Source: Gammaproteobacteria bacterium
GTDB taxonomy: Bacteria; Pseudomonadota; Gammaproteobacteria; Steroidobacterales; Woeseiaceae
DNA length: 64,000 nt
Assembly: GCA_022600955.1 (NCBI GenBank)
Contig: JAHZJK010000024.1
Location: forward strand, 122,003-186,002
Reading direction: 5' to 3'
Positions 1 to 64,000 of the stretch are shown piece by piece (position 1 is the stretch's first letter; each line of letters starts with the position of its first letter). The notes beneath the pieces are model-generated. The model was not told the DNA's origin and made no database searches. It was given only the letters and a program-made list of their open reading frames with translations. A program made the position numbers and the translations under genes.

Positions 1-1506
1 TCTTTCTATTTTCGCGGCGAAGTACATGTCGTCAGCGACGAAGGTCTGAATGCTTACGGTGCGGTGACCTGGGGACAGTTTTTTGTCTACCAGGGATTCA
101 ATGAAAACACGGGCTGGATGCACACCTCGACGCGTCTCGATTTCATGGATGAATTTGTAGAGGATGTGTTCGAGGAAAACGGACAGTTGTTGTATCGCTA
201 CGGCGATGAGACGCGCGCCGTTGACGTGTCGGAAGTAACTCTCAAGTACAAAGACGGCGATACAATGTCGGAGCGAACGTTCCCGATGTTTCACACTCAT
301 CATGGTCCGGTTACTCATATGCTCGATGGACAGTGGGTGGCCACTAAGATCAACTGGGATCCCGTGAATGCCTTGCAACAGTCTTACATTCGCACCAAGC
401 AGACCGGCCATGACGGTTTTCGCGAGATGATGGATATACGCACCAACTCGTCGAACAACACTGTGTACGCGGATTCACAGGGAAACATTGCTTACTATCA
501 CGGCAACTTCGTGCCGCGACGAGATCCACGATTTGACTACTCGAAGCCGGTCGACGGCACGACACCGGCAACCGATTGGCAGGGCGTACACACTGTCGAC
601 GAGATCGTGACGATACTGAACCCTGAGAACGGCTGGATCCAGAATTGCAACTCGACGCCGTTTACAGCGGCCGCCGAGTTCAGTCCAAAGCGTGAGAATT
701 ATCCGGAGTATATGGCCCCCGATCCGGAGAACTTCCGCGGTATACATGCGGTGCGAGTATTGACCGACGTTTCGGACCTGACTCTGGACGGACTTATCGA
801 ACTCGCCTACGACCCGTACCTGCCAGGCTTTGAGCAGCTCATTCCGGGACTGGTGCAGGCGTTCGACGAGTCAGGTCAGGACTACCCGGAACTGGCCGAC
901 GAAATCGATGTGTTGCGCGGCTGGGACTTCAAGGTCTCGGCCGATTCTGTCGCAATGTCGCTGGCGCATTTCTACGCCACCCAGTTTCGCGCGCAGGGCA
1001 AGAATCCGGAAGGACTGGGCCGCGCTGATCTCATCACCTATTTTGCAAACAACTCACCTCACGAGGAACGACTGGACATCTTCAGCCAAGCAGTTGCCAA
1101 ACTCGAAGCCGACTTTGGAACGTCGAACACGGAGTGGGGTGAGATCAATCGTTTCCAGAGAATCAGCGGCGAAATCGAGCACCCCTTTGATGATGATCAA
1201 CCGAGTCTTCCGGTAGGCATGGCTTCCGGGCGTTGGGGCGCATTGGCCTCATTCGGCGCACGGCGCTATCAAGACACCAAGCGAATTTACGGGTCGTCCG
1301 GAAACAGCTTCGTTGCGGCGGTAGAGTTTGGCGATAAAGTTCGGGCAAAGACACTGCTGGCGGGTGGCCAGAGTGGTGACCCCGACTCGCCGCACTTTGA
1401 CGATCAGGCGCAACGCTACGTCGACCGTGAGTTTAAAGATGTCGCGTATTACAAAGAAGATGTCGAGCACCGCGCTCAGCGCTCGTACCGGCCTGGCGAG
1501 ACCTGA
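1..1506 (+). CDS. Penicillin/cephalosporin acylase family protein (Ntn-hydrolase, peptidase S45), C-terminal part; 5' end outside window
   Basis: Frame 1 is open from base 1 (track ORF 64..1506 begins at an internal GTG). Motifs NSSNNTVYADSQGNIAYYHGNF, GWIQNCNSTPF and LLAGGQSGDPDSPHFDDQ are typical of the penicillin amidase family. Confidence 0.85.
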   Translation, partial: SFYFRGEVHVVSDEGLNAYGAVTWGQFFVYQGFNENTGWMHTSTRLDFMDEFVEDVFEENGQLLYRYGDETRAVDVSEVTLKYKDGDTMSERTFPMFHTHHGPVTHMLDGQWVATKINWDPVNALQQSYIRTKQTGHDGFREMMDIRTNSSNNTVYADSQGNIAYYHGNFVPRRDPRFDYSKPVDGTTPATDWQGVHTVDEIVTILNPENGWIQNCNSTPFTAAAEFSPKRENYPEYMAPDPENFRGIHAVRVLTDVSDLTLDGLIELAYDPYLPGFEQLIPGLVQAFDESGQDYPELADEIDVLRGWDFKVSADSVAMSLAHFYATQFRAQGKNPEGLGRADLITYFANNSPHEERLDIFSQAVAKLEADFGTSNTEWGEINRFQRISGEIEHPFDDDQPSLPVGMASGRWGALASFGARRYQDTKRIYGSSGNSFVAAVEFGDKVRAKTLLAGGQSGDPDSPHFDDQAQRYVDREFKDVAYYKEDVEHRAQRSYRPGET

Positions 1507-1536
1507 TTTAACAAAGCCTGAAAAGAATAGAAACCT

Positions 1537-2346
1537 ATGCCAAGTTTATTTTGTCGCCTGTCACTTATTGTCGTGTTCGCAATATGCGCAGGCCTCGTTG
1601 CCAGTGCTACCAGCGTTGCCGAAACAAATCCAGATGGTCGCCTGTACCAGCCGTCGGATGATGTTCTTGCGGACATACAACAGGCGATTAGTCGTGCTGA
1701 CGATGGTGATCGACTCGCACTTGTCGTGCTCGGTGCGAACTGGTGCCACGACTCACGAGCGTTAGCGTCACGGCTGCATCAATCGCCGCTGGCTGAATTG
1801 ATTCAACAACAGTACGAACTGGTTTTCGTTGACGTCGAATATTACGAACTAGACAGAAAGGTGCTGCAGCAATTCGGTGTAGCCCACTACTATGCAACGC
1901 CGACAGTGCTTATCGTTGATCCATCGAGTGGGCAGGTCGTCAATAATGAAGATCGCCACCTTTGGGGCAATGCCTATAGCATTGACATGGCCTCGTCTGT
2001 TCAATACTTCCAGAAATGGGCGGCGAACGAAATCGCCAAAGAACCTGCGAAGGATTCCAGCCAGCTTCTGCAACTCTACGCGCAGATCGATCGGTTTGAA
2101 CAACAACTGGCGAAGCGATTAGTCGGCGGCTATGCAGCTGTGGGTCCGATGCTGCAAGCAAGCGTTGAGGGTAATGAGCCGGAGGATTTCGACGCGAGTT
2201 GGGATGAGTTACGCGACTTCAGGGCGGCCATTCCGAACGCGACTCGCGACCTGCGAGACGAAGCTCAGCGACGCGTGTCCGATGGGGAACAAGACATCAT
2301 TTTGCTGTTTTCGGAGTTCCCGCTATTGTCCTGGGAGAAAGAGTAA
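1537..2346 (+). CDS. Secreted thioredoxin-fold protein
   Basis: ATG at 1537. Hydrophobic signal-like N-terminus (LSLIVVFAICAGLVASA). LVVLGANWCHDSRAL resembles a thioredoxin-fold active-site strand (W-C-x-x-S). C-terminal half is helical and unassigned. Confidence 0.6.
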   Translation: MPSLFCRLSLIVVFAICAGLVASATSVAETNPDGRLYQPSDDVLADIQQAISRADDGDRLALVVLGANWCHDSRALASRLHQSPLAELIQQQYELVFVDVEYYELDRKVLQQFGVAHYYATPTVLIVDPSSGQVVNNEDRHLWGNAYSIDMASSVQYFQKWAANEIAKEPAKDSSQLLQLYAQIDRFEQQLAKRLVGGYAAVGPMLQASVEGNEPEDFDASWDELRDFRAAIPNATRDLRDEAQRRVSDGEQDIILLFSEFPLLSWEKE

Positions 2347-2353
2347 GCCGGAT

Positions 2354-3019
2354 TCAATCAGATAATTTTTGGCAAAATTTTCTCGCCGCTGGACAATTCA
2401 GGTCGATATGAGATGTTTCTTCACCTATCGCAAACCAGATGAATCGATATTCGCATTGGTGCGAGTACGATTGATGCTTCAAAAAAAGTGAATCCCTTAT
2501 TTGTATGCCCGCGAATCTATCACAGTCTTTTGCCCATTCCTCAGGGTCATCATTACTGTCTGGTGGCTTGACCGAGTAATCCAGAGTTTTCCTAACGACC
2601 AGGTTATCCCGATAACTACATAATCCTTGCATGCCGCCAACGAAACCAGGGATCTTCATCGAAATGGCTTCCGCAAATCGAAGAGAATCAGTAATGCGAA
2701 ACCCACTTGCTGTCTCGAAGCTTGCTTCCAGGGTTTTGCTTTCTACTGTGCTGGTGCACAGAACATAAGCTTCCTGGCCGTTGAGCCCGGCAATCGTATG
2801 AGTTCCGTTGGGTGTTTCAATATGAACATTTGCGTGCCCTTCTCGTTGGTCCCCCCGTTGTTCGTCTTTGTGACCTCTGAACGACTTGAATGACGACAGA
2901 CGGAGTACGCCATCAGAAAAAAACTGATCCACGTATTCTTGGTCAAGATATCGGACCAATGAGGGCGTTCGTATCTCCCATGGCCTCGAAAATTGAGTTG
3001 TTATCACGTGCGCAATCAC
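2354..3019 (-). CDS. Hypothetical protein in a low-GC islet (possibly DUF2971-like)
   Basis: 221-aa ORF with no competing ORF. Visibly more AT-rich than its neighbours. The N-terminal pattern LVRYLDQEYVDQFFSDGVLRLSSFKSF...D..EG loosely recalls DUF2971-type proteins; not verifiable without an HMM search. Confidence 0.55.
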   Translation of the reverse strand: MIAHVITTQFSRPWEIRTPSLVRYLDQEYVDQFFSDGVLRLSSFKSFRGHKDEQRGDQREGHANVHIETPNGTHTIAGLNGQEAYVLCTSTVESKTLEASFETASGFRITDSLRFAEAISMKIPGFVGGMQGLCSYRDNLVVRKTLDYSVKPPDSNDDPEEWAKDCDRFAGIQIRDSLFLKHQSYSHQCEYRFIWFAIGEETSHIDLNCPAARKFCQKLSD

Positions 3020-3286
3020 CGTCGGATTTAGTAGTTGGCATCGAAGATGCTGGCCTGGGTTGGTCTAGCTAACGCAACGAGTCAATAGCAGATTCGTTCC
3101 TAACAATTGTGCCACAAAGCGGGTGGCGTATTTTCCCGAAAGCCATCTCGGGCGAGGAAGTCAGTTGGCTGGTTGCTGCAAATACTGGGGGTTCCAGTCC
3201 GCCCCTGGCCACGCGACATTGGTCGCTACTGTCGGCAGGCGATATCGAACTACCGGCCAGTGTGCTTCCCCGGTATCCTGACTGCG

Positions 3287-4822
3287 ATGAGCAAGCCGAA
3301 AATTCTGCTGGCGGGTGCCGGTATCAACGGACTCGTTGCCGCCAACTACTTGCAACGTGCGGGATGCGACGTGACGATGGTTGAACGCGCCGAGCGCGTG
3401 GGCGGCGCCTGCGTTTCGGGCGTTACAGCGGTCGACGGCGTGCGTCAGCATTACGCGCTGGGTGCCTCGGTACTCGGTCTCATGCAGGACTTCGTGTTCG
3501 AACAAACCGGTCTGTCGAGTCGTCTGCAGGCGTTCGTACCCGAACACCCGAAACTCGTCTTCTTTCCCGGCGACACGGAGCCAACCTGGATTTTCCGCAA
3601 TCCTGCCGATCTCGATCGCGAACTGGCGAAAAAATGGGGTGAGCGCGGTGAGGTTGAGGCATTTCGTGTCGATGAGGCGAAGGTCATACGTTTCCTGCAG
3701 GACGGCTATGTTAATGCGCAGCCACCGACAATAGCCGGTGCGAAATCGGTCCTCGGTGAAACGCTGACAGAATTGTGGGTTACAGGGAGCGCGAAAAACC
3801 TCATCGATCACTACTTCACGAGTGAGCGCAGCAAGATGTACATGGCGATGACCGTTACCGAAAGCGGCCCGGTCTCGCTGAGCGACCCGTACTCTGCGTT
3901 CACGCTGCCGCTGATGGACTCGGGTTCGATCTTCGGCGGCTACTACGGGTTCATCAAAGGAGGCATCTGGCAAATCACCGAGGAGCTCGGCCGGATCAAC
4001 GCGGACCTGGGCGTCACAACCCACTTGTCGAGCGAACTTGTCGACGTTGATCCGGGCAGGGGGCGTGCAACGTTCAACCGCGAGGCCAGGGCACACCACG
4101 TCGATTTTGACTATCTCGTATTCGGTACGGACCCTCTAACGGCAACTCGTTTACTCGGCAATACCGAGTTGCTCGAAAAAACCGAGAAGCAAAGGTTTCG
4201 CGGCAGCAGTGGAAAACTGAACCTGATGTTCCGGCAGCCCGTGCAATGGAAACACGGATCTGAGGCGAGTGATTCAGATGCTGCTTTCCGGTTTATCTTC
4301 TCGGTGTCCGGAATTGATGAATACGAGCAGGCGACGCTCAAAGTTATGGACACCGACGTCGACTATGCGCCCGGGTACATGCAGGTCTATTGCGAAGGTG
4401 CGGCGATGCGGCAACTCCGACACGATGAGCCCTTTGATCGGCTGGCGGTATTTTTTAAGAATCTGTCGCTTGGCAGGACCGGTGCCGAGTTGACCAGGGT
4501 CGAGCAGCAGGTAAAGGACACGTTATTCAAGTACATCCAGAATCCGGAAGATTGTGTCTGGACACGCCTGTTGATGCCCAAAGACTTGCAGGAACTGTTT
4601 CTGTTTCCGGGCGGTAACCTTGACCACACGATGGTAACCGGCGGGCAGACTTACTTCGACCGCAACTATGCCGACGATCCGGCGACGAGTTTCTATCGTT
4701 TCGGCAGCTTCGAGAATGTGTATCTCTGCGGATCCGGTGCCTACCCCTGCGGCTCGGTCACAGGCACTCCCGGATACATGTGCAGCCAGCAGCTGTTGCG
4801 TGATGCCGGACTTGTTCAGTAG
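3287..4822 (+). CDS. FAD/NAD(P)-binding oxidoreductase (phytoene desaturase / amine oxidase superfamily)
   Basis: The track ORF starts at 3107, but the Rossmann motif follows directly after ATG 3287 (MSKPKILLAGAGINGLVAANYLQRAGCDVTMVERAERVGG). Length is about 511 aa. Confidence 0.85.
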   Translation: MSKPKILLAGAGINGLVAANYLQRAGCDVTMVERAERVGGACVSGVTAVDGVRQHYALGASVLGLMQDFVFEQTGLSSRLQAFVPEHPKLVFFPGDTEPTWIFRNPADLDRELAKKWGERGEVEAFRVDEAKVIRFLQDGYVNAQPPTIAGAKSVLGETLTELWVTGSAKNLIDHYFTSERSKMYMAMTVTESGPVSLSDPYSAFTLPLMDSGSIFGGYYGFIKGGIWQITEELGRINADLGVTTHLSSELVDVDPGRGRATFNREARAHHVDFDYLVFGTDPLTATRLLGNTELLEKTEKQRFRGSSGKLNLMFRQPVQWKHGSEASDSDAAFRFIFSVSGIDEYEQATLKVMDTDVDYAPGYMQVYCEGAAMRQLRHDEPFDRLAVFFKNLSLGRTGAELTRVEQQVKDTLFKYIQNPEDCVWTRLLMPKDLQELFLFPGGNLDHTMVTGGQTYFDRNYADDPATSFYRFGSFENVYLCGSGAYPCGSVTGTPGYMCSQQLLRDAGLVQ

Positions 4823-4828
4823 CGGCAG

Positions 4829-6121
4829 TCATCGGCGCGTGAGGTAGCGATACACTGGCCAGGATACGGCGACCATCGCCACTGCGTACAACGCTGTCTC
4901 CCGTTCGACGTACGCTTGGAACAAGGTAATAATCGTCCATCCTGTCAGGCACACAATCGTGCTGTAAGGATGACCCCATGCACGGTAGGGACGCTCGCCA
5001 TCAGGTTCGCGTTTGCGCAGGATGAGAACACCGATAATCATTGCCAGGTAGAGCGGTACAAAAAAGAACACACAAAGCAGTAACAAGAATTCAAATCCAC
5101 CCACCAGAATCAGACCAACGGAAAGCAGCCAGGTGATCACGACGGCACCCACAGGGTTACCACCCTTGCTGATCTTTCGCGCTCGCTGTGTTGCCAGGCC
5201 GTCCGTCGCAAGCGCCTGAAGAATCCGCGGCCCACCCATGTATTCCAGGTTCTGGTGACTCAGCAAGATGAGGATGGCGGCGATAACGACTACGCTCCCC
5301 GCGGCCGGGAAGTTAGCCAGTTCAAATGCGCGAGCCATGGCCAGATCGCTATCCGCAAGTGCCGCTAAACTCGTGCTTTTTACGAGTGCGGCATTGAGCA
5401 ACATATACAATGCGATCACGACAACCACGCCCTTGATACAGGAACGCGCCGCAGCACCGGCGCCACCCTTGATCTCGCCACTGAAATAGGACGCGTAAAG
5501 CCATCCGTCGTATGTGAATATGATGGTTGCAATCACCAGGCTCCAGTCGCTGAGCGCATTGTTGCCTGGCACCACGTCCATAACCCCGGCTGGCGGCGAT
5601 TCGACAAAAAACAGCACCAGTGACATGACAACAATGCCCAGTCCGATCAAAGATGTTGCGGATTCCTGAATCAACGCGCCCAGACGGATTCCGCGCAGCT
5701 GTATAGCGGCAAACACGGTTGTCACGACGACAGCAAGCTGCGTGCGCCACTCTGCCGTTTCAGGAAAGAGAATCGCGACAAACTCCATGATAACCACGGC
5801 CTTCAGGGCGAGATCAGCAGCGAAGCTCAGCCAGTCAGCCCAGCCGATAACAAAACCGGCGTAAGGGCCATAGGCGCGACGAACGAGTGTGTATGCGCCG
5901 CCTGAGCGCGGTGTTGTGCCGAGCAACTCGGCGACGACGGCGGTACTCAATAACACGAACAGACCGCCAACTAACCAGAGTGCGAGATACAGATACGGTT
6001 CGGTTACGACCGTGGCAATTTCCCCGGGGCCGCGCAGTATACCGAGGCCGACAACTCCGCCAACGACAACGGCAAGCACGAATCTGGCAGGTAGTGTCTG
6101 TGTCAAACCTTGTTCCGTCAT
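4829..6121 (-). CDS. APC-family amino acid permease
   Basis: Multiple hydrophobic helices. Signature TPRSGGAYTLVRRAYGPYAGFVIGWADWL. Likely start is MTEQG at 6121 rather than the track start 6181. Confidence 0.85.
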   Translation of the reverse strand: MTEQGLTQTLPARFVLAVVVGGVVGLGILRGPGEIATVVTEPYLYLALWLVGGLFVLLSTAVVAELLGTTPRSGGAYTLVRRAYGPYAGFVIGWADWLSFAADLALKAVVIMEFVAILFPETAEWRTQLAVVVTTVFAAIQLRGIRLGALIQESATSLIGLGIVVMSLVLFFVESPPAGVMDVVPGNNALSDWSLVIATIIFTYDGWLYASYFSGEIKGGAGAAARSCIKGVVVVIALYMLLNAALVKSTSLAALADSDLAMARAFELANFPAAGSVVVIAAILILLSHQNLEYMGGPRILQALATDGLATQRARKISKGGNPVGAVVITWLLSVGLILVGGFEFLLLLCVFFFVPLYLAMIIGVLILRKREPDGERPYRAWGHPYSTIVCLTGWTIITLFQAYVERETALYAVAMVAVSWPVYRYLTRR

Positions 6122-6254
6122 AGTGCGGTCGGTGGCTCTGTTGCTTATGACGAGCTTAAGCCACAATGTGCGCCGAACCAAGGCGTATTCGTATCTGCGG
6201 ACAGGACGAACTCACAGGGTTTGATTGAAAGGACAATCCTGGCGTGTGTAGAGC

Positions 6255-6710
6255 CTATCCTTCGCAGGCGTTCTTGAATGCTTCTTCAAATACACCGACC
6301 CAACCCTGGTCATAGCCGTTGCGCATTGCTTCCGCTTTGTCGCCGAACGCTTCCCAACGAGAATGAGTCAGGTCAATCCTGGTGGTCTTCGAGTCAATCG
6401 CGATAAAATTCACGTCCACTTCGCTTGCATTTTCAGCCGGCAAACCGATATGCCAATCGATTGTCAGTTGTGCATGCGGATCGAATCGCGTCACTGAGCC
6501 CCAGGTGTGATGAGTATCATCATGGCCAATTTCGTACACTTCGCCGCCCGTTCTAGGCTCTATGACAACTTTCTTGGCAACCTCGCCATCCATGGCTGAA
6601 ACCGAATTCCTGGCCAATGGCCACCAGGTTGTCACTTCATTTACGAAAACCGTAAACGCATGTTCCTGACCGCACGGCACTTCGATGCTTTTCCTGATTG
6701 GACTCAACAT
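6255..6710 (-). CDS. SRPBCC (AHSA1/START-like) domain protein
   Basis: 151 aa. N-terminus IRKSIEVPCGQEHAFTVFVNEVTTWWPL is typical of Aha1-like SRPBCC proteins. Lies 5 nt downstream of an ArsR gene, a common pairing. Confidence 0.8.
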   Translation of the reverse strand: MLSPIRKSIEVPCGQEHAFTVFVNEVTTWWPLARNSVSAMDGEVAKKVVIEPRTGGEVYEIGHDDTHHTWGSVTRFDPHAQLTIDWHIGLPAENASEVDVNFIAIDSKTTRIDLTHSRWEAFGDKAEAMRNGYDQGWVGVFEEAFKNACEG

Positions 6711-6715
6711 TGCAA

Positions 6716-7024
6716 TTATCTCCTGGATCTACGTTCAATTTCGTCGCTATAGGCGGTCAACGTATCGGACCAGAAACTCTCCAGATACTGTCGCAACTCA
6801 AGAAGCCCTTCTCGCCTGATAGAATAGAACCGCCGGGTTCCTTTGGGCACGACATCGACGAGGCCTGCATCCTGCAGTACTTTCAAATGCTGCGAAACGG
6901 CCGGTCGGCTTACCGGCTGGCGATCGCTTAGCTCGGCCACCGAACGCGGCGCTTCACGCAGAGCCTCAAAAATGCTGCGCCGGGTGCTGTCAGCCATCGC
7001 TGTGAATACAAGATCGTAAGTCAT
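6716..7024 (-). CDS. ArsR/SmtB-family transcriptional regulator
   Basis: 102 aa with a winged HTH: RRSIFEALREAPRSVAELSDRQPVSRPAVSQHLKVLQDAGLV. Confidence 0.9.
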   Translation of the reverse strand: MTYDLVFTAMADSTRRSIFEALREAPRSVAELSDRQPVSRPAVSQHLKVLQDAGLVDVVPKGTRRFYSIRREGLLELRQYLESFWSDTLTAYSDEIERRSRR

Positions 7025-7030
7025 GACTTA

Positions 7031-7050
7031 CCGTAAGTGAATACTTACGG
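7031..7050. promoter_or_regulatory. Perfect 8-bp inverted repeat just upstream of the arsR-like start; candidate ArsR operator
   Basis: CCGTAAGT-gaat-ACTTACGG lies 7 nt upstream of the ATG at 7024 (minus strand). ArsR/SmtB repressors typically autoregulate via inverted repeats overlapping their promoter. Confidence 0.4.
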
Positions 7051-7131
7051 ATTGTCAACTCCTCGATGGCACGCATCGATCGTTCGATTTACCGAGAACC
7101 AGCTAAAGGGCTGATTCTCGCCCTTCGATCG

Positions 7132-9882
7132 CTACTGAAACAGCGCCGTAATCGTCCGATCACTGGTCATCGTTATCTCACATTGATTGTTTGCCGGTAC
7201 CACGGTGTCGCACTCATCTGTTGACCAGCCCGCGAAGGTCCCCGGCGCCAGCGGATTAGCGCGTGCGTCAATTACAGTTCCTTCAGGAAGGTTGAACACG
7301 TAACACTCATCGCCGTCACAATCATTCTGGTTGGGTAATGTCACAGCGGGTGGCGTAACGGTAACCTGGCCCGAGCCGGTGAGTCGCACAGTCAGTGTAT
7401 ACAACTGCGTGACATCACTGACCGTCACCGTCTGAATCAGCTCATCAAAAGACATACTCGTATCAGTGACGCGCAGGCGAATGTCAGTACTGCCCACACC
7501 CGGTGGCGTGTAGGTCACGATTTCGCCACTCGCGTCAAAGACCCCATCGTTTCCGAAGTCCCAGTCCCAGGACGCGATTCCGATATCGTCGCTACTACTG
7601 CTGGCATCGAATGTCAGCTCAGTACCGGGCGTTGCAATGCCGGCTGGCGATATCAAAAATGCCGCGGTCGGTGGCGTATCGGATGAGTTGATGGCCTGGA
7701 CAACGCTTGTCTGCGTATCACTCAAGCCACCATCATCGGTCACGGTCAGGCTCACCGGATAGTCACCCGCCGTCGAGAAGCTGAAAGTGGCAGCTGGGCC
7801 CGTCGCATCGGTCATTCCATCGTTGTCGAAGTCCCACTCGTATAGAACGATGCTGCCATCCGGGTCGCTGCTCTGGCCGGCGTCGAACATGATGTTCCGG
7901 AAGACCTCAACCGGCGACGCGGGGCTGTAGGTAAATGTCGCAATCGGTGGAAGGTTGTCGGCCGGCGCACTAAATGTTGCCGGACAATACTGATGATCAT
8001 CCATCGTCAACGACCACGGCAATGCCGTGTTTTGCGAACCGTCGGGATTGCTGCAGTCGCCGTCAAAACCAAGGAAATTGCTCGCCTGCGCGCTGGCATC
8101 CAACGTAACGCTGTCACCGGGCATGAACACGTCATCGCAATTCATGCCGCAATCGATTGTTCCCGGCGCGCTATTGATCCGACCACCATTGTCGCTGCTG
8201 ACGGTCAGAATCGAACAGTTGGCGGAGCCGAGTCCTGGCACGGGGTAGGGCGTCGCTCGACTGGTGTTTGTGCCCAAGTCTCGTCCCAGCCGGCCATCCT
8301 CGGCAGCGCCCCACGCCCAGATTGCGCCACAGGTTCCTTCGCGCTGGACAAACAGACCGTGGCCCGCACCTAATGCCACTTCGGTCGGGGTCACCGGAAA
8401 GTTGGGCGCGCCCGCCTGGCGTGCAAAGTCGGGCGCGGTCAGGGTGAGCTGACCCTGATCATTATTGCCGGCGACGGAATGATAAATATTGCCGTTGTTA
8501 TCACGGCGAACAATAATGACAGACTGCGAATAGATGCTGGCAACGACGCCGACAGCATCGAATATGCCTTCTACTGGTTGTACATTGGGCTCCACGAACC
8601 CGGGGCCGCTCACGAGAAGCAGGTCGTCGTTACGTCCGAAAAACAGAACGCGGCCGCCACTGGCGACGAGAAACGACATATCCTCACTCGCGGCGATATC
8701 AACGGCGGGCCCGTATATTCCCACGCCGTACGACAAGAATTCGGGCAGTCGTATCTCAAAATCATCAGAGCGTACCCCGCCCAGACGTCCGAAGCGGCTC
8801 TGGCCCCAGACATACACGGTACCGCTTGAATTCAGCGCCAACGCATGTTCAATGCCCGCAGCGACTTTGACCACGTTATCGACCGGTATGCGTGTTGGTG
8901 TATCAATGATGCTCAAGTCCGCGAGGCCCAGAACGCCGCCCTGGTTATTCCCCCAACCGTACAACTCCAAGTCGGTTGTGATAGCAAACGACGCTTCGTA
9001 GCCAGCAAAAACATCAAAGGCATTGTCGATTTCCAAAACGATATCGGGATCGCCGCTCGTCCGACCAGGCCCGAGCTGCCCGCTCGTTCGAGAGCCCCAG
9101 GAGTAGAGCCGACCGCTGGTGGATACCGCCAGCGAGTGATTGCGTCCGGCAGACAGGTCGCGGATGGGATCGACAATATCGACTGGCACGGGGGCAGAGC
9201 TTGCCGTGCTGGTCAAGTCATCAAGCTGGTTAAAGTCGTTATTGCCCCATGCCCACACCCGGCCATCTGATGAGAGAGCGAGGGAATGCGATTCGCCGGC
9301 ACTAATCCGAAAGGGAGTGGCGGCGGTCGGCATGGTTGATGTTCGAATGCGCTCGATCGGTAGTAACCTGTCAAGTTCGTCGAAGTCTGCGTCGCTGTCG
9401 CCGCCTTCTACGCTTACCTCAAACCGAATCGACGACTCGGCAACATCCGCAGCCGGATTCAGCCGAACCCTGTAGAGTTGCGTAACTTCCTTCGTAGCCA
9501 GACCGGACAGCCTGGGCCCATCAGTCGATGTCGGGCCATCATCATTTTCGTTGAACTTTTGCAGCTGAACACCGCTGTTTATGCGCTCTGACAATGTCCC
9601 GATGATGTTTGTCAACAAAGACTGGTTTGGTGCTGCGAGGATGTACTTGACACTTATCTCGACCCACTCACCGCGCGGCAATGAGAGGCGGTCAATAGTA
9701 ACGTCACCCGTGTCGGTTCGTTGCTCAAAACCGATCGAGATAATTGAGACTGTCCTGGGGGACTCTGTCGAGGAACCAAAAATAATGTCACATCCGCCGA
9801 GTGGCACAAGGACGGCGAGTGTGAGCATAGCTCGGATAGCAACGATTGCTGCTCGACATTGATAGTGACGTGATGATTGCAT
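7132..9882 (-). CDS. Large lipoprotein with RCC1-like beta-propeller repeats and two PKD-like domains
   Basis: Lipobox-like VPLGGC near the N-terminus (alternative start 9828). Repeats HSLALSSDGRVWAWGNNDFNQL, NHSLAVSTSGRLYSWGSRTSGQLG, EHALALNSSGTVYVWGQSRFGRLG. PKD-like FDAGQSSDPDGSIVLYEWDFDNDG and FDASSSSDDIGIASWDWDFGNDG. Confidence 0.85.
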   Translation of the reverse strand: MQSSRHYQCRAAIVAIRAMLTLAVLVPLGGCDIIFGSSTESPRTVSIISIGFEQRTDTGDVTIDRLSLPRGEWVEISVKYILAAPNQSLLTNIIGTLSERINSGVQLQKFNENDDGPTSTDGPRLSGLATKEVTQLYRVRLNPAADVAESSIRFEVSVEGGDSDADFDELDRLLPIERIRTSTMPTAATPFRISAGESHSLALSSDGRVWAWGNNDFNQLDDLTSTASSAPVPVDIVDPIRDLSAGRNHSLAVSTSGRLYSWGSRTSGQLGPGRTSGDPDIVLEIDNAFDVFAGYEASFAITTDLELYGWGNNQGGVLGLADLSIIDTPTRIPVDNVVKVAAGIEHALALNSSGTVYVWGQSRFGRLGGVRSDDFEIRLPEFLSYGVGIYGPAVDIAASEDMSFLVASGGRVLFFGRNDDLLLVSGPGFVEPNVQPVEGIFDAVGVVASIYSQSVIIVRRDNNGNIYHSVAGNNDQGQLTLTAPDFARQAGAPNFPVTPTEVALGAGHGLFVQREGTCGAIWAWGAAEDGRLGRDLGTNTSRATPYPVPGLGSANCSILTVSSDNGGRINSAPGTIDCGMNCDDVFMPGDSVTLDASAQASNFLGFDGDCSNPDGSQNTALPWSLTMDDHQYCPATFSAPADNLPPIATFTYSPASPVEVFRNIMFDAGQSSDPDGSIVLYEWDFDNDGMTDATGPAATFSFSTAGDYPVSLTVTDDGGLSDTQTSVVQAINSSDTPPTAAFLISPAGIATPGTELTFDASSSSDDIGIASWDWDFGNDGVFDASGEIVTYTPPGVGSTDIRLRVTDTSMSFDELIQTVTVSDVTQLYTLTVRLTGSGQVTVTPPAVTLPNQNDCDGDECYVFNLPEGTVIDARANPLAPGTFAGWSTDECDTVVPANNQCEITMTSDRTITALFQ

Positions 9883-10127
9883 TGATCCGACTCTCCAGAC
9901 GACGCGCGCTGCGCTGGTTAATGGCTACGCTGCAACGAAGCCCCTTCAGTCAGTAACGAGCGGGCCCCGGAAAGTGGCTTAAACCATTTTGCGAGCCCCA
10001 ATCGTTATGTCATGACGAGCGAACTTATCGCCGACTTTTGGAGGAATTCTTGGACGATGCCGGCCATCTGATACGCAGGGGCAGAAACAGCCGCATTGCT
10101 GATATGCCATGGAGGCCGCTGCTTGTT

Positions 10128-10778
10128 ATGCTTGAGCACTCTGAAACGGATACTCAGGCAGGTCATCACGCGTTGCGAAATCAGCCACGCAAATTCCCAG
10201 GCGTTAGCGACGACAAATCCGATGCGGAGTTGTTTGCGGCATTTCGTGACGAAGGTGACATGGTGGCATTCGAGACGCTGTTCACGCGTCACAAGAATGC
10301 GGTCTACCGGTATCTGTGGGCGTTATCCGGCAGCAACGCCATAACCGAGGATGTGTCGCAGTTCTGCTGGTTAAAACTCGTCGAAGATACGGGCGCCTAC
10401 CGTCCCCGACCCGGTGTTTCACTTCGAAGCTATTTGTACAAGATTGGCCGCAACCGCTACATCGACGAATACCAGCGAAAGCACGTTGAAAAGCTGTCAG
10501 ACAGCCTGACCGATCAGCCGACACTGGTCGCGTCCGGAGGCAGCGCTTATGAATCGGCGATGCAGGAGGAAACGCAAGACCTGATGCAACGAGCGATCGC
10601 CGAATTGCCTTTCGATCAGCGCGAAGTGCTCGCACTGTGGCTGCAGGGATTCAGCATCAAAGAAATGATGGACGAAGTCGACGCGCCCAGAGACACCGTC
10701 CTGAGTCGCAAGAAATACGCCTTAAAAAAACTACGCCATGCGCTACCAGCGCTCAGCCCGAGGGCTATCGATGGATAA
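10128..10778 (+). CDS. ECF-type RNA polymerase sigma factor (sigma-70 family)
   Basis: Region 2 (FETLFTRHKNAVYRYLWALSG...DVSQFCWLKL) and region 4 (ELPFDQREVLALWLQGFSIKEMMDEVDAPRDTVLSRKKYALKKLR). Start is uncertain (ATG 10128 or 10104; the track ORF starts at 10038). Confidence 0.85.
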   Translation: MLEHSETDTQAGHHALRNQPRKFPGVSDDKSDAELFAAFRDEGDMVAFETLFTRHKNAVYRYLWALSGSNAITEDVSQFCWLKLVEDTGAYRPRPGVSLRSYLYKIGRNRYIDEYQRKHVEKLSDSLTDQPTLVASGGSAYESAMQEETQDLMQRAIAELPFDQREVLALWLQGFSIKEMMDEVDAPRDTVLSRKKYALKKLRHALPALSPRAIDG

Positions 10779-11301
10779 TGACGACGACGACCTGCAACTT
10801 CGCGCCGAAGCGAAGCGACATGCACCGCGGCCATCCGCGGCGCACGATGAAGCCGTTCTGAGCGCTGCGAGAGCGAAGGCAAGGCACAAGAAGCCGCGCC
10901 GCCCACAACGGCGCTGGCTGATGGCAGGTGTCGGCCTCGCGGCGTCTGTATTCCTCGCCATCGGCCTGCTGCAAACACAATCGACGGTAGTGCCAGACGT
11001 TGATCGTTCCGGGGGAGGTGCGGATGCTGCAGCCTGGCCATCCGGGAACGTGGAGTTGTCGTCACAGCCAACCGAGTTTCGCTGGTCGGAACAAGGAGAC
11101 GACAGTCGCTACCGGCTTCGCCTGCACAATGACGCAGCTGAGTTACTGTGGGAAAGCGACTGGGTGTTGACGGCACAAGTTTCAGTTGACGAAGAAGTTG
11201 CGGCGCTGCTGAGTTCCGGTGAGCGCTATTTTTGGATTGTTAACGTTGAAGGAAGTATGTCAAACCCGTCCATGGGACCCTACTGGTTTCGAATCCAATG
11301 A
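10771..11301 (+). CDS. Single-pass membrane protein, candidate non-canonical anti-sigma factor
   Basis: ATG 10771 overlaps the sigma factor stop (ATGGATAA). About 50-aa charged N-terminus, one TM (LMAGVGLAASVFLAIGLL), about 105-aa C-terminal domain. No HxxxCxxC zinc anti-sigma motif. The call rests on position only. Confidence 0.55.
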   Translation: MDNDDDDLQLRAEAKRHAPRPSAAHDEAVLSAARAKARHKKPRRPQRRWLMAGVGLAASVFLAIGLLQTQSTVVPDVDRSGGGADAAAWPSGNVELSSQPTEFRWSEQGDDSRYRLRLHNDAAELLWESDWVLTAQVSVDEEVAALLSSGERYFWIVNVEGSMSNPSMGPYWFRIQ

Positions 11302-14300
11302 ACGCACGCACGAAAGCACACGCACTGTTCGCCTGGCTTACATGCCTTTTTCTTGGTTCGGTCAACGCCGCGGATGAGACCGCTCTCGAGCTTGAGGTGA
11401 CCAGTGCCGGCCAACATTTCATGGCCGAAAAAGCGGGAATCGAACAAGGCGACCGGCTCATCGCCTGGTCGCGGGTCGCGGATGACGCACCTGAGCCGCG
11501 GCTGAACTATTTCAACGGCCCGTTCGACATTTACGAACTAGAGCGCGAACAGCATTTGGTCGACCCGATCGTGCTGCATGGCACACGCGCCGGAGAACCC
11601 GTCACATTCTTGCCACGCGATGGCCGCTGGCGACTGGGCGTTGCGCCCGTCTGGTCCGACGACGCAATGGTGTCGGTCAATGCGTTCAAAGCCGCAATCG
11701 AAGACGGCAGTATTGACGACGGAATTGCCACAGCAACCGCATTGGCTAACCGGCTCGCGACAGACGGACGCGCGCTGGACAGTGCCTGGGTGCGCTATCA
11801 GACGGCGGCGCTACTGGGCCGCAAAGCAGAATGGACAGCATCGGTAGATATGTTTCGGCAAGCTATCGAGCAGCTGCCGATCGACGAACAAATGCAGCAA
11901 CGAAACAAAACGGCAAGAGCACTGCTGCTCTACTATCAGAGCGGCGCGCTACTGCAGCAGGATCGACTTGATGAGGCCAAGGCGAGTTACGAAGAGGCGC
12001 TGGCGCTGGAAGAATCGATTTCACCGGACCGCTTTGGTATCGCGGCGAATCTGACCGGCCTGTCAGATATTCCCAGAGTTCGCGGTGACCTGATCGCCGC
12101 CGCGCGCCTGCTCGAAAAGGCAATCCGGCAGTTGCAGCGCATAGCACCGGAGTCAATGATCGTCGCCGCAACCGTTAGCAAGCTCGGTTTCATTGCGGTC
12201 CAGTCAGGTAGCCTCGAAGAAGCAGAGAGCCATTTTCAACACTCGCTGCGAATCTACACCGAGAAAGATCCCAACGGAGTCGCCGCATCGAGCAATATCA
12301 ACAACCACGGCATCATTAGCTATATGCGTGGCGATCTTGCCATGGCTGCAGTGATGTTTGAACGTGCGAGACAAGCGAAACTGAGACTGGAGCCGGGTAG
12401 CAAGGGCCTGGCGACGGCGATACACAACGTCGGCTTGGTAAACGCCGAACGCGGCAACTACCGTGCAGCCGAATCCTACTATCTGGAGGCGCTTGATCTC
12501 CTCGAAGAACTGGTGCCGGGCAGCCTGGAAACAACACAGACACTGAACAACCTGGGTTCCGTCGCGCTGGACCAGGGGGATCTGGCGAAAGCGGAGCACT
12601 ACCACGGCCGCGCCTATGAGTTACGTCGTGAGTTGGTGCCGAACTCTCCGGACATTGTAGCGTCACTTACAAACCTTGGCAGCGTCGCGCGCTATCGCGG
12701 CGACTATGAAACAGCCAATGACCACTTGCTTGAGGCGCTGGCCATTCAGCAACGTATCGCCGTTGGCTCGAAGCAGCACGCAAGAATATTACAAGGTCTG
12801 GGAGCTGTTGCCGGCTCGCGCGATGACATTCCAGGGTCTACAGACTACTTTCGCCAGGCACTCGAGCTGTATAAGGAGATTGCGGCAAGCGGACCCGGTG
12901 TGGCGGAATCGCATGCTCGATTAGGATTCAACAACTTGAAGCGCAAAGATTTCGTCGCCGCCGCTTCCGAACTCAACCAGGCTGCAGAAATACTCTCGCA
13001 AATTGCCCCGGCTACCCACCGCGAGGCGCGCGTTTTGCACGGCCTGGCGCAGGTGTCACGACATCAAGGCGACATGAAAGCTGCAGAGGATATTTTCGAG
13101 AAGGCACTGCGTGCGTTGGATTCGCAGCATGCTCGACTGGGTGGCACACAGGAATCCAAAGCCGAATCGCGCGCCAGGCATCGCAGTATCTACCAGGACT
13201 ATATCGACTTTCTGCTCGAGATCGGTGATGAGGAACGTGCTTTCGAGATCCTGGAACGCTCCCGTTCAAAAGTGCTGTCGGATCTTCTCGTCGAACGCGA
13301 CCTCGTTTTCAACAATGACCTTCCGGCGGAGCTCGAGCGGGAGCGCCGCATGCTTGCCGTCGCCTATGAAAAGACACAGGCTAATCTCCTGAACGCCAGT
13401 GGCGCCGAAAAGATCGCTGCGCTGCGAACTGAACTTGAGGAGGGTCGTCGAAAACAAGATGACGTCCGCCGGCGAGCACGGGAGCACTCTGCGGCATTCG
13501 TGGACTTGCAGGAAAACCGCCCGCTCTCGTTACAAGAGATTCGCGCAACGCTGGCGCCGGGCACCGTTGTGCTCTCGTATAATGTTGGCGAGACGGACAC
13601 TCGGATTTTCGCGCTATCACCGTCCGGCGAGTTAGGTGTAAAAAACCTCAATTTGGGCCGCGATGAAATCGGCAGCAAGGTGCAACGGTTTCGATATCTG
13701 ATTGATGCAGGACGCTGGGACGAAACACCCGCGACACCGCTCAACGAGCTTGCCGAAGAGCTGTACGCAGATTTGATGGCACCGTTCGATGAGTTCGCAG
13801 CCGCCGCGACACGGATCCTGATCGTGCCCGACGGCGCGCTCAATCTGTTGCCATTTGCGGCCCTGCGCCGAGAGGCCGCTTCTGGCGACACCCAGTACGT
13901 CGTCGAGTGGAAACCGCTGTTCGTGACAAACTCGCTGAGCGTGCAGGCGCAGCTTCGGGCGAACGGCAAGATCGCGCAGTCAAAGACTCTGGTTGCGTTT
14001 GGTGGGGCCGACTACACCAACGCGCGTGCACGACCGACGAGTTCCGCGACCGTCCGTGGTGGCGCCGAGAGCACCGAGCCGCTACCGGATTTGCCCTGGA
14101 GCGCCGCAGAGGTTAACAATATCCCGTTTGCCGAGCGAGATCGTGCAACGATCTTCCTCGGTCAGGAGGCCACCGAAGAAAACGCAAAAAGTCTGCCAAG
14201 GAGTACAAGCTACCTGCATTTCGCTGCACATACCGTAATCGATGAGCGCAGCCCTCTCGATACGGCCATCGTGCTAACGGTCCCGGACACCGAGAGCCAA

Positions 14301-14723
14301 ACCGAGAACGCCGAAAACGGCTACCTTCAGGCATGGGAAATTTACGAGAGCGTAAGAACGGACGCAGAGTTGGTGACGTTGTCCGGCTGCGAAACGGCGC
14401 TTGGATCGGCGTACCCTGGCGAAGGACTTATGGGGCTGACACGCGCTTTTCAGTACGCTGGCGCCTCGTCCGTCGTCGCGTCACTCTGGAACGTCAACGA
14501 CCGATCATCCAGTCGACTGATGACAGAATTCTATGGCTATCTGGAAGCGGGTGAGTCCAAGGAGGCTGCCCTGCAACTTGCACAGTTGGCCATGGTTAAC
14601 AGCGGCAACGAAAAAGGCTGGTGGCAAGGCCTCCTGGACCGGCTCTTCGAAAGCGATAGCAAACCCGCAGACGCACACCCCTACCACTGGGCGGCGTTTG
14701 TCCTCAATGGCCGCGGCGGCTAG
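11298..14723 (+). CDS. Secreted TPR-repeat / CHAT-domain (caspase-like) protease
   Basis: ATGA overlap with the upstream gene. Signal peptide (ALFAWLTCLFLGSVNA/AD). Long TPR array (repeated ...A..Y..AL.I... units). C-terminal CHAT with His978 (YLHFAAHTVID, codon 14229-14231) and Cys1031 (LSGCETALG, codon 14388-14390). Confidence 0.9.
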   Translation: MNARTKAHALFAWLTCLFLGSVNAADETALELEVTSAGQHFMAEKAGIEQGDRLIAWSRVADDAPEPRLNYFNGPFDIYELEREQHLVDPIVLHGTRAGEPVTFLPRDGRWRLGVAPVWSDDAMVSVNAFKAAIEDGSIDDGIATATALANRLATDGRALDSAWVRYQTAALLGRKAEWTASVDMFRQAIEQLPIDEQMQQRNKTARALLLYYQSGALLQQDRLDEAKASYEEALALEESISPDRFGIAANLTGLSDIPRVRGDLIAAARLLEKAIRQLQRIAPESMIVAATVSKLGFIAVQSGSLEEAESHFQHSLRIYTEKDPNGVAASSNINNHGIISYMRGDLAMAAVMFERARQAKLRLEPGSKGLATAIHNVGLVNAERGNYRAAESYYLEALDLLEELVPGSLETTQTLNNLGSVALDQGDLAKAEHYHGRAYELRRELVPNSPDIVASLTNLGSVARYRGDYETANDHLLEALAIQQRIAVGSKQHARILQGLGAVAGSRDDIPGSTDYFRQALELYKEIAASGPGVAESHARLGFNNLKRKDFVAAASELNQAAEILSQIAPATHREARVLHGLAQVSRHQGDMKAAEDIFEKALRALDSQHARLGGTQESKAESRARHRSIYQDYIDFLLEIGDEERAFEILERSRSKVLSDLLVERDLVFNNDLPAELERERRMLAVAYEKTQANLLNASGAEKIAALRTELEEGRRKQDDVRRRAREHSAAFVDLQENRPLSLQEIRATLAPGTVVLSYNVGETDTRIFALSPSGELGVKNLNLGRDEIGSKVQRFRYLIDAGRWDETPATPLNELAEELYADLMAPFDEFAAAATRILIVPDGALNLLPFAALRREAASGDTQYVVEWKPLFVTNSLSVQAQLRANGKIAQSKTLVAFGGADYTNARARPTSSATVRGGAESTEPLPDLPWSAAEVNNIPFAERDRATIFLGQEATEENAKSLPRSTSYLHFAAHTVIDERSPLDTAIVLTVPDTESQTENAENGYLQAWEIYESVRTDAELVTLSGCETALGSAYPGEGLMGLTRAFQYAGASSVVASLWNVNDRSSSRLMTEFYGYLEAGESKEAALQLAQLAMVNSGNEKGWWQGLLDRLFESDSKPADAHPYHWAAFVLNGRGG

Positions 14724-14759
14724 AACGGCCGCGGCCCCTCAAGTCCGACCGACCGCCCG

Positions 14760-15779
14760 TTACTTGGTCGGGTACTTGCTAGTACAGTTATCAAAGTAAG
14801 CGCCGTAAACCGCACCCTTGTTCGTAAAAATTGTACATGACAGGCTGAACTTACCCTTGTTCGCGTCAATCACGCCGGACGGCGCGTTGTAAATCCCGCC
14901 GTCGATCGTTCTCAGCAGTGATTGTGCCTGCCCCAAGCTGATCAGGCCGTAGTTGTCGATGCGTGCATTGTCGCTGGTGAATTCGCCATTGATCGTCACG
15001 TTGCGCATCGTATCTACAAAGAATCGGCCGCCCGCTTCATTGTAAAACTGGCCGCCGGCATCAATGGTGATTTGGCCGGCGTACAGGCTGACGCGACCTC
15101 GGTTGGTGACAAGACCACCAGCTTCGAGTCGCAGCGGGCCTCTGACGAAAATGTCCGCATGCTTGTCGTTTTCGAAATAGCCCTCATGAAGGTCGTTGTT
15201 CGCTGTAAAACTTGCGCCATAGTAATTAACGAACTGCGCTCCGGCAAAGCTCACGAAGCGACCGTCGTATTGATTGACAAACACACCGTTGTTATCGACG
15301 TGGCCGTCGTTAGTGTTGCTGAACAACCCTGAATTGAAAACGCCTCTCTCAAGACCGGGCTGCCATCCGTTACCCAGCAAGCCATCATTCACATACTCAC
15401 CGTAATTTCGTATCGCACCCGCCCAGAGTTTTACTTTGGCCCCGCTGGAAATCTGGACCTCGTTGTAATTCTCCAGGTAGGCATGACGAAACTCCAGCAG
15501 GGCGCCATTCGACACAGCCAGACGGCCATTGACCCGCAGCGTTGCGTAGTTTTCGATGTTTAATGACACGGCCGAAACCAGTTCCAATATGTCGCCGGCC
15601 GGCACGGTATAGCTCCACTTAAGATCGCAATGCCCAACGCGGGGCGGCTGGGTAATCTGGGTCCAGCTACCGCCCATTCCAAGGCAAGCAGACTCCTTGT
15701 CCAGCGTTACGGCGAAAGATGGCAACGACAGTAAACACAGAAACAAGGCCGCTACGCCGGCAGTAATAATCTTCCTCAT
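14760..15779 (-). CDS. Secreted repeat protein, probable beta-helix
   Basis: Signal peptide from MRKIITAGVAALFLCLLSLPSFA (start 15779; the track ORF starts at 15821). Degenerate N/G/Y-rich repeats (NYGEYVNDG, NNGVFVNQYDG, FVNYYGASF). Confidence 0.6.
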   Translation of the reverse strand: MRKIITAGVAALFLCLLSLPSFAVTLDKESACLGMGGSWTQITQPPRVGHCDLKWSYTVPAGDILELVSAVSLNIENYATLRVNGRLAVSNGALLEFRHAYLENYNEVQISSGAKVKLWAGAIRNYGEYVNDGLLGNGWQPGLERGVFNSGLFSNTNDGHVDNNGVFVNQYDGRFVSFAGAQFVNYYGASFTANNDLHEGYFENDKHADIFVRGPLRLEAGGLVTNRGRVSLYAGQITIDAGGQFYNEAGGRFFVDTMRNVTINGEFTSDNARIDNYGLISLGQAQSLLRTIDGGIYNAPSGVIDANKGKFSLSCTIFTNKGAVYGAYFDNCTSKYPTK

Positions 15780-15885
15780 GAGTTTCTCCACAAATGATCC
15801 CGCCTGAACAACGACTGGCAAGGCATAAATGGCTTACCAGGCTTCGCGATTCCGGGGAAACTCTATTGTGGACGTACAACGCCCT

Positions 15886-17595
15886 CTACACGTCAGCGTC
15901 GTGCATTCGCTTCGATATGAGGGTCGACGGCGGATCCGCAGCATCATTAGCCGCCACCATCTCCGGCTTCACCTCGGCCGGCACAAAGCAGTGCGTCTGC
16001 GCCATCGGCCAATATGCCGTAAATACCGGCAGATCTACGTCACCATTTACAAGCGCACCCGGTTCAACAAACGTCAGCAGATTCGCCAGCAGCTTCGTGC
16101 TGCCTTGCGAGTGTCGCCGCACGATGTGTGATGCGGTCAGTTCCCTGGGGTGACCAAGTCCTGCTGCTTCAACCAGTTCCTGCAACGCGAAGAGCGTTTG
16201 CTGATGAAATTGGTACACGCGCTCGCCCTTATCCGGTACCACTAACGCGCGCTGTCGCGCCTTGTCCTGCGTCGCGACGCCGGTCGGGCAATGACCCGTA
16301 TGACAGCTCTGCGCCTGGATGCAGCCGAGGGCAAACATGAATCCTCGTGCGGCATTGCACCAGTCAGCGCCGATCGCGATCATGCGTGCAATATCGAATG
16401 CGCTCACGACTTTTCCTGCGCATCCAATCTTCACCTTGTCACGAAGGTTCAAGCCAACCAGAGTGTTGTGAACGAGCAGCAGCCCCTCCTGGACGGGTGC
16501 CCCGACATGGTCGCTGAATTCCAGCGGCGCGGCACCGGTACCACCCTCGGCACCATCCACGACGATGAAGTCGGGTGTTATGCCTGTCTCAATCATCGCC
16601 TTGGCAATGGCGAACCACTCCCAGGGATGCCCGATACATAGCTTGAATCCGGTCGGCTTGCCGCCGGACAGATCGCGTAACTGCTGTATGAACTCGAGGA
16701 GGCCTATCGGCGTGTTGAAGGCGCTGTGACTTGCCGGCGAAAGGCAATCTTCGCCCATTGGAACGCCACGCGCTTCAGCGATCTCCGCTGTGACTTTTTC
16801 CCCGGGCAGCACGCCTCCATGTCCGGGTTTGGCGCCCTGGCTCAGCTTCACTTCAATCATCTTGACGGCATCAAGTGCCGCCACGTCGGCGAAGCGGTCA
16901 GGGTCGAACTCACCGTCATCGTTGCGACAGCCGAAGTACCCCGAACCGATTTCATAGATAATGTCACCGCCGTGTTGCAGGTGATGGTGACTGATGCCGC
17001 CTTCACCCGCATCATGCGCAAAGTTGCCGCGTTTGGCTCCGATATTCAGCGCCTGGATCGCGTTCGCACTCAGCGCACCGAAGCTCATTGCAGATATATT
17101 AAAAACGCTCGCGCTGTACGGATTGGCCCGATCTGCGCCGATAACAACACGAAAATCGTGCGAGTCCAGTTGCGTCGGCGTCATCGAGTGATTGATCCAC
17201 TCGTAACCGATTCTGCTCAGGTCTTGCTGCGTGCCGAAAGGACGTTTGTCCGGTTCTCCCTTGGCGCGCTGGTAGACGAGCGAGCGTTGTTGACGGGAGA
17301 ATGGTGCGGCCTCGGTATCGCTTTCAAGAAAGTACTGGCGAATCTCCGGCCTGAAAGCCTCGAGCATGAAGCGCATATGGCCGATGATGGGATAGTTTCG
17401 TAGTACGGAACGCGGCGCCTGTTGTACGTCTCTCAGCCCAACGAGCGTGAGCAGCACAAACACCATTGCAACCGATCCGCCACTGTCGAAGGTGTACCAC
17501 CAGAGTCCTGCCGCCGCTGCCGCAAATGCGCAGAAAAGCCAGACTCCGTAGCGAAAAGGAACGTAGTGATCGAGCTTACCCAACCATCGAAACAT
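15886..17595 (-). CDS. FMN-binding glutamate synthase family protein (GltB domain-2-like), membrane-anchored
   Basis: Motifs KLSQGAKPGHGGVLPG and VVDGAEGGTGAAP. N-terminal hydrophobic helices. Start MFRWLGK at 17595 avoids overlap with the upstream regulator (track start 17739). Confidence 0.9.
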   Translation of the reverse strand: MFRWLGKLDHYVPFRYGVWLFCAFAAAAAGLWWYTFDSGGSVAMVFVLLTLVGLRDVQQAPRSVLRNYPIIGHMRFMLEAFRPEIRQYFLESDTEAAPFSRQQRSLVYQRAKGEPDKRPFGTQQDLSRIGYEWINHSMTPTQLDSHDFRVVIGADRANPYSASVFNISAMSFGALSANAIQALNIGAKRGNFAHDAGEGGISHHHLQHGGDIIYEIGSGYFGCRNDDGEFDPDRFADVAALDAVKMIEVKLSQGAKPGHGGVLPGEKVTAEIAEARGVPMGEDCLSPASHSAFNTPIGLLEFIQQLRDLSGGKPTGFKLCIGHPWEWFAIAKAMIETGITPDFIVVDGAEGGTGAAPLEFSDHVGAPVQEGLLLVHNTLVGLNLRDKVKIGCAGKVVSAFDIARMIAIGADWCNAARGFMFALGCIQAQSCHTGHCPTGVATQDKARQRALVVPDKGERVYQFHQQTLFALQELVEAAGLGHPRELTASHIVRRHSQGSTKLLANLLTFVEPGALVNGDVDLPVFTAYWPMAQTHCFVPAEVKPEMVAANDAADPPSTLISKRMHDADV

Positions 17596-17695
17596 TGCAG
17601 CACTCCAAACCGCGGCCGTGGAATAACGACCGTTCTCACCAGGGAATCGGCCGATCTCACAGAAAGTTGAGTGTGCAGCGGCACTTGTTCGGTCT

Positions 17696-19078
17696 TCAGG
17701 ATTCCATTCGATCTCTTTCTTCAACCTGGCCGCCAGCACGGAACAGCGACGGCTCCAGCGCGTGTTTCTTCAGGAGTTTGTAGAACTTCGACCGGTTGCG
17801 ATCCGCCAGGCGAGCGGCTTGGGAGACATTGCCATGAGTCATCTGCAGCAAGTTACTCAAGTACTCAAGTTCGAATCGATCCCTGGCGGTTGCGAACGGG
17901 ACGAACTCGTTGGGTCGACCGCGTAGTGCTCTGTCGACCAGGCTCCGGGAAACCAACCGTGTTCGCGACATCACTTTGCACTGCTGCACGACATTCGCCA
18001 GTTGACGCACATTGCCAGGCCAGGGTGCGGTCATCAGGCGTTCCATGGCGGAGTTCGAATAACCGCTGGCGACCCCCTCAGAATCGAACTGCACAAGAAA
18101 GTGGTTTGCGAGCAAAGGTATGTCTTCGCGCCTCTTCGAGAGTGGCGGTAGCTCCAAAGTAATTACGCTCAAGCGATAAAACAGATCATCTCGAAATTCG
18201 CCGCTCGCAACCGACTGCTCGAGGTCACGATGTGTCGCAGTGATTACTCGCACATCGATCGCAACCGGTTCGTCGGCGCCAACCGGTCGTACCGTTTTTT
18301 CCTGCAACGCACGCAGCAACTTTGCCTGAAAGCTCAATGGCATGTCACCGACTTCATCCAGGAACAACGTTCCCTTGTTCGCTTGCTGAAACAGACCGCT
18401 CCGATCGTGACTGGCTCCGGTGAAAGCGCCTTTGACATGGCCGAACATCTCGCTTTCGAACAGCGCCTCAGGAATCGCCGTGCAGTTGACCGCGACAAAC
18501 GATTCGTCTGCTCGGCTGCTCGCTGCATGTATTGCTTGTGCCAGCAACTCCTTACCGGTTCCGCTATCGCTCTGTACGATGATGCTGGCGTCACTCGCTG
18601 CCGCGAGTTCTGCTTCTCGCAACAGGGCTTCCATCGAGGCGCTTCTGGTGACGATCTTCGAACGCCACTCTCGAGACTGTACCTGCGGCACGCCCGCGGC
18701 ATCTTTGCTGCTGAACGTCACCGCGTCCTGGATGCAGGCGAGTAACTCGTGGTCGTCCAGTGGCTTTGTCAGGAACGCGAACGCACCGCGTTTCGTAGCG
18801 GCTATCGCGTCCGGTATGGTGCCATGGGCAGTAAGTACGACAACCGGCAAAACAGGGTAACGATCCTTTACTTCGGCAAGCAGGCCTAATCCGTCCATGT
18901 TCGCCATTTTCAGGTCGGTCAGTACGACATGCGGCTGCAGACGCTCGAGCGTTGCCAACGCAGCCTTCGCGCTGTCAGCTGTCTCGACAGCGTAGCCTGC
19001 GCGGTGCAGGCGAATCGTCAACAATTGCAGCAAATCCGCTTCATCATCGACCACAAGCACCTTTATTTGACGGCTCAC
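17696..19078 (-). CDS. Sigma-54-dependent response regulator (NtrC/GlrR-QseF-like)
   Basis: REC domain (KVLVVDDEADLL, TDLKMANMDG). AAA+ domain with Walker A GTGKELLAQAIH, GAFTGA loop and LFLDEVGDM. C-terminal Fis-type HTH. Confidence 0.95.
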   Translation of the reverse strand: MSRQIKVLVVDDEADLLQLLTIRLHRAGYAVETADSAKAALATLERLQPHVVLTDLKMANMDGLGLLAEVKDRYPVLPVVVLTAHGTIPDAIAATKRGAFAFLTKPLDDHELLACIQDAVTFSSKDAAGVPQVQSREWRSKIVTRSASMEALLREAELAAASDASIIVQSDSGTGKELLAQAIHAASSRADESFVAVNCTAIPEALFESEMFGHVKGAFTGASHDRSGLFQQANKGTLFLDEVGDMPLSFQAKLLRALQEKTVRPVGADEPVAIDVRVITATHRDLEQSVASGEFRDDLFYRLSVITLELPPLSKRREDIPLLANHFLVQFDSEGVASGYSNSAMERLMTAPWPGNVRQLANVVQQCKVMSRTRLVSRSLVDRALRGRPNEFVPFATARDRFELEYLSNLLQMTHGNVSQAARLADRNRSKFYKLLKKHALEPSLFRAGGQVEERDRMES

Positions 19079-19620
19079 TGGTCAAGGTCCTCCAACTCCT
19101 GCTGGTTGTCAGAGAGATCGGCTTCGATGGCCTTTAGTGCCTCGAGCTGCGATTCCAGGTGCGATGTTTGAGTTTGCAGCTCGGCGATCTCCTCGACCAT
19201 CGCGAACTCCCGAAGCAGCAGATCACGAACGGGGGCATAGGCGCCGCCGGCATCGATCTCCGCAAGGAGCTCCCGACTCCTATCCATGTCGTGTACCAGC
19301 ACCTGCGGCCTGCTTAGCAGGTACGCCAGCGCCAATCGACTGCCGTCAGTTGGGTGTTCGCGATGTTGCACCAGCAGTCGGTCTCTCTCGCCCGCAAGCT
19401 CAAGGCCAAACAGTGTCTCGATACGGATCAACTGCCGCATCCACTGCTGCAGTTCGATTGCGTCCGGTGCAGGAGCAGGTTCTGTTTCCGCTACGGTAAC
19501 CGTGCCTGGCGACACCTTGATTACAGCCGGCTCGCTGGCCTCTGCTACCACGGTCTCAGGCACCGTCGTACAAGCGGCATTCAGGCAGAGGAGCGCTGCG
19601 AAGATGCTAGGCTTGCGCAT
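19075..19620 (-). CDS. Coiled-coil lipoprotein encoded between kinase and regulator (QseG-like position)
   Basis: Signal plus Cys (IFAALLCLNAAC). Its start overlaps the kinase stop by 14 nt and its stop overlaps the regulator start by 4 nt. Confidence 0.6.
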   Translation of the reverse strand: MRKPSIFAALLCLNAACTTVPETVVAEASEPAVIKVSPGTVTVAETEPAPAPDAIELQQWMRQLIRIETLFGLELAGERDRLLVQHREHPTDGSRLALAYLLSRPQVLVHDMDRSRELLAEIDAGGAYAPVRDLLLREFAMVEEIAELQTQTSHLESQLEALKAIEADLSDNQQELEDLDQ

Positions 19621-21037
19621 AGTGCTTCCCGCTGATGGTCAATCGAAAATGGGCGCCGTCCTTGCACGGCAGCGATTCAATAACGCCGGCGTGTTGCTTG
19701 GCGTACTCCTGCGCTATGGCTAAGCCCATGCCGGCGCCGGCAACGACCGTGTCACCCGATCGGGATCCTGTGTAAAACCAGTCGAACAGGTAAGGTGCGT
19801 CTTCACTATCGACACCGTCGCCGCTATCGACAACGTCGAGCACGATGCCAGTGTCATTGCCGTTCAGTCCGATATTGATAGTCCCGCCAGCCGGTGTATG
19901 TTTGGCGGCATTCGACAACAAATTATCAACGATTACCCGAAGTCGCTTTGCGTTGCCGTCAAACAGTACTGCCGATAGGTCAGAGGTCAGTACAACCTGT
20001 CGTGCCGACAGAATGGGATAGTGTTTGTCGGCGACGTCTTGTACAAGCCGGTGAAATTGTATTGTTTCGGTGGGTTGCTCAGGATCGAGGTCGCCATCAG
20101 CACCATAGCGTAATAACTGTTCTATCATCTTCTGTAAGCGGACACTGTTGTCCTGCAAGATACGAGCGATCGTGTTTTGCTCTGAATCGACTCCGTCGAT
20201 GACAAGCAACTCAGCTCCTTCCCGAATGTTTGTTAATGGAGTCTTTAGTTCATGCGACACGTTGCGCAGGAACTGCGCTTTCTGGGCTTCCAGCTCAAGC
20301 AGGCGAATCCGCAGCGCATCCAGGCGCAGACCCATCTCCTCGAGGTCACTTGAGCCACTGACGCGTATCGAGTCACTCAACGATCCGCGACCCAGTGAAC
20401 GAATGCCCTTATCGATCTGGCTCAAGGGTCGGGCAATCAAGGAACCAAAAAGCAGTGCGAGACCGACGGAAAGCGGAATTACCCAGCTTGCCTGGCTCAT
20501 CAGTAAGCGCTGTAGTCCGTCAGCCTGCTCCGGTAACGAGTTTCCCAGGTCCCGGACGAAGCCGTTGTGAGCCTGCACGACCCGCATTACCGCGTCGCGC
20601 AAGTTGGCAAACGCGAGTTCCAGCGCCGTTGAGGTAGCAGTGCCCGAGCCTACTTCCAAAACGACTTGATGCGCCCTTCGTTCAGAGTGCAGGGCTCGTT
20701 CCAAAAGAGGTTGCAGATCAGAGTACTCGTTGTTCTCCAGCAGACGATCAAACATCACGCGAACGTCAGCGCGGTGTTCCTCATACAGGTCACGGTACGA
20801 ATCGTCGGCCAATGCATGGTATTGACGCGCCGTACGTTCGAGTTCGGTAATTCGGTCCGCTAACGCTCGACTCGAGCTTGCGGTTTGCTGCACTGAGACC
20901 AGCGCTACTCGGCCCTCCGTCGCGAACGCATCGACCCGGACAATTGCTGTCGCTATCGCACCAATGAGTGGCAGAGCGACGACCACGAAGCCCATCGAGA
21001 TGATCGGCATCAAGGCTGTTGGTCGAAATCGCCGCAT
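19607..21037 (-). CDS. Sensor histidine kinase (two TM, HAMP, HisKA, HATPase_c)
   Basis: H-box SHELKTPLTNI, N-box NLLSNAAKHT, G-boxes DSGDGV and GAGMGLAI. Start MRRFRPT at 21037 (the track ORF is extended to 21205). Confidence 0.9.
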   Translation of the reverse strand: MRRFRPTALMPIISMGFVVVALPLIGAIATAIVRVDAFATEGRVALVSVQQTASSSRALADRITELERTARQYHALADDSYRDLYEEHRADVRVMFDRLLENNEYSDLQPLLERALHSERRAHQVVLEVGSGTATSTALELAFANLRDAVMRVVQAHNGFVRDLGNSLPEQADGLQRLLMSQASWVIPLSVGLALLFGSLIARPLSQIDKGIRSLGRGSLSDSIRVSGSSDLEEMGLRLDALRIRLLELEAQKAQFLRNVSHELKTPLTNIREGAELLVIDGVDSEQNTIARILQDNSVRLQKMIEQLLRYGADGDLDPEQPTETIQFHRLVQDVADKHYPILSARQVVLTSDLSAVLFDGNAKRLRVIVDNLLSNAAKHTPAGGTINIGLNGNDTGIVLDVVDSGDGVDSEDAPYLFDWFYTGSRSGDTVVAGAGMGLAIAQEYAKQHAGVIESLPCKDGAHFRLTISGKHYAQA

Positions 21038-21083
21038 ACAGTATCTCCGCTTGGCACCGTCACACAGAATTTGCACGGTAAAA

Positions 21084-21195
21084 GTGTTGCCTTCTGGTCG
21101 CGCCTGACCAACATCGCGTTTGGCCTTGTATGAGACTGTTTTGACCGCTGAATCGCCGTCAAAGTCCCCTCGATTGTGTTGCCGAACAGCAACAC
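21084..21195 (+). promoter_or_regulatory. Candidate enhancer (UAS) sites for the sigma-54 regulator
   Basis: GTGTTGCC occurs at 21084-21091 and 21176-21183. The second forms a perfect palindrome, GTGTTGC-cgaaca-GCAACAC (21176-21195), 66-85 nt upstream of the -24 element. Confidence 0.45.
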
Positions 21196-21260
21196 TCGTG
21201 GGCATCGGAAAAAAGTGCCGAAGTACCGCAACGACCTGTTTTGGCTACACTTATGGAAGT

Positions 21261-21276
21261 TGGCATCGAAACTGCA
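21261..21276 (+). promoter_or_regulatory. Sigma-54 (-24/-12) promoter upstream of the EF-hand gene
   Basis: TGGCATcgaaaCTGCA has GG (21262-21263) and GC (21274-21275) separated by exactly 10 nt, against the consensus TGGCAC-N5-TTGCA. It lies 65 nt upstream of ATG 21341 and next to a sigma-54-dependent regulator operon. Confidence 0.65.
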
Positions 21277-21340
21277 ATCTTCCTGGTAAGCGCTCGAGTG
21301 GCGCGAGAGTTGATTCAAAACCCTACCAAGGAGAACCACC

Positions 21341-21598
21341 ATGATCTCGAAGAAAAACAGTTTGATACCAGCCGCCATTGGCCTGGTCAGTTTCCTGACG
21401 TTCGCAGCTCACGCACAACAGTCGGCGCAAACGGGCTACGCTGATGGTCCGGCGTTCGCGGAACTCGACCAGAACGAGGATGGTGTTATCACGGAAGCAG
21501 AGGCGCGTGGCACGTCACTTGAGGCGGCGTTTTCAGCCGTCGATGCAAATGGAGACGGTTACATCACGAAAACCGAGTATGAGGAAGCAACCAGGTAA
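21341..21598 (+). CDS. Small periplasmic EF-hand pair protein
   Basis: Signal peptide (AAIGLVSFLTFAAHA/QQ). Two canonical 12-residue loops, DQNEDGVITEAE and DANGDGYITKTE. RBS AAGGAGAA upstream of the ATG. Confidence 0.85.
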   Translation: MISKKNSLIPAAIGLVSFLTFAAHAQQSAQTGYADGPAFAELDQNEDGVITEAEARGTSLEAAFSAVDANGDGYITKTEYEEATR

Positions 21599-21635
21599 CT
21601 CCCGCGACGCAAACTGTCTTGTTTTCTCACCACGC

Positions 21636-21667
21636 GGAGTACGTCGGCAACGGCGTACTCCGTTTTA
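21636..21667 (+). terminator. Rho-independent terminator after the EF-hand gene
   Basis: GGAGTACG-tcggcaacgg-CGTACTCC followed by GTTTTA. Confidence 0.75.
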
Positions 21668-21740
21668 CGAACGCAAATGCGGTGCAGAGTGAGCAATAGC
21701 ATGATTGACTGGAGCCACGTTAATCGCAAATACTCCACTC

Positions 21741-23531
21741 ATGAACGCAACTCCCAAAAAACTTCTGACCGAAGTCTTCGGCTACCCCGAGTTCAGAGGT
21801 GAACAACAAGCAATCATTGCAGCTGCTCTAACGGGTAGCGACTCACTCGTATTGATGCCTACCGGTGGTGGCAAATCATTGTGCTACCAGATACCTGCCA
21901 TGCTCCGGGAAGGGACCGGGCTGGTCATTTCCCCTTTGATCGCATTGATGCAAGACCAGGTCACGGCGCTTGGCGAACTCGGCATCGAAGCGGCGTTTTT
22001 GAATTCCAGCCAGTCGCCCGATGAAAGACAGAGCGTCATGGCACGCCTTCGAGAGGGTGAGTTGCAGCTTTTGTATGTGGCGCCAGAACGCCTGGCGACG
22101 GGGCACACCCGATCCTTGCTGAGCGATGTACCTCTTTCAATAATCGCGATCGATGAGGCACACTGCGTATCGCAATGGGGTCACGATTTTCGCCACGATT
22201 ACCTGACGCTCGGCGAACTCGGCTCCCTGTTCCCCGGCGTACCGAGAATGGCGGTGACAGCGACGGCAACGGACAGGACCCGAAAAGAAATCGTTGCGCG
22301 ACTGGAGCTTGCCGATCCGGACATCTTTGTGGCGCCATTCGATCGACCGAATATCGCTTATGCGGTTCAGGCGAAGACCGATCCGAAACGACAGCTGTTG
22401 AAGTTTCTTCAGGTCCATCGAAACGACGCCGGCATCATCTATTGCCTGTCGCGAAAGAAAACGGAGAGTATCGCAACCTGGTTGTGCCAGCAGGGCTTTG
22501 ACGCACTGCCTTATCATGCAGGTCTGGCCACAGAGGTGCGGCAAGAAAATCAACGCCGTTTTCTTGCTGAAGACGGGCTAATCATTGTTGCTACCATCGC
22601 GTTCGGCATGGGCATCGACAAGCCGGACGTTCGCTTCGTCGTGCATCTCGATCTGCCCAAAAGCATGGAGTCCTACTACCAGGAAACCGGTCGAGCGGGC
22701 CGTGACGGCGAAGCGGCGGATGCCTGGATGGTCTATGGCATGCAAGACGTTGTTCGCCTGCGGCAAATGCTCACTGAATCCGACGCCGGTGACGATTTCA
22801 AGCGCCATGAAGGTGTGAAACTCGACGCGCTCCTGGGCTGGTGTGAGGGCACGGGTTGCCGGCGCCGGCCATTGCTTGAGTACTTCGGCGACGCCCTGAT
22901 TGAAGACTGCGGTAACTGTGACGGTTGCCTTGCACCGGCGAGTACCTGGGACGCGACAGAAGCGGCGCGAAAACTCCTCTCAGCCGTCTATCGAACCGAG
23001 CAACGTTTCGGCGCGGCGCACCTTGTCGACGTTCTGCTGGGCAAAGAAACGGACAAGATCCGGCAGCACGGGCATGATCGGCTCAGCGTCTTCGGAATCG
23101 GAGCAGGGCTTCCCGCGAGCACCTGGCGTTCAGTCGCACGCCAGCTAATCGTCGCGGGCCACTTGCGTTCCGATGCAGAACGATTTGGTGCGCTGGTTCT
23201 AACGTCCACCAGCCGTGCTGTTCTCCGAGGCGATACACCCCTGCGTTTTCGTGAAGATCCAAAAGGTCCCGTGGCGACAGCAAGAAGATCCGCTCGAGAG
23301 CAGGTCGTCGCTGTAGAAGACCAGGAGCTGTGGGACGCGTTGCGTGCGTGTCGGCAGTCTTTTGCGAACGAGAATGATGTTCCGGCGTACGTCATCTTTC
23401 ACGACAAGACATTGCACGAGATGTTGAATCATCGCCCGCAGACCGAAGCTGAGTTGCTGGATATCAGCGGTGTAGGCCAGACGAAACTGGATCGTTATGG
23501 CGAGGAGTTCCTGTCAGTGCTTCGTGGCTGA
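21741..23531 (+). CDS. recQ: ATP-dependent DNA helicase RecQ
   Basis: FGYPEFRGEQQAII, PTGGGKSLCYQIPA, DEAH box IAIDEAHCVSQWGHDFR, zinc motif CGNCDGC, C-terminal HRDC. ATG 21741 gives a typical N-terminus. Confidence 0.95.
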   Translation: MNATPKKLLTEVFGYPEFRGEQQAIIAAALTGSDSLVLMPTGGGKSLCYQIPAMLREGTGLVISPLIALMQDQVTALGELGIEAAFLNSSQSPDERQSVMARLREGELQLLYVAPERLATGHTRSLLSDVPLSIIAIDEAHCVSQWGHDFRHDYLTLGELGSLFPGVPRMAVTATATDRTRKEIVARLELADPDIFVAPFDRPNIAYAVQAKTDPKRQLLKFLQVHRNDAGIIYCLSRKKTESIATWLCQQGFDALPYHAGLATEVRQENQRRFLAEDGLIIVATIAFGMGIDKPDVRFVVHLDLPKSMESYYQETGRAGRDGEAADAWMVYGMQDVVRLRQMLTESDAGDDFKRHEGVKLDALLGWCEGTGCRRRPLLEYFGDALIEDCGNCDGCLAPASTWDATEAARKLLSAVYRTEQRFGAAHLVDVLLGKETDKIRQHGHDRLSVFGIGAGLPASTWRSVARQLIVAGHLRSDAERFGALVLTSTSRAVLRGDTPLRFREDPKGPVATARRSAREQVVAVEDQELWDALRACRQSFANENDVPAYVIFHDKTLHEMLNHRPQTEAELLDISGVGQTKLDRYGEEFLSVLRG

Positions 23532-24094
23532 TCGCGAGCACACTTTTTCAGAAATTCTGTCGCCGCTTCTATCGCCACCAGGAAATCTTCAGACGTATCA
23601 AAGTAAGACAAGTCGTGTTTTTCGCATTCGTCTTTGATCATCTTGCTATGAGCGATCATGTTTCCAATATGATCTCTGATGTACTCGTCTGATTCCTTGT
23701 TTAGCCAGTCGTTTCCCCCATCGTTATGTTGCTTAACCAGCGCAAGCTTGTTCTCGACGCTGATTGCGGTGTATCCGACAAACACAGCCCTGATCGTGTC
23801 AGGGTGTTTTTCCACTAAACCAGCGACCAACTCAGGCAGCATCGCTTCGCCTTCAATCACGTAATCGATGCGATCACCGAGCAAACTGTCGATCATGCCG
23901 AGCAAGAAAGACCACATTTTTTCGGCGATTTCGTTTGGCCACAGCAGATGATGAATGCCGTATTCGGGTATCCCGTGATTAAACCCCATCATCAACCAGT
24001 CAAGAGACAGGTAAGGAATCCGCCTGTCCGCTAGGAGTTTTTTGGCGATGAGTGTCTTTCCGGACCTGGAGGTTCCACTGACAAGGTATAGCAT
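23495..24094 (-). CDS. P-loop NTPase / small-molecule-kinase-like protein, low GC
   Basis: Walker A at the N-terminus (MLYLVSGTSRSGKTLIAKKL). More AT-rich than its neighbours. The 3' end overlaps the recQ 3' end by 37 nt (convergent). Confidence 0.7.
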   Translation of the reverse strand: MLYLVSGTSRSGKTLIAKKLLADRRIPYLSLDWLMMGFNHGIPEYGIHHLLWPNEIAEKMWSFLLGMIDSLLGDRIDYVIEGEAMLPELVAGLVEKHPDTIRAVFVGYTAISVENKLALVKQHNDGGNDWLNKESDEYIRDHIGNMIAHSKMIKDECEKHDLSYFDTSEDFLVAIEAATEFLKKCARDQPRSTDRNSSP

Positions 24095-24173
24095 GTCACC
24101 CAGCAACTATTTGAAGATAGAAGATTCTATCGCATCGAGTTTGTTGCTGTGTCAGTGGTTGCGCGGCCGACCG

Positions 24174-24518
24174 CTAGCTAACGATCAAGTACACCTTTCG
24201 GACTGTCTCGACGACCTCAGCCGTGCCTTTCCATCCCTTCGGAAACGTCCAGCTGTCACCGGCCTTGATCTCGGTTACCTGGCCTGACTCGGATGTCAGA
24301 ATCCAGTGTCCCGTAAGCAAGTGGCAGAACTCAGTGATGTCGAGATCCAGCTGCAATTTGCCGGGTTCACATTCCCAGGTGCCCGCAGTGAGGTTACCTT
24401 CCTCAAAGAAGCCCGAGTCGGTCTGTTTGGGAAGGTCACCGATGGGTACGCCAAAAGATTCGCAGTCGATCAGATCTGTGAGTGCTGCGCATTGGTGTTG
24501 AACACTAATTTCCGGCAT
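24174..24518 (-). CDS. Cupin-fold protein (DUF861/cupin_3-like)
   Basis: 114 aa. The pattern GTWECEPGK...FCHLLTGHWILT...GDSWTFPKGWKG is typical of small EutQ/DUF861 cupins. Confidence 0.7.
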   Translation of the reverse strand: MPEISVQHQCAALTDLIDCESFGVPIGDLPKQTDSGFFEEGNLTAGTWECEPGKLQLDLDITEFCHLLTGHWILTSESGQVTEIKAGDSWTFPKGWKGTAEVVETVRKVYLIVS

Positions 24519-24575
24519 CGACTATCTCCAAACCAGGATGTTGATACGGGCCCGGGTACGGGCTGTCGTATTGTC

Positions 24576-24600
24576 GATGCCAGCAGGGCCTGCTGGCATC
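24576..24600. repeat. Perfect 12-bp-arm palindrome in the DUF2797/cupin intergenic region
   Basis: GATGCCAGCAGG-g-CCTGCTGGCATC, with no flanking T-tract on either strand. Preceded by the direct repeat TACGGGC x2 (24545-24563). Confidence 0.5.
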
Positions 24601-24637
24601 TGCGCCTATAGGGGTCTGAATTCTCGCCTTCGCGAAA

Positions 24638-25450
24638 TTACGACATCGTCACGCGGTAGCCGTTGTGCTTTCGAATGTTCAGTACGCGGTTGTCGTCGAA
24701 TATCAGGTACTGCCCCTTGATACCGGCGAGGCGGCCCTCAATCTCCGGCTGCTTGTCGAAGCCAACGCTCTTCACTTTTTCCGGGTAGCGGTCAACGGGA
24801 TACTCGATTGAACAAACGGTGTCGTCGGTGTCGACGTATTGCTGCAAGTCTGCATCAATTGAACTCGTCAACGATGCTTTTGTGGCAACGATGTCTGCGT
24901 CGATCACCTCGTTCTTCAACATGCGTTGCCAGTTTGTCCGGTCGGTCAGGTGCGCTTTCATGGCAACCTCAACGAGGCCGGCCGTGTAGCGATTGGGGAC
25001 GCGAGCAAAAACGATGGCATCAGTGGCACCCTGGTCAATCCAGCGCGTCGGCATCTGTGTGGCCCGCGTGATGCCCACTTTGATCGCGGAGCTCCTCGCC
25101 AGGTAGACGATTTGCTCGACCAGGCAGTTTTTCTCGGCCCAAGCCATGTCACGCGCTTCTCCTTCGTGCGCAAGGCAGAGTTCCGGGCGGATGATGCATT
25201 CGCTGGCCTCCGGCGCATTCCGAAAGCACGGGTAGCAGAATCCTTGAGCGAACGACTTATTCGTGAGTCGGTCACAGGCAATACAGTTGATTGTGCCGTC
25301 GAAACTGAGCTTGATGGTCTCGCCAATCTTCGCGTTCATATCGACCGGAGTGCCATCCAGCATCAGCGTGTATTGGGCGATGTTCTCGAGGCTTGTCTGC
25401 ATTTTCCGCAGGTTACCGGAAAGGGGTGTATTGGCGGTCATAGGGTTCAC
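24638..25450 (-). CDS. DUF2797-like protein
   Basis: 270 aa with a Cys cluster (CIACDR...CYPCF). Overall resemblance to the DUF2797 family as I recall it. Confidence 0.7.
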   Translation of the reverse strand: MNPMTANTPLSGNLRKMQTSLENIAQYTLMLDGTPVDMNAKIGETIKLSFDGTINCIACDRLTNKSFAQGFCYPCFRNAPEASECIIRPELCLAHEGEARDMAWAEKNCLVEQIVYLARSSAIKVGITRATQMPTRWIDQGATDAIVFARVPNRYTAGLVEVAMKAHLTDRTNWQRMLKNEVIDADIVATKASLTSSIDADLQQYVDTDDTVCSIEYPVDRYPEKVKSVGFDKQPEIEGRLAGIKGQYLIFDDNRVLNIRKHNGYRVTMS

Positions 25451-25504
25451 TATTTACTTAGTACCGTATAATGATACGCGGTCCATACACTTTCGAGAAC
25501 AACA

Positions 25505-26278
25505 ATGAGCCAGACACGAGCGCTCCTGCAATCACTCAAGAAATGCCTGCATTCGCGCGGACTGACTTATCGGGACGTGGCCGTTGCGCTGGACATCAGC
25601 GAGGCTAGTGTGAAACGCATTTTTTCTGAACAAACGTTCTCTTTGCAGCGGCTCGAGGATGTCTGTCGGTTTCTCGATATGAGCTTTTATGATCTTGCCC
25701 GTATGGCGAGGCTTGGTAGCGAAGATGAAATTACCCAGCTCACGCTTGCACAGGAACGGGGACTCGCGAAGGACCCATTGGTGCTGACCTACTTCTATCT
25801 GTTGTTGACCGGCCGCACGCCCGGGAAGATCGCGAAAGAGTTTGGTCTGGACGCTCAGCAACAGACGACCATGCTGGTTCGCCTGAGCAGGCTCAAGCTG
25901 ATAGAACTGCTGCCGAAGAACAACGGACGTTTGCTAACCAGCCGTCGTATCGACTGGCGCCGTGATGGACCGATTCGAAAGCTGTATCAGCGGCAGGTGC
26001 AGCAGGCATTCATGGATTCTGACTTCGATAGCGGTAATGAAGTGTTTCGGTTTGACACCGGGGAGCTGTCTGCGGCTTCGGTGAGCGTACTGACCAAGAA
26101 GTTTGAGAAACTCTCGCAGGACTTCGATGAGTTTGCAGAACTCGATATCAGCACCCCGGTGGCGAAGAAAAAGGCCTATGGAATGATGGTAAGTTTTCGG
26201 CCGTGGACTTTTTGGCAAATACTCGAGAGCACGGCGAACGACATGGGCTTGAATGCCGAGCGAAGTCAGGCGCAATGA
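25505..26278 (+). CDS. HTH (XRE-like) transcriptional regulator with unassigned C-terminal domain
   Basis: N-terminal HTH LTYRDVAVALDISEASVKRIFSEQTFSLQRLEDV. The stop overlaps the next gene's start (ATGA at 26275). Confidence 0.75.
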   Translation: MSQTRALLQSLKKCLHSRGLTYRDVAVALDISEASVKRIFSEQTFSLQRLEDVCRFLDMSFYDLARMARLGSEDEITQLTLAQERGLAKDPLVLTYFYLLLTGRTPGKIAKEFGLDAQQQTTMLVRLSRLKLIELLPKNNGRLLTSRRIDWRRDGPIRKLYQRQVQQAFMDSDFDSGNEVFRFDTGELSAASVSVLTKKFEKLSQDFDEFAELDISTPVAKKKAYGMMVSFRPWTFWQILESTANDMGLNAERSQAQ

Positions 26279-26961
26279 CGGTGCGATATTTCATCCTGTT
26301 TGCGATATGCATTATTTGTGCGGCCGCTTGTACGCCGACGCATAACGTCAAGCCCTTGCCGAACTTCGTAAATTCCGGACTAGAAGCCGGTGATCGGGTC
26401 ACGATTACAACGCATGACGACCAGGAGCATGAATTCGTTATCACCGAAATTCGCGGCGATGTTCTGCTGGGCGATGACGCGGCGTTCGCACTGCGGGACA
26501 TTGCATCGATTCAGAAGCATGCCTGGAGGCGCCCCGAATCTCCCTGCGGCGGAGAGAAGCCTCTGGGCTGCTCATTGCCTTTGCTCGTCAGTCTTGCCAG
26601 CGAGTTGCACAGTCACTATCGCGAAGAATTCTATGACGCGTGTGCGCAGCACGACTACTGCTATCGTCATGGCTTCGCCAGCTACGGGATCGATAGAAAA
26701 AGCTGCGACGATAACTTCTTGCTGGACATGCAAAATTCCTGTCCAGATAAAAAGAGTAGCGGCCTGGGTAAGCTATTCGAGACATTCGATGGATCCATCC
26801 AGTCGAGAAGGAGTTGCCTGTCTGTCGCGGACGATTTCTACGCAGCGGTGCGTCGCTACGGTGAGGAGAAGTACACCACGACGACGAGCACCTATTGTGA
26901 ATACAACGGGCCGCCGCTTGGCGCAGGCCTATCACCCGGCCAGGCGCTGAACTCGAAATAG
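26275..26961 (+). CDS. Lipoprotein with C-terminal prokaryotic phospholipase A2-like domain
   Basis: Lipobox ICAAAC. ACAQHDYCYRHG (His-Asp at 26650-26655), then DDNFLLDMQNSC and SCLSVADDFYAAVRRYG. These line up with the ACARHDFGYRN ... FYEDMKRVC ... YYQAVKIFG layout of Streptomyces-type secreted PLA2. Confidence 0.75.
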   Translation: MTVRYFILFAICIICAAACTPTHNVKPLPNFVNSGLEAGDRVTITTHDDQEHEFVITEIRGDVLLGDDAAFALRDIASIQKHAWRRPESPCGGEKPLGCSLPLLVSLASELHSHYREEFYDACAQHDYCYRHGFASYGIDRKSCDDNFLLDMQNSCPDKKSSGLGKLFETFDGSIQSRRSCLSVADDFYAAVRRYGEEKYTTTTSTYCEYNGPPLGAGLSPGQALNSK

Positions 26962-27072
26962 TCTTGCTTGCAGACATGTGAAGTATCGTATTTCGATACT
27001 TTTTCAATTGATATTGAATATTGGATTGAGCGACTTACGCTGTGCTTCTCGATTGCTACAGGAGCACGAACG

Positions 27073-27435
27073 ATGAACACCCGATTTCCATTGATTCTTC
27101 TATTTTCGATACTTGCTACAGGTTGTGTCGCAGCACCACTGTTGTCACCCGACGCTGGCCAGGTTCTCGTCACACGCAACGTACCCGCGGAGGACTGCGT
27201 TTTCGTTGGCGAAGTGCTCGGTAGCCAGGGAAATTTCTGGACGGCTGAGTTCACCAGCGACGAAGATCTGATTCGCGGTGCCCGCAACCGCATGCGTGAC
27301 AAGGCATACAATCTTGGCGCGAATTTCGTGCAGATCGAGATGGAGAACCAGAGTCAGAATACGGCAGACGAGTCTCTGGGCGGTGTCTTCAGCTCGGTCA
27401 TCATCGGCAATGCCTACGCGTGCCCGAAAGTATAG
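27073..27435 (+). CDS. Small lipoprotein (DUF4156-like)
   Basis: GGAG RBS at 27061 and ATG at 27073. Lipobox ILATGC. About 120 aa. Confidence 0.7.
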   Translation: MNTRFPLILLFSILATGCVAAPLLSPDAGQVLVTRNVPAEDCVFVGEVLGSQGNFWTAEFTSDEDLIRGARNRMRDKAYNLGANFVQIEMENQSQNTADESLGGVFSSVIIGNAYACPKV

Positions 27436-27494
27436 TGGAGAGCTGCAGCATGGTAGCCAGGCGGAGGAACTGCGTTCGCTTGATCGCCACATTT

Positions 27495-27536
27495 CTGCTC
27501 CGGGCCTTCCGTGGCCCGGAGCAGAGGAGAGTTTTT
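27495..27536 (+). terminator. Strong hairpin, probable terminator of the DUF4156 gene (between convergent genes)
   Basis: CTGCTCCGGGCC-ttccgt-GGCCCGGAGCAG (12-bp perfect stem) followed by aggagaGTTTTT. Confidence 0.6.
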
Positions 27537-27566
27537 CCTCAATAACGCAATCGGCAATGACTTCGC

Positions 27567-29012
27567 TCAAATCTCATCGTTGTCGATACCCAGCGCCGCA
27601 GCCACGCCTTCGCCATACTGCGGGTCAGCCTTGATGCAATGTCGGATGTGGCGCAGTTGAATGTCACGCGGCGCACCGCCAATAGAGCGCGCGGTGTTTT
27701 CGAACAACACCTGTTGCTGTGCATCACTCATCTGTCGAAACAAAACACCGGGTTGGGAAAAGTAATCCTCGTCCTCGCGATGATCCCAATGCGCCGCGGC
27801 GCCGGAGAGCTCTAGCGGCGGCTCGCTGAAGTTTGGTTGCTCGGCCCATTCACCCTGGTTGTTCGGCTCATAGCCGAGTGTTCCGCCGTGATTGCCGTCG
27901 ATGCGCATCGCACCATCGCGATGATAATTGTTCACCGGGCAGCGTGGCGCGTTCACCGGAATCAGGTTGTGATTGACACCCAGGCGGTATCGTTGCGCAT
28001 CACCGTACGAGAACAGTCGACCTTGCAGCATCTTGTCGGGTGAGAAACTGATCCCCGGCACTACGTTGGCCGGGTTGAACGCCGATTGTTCAACCTCTGC
28101 GAAAAAATTCTCCGGGTTACGGTTGAGTTCGAACTCTCCAACCTCGATCAAAGGGTAATCCTCGTGCGGCCAGATCTTGGTGAGGTCAAACGGGTTGTAG
28201 GAAACCTTGCTCGCGTCGGCTTCCGGCATGATCTGCACCGACAGGGTCCACTTCGGAAAGTCACCTTTTTCAATGCTGTCGTAAAGATCGCGTTGATGAC
28301 TTTCACGGTCCTGGCCGATCAAAGCCTCCGACTCTGCGTCGCTCAGATTCTTGATGCCCTGCTGCGTCCGGAAGTGGAACTTGACCCAGCTACGCTCGTT
28401 GTCGCTGTTGATAAGGCTGAAGGTATGACTACCGAATCCGTGCATGTGTCGATAGCTCGCCGGAATGCCACGATCGCTCATGACAATAGTTACCTGGTGT
28501 AAGGCTTCCGGCAACGAAGTCCAGAAATCCCAGTTGTTCTTGGCGCTGCGCAGGTTTGTTCGCGGGTCGCGTTTCACGGCGTGATTAAGGTCCGGAAATT
28601 TCATCGGGTCGCGCAGGAAGAATACGGGCGTGTTATTGCCAACAAGATCCCAGTTTCCCTCCTCGGTATAAAACTTCAATGCAAAGCCGCGAATATCCCG
28701 CTCCGCGTCCGCAGCACCGCGTTCGCCGGCGACCGTGGTGAATCGAGCGAACAGATCGGTTTTCTTGCCAACCTCGGAAAATATTTTCGCGCGTGTGTGC
28801 TCGGTGATGTCACGAGTCACAGTGAATGTCCCGTAGGCACCGGAGCCCTTGGCGTGCATGCGTCGCTCGGGGATAACTTCCCGATCGAAGTGGGCAAGTT
28901 TTTCGAGGAACCACACGTCCTGAAGCAGTTGCGGGCCGCGTGGGCCGGCGGTCATCACGTTCTGGTTGTCGGCGACCGGGCAACCGGCGCTTGTCGTTAG
29001 TTTCTTGGTCAT
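27567..29012 (-). CDS. katA: Monofunctional heme catalase (small-subunit type)
   Basis: [22 protein letters not shown] and the proximal Tyr region [17 protein letters not shown]. 481 aa. Confidence 0.95.
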
Positions 29013-29107
29013 ATTCGTTAATCCTCGCTGTAGTAATAAGCCAATAAGGGGCTGAAACCGTGCTGTTGTTGACTACAGTGCTGGAACCTCGAATAATCAT
29101 CCAATGA

Positions 29108-29127
29108 ATAATAATTAACATTATTAT
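29108..29127. promoter_or_regulatory. AT-rich inverted repeat in the katA-oxyR divergent intergenic region; candidate LysR/OxyR site
   Basis: ATAATAAT-taac-ATTATTAT lies 31 nt upstream of the oxyR ATG and about 100 nt upstream of the katA ATG. Confidence 0.4.
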
Positions 29128-29157
29128 CGACTCACTCAATAAGAAATTTCAAAGACA

Positions 29158-30087
29158 ATGAATCCGACGCCCACCATCAAACAGCTCCAGTACCTGGTCG
29201 CGTTATCCGACCATCTGAATTTCACGCGAGCGGCAGAAGCGTGCTTTGTAACGCAGTCAACATTGAGTGCGGGTCTGAAGGAGCTGGAGAGGTTACTCGG
29301 TGCCCAGCTGCTGGAACGGGACAGGCAAACCGTTTTAATGACGCCGATCGGGACGGAGGTGGCCGAACGAGCGCGCGCGATCGTGACGGCATCGGCGGAC
29401 CTGACCGAGCACGTCGCCGCGTCAAGAGAGCCGATGACAGGTTTGTTGAGGCTTGGCGTCATTCCGACCATTGCGCCATTCTTGTTGCCGCAATGTCTGC
29501 AGCTTCTCCGTGAGCGCTATCCGGAACTGCGCCTCGCTCTGCGAGAGGACCTGACCGCCAGCTTGTTGTCTCGTCTGCAAGACGGACAACTCGACTTTGC
29601 GTTGATTGCCCTGCCATTCGACACCGCGAACCTGTTGGTGCAACCTGTTTTCGACGACGACCTGTTCGTCATTGGGCGCAAGGGCGACCCGGCAATGCAG
29701 AGAGAAAAGATTGCGGTCACTCAGTCTCTGACCGACCGCATGCTGCTACTCGAAGAAGGTCACTGCTTGCGTGATCACGCTCTGTACGCGTGCAAGACAT
29801 CAAACCGTAAGTCATCTTCAGGCGTGGAGGCCACCAGCCTGCTGACGCTGGTGCAGATGATCGAATCCGGGCTCGGTGTCGGCCTGATTCCCGAGATGGC
29901 TGTTGCGAGCGGGCTTACGGAGAGCCCCAACCTGGTATGCAGACCCACAGCGAAACCATGTCCGAAACGCACGATAGCGCTCGTGGCGCGGCGCTCCACC
30001 TCGCGCCTGACGGTCATGCAGAAATTAGCGGACTTGATTCGAATTTGCGCATCTTCTATCCCGATCGTCCATCGCCACGCGGAGTAA
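29158..30087 (+). CDS. oxyR: LysR-family peroxide-sensing regulator OxyR
   Basis: HTH IKQLQYLVALSDHLNFTRAAEACFVTQSTLSAGLKELE. Redox Cys pair in LLLEEGHCLRDHALYAC. Divergent from the catalase gene. Confidence 0.9.
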   Translation: MNPTPTIKQLQYLVALSDHLNFTRAAEACFVTQSTLSAGLKELERLLGAQLLERDRQTVLMTPIGTEVAERARAIVTASADLTEHVAASREPMTGLLRLGVIPTIAPFLLPQCLQLLRERYPELRLALREDLTASLLSRLQDGQLDFALIALPFDTANLLVQPVFDDDLFVIGRKGDPAMQREKIAVTQSLTDRMLLLEEGHCLRDHALYACKTSNRKSSSGVEATSLLTLVQMIESGLGVGLIPEMAVASGLTESPNLVCRPTAKPCPKRTIALVARRSTSRLTVMQKLADLIRICASSIPIVHRHAE

Positions 30088-30314
30088 TCAGAATAGGCGC
30101 ATACATGATCAGGAAGAACGAATGGGCCGAATACGCGTAACAGTATTGCAAGGCTAAACGACACGTAGGCACTGACGGTTAACGGACAAGCGACAAGGTT
30201 GCGCACGGTGTGTCTGCGTGACGCGCTCGCTGTATCGCAAGCTGGAAGTGAACCGAGGCCGTGGTGGCAGGCGCGCGGAAGGGCATCATATCGTTGTGAA
30301 CTAAAGAGCGGAAC

Positions 30315-31916
30315 ATGTGGCCTGTCTGGGCTAAGATGATTTCAGATTCCCCAATGCGAGTGTCATGCATGGCCGCTGCACCAACCGAAGCTCTGGCAAA
30401 GAAGATCGAGGCGCATGACACGTCTGTCGTAGCGGAACTTTCAGCACTAGCAGATCGCTGCCTGGTCGACGCCCGAAATCGGACGCTTTTCGACGTCGCG
30501 ATCCTCTCCGATAATTATGAAGTGATTGCGCTGCTGGCGTCCGACCCGAATGCGTTGGAGTTTGTTGCACCGGTTGACGCTCAGACTAAAGAGCCGATCA
30601 AGCATTCCGTCGCAATGAACGGAGTCGCGCGTCCCATCTCAAAGCTGGAGACTTACCTCGAGGACGCGTTTGGGAAGGACCTGGCTTACGCGCGTACTCC
30701 ATTGCACACGGCATGCCGGGCCGGCAACGCCACCGTTATGGACACACTCCTCGCCGCAGGCGCGAAGGCAAACATCAAGGATGCGATTGGCCTCACCTCG
30801 GCGGAGCTTGCTTTCTATGCGCACGGAGAGAAGGGCTTGTGCGATTTTCTAGCAGCTTTTGATCGCAACAGCCAGACCGGCCTCCCCGTGGGCAAGCGCC
30901 TCCTAGGAGAGATGTTTCCTGTTCCCGAGACCATGGCGTCGCTGCTTAAAGTCGCAAAGCTGGATGCGGCGGCTCGGCGCCTGCTGTTTTGCTACCACTG
31001 CGCGTGGCTGGATATCGATGCTGTGCGCAGCATGCTGGCCGACGGACACGATCCCAACAAAGGCCTGACGACGGCTGCGATCAATCCATTGTGGGAGGCC
31101 TGTACGTCGGCGCTGTTGTGGGACGACGCGATACCGGGCGGACTCGAAATGGCATTTCATTACACCAGGCATATGGGTCACCCGGCGGCGAGTGCCGTTT
31201 CATTTGACAATGACTTGTTGAATGAAGACGGTTCAAACTTTGGAAAGCTATTTGCCGAAGCTGAGCGCAAGCGAGAGTCGTTGGTGAAGTCAGTCAACAA
31301 GATGACCATAGAGTCGGAAGCGGAGCGCGAGATAATCAGGCGGCGCATCGCAATGCTCGACGCTCTGCTTGAGGCCGGTGCGGATGTCGCACTCGCACGC
31401 AAGAAGCAGCAACTGGTTACCTTTGGTGACTTGAAGCAGATGAACCTGGGCGACGTAGCGGACCGTCTAAAGCAGCGCGGTGGTGGCGCGGCCAAGGCGC
31501 CAAAAAAGCGCAAGCCTGCATCGTCAACGCAATGGGAACTGGCCGGCGAAACTGGACTGAGCACAGAGTACTGGCCAGAGGTTGGTATGAACGGACTGCT
31601 TCGACTTATTTTGCACAACGTTTACGGGCCGGTCGACGGCGTCACGCTGTTGGTTGGACTCTCGGTCGACAAGTCGAAGCCGGATGATGAATGGCGCGAA
31701 CTGAAGCCGGTGACCGAGACTGTGGAGGTCGAGGGCGAGAAAGTGTTGCGGGCCGGGTTAACCGAACCGGTCTATGGCGATTCGCCCTGGGAGGCGATCT
31801 ATGAGCTTTCGTTAAAAAAGGAGCAAGGCGCCAACGTGTTATGGGTCTGCCTCGAGCACGAAACAGAGGAACGGTTGTGCGGAGAGCTGGACCCCTGGAA
31901 GTTTACGAAGGGTTGA
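30315..31916 (+). CDS. Ankyrin-repeat-containing cytoplasmic protein
   Basis: Clear ANK unit RTPLHTACRAGNATVMDTLLAAGAKANIKDAIGLTSAELA plus further helical repeats. No signal peptide. Start uncertain (ATG at 30315, 30336, 30354 or 30369). Confidence 0.7.
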   Translation: MWPVWAKMISDSPMRVSCMAAAPTEALAKKIEAHDTSVVAELSALADRCLVDARNRTLFDVAILSDNYEVIALLASDPNALEFVAPVDAQTKEPIKHSVAMNGVARPISKLETYLEDAFGKDLAYARTPLHTACRAGNATVMDTLLAAGAKANIKDAIGLTSAELAFYAHGEKGLCDFLAAFDRNSQTGLPVGKRLLGEMFPVPETMASLLKVAKLDAAARRLLFCYHCAWLDIDAVRSMLADGHDPNKGLTTAAINPLWEACTSALLWDDAIPGGLEMAFHYTRHMGHPAASAVSFDNDLLNEDGSNFGKLFAEAERKRESLVKSVNKMTIESEAEREIIRRRIAMLDALLEAGADVALARKKQQLVTFGDLKQMNLGDVADRLKQRGGGAAKAPKKRKPASSTQWELAGETGLSTEYWPEVGMNGLLRLILHNVYGPVDGVTLLVGLSVDKSKPDDEWRELKPVTETVEVEGEKVLRAGLTEPVYGDSPWEAIYELSLKKEQGANVLWVCLEHETEERLCGELDPWKFTKG

Positions 31917-31933
31917 TGCCCCATGCGGCATCA
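31914..31933. terminator. Weak hairpin between the convergent ankyrin and patatin genes
   Basis: TGATGCC-ccatgc-GGCATCA overlaps the TGA stop of the ankyrin gene. No T-tract. Confidence 0.3.
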
Positions 31934-31939
31934 CCAGGC

Positions 31940-33544
31940 CTACTGACTCCGGGAACTCTTGAGTGCGTCAGCGATCCTCTCTTCGTTCGAGTCGACAATA
32001 TACTTGCCAACGGCGATCAGGAAGTCTTGTTCCTCTTCTGTGATGTTGTAGGACGTCTTAACTTTTCGCGCCAGCTCGAACGGAGATTCAAGATCCGGGT
32101 TGTCAGCCCTGACCTTACTGATTGATGCTTGAGCAGTACCCACGACCGAGTAGTAGTTTTGCAGCTCGTCGAACAACTGTGCCACCTTTGAAGGGTCTTC
32201 CTCGTGCAAATCGCCGTCCATGGGTCGATACAAATCATCAAAGCTCAGGTAGATGACGTGGGAGTCCGGCCGTAAGTCGAACGATGCCAACGTTTGCCTC
32301 GCCCGCCCCCGGGCACCGTTCAGCGGCATATTCGGCAGCTTCCGATACACGTTGAGAAAGTTCGGTCCACCTTTGCTGCGGGAATACGGCGAGAACTCAC
32401 CAGGGTATGCGTCGATCACAATCAGGACCTTCTTGAGATCGTCATTGACCCTATTTTCGAGCAAGGATATCGCGGTATGAATACCGAGATTATCGGATAC
32501 GCCACCGTCAATCAGATGCAGATAAGGATTCCTGGGGGCGTCGTACGATGCGCCAAGTGTCTGGGGGGCGATCAGTGACGGGAAGTTGCCGCTGGCCGTC
32601 AGGCCCAGGGACAGTGGCACGTCGTAATAGAAATTTTCATTTTCCAAACCAGTATCGCGCCGGACATACTGCATTCGATGGACGTATTCGTTGATCTCGT
32701 AAATCTCTAGAATATCCGGCGTGAATGGAAAGACCGCCCCATTCTCCAGGACCGTTGCGTTTGCAATCCACATAGGCAAACGGATCGACGTGACTGTCGA
32801 AGCTTTGGGGAATACTTCGCGCAAAGTCATCTGCCGCTGCCCGTTGAACTCAAGCCAGTTCCCAGCAAGTAATTCGGTAGCGAACGCTTGTTCCAGAACA
32901 TCACCCCGGTCGAAGTTGGTGAATATGACTTTGGGATTCAGCAAGGCCGATGCAATATTGCCATGGTAGCCACGCTCAAGGTGACGTCGCAGACACGGGT
33001 CAGTGGTTTGCTTTGGCCGAGACTCCAGAGTCTGACGATAGAAGTCCAACAATCGTTTGGACTGGCACACTGAGGACAGCTTCTCATCGCGCGTTTGCAT
33101 CGCCTGCGCGAACGAATACGGCGCCGCCGATTCGGCGGCCAATTTCGCATGGGAATAGAATGAGGAAAAATAAGCCGCCGCAGCCATACCGCCGCCGGAC
33201 ACAGTGGAAAAGTAGTCGACCTCTTGCAACACGTTATTTTCGCCGTCCAGATACGCAACTTTCTCCAGACCCAACAACGCTCCAACACCCAGGTTACCGG
33301 CCCGCTGCCCGCCACCTGAAATCGCGACAGCCAGGGCCAACCGGTTGTCGTTGTGGCTGCGAGCCTCGACCGACGCGTACTCGATGAGATTTACGATGGG
33401 CGGCTGAAACAGGTGGCCGTTTTGAACTGGATGCCGACTGCTATCCAGATTCCTTGTTGCACACGCCGACAATGCGGTCGTAAATAGCATGCACACAACG
33501 AGTCTGAATGGCCGGTCGATTGCGTTTCGTATGATTCCTGTCAT
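31940..33544 (-). CDS. Patatin-like phospholipase, lipoprotein
   Basis: Lipobox TALSAC. Oxyanion motif ISGGGQRAG. Nucleophile-elbow variant TVSGGG. Catalytic Asp motif LIDGGVSDNLG. Confidence 0.85.
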   Translation of the reverse strand: MTGIIRNAIDRPFRLVVCMLFTTALSACATRNLDSSRHPVQNGHLFQPPIVNLIEYASVEARSHNDNRLALAVAISGGGQRAGNLGVGALLGLEKVAYLDGENNVLQEVDYFSTVSGGGMAAAAYFSSFYSHAKLAAESAAPYSFAQAMQTRDEKLSSVCQSKRLLDFYRQTLESRPKQTTDPCLRRHLERGYHGNIASALLNPKVIFTNFDRGDVLEQAFATELLAGNWLEFNGQRQMTLREVFPKASTVTSIRLPMWIANATVLENGAVFPFTPDILEIYEINEYVHRMQYVRRDTGLENENFYYDVPLSLGLTASGNFPSLIAPQTLGASYDAPRNPYLHLIDGGVSDNLGIHTAISLLENRVNDDLKKVLIVIDAYPGEFSPYSRSKGGPNFLNVYRKLPNMPLNGARGRARQTLASFDLRPDSHVIYLSFDDLYRPMDGDLHEEDPSKVAQLFDELQNYYSVVGTAQASISKVRADNPDLESPFELARKVKTSYNITEEEQDFLIAVGKYIVDSNEERIADALKSSRSQ

Positions 33545-33588
33545 GTTGTTGTTTGACCATTTTGCATGAGAGTCGTTATCCGGTCGGC

Positions 33589-36174
33589 TTATACCTGAAT
33601 CTTCGCAGGCGTATTGTTCGCGCGCTCAATCCAGAACTCAACGTCCGGCATATCGTAGGTCTTTTGCCAACGTCGATTCTTGGCGTACTCGTTCAGGGTT
33701 GCTGTCAGATCGGCCGGATTTGCAACCTTCAGATCGCCGACGGTGGTTATCTTTGCGTCGAACAACAAATTGACATCGTCTATCTCGATGCCCTGCAGAC
33801 TGGCGATTTCTACGGCTAGCGCCCAGTCGGTCAGAACCTTCAGGCCGGTATCGATGTTCCTGCTGATCGTCGTCCGCTGCTTGATCGTTTCGGCGCGCAG
33901 AAGCATGTCTGAAACGGTACTGATTTTCTCCTTCTTTAGCTTTGCGGCATCCGCGGCGCCGATTGTCTTCAATCTGCCAAGGACAGTCGGCGGTGAAATG
34001 ATCGGCTGCACTTTCTTGACGAAAATATCGTCGTACGCCGCGCCGCTCTGCGTCCTTAAGAACTCTAGCGATCTGTCCTCATCGACATCTCGTTTCTCCA
34101 GTGGACTGAGCCAGTAGCTCTTTTCAAGATGCTCCAGACTCGCAGCCAGATTACTGTCACGTGCATTATCTTTACCTCGATTGTGCTCGACGGCGGCCCA
34201 TTCCGAAAATGCGCAGGCAAGATTGTACTGTGTCCTGGCAAGCGGATGACGGGCTTGCTGCAGCGACGTGATAAACGAACCGCCCATCGAAATAAGGTCT
34301 TCGCCGACCTTCACGATTGACCTTCTGCGCTCATCAAGTTCCTCGCTCTTGGCCAATTCTCCTTTGTCAATCACCTCGTTGCCCTTTTCGACTTTGGCAG
34401 TGCCGACAGCAATCATCAATCCGCCTCGCATGGCGTCGTTCACCGTTCTCAAGTTTTCCAGGTAGCGACGGAGTTCGCCCCGGAAGTCGTCGACCGTAAG
34501 CAACGATAGAAACACCGTGATGTTGCTGAGTATCCTGAGTTCTCTAACGCGTACCTCTATCGCGTCTGTCAACTTTTCGGAGAGCTCCAACGCATTCGCG
34601 TTTGCGTCAGTAACGCCCTTCGTATTCTGTCGGTTCTGATGAATGAGCGACGCCAGCTTGTACATCGCAAGGTAGTGCGACTGCTCGTTTGGATACGGGG
34701 CGAACGGACTGCGGAACTTTATGAATGGCAGCGCCGACGCTTGAGTGTTGATGCACTGGACCCACAATTGTTCGGCGAAAAGCCAGCGTTTCTCCCGCCG
34801 GGCAATTTCCGCGAGGTTTATTTTGGCGATCGACAGGCTCGAGTCTTCTTTCAGGGCTTCGATATAGAGCTCTTTTGCGGCGTCGTAATTCTTGACGCGA
34901 TCTTCCGTCAGTGCGGCCTGAAACAGGGAATAAGCCCGCCAGGAGCTGGTATCCAAAGCTCGAACCAATTGCCTTTTCTGACGGCCAGGGAACAATGATT
35001 GAGCACTCAGCCGAAACAATAGCCAGATCGCTGCATAGTTCGCCAGACGTTCGAAGTCGCCCGATTGATCTACATTCGAACCACTGGCTTTTTCTTTCCT
35101 TGCTTTTCCACCGGCTGAAAACTCAGATTCCCAAAGCGTCACGCCGTCGCTTCGACCGCGATGACTGGTGACGAGAATAGTGAGCCCTGCCCCCTTCGTA
35201 TCGGAATCGAGCAGGTGACCCATCACTGTGAAACTCTTTCTCGGAAGTATTTTTTCGAGTAGCGACGGGAGGAGCTGAATCAACGGGTTTTGCAAGGGCG
35301 TCGGTAGCGATTGCGTCACGCTACCGGGCAGCGCAACGCCTTCGAGATTGCCGCTGGCACGGGTGACTGAGCCCGCGTGCCCATGTCCAAGTTCCTTATA
35401 TGCGGCCTGCATGAGAGCTTTCACATCTGCCCCGGGGCTCTTGGCGATTCCCTTATCGCTGAAATCTTGAAACAAGAGGCTTGGCCTGGCGACAATGTAT
35501 CGCCACGGTATCCGCAGAATAAACGCGACGATAACGGCGAAGATCAAAATTTCCAGCACCGGCAGCAGATACGTGCGTATCCAGAGTTTGGCAATTCGCC
35601 ATTCGACGATTCCGCCGCCCTCGAGATACCTGAGGTTTTCGGGCACAGCCATTTCCGGGTTTTTCTGCAGGGCCAGCGTTAGTGCTTTAAGTGCTTCGGA
35701 ATCCGCACCGAGTTCAGCGAGCCTGTTGACCGATTGTGCGGCGACTTCATGTTTTTTTGCATTGATAAGCTTGATCTGCGCGGTCACCCTTCGGTCGGCC
35801 AGCGCTTCGGGCGGCAGGGTTTTTATTGCCGCTAATGCCGCGTCGAACTCGTTAGCACCGAGCAGAATCTCTGCGCTGGCCAATGCAGCTTCGATTTTCT
35901 TTTCCGCGTTTGTGGCCGATTGTTCTGCCGCAGCTGCCAATTGTTGCTTCACAGCCGCCGCAAGAACTCGTGCGCTATCGGCTCTGCATAGTTTGACCTT
36001 GGGGTCGGCCGACGGCGACCTGATCTCGGATTTCGCCTGCTCGAGCAGGCCGGTATCGATCAATGCATCCAGGTAGGCGCATTCGCTTTGCGCCGTCGCA
36101 GTACCTGCAAGACACATCAACAACATTCCCGAGATGCACACTAACGAGGCGCGAGTAGATACTGCTTCGTGCAT
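33589..36174 (-). CDS. 861-aa bitopic membrane protein: signal peptide, helical periplasmic region, one TM, cytoplasmic TPR-like region, tandem DUF4332/HhH-like C-terminal repeats
   Basis: Signal peptide MLLMCLAGTATA/QSE. TM WIRTYLLPVLEILIFAVIVAFIL. TPR-like YDAAKELYIEALKEDSSLSIAKINLAEI. C-terminus LKTIGAADAAKLKKEKISTVSDML and IASLQGIEIDDVNLLFDAKITTVGDLKVANPADL. Confidence 0.75.
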   Translation of the reverse strand: MHEAVSTRASLVCISGMLLMCLAGTATAQSECAYLDALIDTGLLEQAKSEIRSPSADPKVKLCRADSARVLAAAVKQQLAAAAEQSATNAEKKIEAALASAEILLGANEFDAALAAIKTLPPEALADRRVTAQIKLINAKKHEVAAQSVNRLAELGADSEALKALTLALQKNPEMAVPENLRYLEGGGIVEWRIAKLWIRTYLLPVLEILIFAVIVAFILRIPWRYIVARPSLLFQDFSDKGIAKSPGADVKALMQAAYKELGHGHAGSVTRASGNLEGVALPGSVTQSLPTPLQNPLIQLLPSLLEKILPRKSFTVMGHLLDSDTKGAGLTILVTSHRGRSDGVTLWESEFSAGGKARKEKASGSNVDQSGDFERLANYAAIWLLFRLSAQSLFPGRQKRQLVRALDTSSWRAYSLFQAALTEDRVKNYDAAKELYIEALKEDSSLSIAKINLAEIARREKRWLFAEQLWVQCINTQASALPFIKFRSPFAPYPNEQSHYLAMYKLASLIHQNRQNTKGVTDANANALELSEKLTDAIEVRVRELRILSNITVFLSLLTVDDFRGELRRYLENLRTVNDAMRGGLMIAVGTAKVEKGNEVIDKGELAKSEELDERRRSIVKVGEDLISMGGSFITSLQQARHPLARTQYNLACAFSEWAAVEHNRGKDNARDSNLAASLEHLEKSYWLSPLEKRDVDEDRSLEFLRTQSGAAYDDIFVKKVQPIISPPTVLGRLKTIGAADAAKLKKEKISTVSDMLLRAETIKQRTTISRNIDTGLKVLTDWALAVEIASLQGIEIDDVNLLFDAKITTVGDLKVANPADLTATLNEYAKNRRWQKTYDMPDVEFWIERANNTPAKIQV

Positions 36175-36197
36175 TCGAAAAATCGTCCGCTCCTTAG

Positions 36198-36551
36198 CTA
36201 GGGCAGGAGTTCGTTGCTTATCGAATTGGTGCGCTGATTTGCAAACGCTGTCGCGGACACGGCAGAGCGCATCTTCGGGCTTGTAATGTTGCGCTTGAAA
36301 TCCTCGAGGTTGGTATTGGCGGTATCCCAGACTGCGTGCAACTCAGCCGTCTTGCCGGGGTTCGCGCTTAGGCCAACGTCCATCCTGTCGTATTGGGCAT
36401 GAATTTGAGAGGTTAGGAACAAGGTATGTTCCGCCAACTGAAAGAACACTGTTTGCTCTTCAATCGTTAACAGTCCGTTACTATTCAGATCGTAACAGTG
36501 TGCTGTCGCCGTGCTCATTTTGTGTAGTATCGAATCCAGGTCTGCGGACAT
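36198..36551 (-). CDS. Small hypothetical protein with one EF-hand-like loop
   Basis: GGGAGA RBS about 8 nt before ATG 36551. DLNSNGLLTIEE fits the D-x-N-x-N-G-x-L-x-x-x-E EF-hand loop consensus. 22-23 nt gaps to both neighbours. Confidence 0.55.
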   Translation of the reverse strand: MSADLDSILHKMSTATAHCYDLNSNGLLTIEEQTVFFQLAEHTLFLTSQIHAQYDRMDVGLSANPGKTAELHAVWDTANTNLEDFKRNITSPKMRSAVSATAFANQRTNSISNELLP

Positions 36552-36573
36552 TTGATGTCTCCCATTCCGTGTT

Positions 36574-37620
36574 TCAGTTGAATAGCTTTACGATGTTAAG
36601 CATCGCCTTGAAGGCGGCTTTAACCTGTTGCTTGTTTTTCTTCGCGATCCGTGCGCGTTGTTCCTTCGTGAGGTTTCCAGCGAAACCCGCCTGCAGAGTC
36701 TTGTGGCTTCGAATCAGCCCGCGGAGTCCCGCAGCTAGCGAATCGGGCCTCGATGCGTTGCTCAGTCGTTGTGACTCGGGCTCGTAAATTCCCCGCAGTA
36801 TGTCTTCACGCTCCTCCTGTGACAGCTCAAGTCGTTCGTCAAGCGGCATCCGATTGTAGGTATTTCGGGTGATCTCGGTTCGGCGACGTGCGAAGTTGTC
36901 GGACATCGGCTTGTCGACTTTTTCGTAACTGGACAGGAGGCTTTCCAATGCAACATCTACGGCTGGAGCTTTCGTTGTGACCAGCTTCTTCAATTTGGCA
37001 AAATCGGCCTGGTCTTGCTCGGCATTACGGACCAGGTCAATCAGTGTGCCGACAGCACCGAGTTGTTTTTCGAGTTCTTCTTTTGCCTCGTCCTCGGCGG
37101 ACGTGTCACCCTTGAGCTCGTCGATCTGGTTCTTGAGTTCGTTCAGTCGCGAGTTCAGATCCTTTAGGTCGCTTGCCGTGTCAAATGTTTCATCTTCCAG
37201 GATATTGGCCAGCGCCTGCTGATAGTTGGCGACTGTCGCAATGAGCGAAACCATCGTTTGTCGCCTTTGATTCGCCTGCGGAGAAAAGGACGCAGGCCGG
37301 ATCTTCTTCCATTCTGTACACGCGTCGGCCTCGGATGCCTGACAGTCTCGCCAGAGCAATTTCTCGTCGCTAGTCAGGCATCGACTCTCGTCTGCCTTAT
37401 AGAGCAATGGGGATTCCGCATTGCAGCTGGGCCGTGCAGCAAGAAATTCGATCATGTAGTCAAATTGCTGCTGACCCAAGTTGTCGTAGTAGTGGCGTGT
37501 TGTGGTCAGGGACGCGTCGATGAGCTTGACGACAGCTTCAGAGTCTTCTTTGAGCACCTCGGCCGTGCTGCTGCAACCGGCGAGGCCTGCCAGCAAGACC
37601 GGGACGAAGAATGCTTTCAT
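36574..37620 (-). CDS. Coiled-coil lipoprotein
   Basis: MKAFFVPVLLAGLAGCSS lipobox (alternative ATG at 37632 and TTG at 37665). Charged helical segments (DLKDLNSRLNELKNQIDELKG). Confidence 0.65.
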   Translation of the reverse strand: MKAFFVPVLLAGLAGCSSTAEVLKEDSEAVVKLIDASLTTTRHYYDNLGQQQFDYMIEFLAARPSCNAESPLLYKADESRCLTSDEKLLWRDCQASEADACTEWKKIRPASFSPQANQRRQTMVSLIATVANYQQALANILEDETFDTASDLKDLNSRLNELKNQIDELKGDTSAEDEAKEELEKQLGAVGTLIDLVRNAEQDQADFAKLKKLVTTKAPAVDVALESLLSSYEKVDKPMSDNFARRRTEITRNTYNRMPLDERLELSQEEREDILRGIYEPESQRLSNASRPDSLAAGLRGLIRSHKTLQAGFAGNLTKEQRARIAKKNKQQVKAAFKAMLNIVKLFN

Positions 37621-38044
37621 ATTTGGAACCATTGCTCTTAGCCTGCGTTGAACGAGAGAGACCAAATGGCATGGTCCCTGCGATCATCCCTGATGCAGGA
37701 TCGGGTAATGGTGTTATTCGGGCTGCAACTGAATCCCGGGGTCTCTTCTCATTATTTTCGTTGCGTATTGGCCCCCTACCAGCAAATGAAAGACTACACT
37801 CAAAAACGAATTTGGTAAATATCGACCAAAAAATGAGCTTTGGAGCAAAACGTAACGTCCTGATTAGGTGGTCAAATTGAGCTGCGACGGATTCGAGCGA
37901 GTGCTGATGGCAGGCGGTATTTGCGAGGATTGCTTGGACTGGTGTTGCAAACGCATTCGTTATCCAGTGTTTTCCCGCAAAGATAGCCAACACAGCAGAT
38001 TCAGCTATATTTAGTATTACAGTCCCAAGTGTGGAGTGGTATCG

Positions 38045-39799
38045 ATGGCGAAAGGATTTGAAAAACTACGACTCAGCGGGCGGGATATGCCGCCACCAGG
38101 GCCGGGGCTCGCGGGAATCGACCGTCCGGCCGACACAGGCGAACACTCAAACGAAGACGCAGCGCGCCAGTTTGTCCTGCGTGTCGCCGCGGCCGACGAC
38201 AGGCCCTTTATTCGTTCAATGGCTGCGGTGGTCGATGAGACACCTGACGCCGCAGCGCCTCAGCTTGTTAAACTCGTAGATCGAACAGAGCCGATCACCT
38301 CGACGGCGATGGTGCACTTTCAACAATCGCAGAACGACATACCGGTTTTCGGTTCCAGAGTCGTTGTTGAGCTCGATGACAATCAGGAGACAGTGTCCGC
38401 ATCGATGGATCTGGCTGCGCTTGACGATGTCGACCTGCTGCCCGGACTTAGCGGTGCGGCGGCACTCAGTATGTTGGCGACAAGCGTTCATGTTGAAGAC
38501 CTCGGCATGATTCCTGATCCGCAATTGACGATATTGCCGCACCCACACCAGAACGGGCGTCTGTATCTCACCTGGCATTTCCGGGGTGTACCAGCGGAGC
38601 CGATACCATCGAGCGAGGATGACTCAGACGAGGTGCACCTCGCTTGCTTCGGAGACGCGGAACCACTGCAGGGCGACTACGATTTTTTTCTCGACGCTCA
38701 CAATGGCGAAGTGTTGTACTTCTTTCCAAAGTCCGCTCATCTGGACATCCCGACCCGGTGCCAGGGCGAGGATGAGGACGGCGTAAACCAGTCATTCTTC
38801 GGCCGGCTCGGCAACCCCGGGTTCGCGATGGAGAACCCGTTTGAAGACGTCAACACCTACGACCTTGGGTTGCAGCCGATAGAAACGACGCCGATCCCGG
38901 TGGACACAGTACGTAACGCGACCAGTGACTGGCAGAACAGCAATCCGGCTGCAGTCTCGGCACACGTCAATGCAACCCGCGTGCTGGAATTCCTGTTTCG
39001 CATCCTGCGCCGCAACAGCATCGATGATCAGGGCATGGTCCTGCAGAACATTGTGAACTGCGCAAGCAATCAGGCACAAAATCCGCCTGAATGGATTAAC
39101 GCGGTCTGGTGGCAGGGCCGCATGTGGTATGGGCAGGAAGAGCAGGGCGATGGGAGTTTTGTGAGCCTGTCACGGTATCTCGATATCATCGGCCATGAGT
39201 TGTTTCACGGTGTCACTGAGCATACTGCCGGCCTGGTCTATGAAAGCTTGCCTGGTGCCCTGAATGAGTCATTCAGCGATATTTTTGGCGTCATTATTCG
39301 CAACTGGCACCTCGCTCCCAATGCAGGTGACGTTGCCACCTGGACATGGGACATTGGTCCTGGCCTTGGGTCTGGCGGCGGGCCAATGCGAAGCATGTCG
39401 AATCCGTCAAGCGTGGGACGTTGGCGACGGCCGGATCCGAACGGACCCGGTGATGTCATCGTAAATGGCTATCCGGATCACATGAACCAGCATGTTGTAT
39501 TGCCGGCAACTCGTCGTTACGACTGGGGTGGTGTGCACATTTTCAGCAACATTCACAATCTGGCTGCACACAATGTGCTAACGACTCGAAAGCCGGACAA
39601 CAGCGTCGTTTTTTCCCCGGAAGAAGTTGCCATCCTGTACTACCTGGTTCTAACGCGACTCGGCAGCCTTTCAGAGTTCGACGACGCGAGGGCCGAGCTC
39701 CTGGTGGTGTCCGATACGGTTTATGCGGGAGACGCCGTGCGCCAACAGGTTGCGCGCTCGGCAATTGAGTCATCTTATGACGCGGTTGGAATTAACTAA
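38045..39799 (+). CDS. M4 (thermolysin-family) zinc metalloprotease with long N-terminal pro-region, no signal peptide
   Basis: GGAG at 38033-38036, then ATG at 38045. HELFH at 39194-39208 (IIGHELFHGVTEHTAGL). Third zinc-ligand motif GALNESFSDIFG. The N-terminus MAKGFEKLRLSGRDMPPPGPG has no hydrophobic segment. Confidence 0.9.
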   Translation: MAKGFEKLRLSGRDMPPPGPGLAGIDRPADTGEHSNEDAARQFVLRVAAADDRPFIRSMAAVVDETPDAAAPQLVKLVDRTEPITSTAMVHFQQSQNDIPVFGSRVVVELDDNQETVSASMDLAALDDVDLLPGLSGAAALSMLATSVHVEDLGMIPDPQLTILPHPHQNGRLYLTWHFRGVPAEPIPSSEDDSDEVHLACFGDAEPLQGDYDFFLDAHNGEVLYFFPKSAHLDIPTRCQGEDEDGVNQSFFGRLGNPGFAMENPFEDVNTYDLGLQPIETTPIPVDTVRNATSDWQNSNPAAVSAHVNATRVLEFLFRILRRNSIDDQGMVLQNIVNCASNQAQNPPEWINAVWWQGRMWYGQEEQGDGSFVSLSRYLDIIGHELFHGVTEHTAGLVYESLPGALNESFSDIFGVIIRNWHLAPNAGDVATWTWDIGPGLGSGGGPMRSMSNPSSVGRWRRPDPNGPGDVIVNGYPDHMNQHVVLPATRRYDWGGVHIFSNIHNLAAHNVLTTRKPDNSVVFSPEEVAILYYLVLTRLGSLSEFDDARAELLVVSDTVYAGDAVRQQVARSAIESSYDAVGIN

Positions 39800-39898
39800 T
39801 CTGACAGCGTTGCTGACAAAACGACGGCCAGGATTTCCCAATTGCGGCTTGTGGGTGTATTTTACCAATAGCGTGTCAGATCGATAAGGAAAAAAACA

Positions 39899-41698
39899 AT
39901 GTCGGCCGCTACACGGATTATTACTCAGCTGGTCGAGGAAGCCCGAGACCAGCGCGGCTTCCTGCAGCATTCGCCCGTTCGCACTGGCGTTTGGCGGCGC
40001 TTACTTGAGCGCCCGGGCGAAAAGATCAACCTCCTCATGATTCCGCTTCGTTCCACAACAGCCGGCCGCCTTTGTGTCGCGGTCAATGAGGCGATGGAAG
40101 GAGCGCGGGGGACAGAGCCGTGCACCTACAATCAGTCCGTCGCTTGTGGCCAATTTACCTTCGACACCCTCGTGATACGTCTGTTGCCCTTATCACGATG
40201 GTGGCAACGGAAGATCGAACCGGATATCGATCTCGTTCTGGACCTCGCTGCTTCGGGTTCCAGTCACTCACTATGGAAAAATGTGTGCGAGGACCTGAAG
40301 CAGGCGCGCGCCAGCGGCCGGAGCTCCGGACTTTCGCCGGACATGCTTTGGTGTATCAGAATGCTCGGAATCACTCAGCGAGCGCTGTCATCCAAGTCGG
40401 CAAATCCACAATGGCCCGGGCCGTCCAGCCAGGTAAAAGCGGCCGCCGAGCTATTCAAGAAAGCGCGCCGGAAACAAATCAAAGGTGCAGGGGAGCAACT
40501 GTTCGCGGTCGCGATCAATCGGCCTGCCGTACCTTGCCTCAGGGAGTCCGTACGTACCATCAAGGGCGACGCGTCGCGTGAAGTTTTCGATATTCGCTGC
40601 AATCGAATTACCTGGGCGGTTATCGATAGCGGAATTGATCGGCGGCACCCGGCGTTCGGCAATGGAAAAGGCGGTGATCGGATTGTTGAAACGCTCGACT
40701 TTACCGAGTTTGGCACCATGCTCTCGCTTGCCTCGTCCGCCAACGACGACGACCACGTCAGCCTGAGGGATACCTACGGCCTAAGTGCTGCCCAGGTGCG
40801 GAAGATCAGTCGCTCTATCAGGGCGGGTGATCCGGTTGACTGGGAGATCGTGGCTGCCGCGCTCCGAGTAGACCGGGGAGACGATTATTTTGATGCGCTG
40901 GATCCTCACGGAACCCAGGTTGCGGGCATCGTCGGTGGAGCGCCGTGCGAGGAGCAGATCAATGGTCAGACGGTGAGCAGGCCCGGTGGTGTTTGTCCCG
41001 ATATCAAGCTTCTCGACCTGAGAGTAATTCGCGGTGTGGCCGGCGATGAGAATACCGAATTCTACGTTATCAGCGCACTGCAATACATCGACTATCTGAA
41101 CCGAAACAAAGATAAGCCTGTCGTGCACGGCATCAACATGAGTCTGTCAATTCCGCATTCTGTAACCGACTACGGTTGTGGCCGCACGCCGATATGCGAT
41201 GAGTGCGACCGACTGGTATCAAGTGGAGTAGTGGTCGTCGCCGCCGCCGGTAACTATGGGTTCGACAGAGCTGACATTACAGGCCCAGCGAAAACAGGCG
41301 GCTACCGAGATATTTCGATTACCGACCCCGGGAACACTGAATCCGTCATCACCGTCGGATCCACTCATCGTAAACACGCTCACCGCTACGGGATCAGTTA
41401 CTTCTCAAGCCGCGGACCGACCGGTGACGGCCGTGCGAAGCCGGACCTGGTTGCGCCGGGTGAGAGCATCGAATGCCCTAGTCGCAATAACACCTACGAG
41501 GCCTGCTCCGGTACGAGTATGTCAGCACCGCACGTCAGCGGTGCCGCGGCGTTGCTCATGGCGCGCCACACAGGACTTATTGGTGAGCCCGGGCACGTCA
41601 AAGACGTGCTCTGTGCCAATGCCACAGATCTTAAACGAGCCAGCGAGAGCCAGGGGCGCGGACTTCTGGACGCTCTTCGCGCTCTGCAGGCCTTGTAG
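39899..41698 (+). CDS. S8 (subtilisin-family) serine protease with ~230-aa unassigned N-terminal domain, no signal peptide
   Basis: Catalytic triad Asp243 (WAVIDSGID, 40625-40627), His337 (HGTQVAGIVGG, 40907-40909), Ser540 (GTSMSAPHVSGAAALL, 41516-41518). Confidence 0.9.
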   Translation: MSAATRIITQLVEEARDQRGFLQHSPVRTGVWRRLLERPGEKINLLMIPLRSTTAGRLCVAVNEAMEGARGTEPCTYNQSVACGQFTFDTLVIRLLPLSRWWQRKIEPDIDLVLDLAASGSSHSLWKNVCEDLKQARASGRSSGLSPDMLWCIRMLGITQRALSSKSANPQWPGPSSQVKAAAELFKKARRKQIKGAGEQLFAVAINRPAVPCLRESVRTIKGDASREVFDIRCNRITWAVIDSGIDRRHPAFGNGKGGDRIVETLDFTEFGTMLSLASSANDDDHVSLRDTYGLSAAQVRKISRSIRAGDPVDWEIVAAALRVDRGDDYFDALDPHGTQVAGIVGGAPCEEQINGQTVSRPGGVCPDIKLLDLRVIRGVAGDENTEFYVISALQYIDYLNRNKDKPVVHGINMSLSIPHSVTDYGCGRTPICDECDRLVSSGVVVVAAAGNYGFDRADITGPAKTGGYRDISITDPGNTESVITVGSTHRKHAHRYGISYFSSRGPTGDGRAKPDLVAPGESIECPSRNNTYEACSGTSMSAPHVSGAAALLMARHTGLIGEPGHVKDVLCANATDLKRASESQGRGLLDALRALQAL

Positions 41699-41722
41699 GC
41701 ATCATACGAGGAGGTTCAAAAC

Positions 41723-42859
41723 ATGTTCAGTTTCGAAGCGCTCAAAGCCAAGCACGGTGACTCGTTGCTCGTCCATTATGGACCGGAAAACAATCCAAGG
41801 ATGATCATCATCGACGGTGGGCCTTCGGGCGTCTGGGAGTCGGCGCTCGAACCACGCCTTAACCAGATTTCTCATTTTCGCGATCTTCGACCTGTTCCGG
41901 CCAGACTGACGATGGTTAGTCATATCGACAACGACCACATCACCGGCGTGAAAAAGATGGTCGAACACATACGAGACAGCCAGGATCCGGTTGTCGACGT
42001 ACAGTCAATATGGCACAACTCATTCGACAACCAGATTGGAAACTCTGAGCTGGCAATGTTACAGGCACTGGGAAACACGTCGCCGTCTGTGGCGGCCTCG
42101 ATGGGCCTGGGTCATTTCGTGAAGAGTATTGCAGCCGGCTTATCCGCGGGCAAAAAACTCCGCCAACTGGTCTCTCAGCTCGGGCTGGTCGTGAACTCTG
42201 GCGGACAGCAGGCGGGCTTTATCTCCGAGGGTGACAGTTTCAATGTCGGGCATGGCACGAAATTGACAGTTCTCAATCCTGACCGCGGGCAGCTCACTGG
42301 GTTGCAGCTCAAATGGGATAAGGTCGCGAACAAGCTTGGGGGTCTCTCGGACGCGCAGAAGAAGATCGTCCTTGCACGCGTCGCAGAAGATTCTCTCGCC
42401 AATATTTCGTCAATTGTTGTACATGTCAAAAAGGCCGGCAAGACGATGCTGTTGACCGGAGACGCACGCGGCGACCACGTCATTAGCGGGCTGAAGGGTG
42501 CTAACCTGTTACAGGGCGGCAAGGCTCACGTAAATATTCTCAAGATTCCTCACCATGGCAGTGACCGCAACGTCGATACAGATTTTTTCAAAACCGTGAC
42601 GGCTGATCACTACATATTCTCCGGTGACCGTGATCCTCAGTTCGGCACAAATCCCGATCGTGCGACCTTCCAGATGGTCGCGGAAGTTCGTGGATCGCAG
42701 AAATACACGATGCACTTTACGCACAGCGACAGCACTATTCGACGCTGGATTCGCGAAGACAGGCAGCAGCATCCGAGTCGCAAGTACGAAGCCGAGTTCC
42801 CTCGGTCACAGGACTTCGGCATCTGGATCGACCTCGATAACGACGCACTCTGGTTCTGA
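41723..42859 (+). CDS. Stand-alone MBL-fold hydrolase of the ComEC/Rec2 type
   Basis: VSHIDNDHITG (H-x-D-x-D-H variant, about 41918-41947), LLTGDARGD and LKIPHHGS, as in the ComEC C-terminal domain. No TM segments. 24 nt downstream of the S8 gene. Confidence 0.85.
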   Translation: MFSFEALKAKHGDSLLVHYGPENNPRMIIIDGGPSGVWESALEPRLNQISHFRDLRPVPARLTMVSHIDNDHITGVKKMVEHIRDSQDPVVDVQSIWHNSFDNQIGNSELAMLQALGNTSPSVAASMGLGHFVKSIAAGLSAGKKLRQLVSQLGLVVNSGGQQAGFISEGDSFNVGHGTKLTVLNPDRGQLTGLQLKWDKVANKLGGLSDAQKKIVLARVAEDSLANISSIVVHVKKAGKTMLLTGDARGDHVISGLKGANLLQGGKAHVNILKIPHHGSDRNVDTDFFKTVTADHYIFSGDRDPQFGTNPDRATFQMVAEVRGSQKYTMHFTHSDSTIRRWIREDRQQHPSRKYEAEFPRSQDFGIWIDLDNDALWF

Positions 42860-42926
42860 GGTCGGCTCGAGTCGAAAAAACCCAAGAGGAAATCAGCGAG
42901 CGGCGGCCACAGATTGGCGGGCAAGA

Positions 42927-44357
42927 ATGCGAGGCGGAATGGCAGAGAACAAGAAGAACGACATACCGGATCCAGTCAGCGAGATTATCAAGTCGCCACT
43001 TGATAGTAACTACACGATGAATCGCAATCGGGTTGTTTACTTAGGCATCGCGTTTGTGGTCCTGGGTTTAACGGGCGGTGTGCTTGACGGCCCGTTTGGG
43101 CGCGTCGAACTCAGACCCGAAGTTTGGTTTCTTGCCTCGGTGCTTGGTCTCGCAGCAAGTATTCTGATGATGCTGGAGTTACGGCGTGTGGCCAAAGTCA
43201 GCGTGCAATTCTGGAAGCGGAACTGGGAAGCGGAGTACGACCGTTTTCGATTGTACGTTGCCGATGCGCTGCCGGGGTTTCGACAAACGCTGGCGCAGCA
43301 GGCACAAGAGCAAAAACTGAATGACTTGAAGAAGGAGCTCGCTGAAGTCGATGAGAATCTCGCCAGACGGACGGGTGGCCAGGCAGACGCTTCCGACCGC
43401 TCGGAGCTACATGAGAAAAAATCCCGAATCGATGACTGGATTAACAACCCGGCGAATATTCCAATTGAAGAAAAGAGCCGGTACGCGGATAGCGCATTCT
43501 CAAAGACCCTGAATCAGTTCAGTAGCCCGTCCAGCGAAAACTGGGATAAAGGTGACGATGAATTCGGTTACGTTCTGAACGAGAAGAATATTCGTTACGA
43601 TATCCTGGTCAGGACAGAGGAGCAGTTCGCCAACCACTCAAGACGCTACAAGAAAGCACCCGGACGTGTGTACCTGCCCCTCTGGGGTGTGGCGGCCGCA
43701 ATTCTCATCGCCTGGTTCGTGTTCGTATTGGGTCAGAGGCCAGTCAAAGAGAGCGCCCCGACACTGGCCCAGATTATTCGGGAAGAGAGCCGCATGTGGC
43801 GCACGTCGGAGCTGTTCAATAGCCGGCGTGCAGATGGTGTACTGGTCAACTTTTGGGTGAACAACCGTAACGACGGTATAACGATGGCGTTCCCGGCGTT
43901 CGCGAAAGAAGAAGGTACGCTGGACGAGGCATTGGGCAAGCCGATCAGTGAGTTTCTTAAGCCGGTTCTGTCTGACGTCACTGACTGCAATAGCGACACC
44001 GAAACGGTAAAACTTCGGATTCGAGCGTTTGCTGACGGTGCGAGTTTTAACACGACGAAGAGCAATGAACAAAACCTCTCGTTGGCGAACAAACGAGCCG
44101 AAAGTTTCAGGTCCTGGCTAGGCAACCTGCCGCTCGACAATGGACGCAAGGCTGGCGCTGAGTTTGAGATTGGCGTGCACGAGTGGGGCCCAGAGGATTA
44201 CCCGGCAATGCGGCGAGCTGCAGGCTACAACGACTCTTTGGCCGGAGCTTATTCGGAGCGGGCCGGGCAATTGAGTCGGCGAGTTGAACTCAAGGTCTCC
44301 TATGCGGCGCAGTGTGAATGGGGCAGGGTGTTCGGATCCATGGTGTTGCCGAACTAA
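42927..44357 (+). CDS. Three-TM membrane protein with cytoplasmic coiled coil and C-terminal OmpA/MotB-like peptidoglycan-binding domain
   Basis: The track ORF (from 42624) overlaps the MBL gene. First non-overlapping ATGs are 42927 and 42939. TMs: VVYLGIAFVVLGLTGGVL, VWFLASVLGLAASILMML, VYLPLWGVAAAILIAWFVFVLG. OmpA_C-like NLSLANKRAESFRSWL ... LSRRVELKVSY. Confidence 0.75.
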   Translation: MRGGMAENKKNDIPDPVSEIIKSPLDSNYTMNRNRVVYLGIAFVVLGLTGGVLDGPFGRVELRPEVWFLASVLGLAASILMMLELRRVAKVSVQFWKRNWEAEYDRFRLYVADALPGFRQTLAQQAQEQKLNDLKKELAEVDENLARRTGGQADASDRSELHEKKSRIDDWINNPANIPIEEKSRYADSAFSKTLNQFSSPSSENWDKGDDEFGYVLNEKNIRYDILVRTEEQFANHSRRYKKAPGRVYLPLWGVAAAILIAWFVFVLGQRPVKESAPTLAQIIREESRMWRTSELFNSRRADGVLVNFWVNNRNDGITMAFPAFAKEEGTLDEALGKPISEFLKPVLSDVTDCNSDTETVKLRIRAFADGASFNTTKSNEQNLSLANKRAESFRSWLGNLPLDNGRKAGAEFEIGVHEWGPEDYPAMRRAAGYNDSLAGAYSERAGQLSRRVELKVSYAAQCEWGRVFGSMVLPN

Positions 44358-44595
44358 TAGTTGAGTCACGCTGTGGACCGATCAGCACAATGCCAATCGT
44401 CGATCACAGTATCGAGAACCTGAATCGAGAGTTCGTACGGTTTATTCCATGCGTCAGCAGTTGAAAGCTGCGCTCGCGGACGTCGGTCCCTCGTTGGAGA
44501 GTTTCATTTCACCTGCAGGCGCCCGGTCATTCCAGGGGCCGGTCGTGGTGCTTACCAATCGGGCGACCATTAGCAGCGCGTGCTGGCGGCCCAGG

Positions 44596-44620
44596 AAAAG
44601 ACCCCATTGCGGGGCCTTTT
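44596..44620. terminator. Bidirectional rho-independent terminator
   Basis: AAAAGACCCC-attgc-GGGGCCTTTT has A/T tracts on both sides. It lies 12 nt past the stop of the minus-strand beta-helix gene and about 240 nt past the plus-strand operon end. Confidence 0.7.
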
Positions 44621-44631
44621 CACCTTGGAGT

Positions 44632-45882
44632 CTAGGGACAGCTAATGCCACGCGTCAGAACCGAGTCATCACAGCTGACAGATGTGAATCCCACGCCGTC
44701 TGTTGTAACGCGAGTGCCGAAACCAAGATCAAAATCGATCTGATTCTGGTCCACGTTCGACGGGTTTGGAGGCACAGAGACTATGTTCAGCGTTCCTGCA
44801 CCGTGTGCCGAAAGGCCAGCACCATTTTGCGTCAGGTTCAGTCCCCCGACGATCAGGATGCTCGCCCCGTCTTCCAACAACATACCCACACCATTACCCT
44901 GCGCGTTGAACTGCGCTGTTGCATGCGGGCTCAAAATTGCACCAGCTGGTGCGAAGAAGCCAAATATTGCGTTGTTCGAAGCGCTAATGATGTTCGCGCC
45001 GCTACCGAAGAACTGTGATCCGACAACGCCCAGTTCGGATCCAAGAATACCGATGCCGGCAAAGCCATTGTTGTCGGCATAGATGCTTGAGCCTTGTGCT
45101 TCGGGAAAGCTGAATACCTGCAGTCGAGAATCGTTAATGATAGAGACGCCGGAGCCAGCATTGCCGTTCGCGGCCACATTCGCTCCTCGCAACTCGAAAA
45201 AGGTTTTGCCATTGACGGCAAGCCCATCTCCGCCATTGTTGCTCGCACTCAGTGACCCTTTCGCAACAACAGTCGAGCCGGTGTAGGCATCCATTCCCCC
45301 GGTCGTGTTGTTGTCGAGCACCAAATCAACAATCTCAACATGCGATCGATCAACCGATAAGCCGACCGTGCCGTTGTATTGCATGAGCAGCGCACGCAGT
45401 GTGCCTTGCGCCTGGTGGGTCGCCAAGACGCCCTGATCGGACCCATTCGCTACGGAGAATCCAGTCAGCTCGAATCCGCGCGCGCCGTCAATAAGGACAA
45501 CAGCCTCGCTGGGTGTTTTGCTTCCGTCGATAGTCGCGCCGTTGATACCGACCAGAGTGATGCTGTCAGTCTTTATGACGACAGACTCGTAACATGTACC
45601 TCTGAACTTGATCGTGTCATTCGCGCGCGCGCGTCGCAGCGCTTTTGACAATTTCTCGCCGCGGTCGCAGCGAACTCGCCAGGTCCGCCCATGGCCGCGT
45701 TTGAAGAAGCCGAACTCCGAGAAACCTTTCAGTTCCTCGCTATTGTTTAATCTATGTTCCCACTCGCCGCTATTGGCCTCAGCGCTTTGCGCATCCTGTG
45801 CCAAAACTGTCGCTGCAATCAAAAATGCCACAATCGTGCCAACAACGGTAAGCGCAAATGTTTTTCTTTCTGCCTTGTTCAT
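44632..45882 (-). CDS. Secreted right-handed parallel beta-helix repeat protein
   Basis: N-terminal hydrophobic anchor/signal (FALTVVGTIVAFLIAATVLA). Repeats NNGGDGLAVNG, GNAGSGVSIIN, NNGFAGIGILG, QNGAGLSAHG. Confidence 0.75.
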   Translation of the reverse strand: MNKAERKTFALTVVGTIVAFLIAATVLAQDAQSAEANSGEWEHRLNNSEELKGFSEFGFFKRGHGRTWRVRCDRGEKLSKALRRARANDTIKFRGTCYESVVIKTDSITLVGINGATIDGSKTPSEAVVLIDGARGFELTGFSVANGSDQGVLATHQAQGTLRALLMQYNGTVGLSVDRSHVEIVDLVLDNNTTGGMDAYTGSTVVAKGSLSASNNGGDGLAVNGKTFFELRGANVAANGNAGSGVSIINDSRLQVFSFPEAQGSSIYADNNGFAGIGILGSELGVVGSQFFGSGANIISASNNAIFGFFAPAGAILSPHATAQFNAQGNGVGMLLEDGASILIVGGLNLTQNGAGLSAHGAGTLNIVSVPPNPSNVDQNQIDFDLGFGTRVTTDGVGFTSVSCDDSVLTRGISCP

Positions 45883-46015
45883 TGGTGTATCCTCATTCCG
45901 TTAGTAAAGAAGCCAAGGCGAACTCGCCCTGACTCACTCAGGGTCTGTTTCGGGGCGGTGATATACCTGCCCGTTCTCGGGAATTTCGCTGGATATTCTC
46001 TTCCAGGAGCGAAAA

Positions 46016-48058
46016 CTGACAGACAGCTCAATAACAGCGTTTCGCGTCGGAGAATGGCTCGTCGAGGCCGAGTTGAACCGCTTGTCGATGCCAGGCAAAT
46101 CGGTCCAGCTTGAGCCGAAGTCAATGGATGTTCTTGTCTATCTGTCCAGGCGACCCGGTACCGTGGTTAGTGCTGACGAAATCATTGATTCCGTCTGGGG
46201 CGGGCGCCCCATGGGCGATAATCCGGTGTATAAGTCGGTAGCAAAACTACGCCGGGCACTGGGCGACGATGCGAACAGCCCGACCTATATCGCCACAGTA
46301 GCTAAGAAAGGCTATCGGCTCGTCGCCGACGTGGTGGACGAAACGCCCGCTGGCCGGGACACAACTCGCGCCAGGTCGGAAGTGAGCCTGGTGCGCAGAT
46401 TCTTGCCTGTAGTGGTTGGAATCTTGCTAGGCATCACTGTTGCAGCTGCATTGTTCTGGCGCCCCGATGCACCCCCGCTGGAACTCCAGTCGGTGTCCGG
46501 CTTCAGGGGCTCCCACGGTCAGCCGAGCTTCGCGCCAGATGGCCGCAGTATCGCGTTTATCAATACTATCGACGGTGCCGCGCATGTCTGGGTGCTCGGA
46601 TCGGATCAGTCGGCACCGCGACAACTAACCAGCGGGGAATTCAATGCATCTCGCCCGCGGTGGTCTCCGGATGGCCTGTCGATTCTGTTTACGCGGCAAG
46701 GAAGTATTTGGTCAATCCCGGTAGATGGCGACGAAGCCGAAGAAATAATTCGTGACGGGAGCAATCCGAATTGGTCACATGACGGAAAGCGTATCGTCTT
46801 CGAACGACACTACGAGGTATGGGTTGCGAGCTCGGATGGTGGGCAACAATCCCGTGTCACAGGTGTGCCGCGAAAGGAGCTTCCACTCGCGCCGCGCTGG
46901 CCCGCGTTTTCACCGGACGGCACGGAGATCGTTTTCCTCGACGCCGATTCAACGCCGTTTGCGGACTTGTGGCGCATTTCGCTCGCGGGTGGTGAACCGA
47001 TACAGGTCACGTTCGACCCGCGCATATCCAGTGCACCCGTCTGGAGTCCGGATGGCAAATCAATCATATATTCGTCGCAGCGCGCTGGAAGTCGGACACT
47101 CTGGCAGGTTTCTATAGACAGCGGGACCGCTCGCCCGCTATTGACGGGAAGTGGCGATGACAACTTTCCGGACATTAGCTCGAACGGAAAAAAGCTCGTG
47201 TACTCGAATCGCCGCGAGCGATTCGCTATTGTCCGAAGTCATCTGGCTAGCGGGCGACACACGGTGCTGCACGAGTCGAGGCAGCTGCTGATTGGGCCTG
47301 AATTGTCACCTGACAGGAACATGATTGCGTTTTTCGGACTCACATCCGATGGCGCCGTTCAATTGTTCAAGATGCCGGTGTCTGGCGGCTCTCCATTGCA
47401 GCTCACTTTTGACACGCAGGCAACACATGCCATCCCTCGCTGGTCGGCTGACGGAAAATATCTCTATTTTTACTACACGAAGAACGGTGCGTCGTTTAGC
47501 AGAGTGGAGTCAGGAGGCGGCGAAGTCGAAACAATTATTCCGGGTTGGGACTGGAGTGTGACTAACGGCGCCAGTGTGTCGCCGGACAATACACAGGCAG
47601 TCTATTCACGACTCACGGGTCAGGCACCAGTGCAAACGCTTGTTCGACAGTTTTCGAGCGGGGAAGACCAGTCCTTTTATGCGACGCTCGAATATCCGAG
47701 GTGGTCACAGGATGGGCTGAGCATACTGGGTGCGCGGCACACCGATCAACGCTTCCCAGGTGATATCGCGATCTGCCCTGTCGCGGGTACGCGCTGCAGC
47801 ATATTGGCTCGCGACGCGCGTGTTCCCATGTGGTCAGCGGACGAGTCTCAAGTGTATTTCGTAAGAGGATTCGGTGATTCTCAGGAACTCTTCGTCGTGC
47901 CCAGAAACGGTGACGGTGCCGAAACAAAGCTAATGGACATGGCGCCCCTGATGTCGCTCGGACCGTTCTACGATGTCACATCGGACGGCGACGTTATTTG
48001 GGTGCGCTACAAGGAAGAACCCAGCGAAATCTGGTTGACGGAGCTGGCCGGACCGTAG
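46016..48058 (+). CDS. CadC/ToxR-like membrane one-component regulator: wHTH (Trans_reg_C), TM, periplasmic TolB/PD40 beta-propeller
   Basis: wHTH FRVGEWLVEAELNRL...LEPKSMDVLVYLSRRPGTVVSADEIIDSVW...VAKKGYRLV. TM VVVGILLGITVAAALFW. PD40-like repeats RWSPDGLS, AFSPDGTE, VWSPDGKS, RWSADGKY. Start proposed at CTG 46016 behind AGGAG 46005-46009 (the track start TTG 46073 would truncate the domain). Confidence 0.8.
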   Translation: MTDSSITAFRVGEWLVEAELNRLSMPGKSVQLEPKSMDVLVYLSRRPGTVVSADEIIDSVWGGRPMGDNPVYKSVAKLRRALGDDANSPTYIATVAKKGYRLVADVVDETPAGRDTTRARSEVSLVRRFLPVVVGILLGITVAAALFWRPDAPPLELQSVSGFRGSHGQPSFAPDGRSIAFINTIDGAAHVWVLGSDQSAPRQLTSGEFNASRPRWSPDGLSILFTRQGSIWSIPVDGDEAEEIIRDGSNPNWSHDGKRIVFERHYEVWVASSDGGQQSRVTGVPRKELPLAPRWPAFSPDGTEIVFLDADSTPFADLWRISLAGGEPIQVTFDPRISSAPVWSPDGKSIIYSSQRAGSRTLWQVSIDSGTARPLLTGSGDDNFPDISSNGKKLVYSNRRERFAIVRSHLASGRHTVLHESRQLLIGPELSPDRNMIAFFGLTSDGAVQLFKMPVSGGSPLQLTFDTQATHAIPRWSADGKYLYFYYTKNGASFSRVESGGGEVETIIPGWDWSVTNGASVSPDNTQAVYSRLTGQAPVQTLVRQFSSGEDQSFYATLEYPRWSQDGLSILGARHTDQRFPGDIAICPVAGTRCSILARDARVPMWSADESQVYFVRGFGDSQELFVVPRNGDGAETKLMDMAPLMSLGPFYDVTSDGDVIWVRYKEEPSEIWLTELAGP

Positions 48059-48092
48059 CGAGCTGACCCTGCTTGCTTTGAGCGTCTCGTGA

Positions 48093-49499
48093 CTAAAAGC
48101 CTGCAACACCACTCGGGTACGCCACCGCGTCGCCTTCTGTGTGGCCGTGTTCCTCAACGTGGCGGATCGCGTCCTCCATGATCTGCAAGCCTTCGCGAAG
48201 CACGGATTCCTGCATATTTAGTGCGGGATACAGGCGAATCGTGTCCTCGCAATCAGAGATTGCCCAGACGCCGTTTTCAAGCATCTTTCCGCGCACGGCG
48301 CGTGCCGTCCACCAGTCTTTCTCATTGGCATCCGCAGATTCCGGCTTACCAAAGCTCACACCCAGCAACAAACCGTTGCCACGGGCCTGGCGCACAATGC
48401 TGTATTTCTCCCACTCGCGCATGATTCCAGCCGCTATGTTGCCCAGCCTCTTGGCGTGCGCCACGATGTTGTCCCGTTCGAAAATCTGCAGCGTTTTTAT
48501 CGCTGCGGCACATCCGGCTGGCATCCCGGCAAACGTTGAGCCGGACTCGAATTCTGTATTGTCACCCATGATGTCGTCGCGCGACGAGATTCCGCACAGC
48601 GGCGCAACGCCGCCAGACAGGTTCTTGCCGTACACGAGAATGTCCGGCACGACACCATAGTGCTCGATACCCCACATCTGACCGGTACGACCCAGTCCGG
48701 TCAGCACTTCGTCTGCAATCATGAGCCAGTCATTCTTGTCACAGATATCACGAATGCCGCGAAGGAAACGCGTCGACGGAATCCAGTTGCCGCCTTCGGC
48801 GAGCCCCGGCTCAACCAGCACGCAGGCGATATTGTCACGTCCCGCAATACAGGAAGGAATGTGGTTGTCGAGGTACCAAAGGCAGTACTCAGAGTACTGC
48901 TCCTCACTCATACCGGCCGGAATTCGTTCGCTGTACGGATAGGGCGCTTTGATCACGCCACCACCCCAGCCTTCGAGGTAGGTACCGTAATCTCCATTAA
49001 TACCACTCATGACTTTCGTGCCAAGGCTCATGCCATGGTAGGACGACCCGAACGTAATGATGTAGCGACGTTTCGTGTGTGTAAGCGCCAGGTGCACAGC
49101 CGCTTCAGCTGCCTCGGTCCCGGACACCTCGTAGTTCGTTCGTGGCAACGCCTTGTCGGGCATGATTTCGGCCAGCATTTCGGCCAGGTCGTAGCGCAGA
49201 GGGTGGTCATAGTGAAAGCCAAAGCGCCGATTGGCGGCTTCGACAACCTCGAGGATTTCAGGATGGCAATTGCCCAGTGGATTGGTTGCCCAGCCGTTCT
49301 GGAAATCAATATAGCGCTTACCGTCCAGGTCCCAGACGAAATCACCTTCCGCCTTGTCGATGACAATCTGCCGCACCGATCGAAAACCACGCCGCCCCGC
49401 TCGTTGCAGTTCCGCGTCGAATCTCAAACCGTTTTTGAAAAGCGGAATACCCCGTTCAAGTGCTGCGCGGGTCTTCTTGCCAGGAAAACTGTCATCCAT
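48093..49499 (-). CDS. Class III PLP-dependent aminotransferase
   Basis: LMIADEVLTGLGRTGQMWG and SSYHGMSLGT motifs. Start MDDSFPGKK at 49499 (the track ORF is extended to 49583). Confidence 0.9.
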   Translation of the reverse strand: MDDSFPGKKTRAALERGIPLFKNGLRFDAELQRAGRRGFRSVRQIVIDKAEGDFVWDLDGKRYIDFQNGWATNPLGNCHPEILEVVEAANRRFGFHYDHPLRYDLAEMLAEIMPDKALPRTNYEVSGTEAAEAAVHLALTHTKRRYIITFGSSYHGMSLGTKVMSGINGDYGTYLEGWGGGVIKAPYPYSERIPAGMSEEQYSEYCLWYLDNHIPSCIAGRDNIACVLVEPGLAEGGNWIPSTRFLRGIRDICDKNDWLMIADEVLTGLGRTGQMWGIEHYGVVPDILVYGKNLSGGVAPLCGISSRDDIMGDNTEFESGSTFAGMPAGCAAAIKTLQIFERDNIVAHAKRLGNIAAGIMREWEKYSIVRQARGNGLLLGVSFGKPESADANEKDWWTARAVRGKMLENGVWAISDCEDTIRLYPALNMQESVLREGLQIMEDAIRHVEEHGHTEGDAVAYPSGVAGF

Positions 49500-49574
49500 A
49501 CTGTGCAATCCCGAAGATTCTGTACATACAGTTTGGCACAATACAGTCTGAGAATAGAGCCAATACCAATATAT

Positions 49575-49612
49575 GGACCGCACCGTGATGCAATTTGCGT
49601 GACACGCGGTCC
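49575..49612. promoter_or_regulatory. 38-nt imperfect palindrome between divergent aminotransferase and amidohydrolase genes; candidate operator
   Basis: The outer arms GGACCGC (49575-49581) and GCGGTCC (49606-49612) are perfect. The inner part GTGATGCAA-t-TTGCGTGAC is partly symmetric. Confidence 0.35.
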
Positions 49613-49643
49613 GGGTCAGATAGAAACAGCAGTCGGAGTCCGT

Positions 49644-51086
49644 ATGCTTACTCGTATCGTAGCCGTCGTCTCGATCATTCTGGTTTCGCTCGCGCCGCGA
49701 CTAGCGCTAGCGCAATGGGTCGAAACTTTGGAGGGGCAGCTGCTGGTTCGCGGTGGCTGGCTGTTCGACAGTGTCAGTGATGAGCGTCGTCCGAACACGG
49801 GAATTGTCATAAAGGACGGCAAGATCGTGAAGGTTGATGCCGGTCTCCAGGACAGTGTCATCAGCGAGGTCAATGTCGTCGACCTCGATGATTCCGACAC
49901 GATACTGCCGGGCATGGTCGACTTGCACGCGCACTACAACCTGGATTTGGTCGGCAATGGTCGCGTGGAAGAAGTCGTCAACAACGGCCTGTTGTTCCTG
50001 GCGAATGGCGTTACGTCAACGTGGTCCGCTGGCGAGTACTATCCGGAACGCGTAATCGAACAACGTGATCGCATTGATGCTGGCGAGTCCATCGGTCCAC
50101 GCCTGTTTGCGTCAGGTCCGTACTTCGGCGCGTTTCGCTGCGAGTACAACATCGGCCTGGCGTCGGACGACTGCATCGGTTGGCCCAACGACATCACCGA
50201 AAAAGAAATTCGTGATGAAGTGGATGCCTGGGCAGAGCAGGGCGTCGTCAGTCTCAAGATCAAACAGGCGACACCGGGCGAGATGAAGATAATCATCGAG
50301 CAAGCCCACAAGCACGGCATGACAACAGCAGCACATCTTGCGAACTACGATTGGGAATACGACGTCGAATTGCGCGACGCGATTCTCATGGGTCTCGATC
50401 GCGTTGAGCATCAGCTCACGCTCGGCAGCGGTGGGCCTGAAAGTGCCGAGATGCCGCAGATGATCGACCTGATGCTGGCACATGAGGTTTACTACGACGC
50501 CAATTTACAGATGTACGGTGGTATCAATGAACGCCGCAAACACGCGGCGGAGATGTTGTGGACTGATGAGTCCAGGTTCTTCACTCCATATGCACAGAAG
50601 CTGCTTGAAGAGCGTGGTGAGCCCGCGCCCGAGTCTGACGAAGCGGAGTTCACACAGCGTGTGCTGGAGTTGAAGTCCTTATACGATGCCGGCGGTGCGC
50701 ACCTGATGATCATTGGTACGGACGAGCCCGTCTACACCAATCTGCTACCTGGCTTTGCCTATCACCGCGAGCTACTTGCGATGACCTATGCAGGCATACC
50801 GCAACCGGCTGTACTGAAAGCAGCCACTATCAACGGTGCCACGGCGCTGGGCATAGACGATCAACTTGGTTCGATTGAGGCGGGCAAGCTGGCAGACCTC
50901 GTCGTCGTACAGGGCAATCCACTCGACGACATCAAGGCCGCTCGAAACGTCAGGCTGGTGATCAAGGACGGCGTCGCGTACGACCCGGCCGAACTCCTGC
51001 GATCTGCCGAGGGCAAAATTGGTCCTGCAGATGCGAATGATCATGCAAATTGGGAACTCGAGCTTCGACCGCTACGCAATGAGTAG
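49644..51086 (+). CDS. Secreted amidohydrolase-family (metal-dependent hydrolase) protein
   Basis: GGAG 49635-49638, then ATG 49644. Signal peptide IVAVVSIILVSLAPRLALA. Metal motif MVDLHAHYN. The upstream 984 nt of track ORF 48660..51086 is antisense to the aminotransferase gene. Confidence 0.85.
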   Translation: MLTRIVAVVSIILVSLAPRLALAQWVETLEGQLLVRGGWLFDSVSDERRPNTGIVIKDGKIVKVDAGLQDSVISEVNVVDLDDSDTILPGMVDLHAHYNLDLVGNGRVEEVVNNGLLFLANGVTSTWSAGEYYPERVIEQRDRIDAGESIGPRLFASGPYFGAFRCEYNIGLASDDCIGWPNDITEKEIRDEVDAWAEQGVVSLKIKQATPGEMKIIIEQAHKHGMTTAAHLANYDWEYDVELRDAILMGLDRVEHQLTLGSGGPESAEMPQMIDLMLAHEVYYDANLQMYGGINERRKHAAEMLWTDESRFFTPYAQKLLEERGEPAPESDEAEFTQRVLELKSLYDAGGAHLMIIGTDEPVYTNLLPGFAYHRELLAMTYAGIPQPAVLKAATINGATALGIDDQLGSIEAGKLADLVVVQGNPLDDIKAARNVRLVIKDGVAYDPAELLRSAEGKIGPADANDHANWELELRPLRNE

Positions 51087-51136
51087 ACGCTCGCCGAAAT
51101 GACCGTTTCAGCTTCCTGATGGCTGCCAGGCCTTTC

Positions 51137-52087
51137 TTACTTGGCGCGATTGCCAATCGGCAATCGCAGCATCCCGGTAGCCAGAGCCGTGCCGAGCAAA
51201 ATGACGGTGCAGCCGATCAACATCGGTGTCGTAATGGCTTCATCGATCACAATGGCACCAAGGACCATCGCCGTAATTGGTATCAGGTAGGTTACAGTCA
51301 CGGCATTGGTTGGCCCTACATTCGCAATCAGTCGAAAGTACAAGATGTAGGCCAGTCCGGTACTTAAAACACCCATCATCACGACGGCCACCCAGGCGTC
51401 CATTGATGGAGGGTTCTCGGGCCAGGCGGCGATCGCTACCGGCAACAACAGCAGCGCCGCTGCGACCTGGGTGCCCGCGGCAACAGTCATCGAAGAAATA
51501 TGAGAGGCTTTCTTACGCGCGAAATTTCCACCGATCCCATACAGCAATGACGCGCCAAGCGCGGCGGTGACGGCGAGACCGGCGCCGCTTCCCGGAGTAC
51601 TGAGTTTGTCGCCAACCAGCAGGTAAACGCCAACAACGCCGACCATCAAACCGGCGGTGCGGCTGGCGCTCAGTTTTTCGCCGAGCCACAAACGAGCAAC
51701 GATGGCGGCAAAAATTGGAGCGGTCGAATTCAGGATTCCGGCCGTTCCCGCGGTTAGAAATAGTGCCGCGTACGCGAACAGCAAAAATGGCAGTGCCGTA
51801 TTGTGTGCACCGAGTATCGCCAGCATTGACCAGTTCGCGGTGACCTCTTTCATATTGCCGCGCATCACGACAATGGGCATTAACACGGCAGCGGCAATCG
51901 CGACACGAACTTCCACAAGCGCGAATGCACCGAATTCAGGCGCTGCAATTCGCATGAACAGGAACGAGGCGCCCCAGAGGAAGCCAAGCATTACCAAATC
52001 AATATAGTCGCGTGTTTTCAAGATTCGAGCACCATCCTTGTCGAGCGGCAATACTAATCTATTCGTGCCGGTAAATTTGCTATTCAA
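51137..52087 (-). CDS. DMT-superfamily (EamA-like) transporter
   Basis: About 10 hydrophobic helices in two EamA-like halves. Overlaps the upstream DMT gene by 8 nt. Confidence 0.85.
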   Translation of the reverse strand: MNSKFTGTNRLVLPLDKDGARILKTRDYIDLVMLGFLWGASFLFMRIAAPEFGAFALVEVRVAIAAAVLMPIVVMRGNMKEVTANWSMLAILGAHNTALPFLLFAYAALFLTAGTAGILNSTAPIFAAIVARLWLGEKLSASRTAGLMVGVVGVYLLVGDKLSTPGSGAGLAVTAALGASLLYGIGGNFARKKASHISSMTVAAGTQVAAALLLLPVAIAAWPENPPSMDAWVAVVMMGVLSTGLAYILYFRLIANVGPTNAVTVTYLIPITAMVLGAIVIDEAITTPMLIGCTVILLGTALATGMLRLPIGNRAK

Positions 52088-53015
52088 CTTCCGCCGCGTA
52101 CGCGCTTCGTCTTGCCGGTTCCTTCGACTTGCTTACGTCTTTCCGTGACTTCAGCACGAGCACGTTGCCCGTCAGGACCAGTAAGGTACCTGCAATTGTT
52201 GTCGGCACAATCTCGAGTCCTTCAAACAACGCGGACAAGAGCAGCGCGACAACCGGGAACATGACCATCGCGTATCCCGCTTTGTGTGCTCCTATTCGAC
52301 CCAGCAAAGTCAGGTAAGCTCCGAACGCGACGATCGAACCGAACACGGTCAGGTAAGCCAGTGAAGTGACATACGAAACAGACCACTCAAACGTGAACTC
52401 GCGACCGTTGGCAACTGCCACTGCGCCCATGAACAAGGCACCGTAGAACATGCCCCATGCGTTTGATTGCACGACAGGAATATCAGCCTTTTGAATGCTC
52501 TGTGAAACCATGTTGCCAAACGAAGCCGACAGGGCGGCGACAAACGCCAGGCAAGAGCCATAGAACACTGCGTCGTCAAACGACAGCTCGCTTATCTGGG
52601 GGGCGAACAGCAGATACATGCCGATCACGCCCAGCAGTGCACCTGCGAGAACTTTGCGGCCGGCCTTTACGCCAAAAAAGATTCGCGAGTTGATGATGTT
52701 CAGCCAGACCATTGACGAAAACATTATCGCCGCAAGCGCTGACGTTATATAGATCTGCGAGTAGTACGTCAGGATGTAGTTGAGCCCGAACAGCAACAGG
52801 CCCAGCAACATGAACGACGCATGGTGCCGCGCTGCAAAACGCAGCGGCAAGCCGCGAGACCAGCTCCAGCAGAACAGCAAACAAGCAGCGGCCGCGTAGC
52901 GGTAGACGACAGACACTTCTGGTGCGACCGCGCCGAGCTGAAACTCGATAGCGAAAAACGTCGAGCCCCAGATTAGTACGGTTAGCACGTACAAGGTCGG
53001 GTTGTTCATTCGCAT
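52080..53015 (-). CDS. DMT-superfamily (EamA-like) transporter
   Basis: About 10 hydrophobic helices. N-terminus YVLTVLIWGSTFFAIE is typical of EamA/RhaT-like carriers. Confidence 0.85.
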   Translation of the reverse strand: MRMNNPTLYVLTVLIWGSTFFAIEFQLGAVAPEVSVVYRYAAAACLLFCWSWSRGLPLRFAARHHASFMLLGLLLFGLNYILTYYSQIYITSALAAIMFSSMVWLNIINSRIFFGVKAGRKVLAGALLGVIGMYLLFAPQISELSFDDAVFYGSCLAFVAALSASFGNMVSQSIQKADIPVVQSNAWGMFYGALFMGAVAVANGREFTFEWSVSYVTSLAYLTVFGSIVAFGAYLTLLGRIGAHKAGYAMVMFPVVALLLSALFEGLEIVPTTIAGTLLVLTGNVLVLKSRKDVSKSKEPARRSAYAAEVE

Positions 53016-53297
53016 CGACGTCGATCCACAGCGTCGAGCGAGTCTTCAAGCATCTCTGCACTCAGGTTCCGATATCGATGCAGTCGCATTGATGGCGCGG
53101 CGATTTGATCGAGCAGGCGTCTTACCATGGAGCGGTGACTGACAGGCACGTTGAAGCGCGCAGTGCGGAATTGTCGTTTGTCTTGCTGGCATGTGTGCAT
53201 GTCGGTCTCCTTTGGTCATATCGAGCTGAAGATTGACTCTACGGAATCGCTGGTGATATAACAGATACAGTTTTTCAAAAATACGACCTATACAGAT

Positions 53298-54749
53298 ATG
53301 CTGAACATCAACAAGCAAAGCGATACGTTCTTGTACCAGCAAGTAGTTGATTTAATTGCTGAAAATATCAAAACAGGTACACTTTCACCGGGCGACCGAT
53401 TGCCGTCACTGCGAAAAATGAGCAATTCCGCTGGTGTCAGTATTCCGACTGTCCGCCAGGCCTACATTGAGCTCGAACGGCAGCGGCGGGTCGAATCACG
53501 GCCACAGTCCGGCTACTACGTTCGCCATCGCGCCGCGAATCCAATCGTGCGTCCCGCCCGCCCGCTGAGTGTCGATCCCGAACCGCTGCGCTGTCGATCA
53601 CTGATGGAACGGGTTTACGATGGCATCAACAATCCGGACCTGGTGCCGCTCGGTATCGCCAATCCTTCCATGGCAAAGCCGGCAGCCAAGACACTTCATC
53701 GCACAATGAAGCGAGTCATGGCGAGGGCGGAGGATCGCAGTATCGGCTATGCGTCAACATTGGGTGAGGCAGGGCTGCGACGGCAAATCGCCTATCATTA
53801 TCTCGACACTATCGGTGTGAATGTCGAGCCCGATGAAATCTGTATCACCAACGGTGGCCAGGAGGCACTGCTACTGGCACTGTCTGCTGTCGCATCCCGC
53901 GGTGACATCGTCGCTGTCGAAACACCGACTTACCACGGCCTGCTCGAACTAATCGATAGTCTTGGCATGCTGGCCGTCGAAGTAGAGACCTGCCCGGAAG
54001 ACGGCGTTACATTGTCGGCGCTGGAACAAACGCTGCAAAAGCACGCAGTAAAGGCCTGCATGTTCTCGACAACGCTGGGTAATCCGCTTGGTGTTACGTT
54101 GCCGCCTGATGATCGCGTGAAACTCGTGAAGATGCTTGAAAAATACGATGTCGCTATGGTGGAAGACGATGTCTATGGTGACTTGTTGTTCGACGGTACG
54201 CGACCAGTTCCTGCGCAGTTTCTCGGCAGCAAAGCCCGCATACTGACGTGCGGATCATTTTCGAAGACCGCGAGTCCCGGCTATCGCATCGGATGGATTG
54301 TGTCGCAGAAGGACACGGATGAGGTCGCCCGACTCAAACGCGCTTTCTCGTGTTCCTCAGGATTGTTGCAACAAATGACGCTCTCGGAATTTATGGCATC
54401 CGGTGACTACAGTCGACACGTGAAGTCGCTGCGGCCGGTACTGAAACAAAATTCGGAACGCATGCTGGCGGTCGTTGCCGAACACTTTCCGAAATCCACA
54501 AGAACATCAAAGCCTGTTGGCGGATCAGTCTTGTGGCTGGAGCTGCCGAAGAATGTCGATGCTGAACAGCTTTTCGACGACGCAATAAAAGCGGGCATCA
54601 GCATCGCGCCTGGACATATTTTCTCACCATGCGCCTGCTATCGAAATTTTGTTCGTCTGAGCTACGGCCATCCATGGACGGATAAGACCGAACAGGCAAT
54701 CAAGTGGCTGGGGCAGCATGTGCAACGCTTGTCGACGCTTACGTCGTAA
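53298..54749 (+). CDS. MocR/PdxR-type regulator (GntR wHTH fused to aminotransferase-like domain)
   Basis: LPSLRKMSNSAGVSIPTVRQAYIELE wHTH. PLP-Lys motif CGSFSKTASPGYRIGW. Divergent from the DMT pair. Confidence 0.9.
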   Translation: MLNINKQSDTFLYQQVVDLIAENIKTGTLSPGDRLPSLRKMSNSAGVSIPTVRQAYIELERQRRVESRPQSGYYVRHRAANPIVRPARPLSVDPEPLRCRSLMERVYDGINNPDLVPLGIANPSMAKPAAKTLHRTMKRVMARAEDRSIGYASTLGEAGLRRQIAYHYLDTIGVNVEPDEICITNGGQEALLLALSAVASRGDIVAVETPTYHGLLELIDSLGMLAVEVETCPEDGVTLSALEQTLQKHAVKACMFSTTLGNPLGVTLPPDDRVKLVKMLEKYDVAMVEDDVYGDLLFDGTRPVPAQFLGSKARILTCGSFSKTASPGYRIGWIVSQKDTDEVARLKRAFSCSSGLLQQMTLSEFMASGDYSRHVKSLRPVLKQNSERMLAVVAEHFPKSTRTSKPVGGSVLWLELPKNVDAEQLFDDAIKAGISIAPGHIFSPCACYRNFVRLSYGHPWTDKTEQAIKWLGQHVQRLSTLTS

Positions 54750-54788
54750 CCCACGACGCGCACAAAACTCTTGGCAGGTACTGCGTGC

Positions 54789-56543
54789 CTATTGACCCTT
54801 TTGCACGGTACGCACGACACCTTCGCGACGTTTGTCAGCGGCGCCATCCAGCCCATCAGGACCAACCACGATAATATGCAGCCCGGAGTTTTCTCCGTCA
54901 CGCTCCTGCACGTTGTAGCCCTTTTCCTTGAGGTCGGACGCAATGGCCTGCCCCGGATCAACCGAAATCTCAACGCGGACGTTTTCGCCGCGAGCGATGA
55001 TGTTCGGATGATCAACTGCTTCCTGGGCAGACATGCCCCAGTCCAGAACGCCAACGATGGTCTTCGCAACATAGGCCGGGATGGAGTTGCCTCCCGGAGA
55101 ACCGGTCACCATCATCAAGTCACCGTTCGCATCAAAAACCATACTGGGCGACATGGACGAGCGTGGCCGGCGACCAGGCGCAACGGCGTTTGCCGGTCGA
55201 CTGCCATCTGCGGGGACTTCGCGGGCGAAATCAGTCATCTCATTGTTGAGGAGGAAGCCAGAGGCCCAGCGTTGTGAACCGAAAAAGCCTTCGATCGTCG
55301 CGGTCATGGATATCGCATTACCATCTGCGTCGATGATTGACAGATGTGTTGTACCCGCTGCTTCCTCCGTCGTGTCCGGACTCCAGCGGTTCGCGGTTGG
55401 TTCTCCATGCAGGACCATCACCGGGTCACCGGGTGTTGGCACTGCGGCCGGTGCGATTCGTTCGGTCGCACGATGCCGGATGTATTCCGGGTTCAGGAGG
55501 TCGTCAAGCGGGATGTCGATCTCATCGGGATCGCCAAAGTAATGATCGCGGTCCGCGTAAGCGAGTCTTTGTGCGTCAACGAATGCGCTGATCTTGTCCA
55601 TGGGTCCGGCAGCATCTGCTGACAGGTGGTCGTACAGTGCTGCAATCATGATCTGGGCGCCGCCCGATGACGGTGGTGATGTCGTGCAAATATTCAGGTC
55701 GCGGAACGCGCCGCAAATGACGGGTCGTGCAGAGACGGTGTAGGCCTCCATGTCCGCGGCTGTCAGGGTGCCGCCATTCGGCTCTGCCTGTGCCGACGCG
55801 GCGATAGATTCCGCCACTTCACCGGTATAGAACGCACTGATGCCTTCGGTAGCGATTCGGGACAGCGTCTCAGCATAGTCCGGATTTTTCAGAAGGTCAC
55901 CGACCTGCAATGCTTTGCCGCCTGGATAGAAGTACGCAGCAGTATCCGGGTTCTTCGCCAGCCGGCTGCGTTCCTCCATCATCGGCAGGTACTTGGCAAG
56001 TCGTGGTGAGACTTCGAAGCCATCCGTCGCAAGCCGAATTGCGGGTGCAAACAGATCTGCCCACGGCAATCTTCCGTGTTGCTCATGCGAGTACTGGTAC
56101 AGAGCGACGGCACCGGGCACGCCAACTGATTTGCCGCTCTGCCATGCTTCGACAAAACTCATTACTTGTCCGTCACGCATGAACATGTCGACTGTTGCGC
56201 CCGCCGCCGCGACCTCACGGCCATCGTAGAAGTCGAGATCTCCGGTTTCGCGTTCGTACACAAGCAGGAATGCCCCGCCACCGAGGCCGGAACTTTGTGG
56301 CTCGACCAGGCCGAGTACCGCGTGTGCTGCTATTGCTGCGTCAACGGCGTGTCCGCCTTTTTCAAGCATTTCAGTAGCGGCTGCGACCGCGTGTGGATTG
56401 GCGGCGGTCGCCATCGCACCATGTACCCAGCCATCTGTCTGTTCCTGTTCAGTGGCGTCGACGTTGTTGTTTGTCGATTCCTGTGGGTCCTGCGAACAGG
56501 CGTAAAGGAGCAGGAGGGCGAGACCAAGAGCAATGCGCTTCAT
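54789..56543 (-). CDS. ggt: Gamma-glutamyltransferase
   Basis: Signal/lipobox-like MKRIALGLALLLLYAC (start 56543). Autoprocessing Thr in AAGTTHLSIIDADGNAISMTATIE. GSPGGNSI near the C-terminus. Confidence 0.92.
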   Translation of the reverse strand: MKRIALGLALLLLYACSQDPQESTNNNVDATEQEQTDGWVHGAMATAANPHAVAAATEMLEKGGHAVDAAIAAHAVLGLVEPQSSGLGGGAFLLVYERETGDLDFYDGREVAAAGATVDMFMRDGQVMSFVEAWQSGKSVGVPGAVALYQYSHEQHGRLPWADLFAPAIRLATDGFEVSPRLAKYLPMMEERSRLAKNPDTAAYFYPGGKALQVGDLLKNPDYAETLSRIATEGISAFYTGEVAESIAASAQAEPNGGTLTAADMEAYTVSARPVICGAFRDLNICTTSPPSSGGAQIMIAALYDHLSADAAGPMDKISAFVDAQRLAYADRDHYFGDPDEIDIPLDDLLNPEYIRHRATERIAPAAVPTPGDPVMVLHGEPTANRWSPDTTEEAAGTTHLSIIDADGNAISMTATIEGFFGSQRWASGFLLNNEMTDFAREVPADGSRPANAVAPGRRPRSSMSPSMVFDANGDLMMVTGSPGGNSIPAYVAKTIVGVLDWGMSAQEAVDHPNIIARGENVRVEISVDPGQAIASDLKEKGYNVQERDGENSGLHIIVVGPDGLDGAADKRREGVVRTVQKGQ

Positions 56544-56628
56544 GAAGAGTCCTGTGAGAGCAGCGAACCGAAGGCCGGCCAATATAACTCAAAAACGCCG
56601 ATTTTTGCTCTTTGTAATGTCCTGAATC

Positions 56629-57567
56629 TCAGGCGTCATTTTGGGATCGCCTCAGTTCACTGGGCGTGCAACCGTAGTGGCGCTGGAAAGCCCTGCTGAG
56701 TGTTCGTGCTGACGCGAAGCCAGTTGCATCTGCAATGTGCTCGAACGGTGTCGCCGTGTACTTAACCAGGCTATGCGCTTTCATGATGCGCCAATCCGAG
56801 ATGTAGCTCATCGGGGAGACGCCAACCACATCCTGAAAGCGTCGCACCAGGGTTGCTTTGGACATGCCAACACGCTCGCCCAGTGATGTGAGCGACCAGT
56901 TGAATTCAGGTTCCTGGTGAATCAACGTGAGAGCACGATAGACACGCCGATCCCGCAATGCTGCAAGAAATCCCGTTGCGCCCTCATTCTCACGCACGAA
57001 ATGATTCAGGAGTTGTAAGAACAGGACTTCAGTGAGTCGGTCTGCGATGCGGCTGCCACGATCCCGGTTACCTTGCATCTCTATGTCGATCAGGTTGACG
57101 ACTGACCAGATGGGGCCGTTCGACGCCAGCATAGAAAAATGCATCATCTCCGGCAGTGCATCGAGTATCGGGTGCGATGCGCCCTGATCATAGTGCACCA
57201 TGCCGCACATGAGCCGATTCGTTATCTCTCCTTCCTGAAAAAGCGGATTTCCCAGCTCACAGGCTTCGCCAGCCTGCGTGCTGGGAATCAGCTCACGGTC
57301 CGGCATGTCCGCTATCCAGTGGGAGTTACCGGTCGGCAACATGATGATGTCCGTCTCTTCAGCCTTCACGGGCTGCTGCGCGTCCGAGCCAACGAAACAC
57401 TCTCCCGACAACATGATGTGGAACCGAGGGATACCCATGTCCGTCAGGGATATACCCCACGGTGCCGCGAGATCCGAGCGAAAGAACACGGAGCCACGAA
57501 AGCGCAGGGTCTCAAGGATGTCCCCGAGCACGTCAAAGTTCGGCTCCTGATTGAGTCGCTCAGGCAC
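56629..57567 (-). CDS. AraC-family transcriptional regulator (cupin-like N-domain + HTH_18)
   Basis: C-terminal LGERVGMSKATLVRRFQ and IADATGFASARTLSRAFQRHYGCTPSELR. Confidence 0.9.
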   Translation of the reverse strand: MPERLNQEPNFDVLGDILETLRFRGSVFFRSDLAAPWGISLTDMGIPRFHIMLSGECFVGSDAQQPVKAEETDIIMLPTGNSHWIADMPDRELIPSTQAGEACELGNPLFQEGEITNRLMCGMVHYDQGASHPILDALPEMMHFSMLASNGPIWSVVNLIDIEMQGNRDRGSRIADRLTEVLFLQLLNHFVRENEGATGFLAALRDRRVYRALTLIHQEPEFNWSLTSLGERVGMSKATLVRRFQDVVGVSPMSYISDWRIMKAHSLVKYTATPFEHIADATGFASARTLSRAFQRHYGCTPSELRRSQNDA

Positions 57568-57674
57568 TCGATTGATTTCCCGGGATACCGGAATACAAGG
57601 TGTTGTCTCCTATGATTCGTCGCATCACAAATCGCGCAGCAAGTCGTGCGCTATGAACAAATGGGAGAATCAGA

Positions 57675-58298
57675 ATGTTTAAGAGCATAAGCACATTATC
57701 GACAGTTTCCACGGCTGTTGCCGGGCTAATTCTATCAGTCGTTGCGGTGAATGCCGTCGCGGACGAGTATTTCACGATTACCGATGGCCAGCTGGAACGT
57801 CCGACCGGGTTTCGCGAATGGGTGTACGTCGGTACGCCAGTTACGCCAAACGACATGAACGACGGCAAGGCTGCTTTTCCAGAGCACCACAATGTTTATA
57901 TTGATCCGGAGAGCTGGGCTCACTGGAAGAAGACCGGAGAATTTCGTGAAGGCACTATTCTCATGAAAGAGCTGGTCAGCGTTGGAACGAAAGCCGCTGT
58001 AAGCGGCAACGGTTACTTCCAGGGCGACTTTATTGGTCTCGAAGCTACGATCAAGAGCAAGAAACATTTTCCGGATGAGCCGGGCAACTGGGCGTACTAC
58101 AGTTTCTCAACGCCGGACCACAAGACGCTTGCTGCAGAGGCCAAGCCGTTTCCGGCAGCGTCCTGCAATGGCTGTCACGCGGGTGCCGCTGCAGATGACT
58201 GGGTGTTCACCCAATACTATCCAGTCCTTCGTGCCGGCAAAGCAGCTGACGAAGACGGGACTGGCGGCAAGCGGACAGACTTGTCTGAGGAGAAGTGA
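57675..58298 (+). CDS. Cytochrome P460-family protein (periplasmic mono-heme)
   Basis: Signal peptide. FPEHHNVYIDPESWAHWKKTGEFREGTILMKE. A single CNGCH followed by DWVFTQYYP. Confidence 0.75.
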   Translation: MFKSISTLSTVSTAVAGLILSVVAVNAVADEYFTITDGQLERPTGFREWVYVGTPVTPNDMNDGKAAFPEHHNVYIDPESWAHWKKTGEFREGTILMKELVSVGTKAAVSGNGYFQGDFIGLEATIKSKKHFPDEPGNWAYYSFSTPDHKTLAAEAKPFPAASCNGCHAGAAADDWVFTQYYPVLRAGKAADEDGTGGKRTDLSEEK

Positions 58299-58300
58299 TC

Positions 58301-58867
58301 ATGAGCCGAATCCGACAATTAGGAATCGGTGCCGCATCGGCAGTACTGGTACTCGCGGGATTGTCGTTATCCGCAAGCGCTGAAGACGAGGCCTTTTCAC
58401 CTTACGTCGATGCGCAGGGGAACATCAGTTTCCCGAGCGGGTTTCGTACTTCCATGGTGCACCTCGGGTCCTGGTTCGTGCCGGAAGGAGGTGCGAGCGG
58501 CTTCCATGATGTGTACACAGAGAAGGAAAGTGTCGAGGCCTATCGCGCCACCGGCAAGTTTCCCGATGGCGCTACTATCGTCAAGGAACTACGGGCATCC
58601 GAAGCGGGTAATTACACCACCGGTACGAACGTTAGCTTCGCAACCGATGGGCTCAAGCAATGGTTCGTAATGATCAAAGACGAGCAAGGGCGTTTTGAAA
58701 GTAACCCGATCTGGGGTGATGGCTGGGGTTGGGCTCTTTACAAGCCTGACGACAAAGGAACGAATGTCGCCTCTAACTACGAGAACGATTGTCTCGGCTG
58801 TCATGTGCCAGCCAAGGCGGCTGACTGGGTGTATACGGAGGCATATCCAAGCTTGAACAGTAATTAG
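58301..58867 (+). CDS. Cytochrome P460-family protein, tandem paralog
   Basis: GAGGAG RBS, then ATG 58301 (track GTG 58295). Signal peptide GAASAVLVLAGLSLSASA. FHDVYTEKESVEAYRATGKFPDGATIVKE. CLGCH followed by DWVYTEAYP. Confidence 0.75.
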   Translation: MSRIRQLGIGAASAVLVLAGLSLSASAEDEAFSPYVDAQGNISFPSGFRTSMVHLGSWFVPEGGASGFHDVYTEKESVEAYRATGKFPDGATIVKELRASEAGNYTTGTNVSFATDGLKQWFVMIKDEQGRFESNPIWGDGWGWALYKPDDKGTNVASNYENDCLGCHVPAKAADWVYTEAYPSLNSN

Positions 58868-58910
58868 CGGGAAGCAATTTCAGTGGACCGCTTTGTAAGG
58901 AGTAACAGCA

Positions 58911-59357
58911 ATGACGACGACACACGAAAAATTTAGCCAAGAGGATCTGCGATCACGTCTCACAGCAGAGCAGTATCGTGTTACCCAGGAAAAGGGTACC
59001 GAACCTGCCTTCTCGGGTGAACATGTCGACTGCAAAGACGATGGCACGTACTCCTGCGTCGTGTGCCAGAGCGCATTGTTTCGTTCCACGACGAAATACG
59101 ACTCCGGTTCCGGCTGGCCGAGTTTTTGGCTGCCACTGGCCGGAGACAAGGTGCGTACACAGCTGGACGAGAGTCACGGGATGCGCCGTGAGGAAGTTCT
59201 GTGTGCCAATTGCGATGCGCACCTCGGTCATGTATTCCCTGACGGACCGAAGCCGAGCGGAAGTCGTTATTGCATCAACTCTGCATCACTGGACTTCGCA
59301 CCAGCGGATGACGACGACTCCGATCGTGTAGAACGAGCTAGCGGAGGTTCATCATGA
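58911..59357 (+). CDS. msrB: Peptide-methionine (R)-S-oxide reductase
   Basis: Zinc CxxC pairs (CVVC, CANC), GWPSFW, catalytic RYCINS. Confidence 0.95.
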
Positions 59358-59923
59358 ACGCGGTTGCGCCAGAATCGCGGCAACGGCGCATTCCGATGCC
59401 CGTTCCGGAAAGCCACTTTGTGATTGGAACGAAACTGGAACCACCATTTCCCGCCGGGCTAGAGACTGCCGTATTTGGTATGGGCTGCTTCTGGGGTGTT
59501 GAGAAGCGCTTCTGGCAGATCCAGGGCGTCCATACCACGGCCGTCGGTTACGCGGGCGGCAGCCTGGAGCATCCGACTTACAAAGAGGTGTGTAGTGGAG
59601 GTACCGGTCATGCGGAGGTCGTACTTGTCGTTTTCGATCCGGATATTGTCAGCTATGAGGAACTGCTGAAGGTTTTCTGGGAAGGGCACAATCCCACGCA
59701 GGGTTTTCGGCAAGGCTACGATATAGGTTCACAATATCGCTCGTTTATCATTGCGTCGAGCAATGCACAGCTCATGCAAGCGCAGGCATCGCGAACACGT
59801 TATGAAGAGCAGCTGTCACCAGCAGGTCAGGATCGTGTTACGACAGAGATTGCAGGCGCGTCTCCTTTCTACTACGCCGAAGAGAAGCATCAGCAGTACC
59901 TGGCCAAATACGAACGCAATTAG
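59354..59923 (+). CDS. msrA: Peptide-methionine (S)-S-oxide reductase
   Basis: [13 protein letters not shown] active site, GHAEVV, YHQQYL-like end. ATGA overlap with msrB. Confidence 0.95.
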
Positions 59924-59948
59924 TGGGCACTCTTGCCTGAGTGCCCAC
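59923..59948. terminator. Hairpin terminator between convergent msrA and the cysK-grx fusion gene
   Basis: GTGGGCACT-cttgcctg-AGTGCCCAC (9-bp perfect stem) followed by TTGCTTGTT. Begins at the last base of the msrA stop codon. Confidence 0.7.
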
Positions 59949-59964
59949 TTGCTTGTTCATATGT

Positions 59965-61443
59965 TCAGGCCGACCGCCGCGGATGCAGCCATTGTGGCAG
60001 CAGCGACCAGGCATCAAGCGATTCGGTTTCGTCGTACTTGATATCAAGTTGCTCGAATCGCTTGAGTAGATCGCCACTTTCGAAAGCGTCAATTATCTCG
60101 GTGCAACCGCCCATGTGATCGCCACCGACAAACACTTGCGGCATTGTTGGTGCCCCGACACGCTCCCCCAGAGCCTGTCGAATTTTCACACCACGTTCGT
60201 TGTCCTGATATTCGACTGAATCGATATCGACACTCTTGTAGGCTACCCCGAGCGCATCAAACAGCTTGCGCAGCGTCCAGCAGAATTCACACCACTCTAG
60301 TGCAAACATGACAACCGGCTCCGCGGCGACAACGTCATCGATAAATCGGGCTGCGTCCGCGTCGACTTCGATCGGCATTGCCGCCGGTGTTGCAGGTGCC
60401 TGAACATCGAAGCGGTAACCTGGGGTCGAAGTCGAAATGGCGATCTCGTCGTCGTTCATGTCTTCATTGATATCCGCAAACAATGGTGTCGACAGGTAGC
60501 GTTCGCCGGTATCTGGCAACATTGCGACGATGTTCGCGCCTTGCGGGGCGTTCTTCGCGACTTCGAGTGCTGCGACCAGCGTGGCACCGGACGAGGTGCC
60601 GACAAAAATTCCCTCTTGCCGGGCAAGCGCTTGTGACAGCGCCATCGCCTGGTCACCGTTGACGGGTACCACTTCGTCGATCATGCCATCGTCGATAGCT
60701 GCCTGCGTCAGGTCCGAGACAAAGTCCGGGCTCCAGCCCTGCATCAGGTGTGGCCGAAAATGCGGGTGGCTGCCCTGCGGTTTGCCCTGGCTGTCTCTCG
60801 GTTGAGGAATACCCTTTCCCAGAATCGGTGAGTTGTCTGGCTCTGCAGCAACGATTCGGGTTTCCGGGCTTGCCTCGCGCATCGCGCGCGATACACCGAG
60901 CAGCGTTCCGCCGGTACCAAAACCCGATACCCAGGAGTGAATCTGTTCATCTCCAAAGTCCTCAAGGATTTCTTGTGCGGTGGACCAGTAGTGGACATCC
61001 GAGTTTGCGCGGTTCTCGAACTGGCGCGTCAGAAACCAGCCGTGTGTTTCAGCAAGCTCCTCGGCCTTTTTCATCATGCCAGTACCCTTCTCTGCGGCAG
61101 GTGTCAGCACAACTTTTGCTCCGAGGAAGCGCAGCAGCCTGCGACGCTCGACGCTAAAACTTTCCGCCATCGTTACCACCAGCGGGTAGCCCTTTTGTGC
61201 GCAGACCATGGCGAGGCCGATACCCGTGTTGCCGCTGGTAGCCTCAACGATTGTCTGGCCCGGCTGCAGTGTGCCGCGTGCCTCGGCGTCCTCGACCATC
61301 GCCAGGGCCATGCGGTCCTTGACTGAGCCCATTGGGTTGAACGCCTCAACCTTGACCCAGACATTGACACCATCTGGCGCGAGCTTGTTTAGTTTTACGA
61401 GCGGTGTATTGCCGATCGTCTCCAGAATGCTTGAGTACATCAT
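59965..61443 (-). CDS. Cysteine synthase/CBS-family PLP enzyme fused to a C-terminal glutaredoxin-like domain
   Basis: IGNTPLVKL, PLP-Lys FNPMGSVKDR, GFGTGGTLLG. A linker of about 60 aa, then VVMFALEWCEFCWTLRKLF...MPQVFVGGDHMGGCTEI (CxxC thioredoxin-fold). Confidence 0.85.
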   Translation of the reverse strand: MMYSSILETIGNTPLVKLNKLAPDGVNVWVKVEAFNPMGSVKDRMALAMVEDAEARGTLQPGQTIVEATSGNTGIGLAMVCAQKGYPLVVTMAESFSVERRRLLRFLGAKVVLTPAAEKGTGMMKKAEELAETHGWFLTRQFENRANSDVHYWSTAQEILEDFGDEQIHSWVSGFGTGGTLLGVSRAMREASPETRIVAAEPDNSPILGKGIPQPRDSQGKPQGSHPHFRPHLMQGWSPDFVSDLTQAAIDDGMIDEVVPVNGDQAMALSQALARQEGIFVGTSSGATLVAALEVAKNAPQGANIVAMLPDTGERYLSTPLFADINEDMNDDEIAISTSTPGYRFDVQAPATPAAMPIEVDADAARFIDDVVAAEPVVMFALEWCEFCWTLRKLFDALGVAYKSVDIDSVEYQDNERGVKIRQALGERVGAPTMPQVFVGGDHMGGCTEIIDAFESGDLLKRFEQLDIKYDETESLDAWSLLPQWLHPRRSA

Positions 61444-61471
61444 TGTTGTTTCTCCAGTTATCTAAGCGTTG

Positions 61472-62095
61472 TCACGCCGCGTCTTTCGCGGGCAGGAATT
61501 CGAGTGGTCGCTGGCAGATTGGTCGGCCGACGCTCAATGCGTCCCGCAAGTTTTTATCCAGCGAAAGAAATGCCGCATCTGCCTCACAGCCGAGTCCATC
61601 GAGCAATCGGGTCAGAAAACAGCGTCCGGCCACAATCGCCGCGATATCGAAAATGTCCGCGTCATCCAGGTTGTGGTGCATCTTTAGTGAATCGATCTGT
61701 CCGCAGGTAACGCGCCTCGGGTCGCGCGCGATCTGCCGCGCATAGCGAACAATGGCGACCTCATCGGCAGGCAATACGCTTTCCTCACGCCCTTCTGCGA
61801 TAGCGACCACGCTGTCTTCGCCGATGATAAGAGCAAGTTCCTTGCCATGTGCGAGTGAGCAGGCACTGTTCTTCAGCGCGTGGGCGGCAGCGAACGTCAC
61901 CAGTTCGAAGCGTCGATCATCAGCGGGCCGACGTAGTTCGGCGAGCAGACGGCCCCATCGCGCCAGCACCTCGGGCCGATGACTGAACGTCTTGGCGTAG
62001 TTGGGTACGTACCCCCAGAAGTCCTGCTGGCGTTCGTACATTTCACGAACTTCGTTGCATGCGTCGTCAGGGCGTACGGTATTAATGAATGTCAT
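61472..62095 (-). CDS. Carboxymuconolactone decarboxylase / AhpD-like (peroxidase-related) family protein
   Basis: 207 aa. VPNYAKTFSHRPEVL and NSACSLAHG resemble the peroxidase-related CMD subfamily. 4-nt overlap with the upstream gene. Confidence 0.75.
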   Translation of the reverse strand: MTFINTVRPDDACNEVREMYERQQDFWGYVPNYAKTFSHRPEVLARWGRLLAELRRPADDRRFELVTFAAAHALKNSACSLAHGKELALIIGEDSVVAIAEGREESVLPADEVAIVRYARQIARDPRRVTCGQIDSLKMHHNLDDADIFDIAAIVAGRCFLTRLLDGLGCEADAAFLSLDKNLRDALSVGRPICQRPLEFLPAKDAA

Positions 62096-63363
62096 GATGC
62101 TTTCCTCAGGGGCATTTTCAGGTAGGCGATAAGGTGCTCGGCAATGTCACGCGCGTCGTCTTCGATGCCGAAAATGAAACTGGATTTGCGGCGTCGTAGC
62201 AGCGGCAGACCGAGCGCATACAAGCCAGGTGCATCGACGATGCCGCCGTCGTGACGCAGGCGACCTTTGTGGTCCAGAACCGGCACATCGAGCCAGCCAT
62301 AATTCGGGCGAAAACCAGTCGCCCAGATAACGCTGCGAATGTTGTTCTTTTCAAAGTTCAGGTTCAGCAGAGGATTGTTATCGACGTTCGTCGGCGGGAA
62401 AGCCTCTGCACGCGGTGCGCGTTCGGCATCGGCCGTCTCGTCGATCGTCTTCAGCAAGCGCTGCATCTTGAGGTCCGCGAGTGCACACACGTTGCCGAGC
62501 GAACCGGAGAATTGTGCTGTGCCGTCACTCACGCGCATGAGGCGACCAGCGATTTGTGCGCCCTGATCCCGGAGGTAATTCAGGTCGAGCAGCGGTACAT
62601 TGGCGGACCCCACGAGTTGCGGTGACGGCAACTGGCGGCCGCGAGAAAGATCCTCGATCTCGTCGTAGCGCTGGTCGTGTATCCCGCTCTGTGTCAGCCA
62701 ATAGAAAATGTCCTTGCCGCGGTACTGACGTGGCAACCGTACGTGCTCGCCTGCAGCCAGCGTTACGTCGCGGCCGTCCTTAAGCAGTTCATCCGCAAGT
62801 TGCAGGCCCGTGGCCGACGCGCCGACGATGAGCGCTCCGCCAGCCGGTACGCTTTCAGGGGAGCGATAGTCAAACGCTGTCAGTTGCTTGACACTTGCGG
62901 GCAGGTCAGCCGCGACTCGCGGCACTGACGGCGCGTTACAGGCGCCCGTTGCCAGCACAACGGATTGCGCGCGCCAGGTGCCGTGATTGCAGGTCACTAA
63001 ATAGCGACCGCCTTCGCGGCGCACAGATGTGACTTCGGTTCCGGTGATGACCGGTGCGTCGGACTCCGCCGCATAGTCGTCGAGAAAGCCTATTAGCTCG
63101 GCGACCGACATGAAGCCATCCGGGTCATTGCCGTCATACGATCGCCCAGGCAACCGTGTTTGCCAGTTGGGCGTCAGCAAGTGAAGTGAATCCCAGCGTT
63201 CATGACGCCATGAGTTTGCAACCTCGCCACGCTCGAGAACGACATGATCGACGCCACGCGCTCGCAGCAGGTGGCTGATCGCAAGGCCGGCATGACCGGC
63301 ACCGATGACGACAACGTCAACGGCACCAGCCGTGCGGCAGGTTTGGCGAATTTCGTGGCTCAC
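62092..63363 (-). CDS. Flavin-dependent NAD(P)-binding oxidoreductase/monooxygenase (CzcO/FMO-like)
   Basis: Two dinucleotide motifs, VVVIGAGHAGLA and LIVGASATGLQLA. 4-nt overlaps with both neighbours. Confidence 0.8.
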   Translation of the reverse strand: MSHEIRQTCRTAGAVDVVVIGAGHAGLAISHLLRARGVDHVVLERGEVANSWRHERWDSLHLLTPNWQTRLPGRSYDGNDPDGFMSVAELIGFLDDYAAESDAPVITGTEVTSVRREGGRYLVTCNHGTWRAQSVVLATGACNAPSVPRVAADLPASVKQLTAFDYRSPESVPAGGALIVGASATGLQLADELLKDGRDVTLAAGEHVRLPRQYRGKDIFYWLTQSGIHDQRYDEIEDLSRGRQLPSPQLVGSANVPLLDLNYLRDQGAQIAGRLMRVSDGTAQFSGSLGNVCALADLKMQRLLKTIDETADAERAPRAEAFPPTNVDNNPLLNLNFEKNNIRSVIWATGFRPNYGWLDVPVLDHKGRLRHDGGIVDAPGLYALGLPLLRRRKSSFIFGIEDDARDIAEHLIAYLKMPLRKAS

Positions 63364-63923
63364 TGGTTGACTCGAACGGTAACGTTGGTCGGGTTAGTGA
63401 TGATGTCGAATACAGCCGATCGCTTTTGCGATTGCGCAACGATGGCCGCGATGTCGTCTTCAGATGCGTCGGCGTCGATCGCGTAGTTGACAGTAATGCC
63501 ATTGAAACCGTTGCGAACATCAGAATCGATGCCGAGGATGCCTTGAATATCCATGTCGGCTTCGATCGTTGCAGTTGCTGAGCGCAGCTTGACGCCACGG
63601 TTCGCCGCGACAGATGCGATGCCCGCCGTCAGGCAGCCAGCAAGGCCGACAAGAACGAACTCCACAGGCGTCGGGCCGTTGTCCTCGGATGCGAAAATCT
63701 CGGGATGATCCGAGTCGAAACAGAATTCACGTACGTGGCGCTGTTCTTCGCCGAGTCCAAAGAATCCATTGATGCGGGACTCTGTATGGGTGCCGCTTTT
63801 CCATTCACTCTCGGCACGCCACTTGAAACTTGCGGCCGCAGGCACCTCGGTCAGTGCTGCGCGAGCGCCCAGCAGTGCCTCTACATTTACTCCATTCAAA
63901 AGCTCGGTTGTTGTGTCAGTCAT
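63360..63923 (-). CDS. OsmC/Ohr-family protein
   Basis: 187 aa. Conserved Cys context GLAGCLTAG. AGGAGAA RBS upstream of ATG 63923. Confidence 0.85.
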   Translation of the reverse strand: MTDTTTELLNGVNVEALLGARAALTEVPAAASFKWRAESEWKSGTHTESRINGFFGLGEEQRHVREFCFDSDHPEIFASEDNGPTPVEFVLVGLAGCLTAGIASVAANRGVKLRSATATIEADMDIQGILGIDSDVRNGFNGITVNYAIDADASEDDIAAIVAQSQKRSAVFDIITNPTNVTVRVNQ

Positions 63924-64000
63924 TTCAGGTTCTCCTGTTGTTTGCGTTGCTAGAAAGCAGCGTGCTGCTGCCAGGTGCGGTGCATCCTGCCGGGAGTCCG

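Follow-up and report, generated by a model that had tools for sequence, protein, structure and literature searches.

In experiments, trypsin- and caspase-linked homologues in the protease-associated MBL family carry two gating insertions, undergo double cleavage and exhibit dsDNase activity, and all relatives of this family tested experimentally act in phage defense (Tuck et al. 2025, PMC12799240; Evans et al. 2025, bioRxiv 10.1101/2025.11.14.688446). The trypsin-MBL pairs comprise HamM with HamAB (Hachiman), Avs1a/Avs1b, Avs2-MBL, Lamassu and DRT variants (PMC12799240; 10.1101/2025.11.14.688446). The MBL proteins associated with S8 proteases were named "clade 3" in the preprint of Evans et al. 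2025, which only places this clade on a tree and refers to "distinct sensor associations" (10.1101/2025.11.14.688446).

The locus described here lies in a window of 64,000 nucleotides, which is the whole stretch of DNA that was analyzed, and is surrounded there by a housekeeping context without mobility genes. Eight ORFs are arranged in two blocks that diverge from an intergenic region of about 0.4 kb, at the positions given by an earlier, sequence-only reading, and the gaps recomputed from the ORF coordinates, 22, 23 and 44 nt between the minus-strand genes and 99, 24 and 67 nt between those of the plus strand, agreed with that reading. The minus-strand block encodes envelope proteins, namely a coiled-coil lipoprotein of 352-363 aa (ORF 36574-37665, feature 36574..37632; lipobox LAGC), a 117-aa orphan (36198-36551), a bitopic orphan of 861 aa with a C-terminal DUF4332 (33589-36174; Pfam DUF4332, 4e-14) and an exported patatin-like lipoprotein (31940-33544; Pfam Patatin, 3.5e-12; lipobox LSAC). 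The plus-strand block encodes an M4 pro-metalloprotease (ORF 38036-39799, feature 38045..39799), an S8 subtilisin-like protease of 599 aa (39899..41698; Pfam Peptidase_S8, 1.2e-38), an MBL-fold hydrolase of 378 aa (41723..42859) and an orphan membrane protein of 472-476 aa with three hydrophobic segments, hereafter the 3-TM protein (ORF from 42624 or 42927 to 44357, feature 42939..44357). The start of this last gene is most likely the ATG at 42939, which is preceded by GAGG 6 nt upstream, gives a protein of 472 aa and a gap of 79 nt to the MBL gene, and agrees with the NCBI call and with the homologue alignment. The earlier description of lipoproteins and transmembrane segments also held, including the segment at residues 197-229 of the 861-aa protein, which in addition has a signal-like segment. 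The catalytic motifs that had been quoted were all present in the translations, and no NTPase, secretion-system or mobility gene was found in or beside the locus. The AT-rich stretch pointed out near 36.2-36.6 kb corresponded to a modest dip, with a GC content of 0.495 at 36200-36599 vs about 0.55-0.56 in the window.

The region is probably best explained as a mosaic whose sole conserved unit is the S8-MBL pair (39899-42859), a protease-gated pro-nuclease cassette of the subtilisin "clade 3" with no known sensor fused to it. One genome per species was scanned for related loci, which returned 469 stretches with relatives, and the best 80 loci were analyzed. In 78 of these 80, a full-length S8 protein with the same N-terminal domain was encoded directly upstream of the MBL gene on the same strand, with a median gap of about 28 nt (24 nt in the window), and the 80 loci span Acidobacteriota, Planctomycetota, Gemmatimonadota, Actinomycetota, Myxococcota and Proteobacteria, among others. 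The pairwise distances of the S8 and MBL proteins were correlated (r = 0.87), a value reached by 0 of 999 permutations, although simple co-inheritance would also produce such a correlation. One relative (P0198, 1107 aa) contains the MBL, the N-domain and the S8 domain fused in a single protein, and the relatives at 81%, 61% and 60% MBL identity have only S8 and MBL in common with the window.

The same loci bear on the proposal of the sequence-only reading that all eight genes, organized in two co-regulated divergent operons, constitute one undescribed envelope-linked conflict or defense system, in which the membrane proteins and lipoproteins sense or anchor and the four hydrolases execute. The tight spacing within each block, the shared divergent region and the lack of predicted terminators in the plus-block gaps speak for such a system. 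However, the M4, 3-TM, 861-aa, 117-aa and coiled-coil proteins had no match in the best 80 S8-MBL loci, where none of the six other window genes recurs, and because homologues of these genes are not syntenic with S8-MBL elsewhere, the eight-gene proposal is largely refuted and must be considered very unlikely. Its notion of a triggered self-destruction module is well supported for the S8-MBL pair, which is conserved, co-varying and homologous to the MBL pro-nucleases of AVAST, Lamassu and Hachiman, which a partner protease activates (PMC12799240; 10.1101/2025.11.14.688446), and does not fit the other six genes. The closest relative (L003; S8 75% and MBL 81% identical) lends the eight-gene arrangement some further weight, since there the S8-MBL pair stands at the end of a tight seven-gene cluster whose five upstream genes encode orphan envelope proteins similar in size and type to those of the window, among them a polytopic protein of 475 aa, a lipoprotein of 361 aa with a coiled coil and a helical protein of 115 aa. 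Nevertheless, there was no detectable similarity between the envelope proteins of the two loci (BLAST E > 0.1; hhalign probability 0.5%), and membrane proteins were not significantly enriched among the genes linked to the pair (25/53 vs 241/626).

A patatin gene is the sole recurrent third gene beside S8-MBL elsewhere, which would also favor the eight-gene arrangement: among the immediate neighbors of the pair (n=101), only Patatin recurs, in 13 cases, with all others found at most twice. These patatins are cytoplasmic, whereas that of the window is a predicted exported lipoprotein different from them and sharing only motif-level similarity (33 bits). Moreover, it had no PADLOC match, leaving the analogy drawn with CapV without support, and no plasmid relatives.

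In the rest of the minus block, a single homologue of the 861-aa protein (39% identity, without DUF4332) was found among 5.8 billion protein clusters, with unrelated neighbors and none of the proposed partners; the DUF4332 assignment of the earlier reading was upheld, but not its TPR assignment, as HMMs detected no TPR and returned only a sub-threshold MIT match. The 117-aa protein, previously described as EF-hand-like, matched nothing in Pfam, PADLOC or NCBIfam and presents a single 12-residue loop-like motif. The coiled-coil lipoprotein had only weak coiled-coil-type matches, including a sub-threshold one to LmuB/SMC, and no plasmid relatives. In the plus block, the 3-TM protein matched no family of Pfam, PADLOC or NCBIfam, and searching the PDB by profile up to E <= 10 retrieved no OmpA-type chain, so that neither the OmpA/MotB-like domain ascribed to it nor the comparison with Zorya could be sustained. 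Its only homologue among 5.8 billion protein clusters (45% identity) stands alone in an unrelated neighborhood, without any of the proposed partners. The M4 protein combines Pfam Peptidase_M4, M4_C and FTP propeptide matches, with a thermolysin-like catalytic domain and without a signal peptide or hydrophobic N-terminus, and its relatives at 53%, 37% and 31% identity are located in other contexts.

These two flanking genes could nonetheless belong to a lineage-specific operon of three or four genes, in which the pair recruited the 3-TM protein, and perhaps the M4 protein, as a sensor, an anchor or a second protease. Such an operon is compatible with the common strand, with the absence of a predicted terminator from the two gaps (99 nt and 67-79 nt), and with the variable same-strand genes that occupy the same slots in other S8-MBL loci (patatin, DUF2235 and a TPR-S protein). 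In addition, the M4 relative at 53% identity, which has no signal peptide, is followed after 22 nt by the gene of an Endonuclease_NS that likewise has none in one locus (L092), another protease-nuclease adjacency. This extended operon is considered rather unlikely, since M4 and 3-TM accompany S8-MBL in no other of the best 80 loci, the sole 3-TM homologue is isolated from such partners, the M4 relatives adjoin tyrosinase, GH16 or nothing recognizable, and the S8 gene, which follows a 99-nt gap, is preceded by a good ribosome-binding site of its own (AAGGA). The six other genes are regarded as probable lineage-specific neighbors of the cassette.

The S8 protein has no hydrophobic segment and is thus expected to be cytoplasmic. 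It matched the PADLOC 'subtilase' model PDLC03014 (1.8e-36), and its catalytic domain (40604..41698, with the Pfam match at residues 240-586) contains the triad Asp243, His337 and Ser540, whose codons start at 40625, 40907 and 41516, respectively. D243 and H337 were invariant in 47 relatives, and S540 and N452 were at least 90% conserved. In the AF2 model (pLDDT 82), the best Foldseek matches of this domain were subtilisins and pro-subtilisins (E ~1e-16). The preceding N-terminal domain (approximately residues 1-235; 39899..40603) is family-specific and mostly helical, is confidently modeled at residues 30-205, and had no Pfam, NCBIfam or PDB assignment. A search of 1.84 billion representative proteins found 231 relatives of this domain at E <= 1e-3; in the best 150 of these 231 the match lies at or near the N-terminus in all but one, the fusion P0198, and about 95 of the 150 are 560-760 aa long, the shorter ones probably being fragments. 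The N-domain plus S8 architecture was verified with Pfam in 8 of 10 relatives, and the conserved positions of the domain include R20, Q23, P26, W32, L46, P49, P97 and W101. Within the cassette, no other domain is a candidate for a sensing or regulatory role.

These features also concern the possibility that the proteases are common exoenzymes, secreted to scavenge nutrients, and that the hydrolases cluster by coincidence. The M4 protein, with its classical FTP propeptide and thermolysin-like catalytic domain, fits this explanation, as do its plasmid relatives, which sit among secreted-enzyme-like genes (GH16, tyrosinase), and the co-location of the four hydrolase classes is indeed largely coincidental. 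However, the topology analysis confirmed that S8, MBL and M4 lack a signal peptide or hydrophobic N-terminus, the conserved 235-aa N-domain of S8 is not a propeptide, and the S8 gene is locked to that of a cytoplasmic MBL in 78/80 loci, with both fused in one protein. A scavenging role is accordingly extremely improbable.

The MBL protein likewise has no hydrophobic segment, indicating a cytoplasmic location. Pfam returned a weak Lactamase_B match. The PADLOC models of defense proteins matched strongly: LmuA (PDLC03854) at 1.6e-50 along the full length (3-334 of the 345 profile positions), Avs1a at 8.5e-30 and RTasMBL at 1.1e-26. The NCBIfam Avs1a model matched at 1.1e-35 with 123 bits, the equivalog cut-off of 420 bits being far above, and an end-to-end alignment to the product of an annotated avs1a gene covered residues 9 to 371 at 26% identity. 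H67, D69, D71, H72, D247, H277 and H278 were invariant in 25 relatives. The best PDB fold for the AF2 model (pLDDT 87) was the ComEC MBL domain 9ic4 (266 aa; E 2.7e-12). Between HxDxDH and TGDARGD, the window protein has about 78 residues more than ComEC. The model has a ComEC-like core with two helical insertions of lower confidence, the first at approximately residues 101-140 (42023..42142; pLDDT 63-71 vs 90 or higher in the adjoining core) and the second, formed by two helices, at approximately residues 191-230 (42293..42412; pLDDT 70-77). By analogy with the two gating insertions carried by characterized MBL homologues (PMC12799240), both are candidate gating or cleavage segments. The preprint gives I133 and I233 as the cleavage sites of VcMBL (10.1101/2025.11.14.688446), whose relation to insertion 1 of the window protein is a positional analogy only.

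The MBL is therefore proposed to be a protease-gated pro-nuclease with a ComEC-like DNase core, which would be made in an inactive form with its active site gated by the two insertions. The S8 protease would remain inactive until a trigger, most likely part of a phage or a state brought about by infection, is perceived through the N-domain of about 235 aa; it would then cut the insertions, and the freed Zn-dependent nuclease could degrade DNA, so that the infected cell would stop growing or die. We infer the nature of the trigger and, by extrapolation from the trypsin and caspase clades, the cleavage of the MBL by S8, the DNase activity of the MBL and the defense phenotype.

The genomic surroundings of the pair raise the alternative of a real S8-MBL cassette that is not antiviral, acting instead in programmed death or development, in DNA turnover or as an addiction module. 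The neighbors in other genomes are mostly housekeeping genes and not defense islands, phage and viral contigs yielded no relatives, the cassette is abundant in phyla of the soil whose lifestyles are complex, such as Acidobacteriota, Myxococcota and Planctomycetota, and none of the known sensors (STAND, Hachiman, SMC and RT) is fused or adjacent to the pair. Against such a role, the tested members of the MBL family all function in phage defense (PMC12799240; 10.1101/2025.11.14.688446), and the strongest profile matches were defense-system HMMs. Moreover, the patchy spread across phyla, the occurrence on conjugative plasmids and, in some loci, the CBASS-like, TIR and STAND company are typical of defense cassettes: the S8-MBL locus on the Methylorubrum plasmid pCMU01 is accompanied by a cyclase-E2-TIR operon, ImmA and IS21, and nSTAND and MotA/MotB genes and a TIR-WD40 protein are part of this company elsewhere. 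A non-antiviral cassette is thus judged unlikely.

Regarding the described systems, the S8 protease IetS and the ATPase IetA reportedly take part in phage defense as IetAS (Gao et al. 2020), to which the sequence-only reading had likened the locus. The window shares with it an S8 protease, and the PADLOC IetS models matched the catalytic domain weakly (best E 4.2e-10); however, no IetA ATPase is present, the partner is an MBL nuclease, and the NCBIfam IteS model gave 22.5 bits against a cut-off of 900 bits. Canu (CanABC, Tuck et al. 2025) is similar in that a small stand-alone locus combines a gated MBL pro-nuclease with a non-trypsin protease, not fused to a classical defense ATPase, but its protease is a caspase with an Ig-like domain and it comprises three genes, including CanB, whereas only two are conserved here. 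The trypsin-MBL pairs share with the cassette a homologous MBL (about 380 aa) in which two extra segments at equivalent positions are added to a ComEC-like core, an immediately adjacent protease gene and the co-variation of both proteins; their double cleavage, which yields a Zn-dependent dsDNase, is only proposed for the window pair. Differently from these, the window protease is of the S8 type and not trypsin-like, is encoded first, in reversed gene order, and carries no fused sensor of the STAND, Hachiman, SMC or RT type, and the Avs1a score of its MBL stays far under the equivalog cut-off. Finally, in comparison with clade 3 (Evans et al. 2025, 10.1101/2025.11.14.688446), the window pair stands alone, its protease having only the family-specific N-domain and no third gene being conserved, but it agrees with this clade in the MBL-fold hydrolase gene placed beside an S8 subtilisin-like protease gene, in the full-length homology of its MBL to the protease-associated family and in the wide distribution across phyla. 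The gene combination had been taken as unrecognized; its S8-MBL pairing is already known from that preprint and belongs to a recently described class.

To assess the distribution of the S8 subtilisin-like protease gene (39899-41698, plus strand) and the MBL-fold hydrolase gene that follows it (41723-42859, plus strand), genomes sampled at one per species were scanned using an MBL alignment as query. The scan revealed 469 matching stretches encoding relatives, indicating that the S8-MBL pair is widespread, and the best 80 of these 469 loci, each with 10-kb flanks, were taken as the synteny set, which spanned Acidobacteriota, Planctomycetota, Gemmatimonadota, Actinomycetota, Myxococcota, Verrucomicrobiota, and Proteobacteria. 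Directly upstream of the MBL gene and in the same orientation, 78 of the 80 loci encoded a full-length S8 that shares the N-terminal region of the window protein, the median gap being ~28 nt. Moreover, contigs carrying MBL relatives at 81%, 61%, and 60% identity had only the S8 and the MBL in common with the window, and the pairwise distances of the two proteins were correlated over 67 pairs (r = 0.87, a value reached by 0 of 999 permutations), a signal that co-inheritance alone would also give. The survey of 101 immediate neighbours from ~65 non-redundant loci revealed no conserved third gene, since Patatin alone recurred (13 occurrences) and the other families, mostly housekeeping, appeared at most twice each.

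The S8 protein matched the PADLOC 'subtilase' model (1.8e-36), and its N-terminal 235 residues were confidently modelled as a mostly helical domain that received no family or fold assignment from Pfam, NCBIfam, or the PDB; Foldseek searches with the whole S8 model returned subtilisins only and none for this domain. With the N-domain by itself as query, 231 relatives were recovered from 1.84 billion representative proteins, and most of the 150 listed among them were 560-760 aa long and matched at or near their N-terminus. Ten long or atypical relatives were checked by Pfam, which found the N-domain plus S8 in eight and an MBL fusion in one, and on these matches the N-domain is restricted to this protease family. 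The fusion, P0198, a 1107-aa protein from the representative-protein search, carries the MBL at its N-terminus, followed by the N-domain (457-698) and the S8 domain (701-1096), which supports a functional coupling of the pair. Therefore, the adjacency in 78 of 80 loci, the lack of any other shared window gene, the correlated distances, the N-domain search, and P0198 together show that S8-MBL is a self-contained cassette, and confidence is high that the functional unit is made up of these two genes rather than of all eight.

Some S8-MBL loci lie among defence-type genes, such as nSTAND and MotA/MotB genes in one case and a TIR-WD40 protein in another. For example, on the conjugative plasmid pCMU01 of the cultured strain Methylorubrum extorquens CM4 (locus L094, 1564-8239), the pair is placed directly downstream of an operon encoding cyclase, E2-domain, and TIR-domain proteins, with an ImmA/IrrE peptidase and an IS21 element close by. 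The presence of the pair in a cultured strain would offer a handy experimental model for the S8 clade.

The sequence-only reading of the window had grouped all eight genes of the 31940-44357 locus into a single envelope-linked conflict or defence system, and what it observed was largely correct. The translation and ORF check recovered the eight ORFs at their reported positions, with gaps of 22, 23, and 44 nt between the minus-block genes and of 99, 24, and 67 nt between those of the plus block; a region of ~0.4 kb separates the two divergent blocks. Pfam recovered Patatin, DUF4332, M4 together with the FTP propeptide, and S8, and for the seventh protein only a weak Lactamase_B match. Hydropathy and lipobox scans agreed with the lipoprotein assignments of the patatin (LSAC) and the coiled-coil protein (LAGC), with a signal-like segment plus one transmembrane segment in the 861-aa protein, with three hydrophobic segments in the last plus-block protein, and with the lack of such segments in the M4, S8, and MBL proteins. 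The catalytic motifs were intact in the window proteins and conserved among relatives, and the AT-rich patch noticed at 36.2-36.6 kb corresponds to a modest dip (GC 0.495). Three domain calls found no counterpart: the EF-hand of the 117-aa protein and the TPR of the 861-aa protein had no family match, and the OmpA/MotB domain attributed to the last protein was not reproduced by Pfam, also on re-scan, by PADLOC, by NCBIfam, or by a two-sequence profile search of the PDB, which gave nothing relevant at E <= 10. The 3-TM protein bears just a loose motif likeness to OmpA/MotB (NLSLANKRA...LSRRVELKV). For its gene, ATG 42939 is a more probable start than 42927 or GTG 42624 (window 42927-42941), given the GAGG placed 6 nt upstream, the NCBI call of 472 aa, and the alignment of its sole homologue from that Met; the gap from the MBL gene would then be 79 nt.

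The grouping itself did not hold. A tblastn search with ten window proteins retrieved the S8 and the MBL, no match in any of the 80 loci for the 861-aa, 117-aa, coiled-coil, M4, 3-TM, and flanking proteins, and a single weak match for the window patatin. Six of the eight genes are thus without syntenic homologues elsewhere, an outcome that the sequence-only reading had itself named as telling against its proposal. Among 5.8 billion protein clusters, the 861-aa protein had one homologue (39% identity), lacking DUF4332 and with unrelated neighbours, and the 3-TM protein also had one (45% identity), alone in a different neighbourhood. The M4 protease was considered as a central anchor of the system and rejected, because its relatives come without any other window gene: this applied to the two relatives from metagenomes (53% and 37% identity) as well as to relatives on plasmids (31% identity), the latter from unrelated contexts. 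The plasmid search gave no match for the patatin, the coiled-coil lipoprotein, or the 861-aa protein. Given this lack of synteny, the boundary is placed around two genes and not eight, a correction that keeps a spurious "new system" out of catalogues.

In the contig of the closest M4 relative (L092, 558-12637; the 53% identical protein, also without signal peptide), the protease gene is followed after 22 nt by a gene for a DNA/RNA non-specific endonuclease without signal peptide, and is preceded by genes for exported CHAT, caspase-S8 fusion, caspase, and HEAT-repeat proteins, which constitutes another protease-beside-nuclease arrangement.

The window comes from a metagenome-assembled gammaproteobacterium, where it is part of a scaffold of 1.19 Mb, and its context is housekeeping, including catalase, LysR, RecQ, glutamate synthase, NtrBC-like, and GGT genes. 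No mobility genes, tRNAs, or Rfam matches were present in the window, Pfam and the neighbour check found no NTPase in or beside the locus, and the cassette showed no GC or GC3 contrast and no insertion scars, the repeats around it being at chance level and none bounding it. Elsewhere in the window, a 1141-aa TPR-CHAT protease is encoded ~25 kb upstream of the locus (11298-14723, plus strand), behind two small ORFs (10038-10778 and 10738-11301); this domain pair occurs in bacterial conflict or signalling proteins. A 916-aa protein (7132-9882, minus strand) presents an RCC1-like beta-propeller, PKD domains, and an InlB B-repeat-like C-terminus.

A larger unit was also considered in view of the closest relative of the pair (L003, identical to L011; 462-7421), whose S8 and MBL are 75% and 81% identical to those of the window. 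In this locus the pair is placed at the end of a tight seven-gene same-strand cluster, preceded by five orphan genes encoding a 475-aa polytopic membrane protein, a 159-aa TM protein, a 361-aa coiled-coil lipoprotein, a 188-aa lipoprotein, and a 115-aa helical protein. The envelope proteins among them resemble the 476-, 363-, and 117-aa proteins of the window strikingly in size and type. A radical interpretation is that, in a proteobacterial sub-branch, the pair is wired to fast-evolving envelope proteins acting as surface sensors of phage attack that relay to the cytoplasmic protease; if so, the "envelope-linked" idea of the sequence-only reading would be right in kind, with partners that are non-homologous between genomes. 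The one observation in its favour is that the window and L003 both place the pair by orphan coiled-coil lipoproteins, a ~475-aa polytopic protein, and a ~115-aa protein. The same-strand M4 and 3-TM genes, with no terminator predicted between them and the pair, give residual support to a larger unit, in a promoter and terminator scan that found fewer sites than shuffled sequence and so carries no information on operon structure; the S8 gene has a good ribosome-binding site of its own. On the other side, no similarity was detectable between the envelope genes of the window and of L003 (nothing collinear by BLAST at E <= 50, hhalign probability of 0.5%), and membrane proteins were not significantly enriched among pair-linked genes (25/53 vs 241/626, from crude ORF calls). 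Such envelope wiring is regarded as very improbable. The less radical possibility, and the more likely of the two, is that the S8 N-domain may be a new stand-alone infection sensor, in which case the patatin and DUF2235 proteins encoded beside the pair in other genomes would be second effectors, lipases gated by the protease.

The MBL protein was, together with the S8, one of only two among the eight window proteins to be strongly matched by PADLOC. The match to the Lamassu LmuA hydrolase model covered the full protein (1.6e-50), and it also matched Avs1a (8.5e-30) and the RT-associated MBL, RTasMBL (1.1e-26), besides the NCBIfam Avs1a model (1.1e-35). The residues H67, D69, D71, H72, D247, H277, and H278 were invariant in 25 relatives. 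In all, 3325 relatives of the MBL were found at E <= 1e-5, and none in the phage collection or on viral contigs. ComEC chains were the top PDB matches by sequence and fold alike; the AF2 model (pLDDT 87) has a high-confidence core, and its best match was the 266-aa MBL nuclease domain of ComEC. Onto this ComEC-like core the model adds two lower-confidence segments, predicted to be helical rather than disordered (~101-140 and ~191-230), which make up most of the roughly 110 residues by which the 378-aa MBL exceeds the ComEC domain, ~78 of the extra residues being located between conserved motifs. A protein annotated as Avs1a on a Vibrio plasmid aligns with the MBL end to end, across both of these candidate gating segments.

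Patatin, the only recurrent neighbour family, deserves separate consideration. In 13 loci, a cytoplasmic patatin-like phospholipase of ~380 aa adjoins S8-MBL in the same orientation, with gaps of ~-4 to 98 nt, being upstream of the S8 in nine (L015, L016, L020, L022, L027, L042, L062, L063, and L071) and downstream of the MBL in four (L044, L049, L067, and L069). Similarly, a gene for DUF2235, which is lipase-like, occupies the patatin slot on a Miltoncostaea plasmid (L095, 8130-9437). No paper describing a patatin adjoining S8-MBL was found in a limited full-text literature search. The pair-adjacent proteins may be second effectors, and the recurrence of a patatin, or a DUF2235 protein, beside the pair suggests that lipases too may be protease-gated. 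The window patatin is an exported lipoprotein encoded 6 kb from the pair on the opposite strand, and it was rejected as their orthologue, as it scored 33 bits against their HMM and at the motifs only; its presence is treated as coincidence.

The cassette thus comprises a conserved, co-varying, and occasionally fused cytoplasmic pair with intact active sites, whose MBL is homologous to proven pro-nucleases. In the proposed mechanism, an infection cue would activate the S8 through its N-domain, the activated protease would cleave the two MBL segments, and the cleaved MBL would become a DNase leading to cell arrest or death; this role in defence is proposed with moderate confidence, by analogy with the characterized modules. 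If the N-domain were the sensor, the pair would be among the smallest protease-nuclease immune modules.

In the context of known systems, the closest counterparts are nucleases gated by proteases. Tuck et al. (PMC12799240) described modules, such as HamM/HamAB, Avs1a, and the caspase-linked Canu, in which a ComEC-like active site is blocked by two insertions and DNA is degraded once the partner protease has cleaved both, the hallmarks being protease co-evolution and active-site-blocking insertions. Evans et al. (10.1101/2025.11.14.688446) reported that VcMBL, once cut at I133 and I233, becomes a Zn-dependent dsDNase, and distinguished trypsin-like, caspase-like, and S8 subtilisin-like clades of protease-associated MBLs, of which only the first two were tested. 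The window MBL is alike in its ComEC-like nuclease type and intact metal-binding motifs, and the window pair in its conserved protease adjacency (78/80) and co-variation, whereas the protease differs in being an S8 encoded ahead of the nuclease and fused to no known sensor. In fact, no STAND, Hachiman, SMC, or RT-type sensor was found fused to the S8, the 235-aa N-domain being its sole extra, and because no known sensor is attached, the activation logic of the trypsin and caspase branches is not transferable to the S8 branch.

Other resemblances are partial. The MBL falls below the equivalog cut-off of AVAST type 1 Avs1a (123 vs 420 bits), and its 599-aa S8 partner differs from Avs1b, a protease-STAND of ~1900 aa. 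It matches the LmuA hydrolase of Lamassu, but no SMC gene accompanies it: the coiled-coil lipoprotein was rejected as LmuB (E 0.0017; NCBIfam SMC 15 bits vs a 567-bit cut-off), and no SMC-like family recurred in the 80 loci. The analogies drawn in the sequence-only reading were likewise abandoned. For IetAS, the IetS HMMs match just part of the S8 catalytic domain (best E 4.2e-10; NCBIfam IteS 22.5 bits vs a 900-bit cut-off), and the locus has no ATPase gene that could stand for IetA. For CapV, the window patatin has no PADLOC match, carries a lipoprotein signal, and has no nucleotidyltransferase nearby, and for the MotB/OmpA anchors of Zorya, neither a family match nor an OmpA-type PDB chain at E <= 10 was retrieved. 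By these comparisons, the window contains a clear representative of the S8-linked branch among protease-gated nucleases, most consistent with an S8-MBL cassette of this recently recognised nuclease type that stands alone among lineage-specific neighbours.
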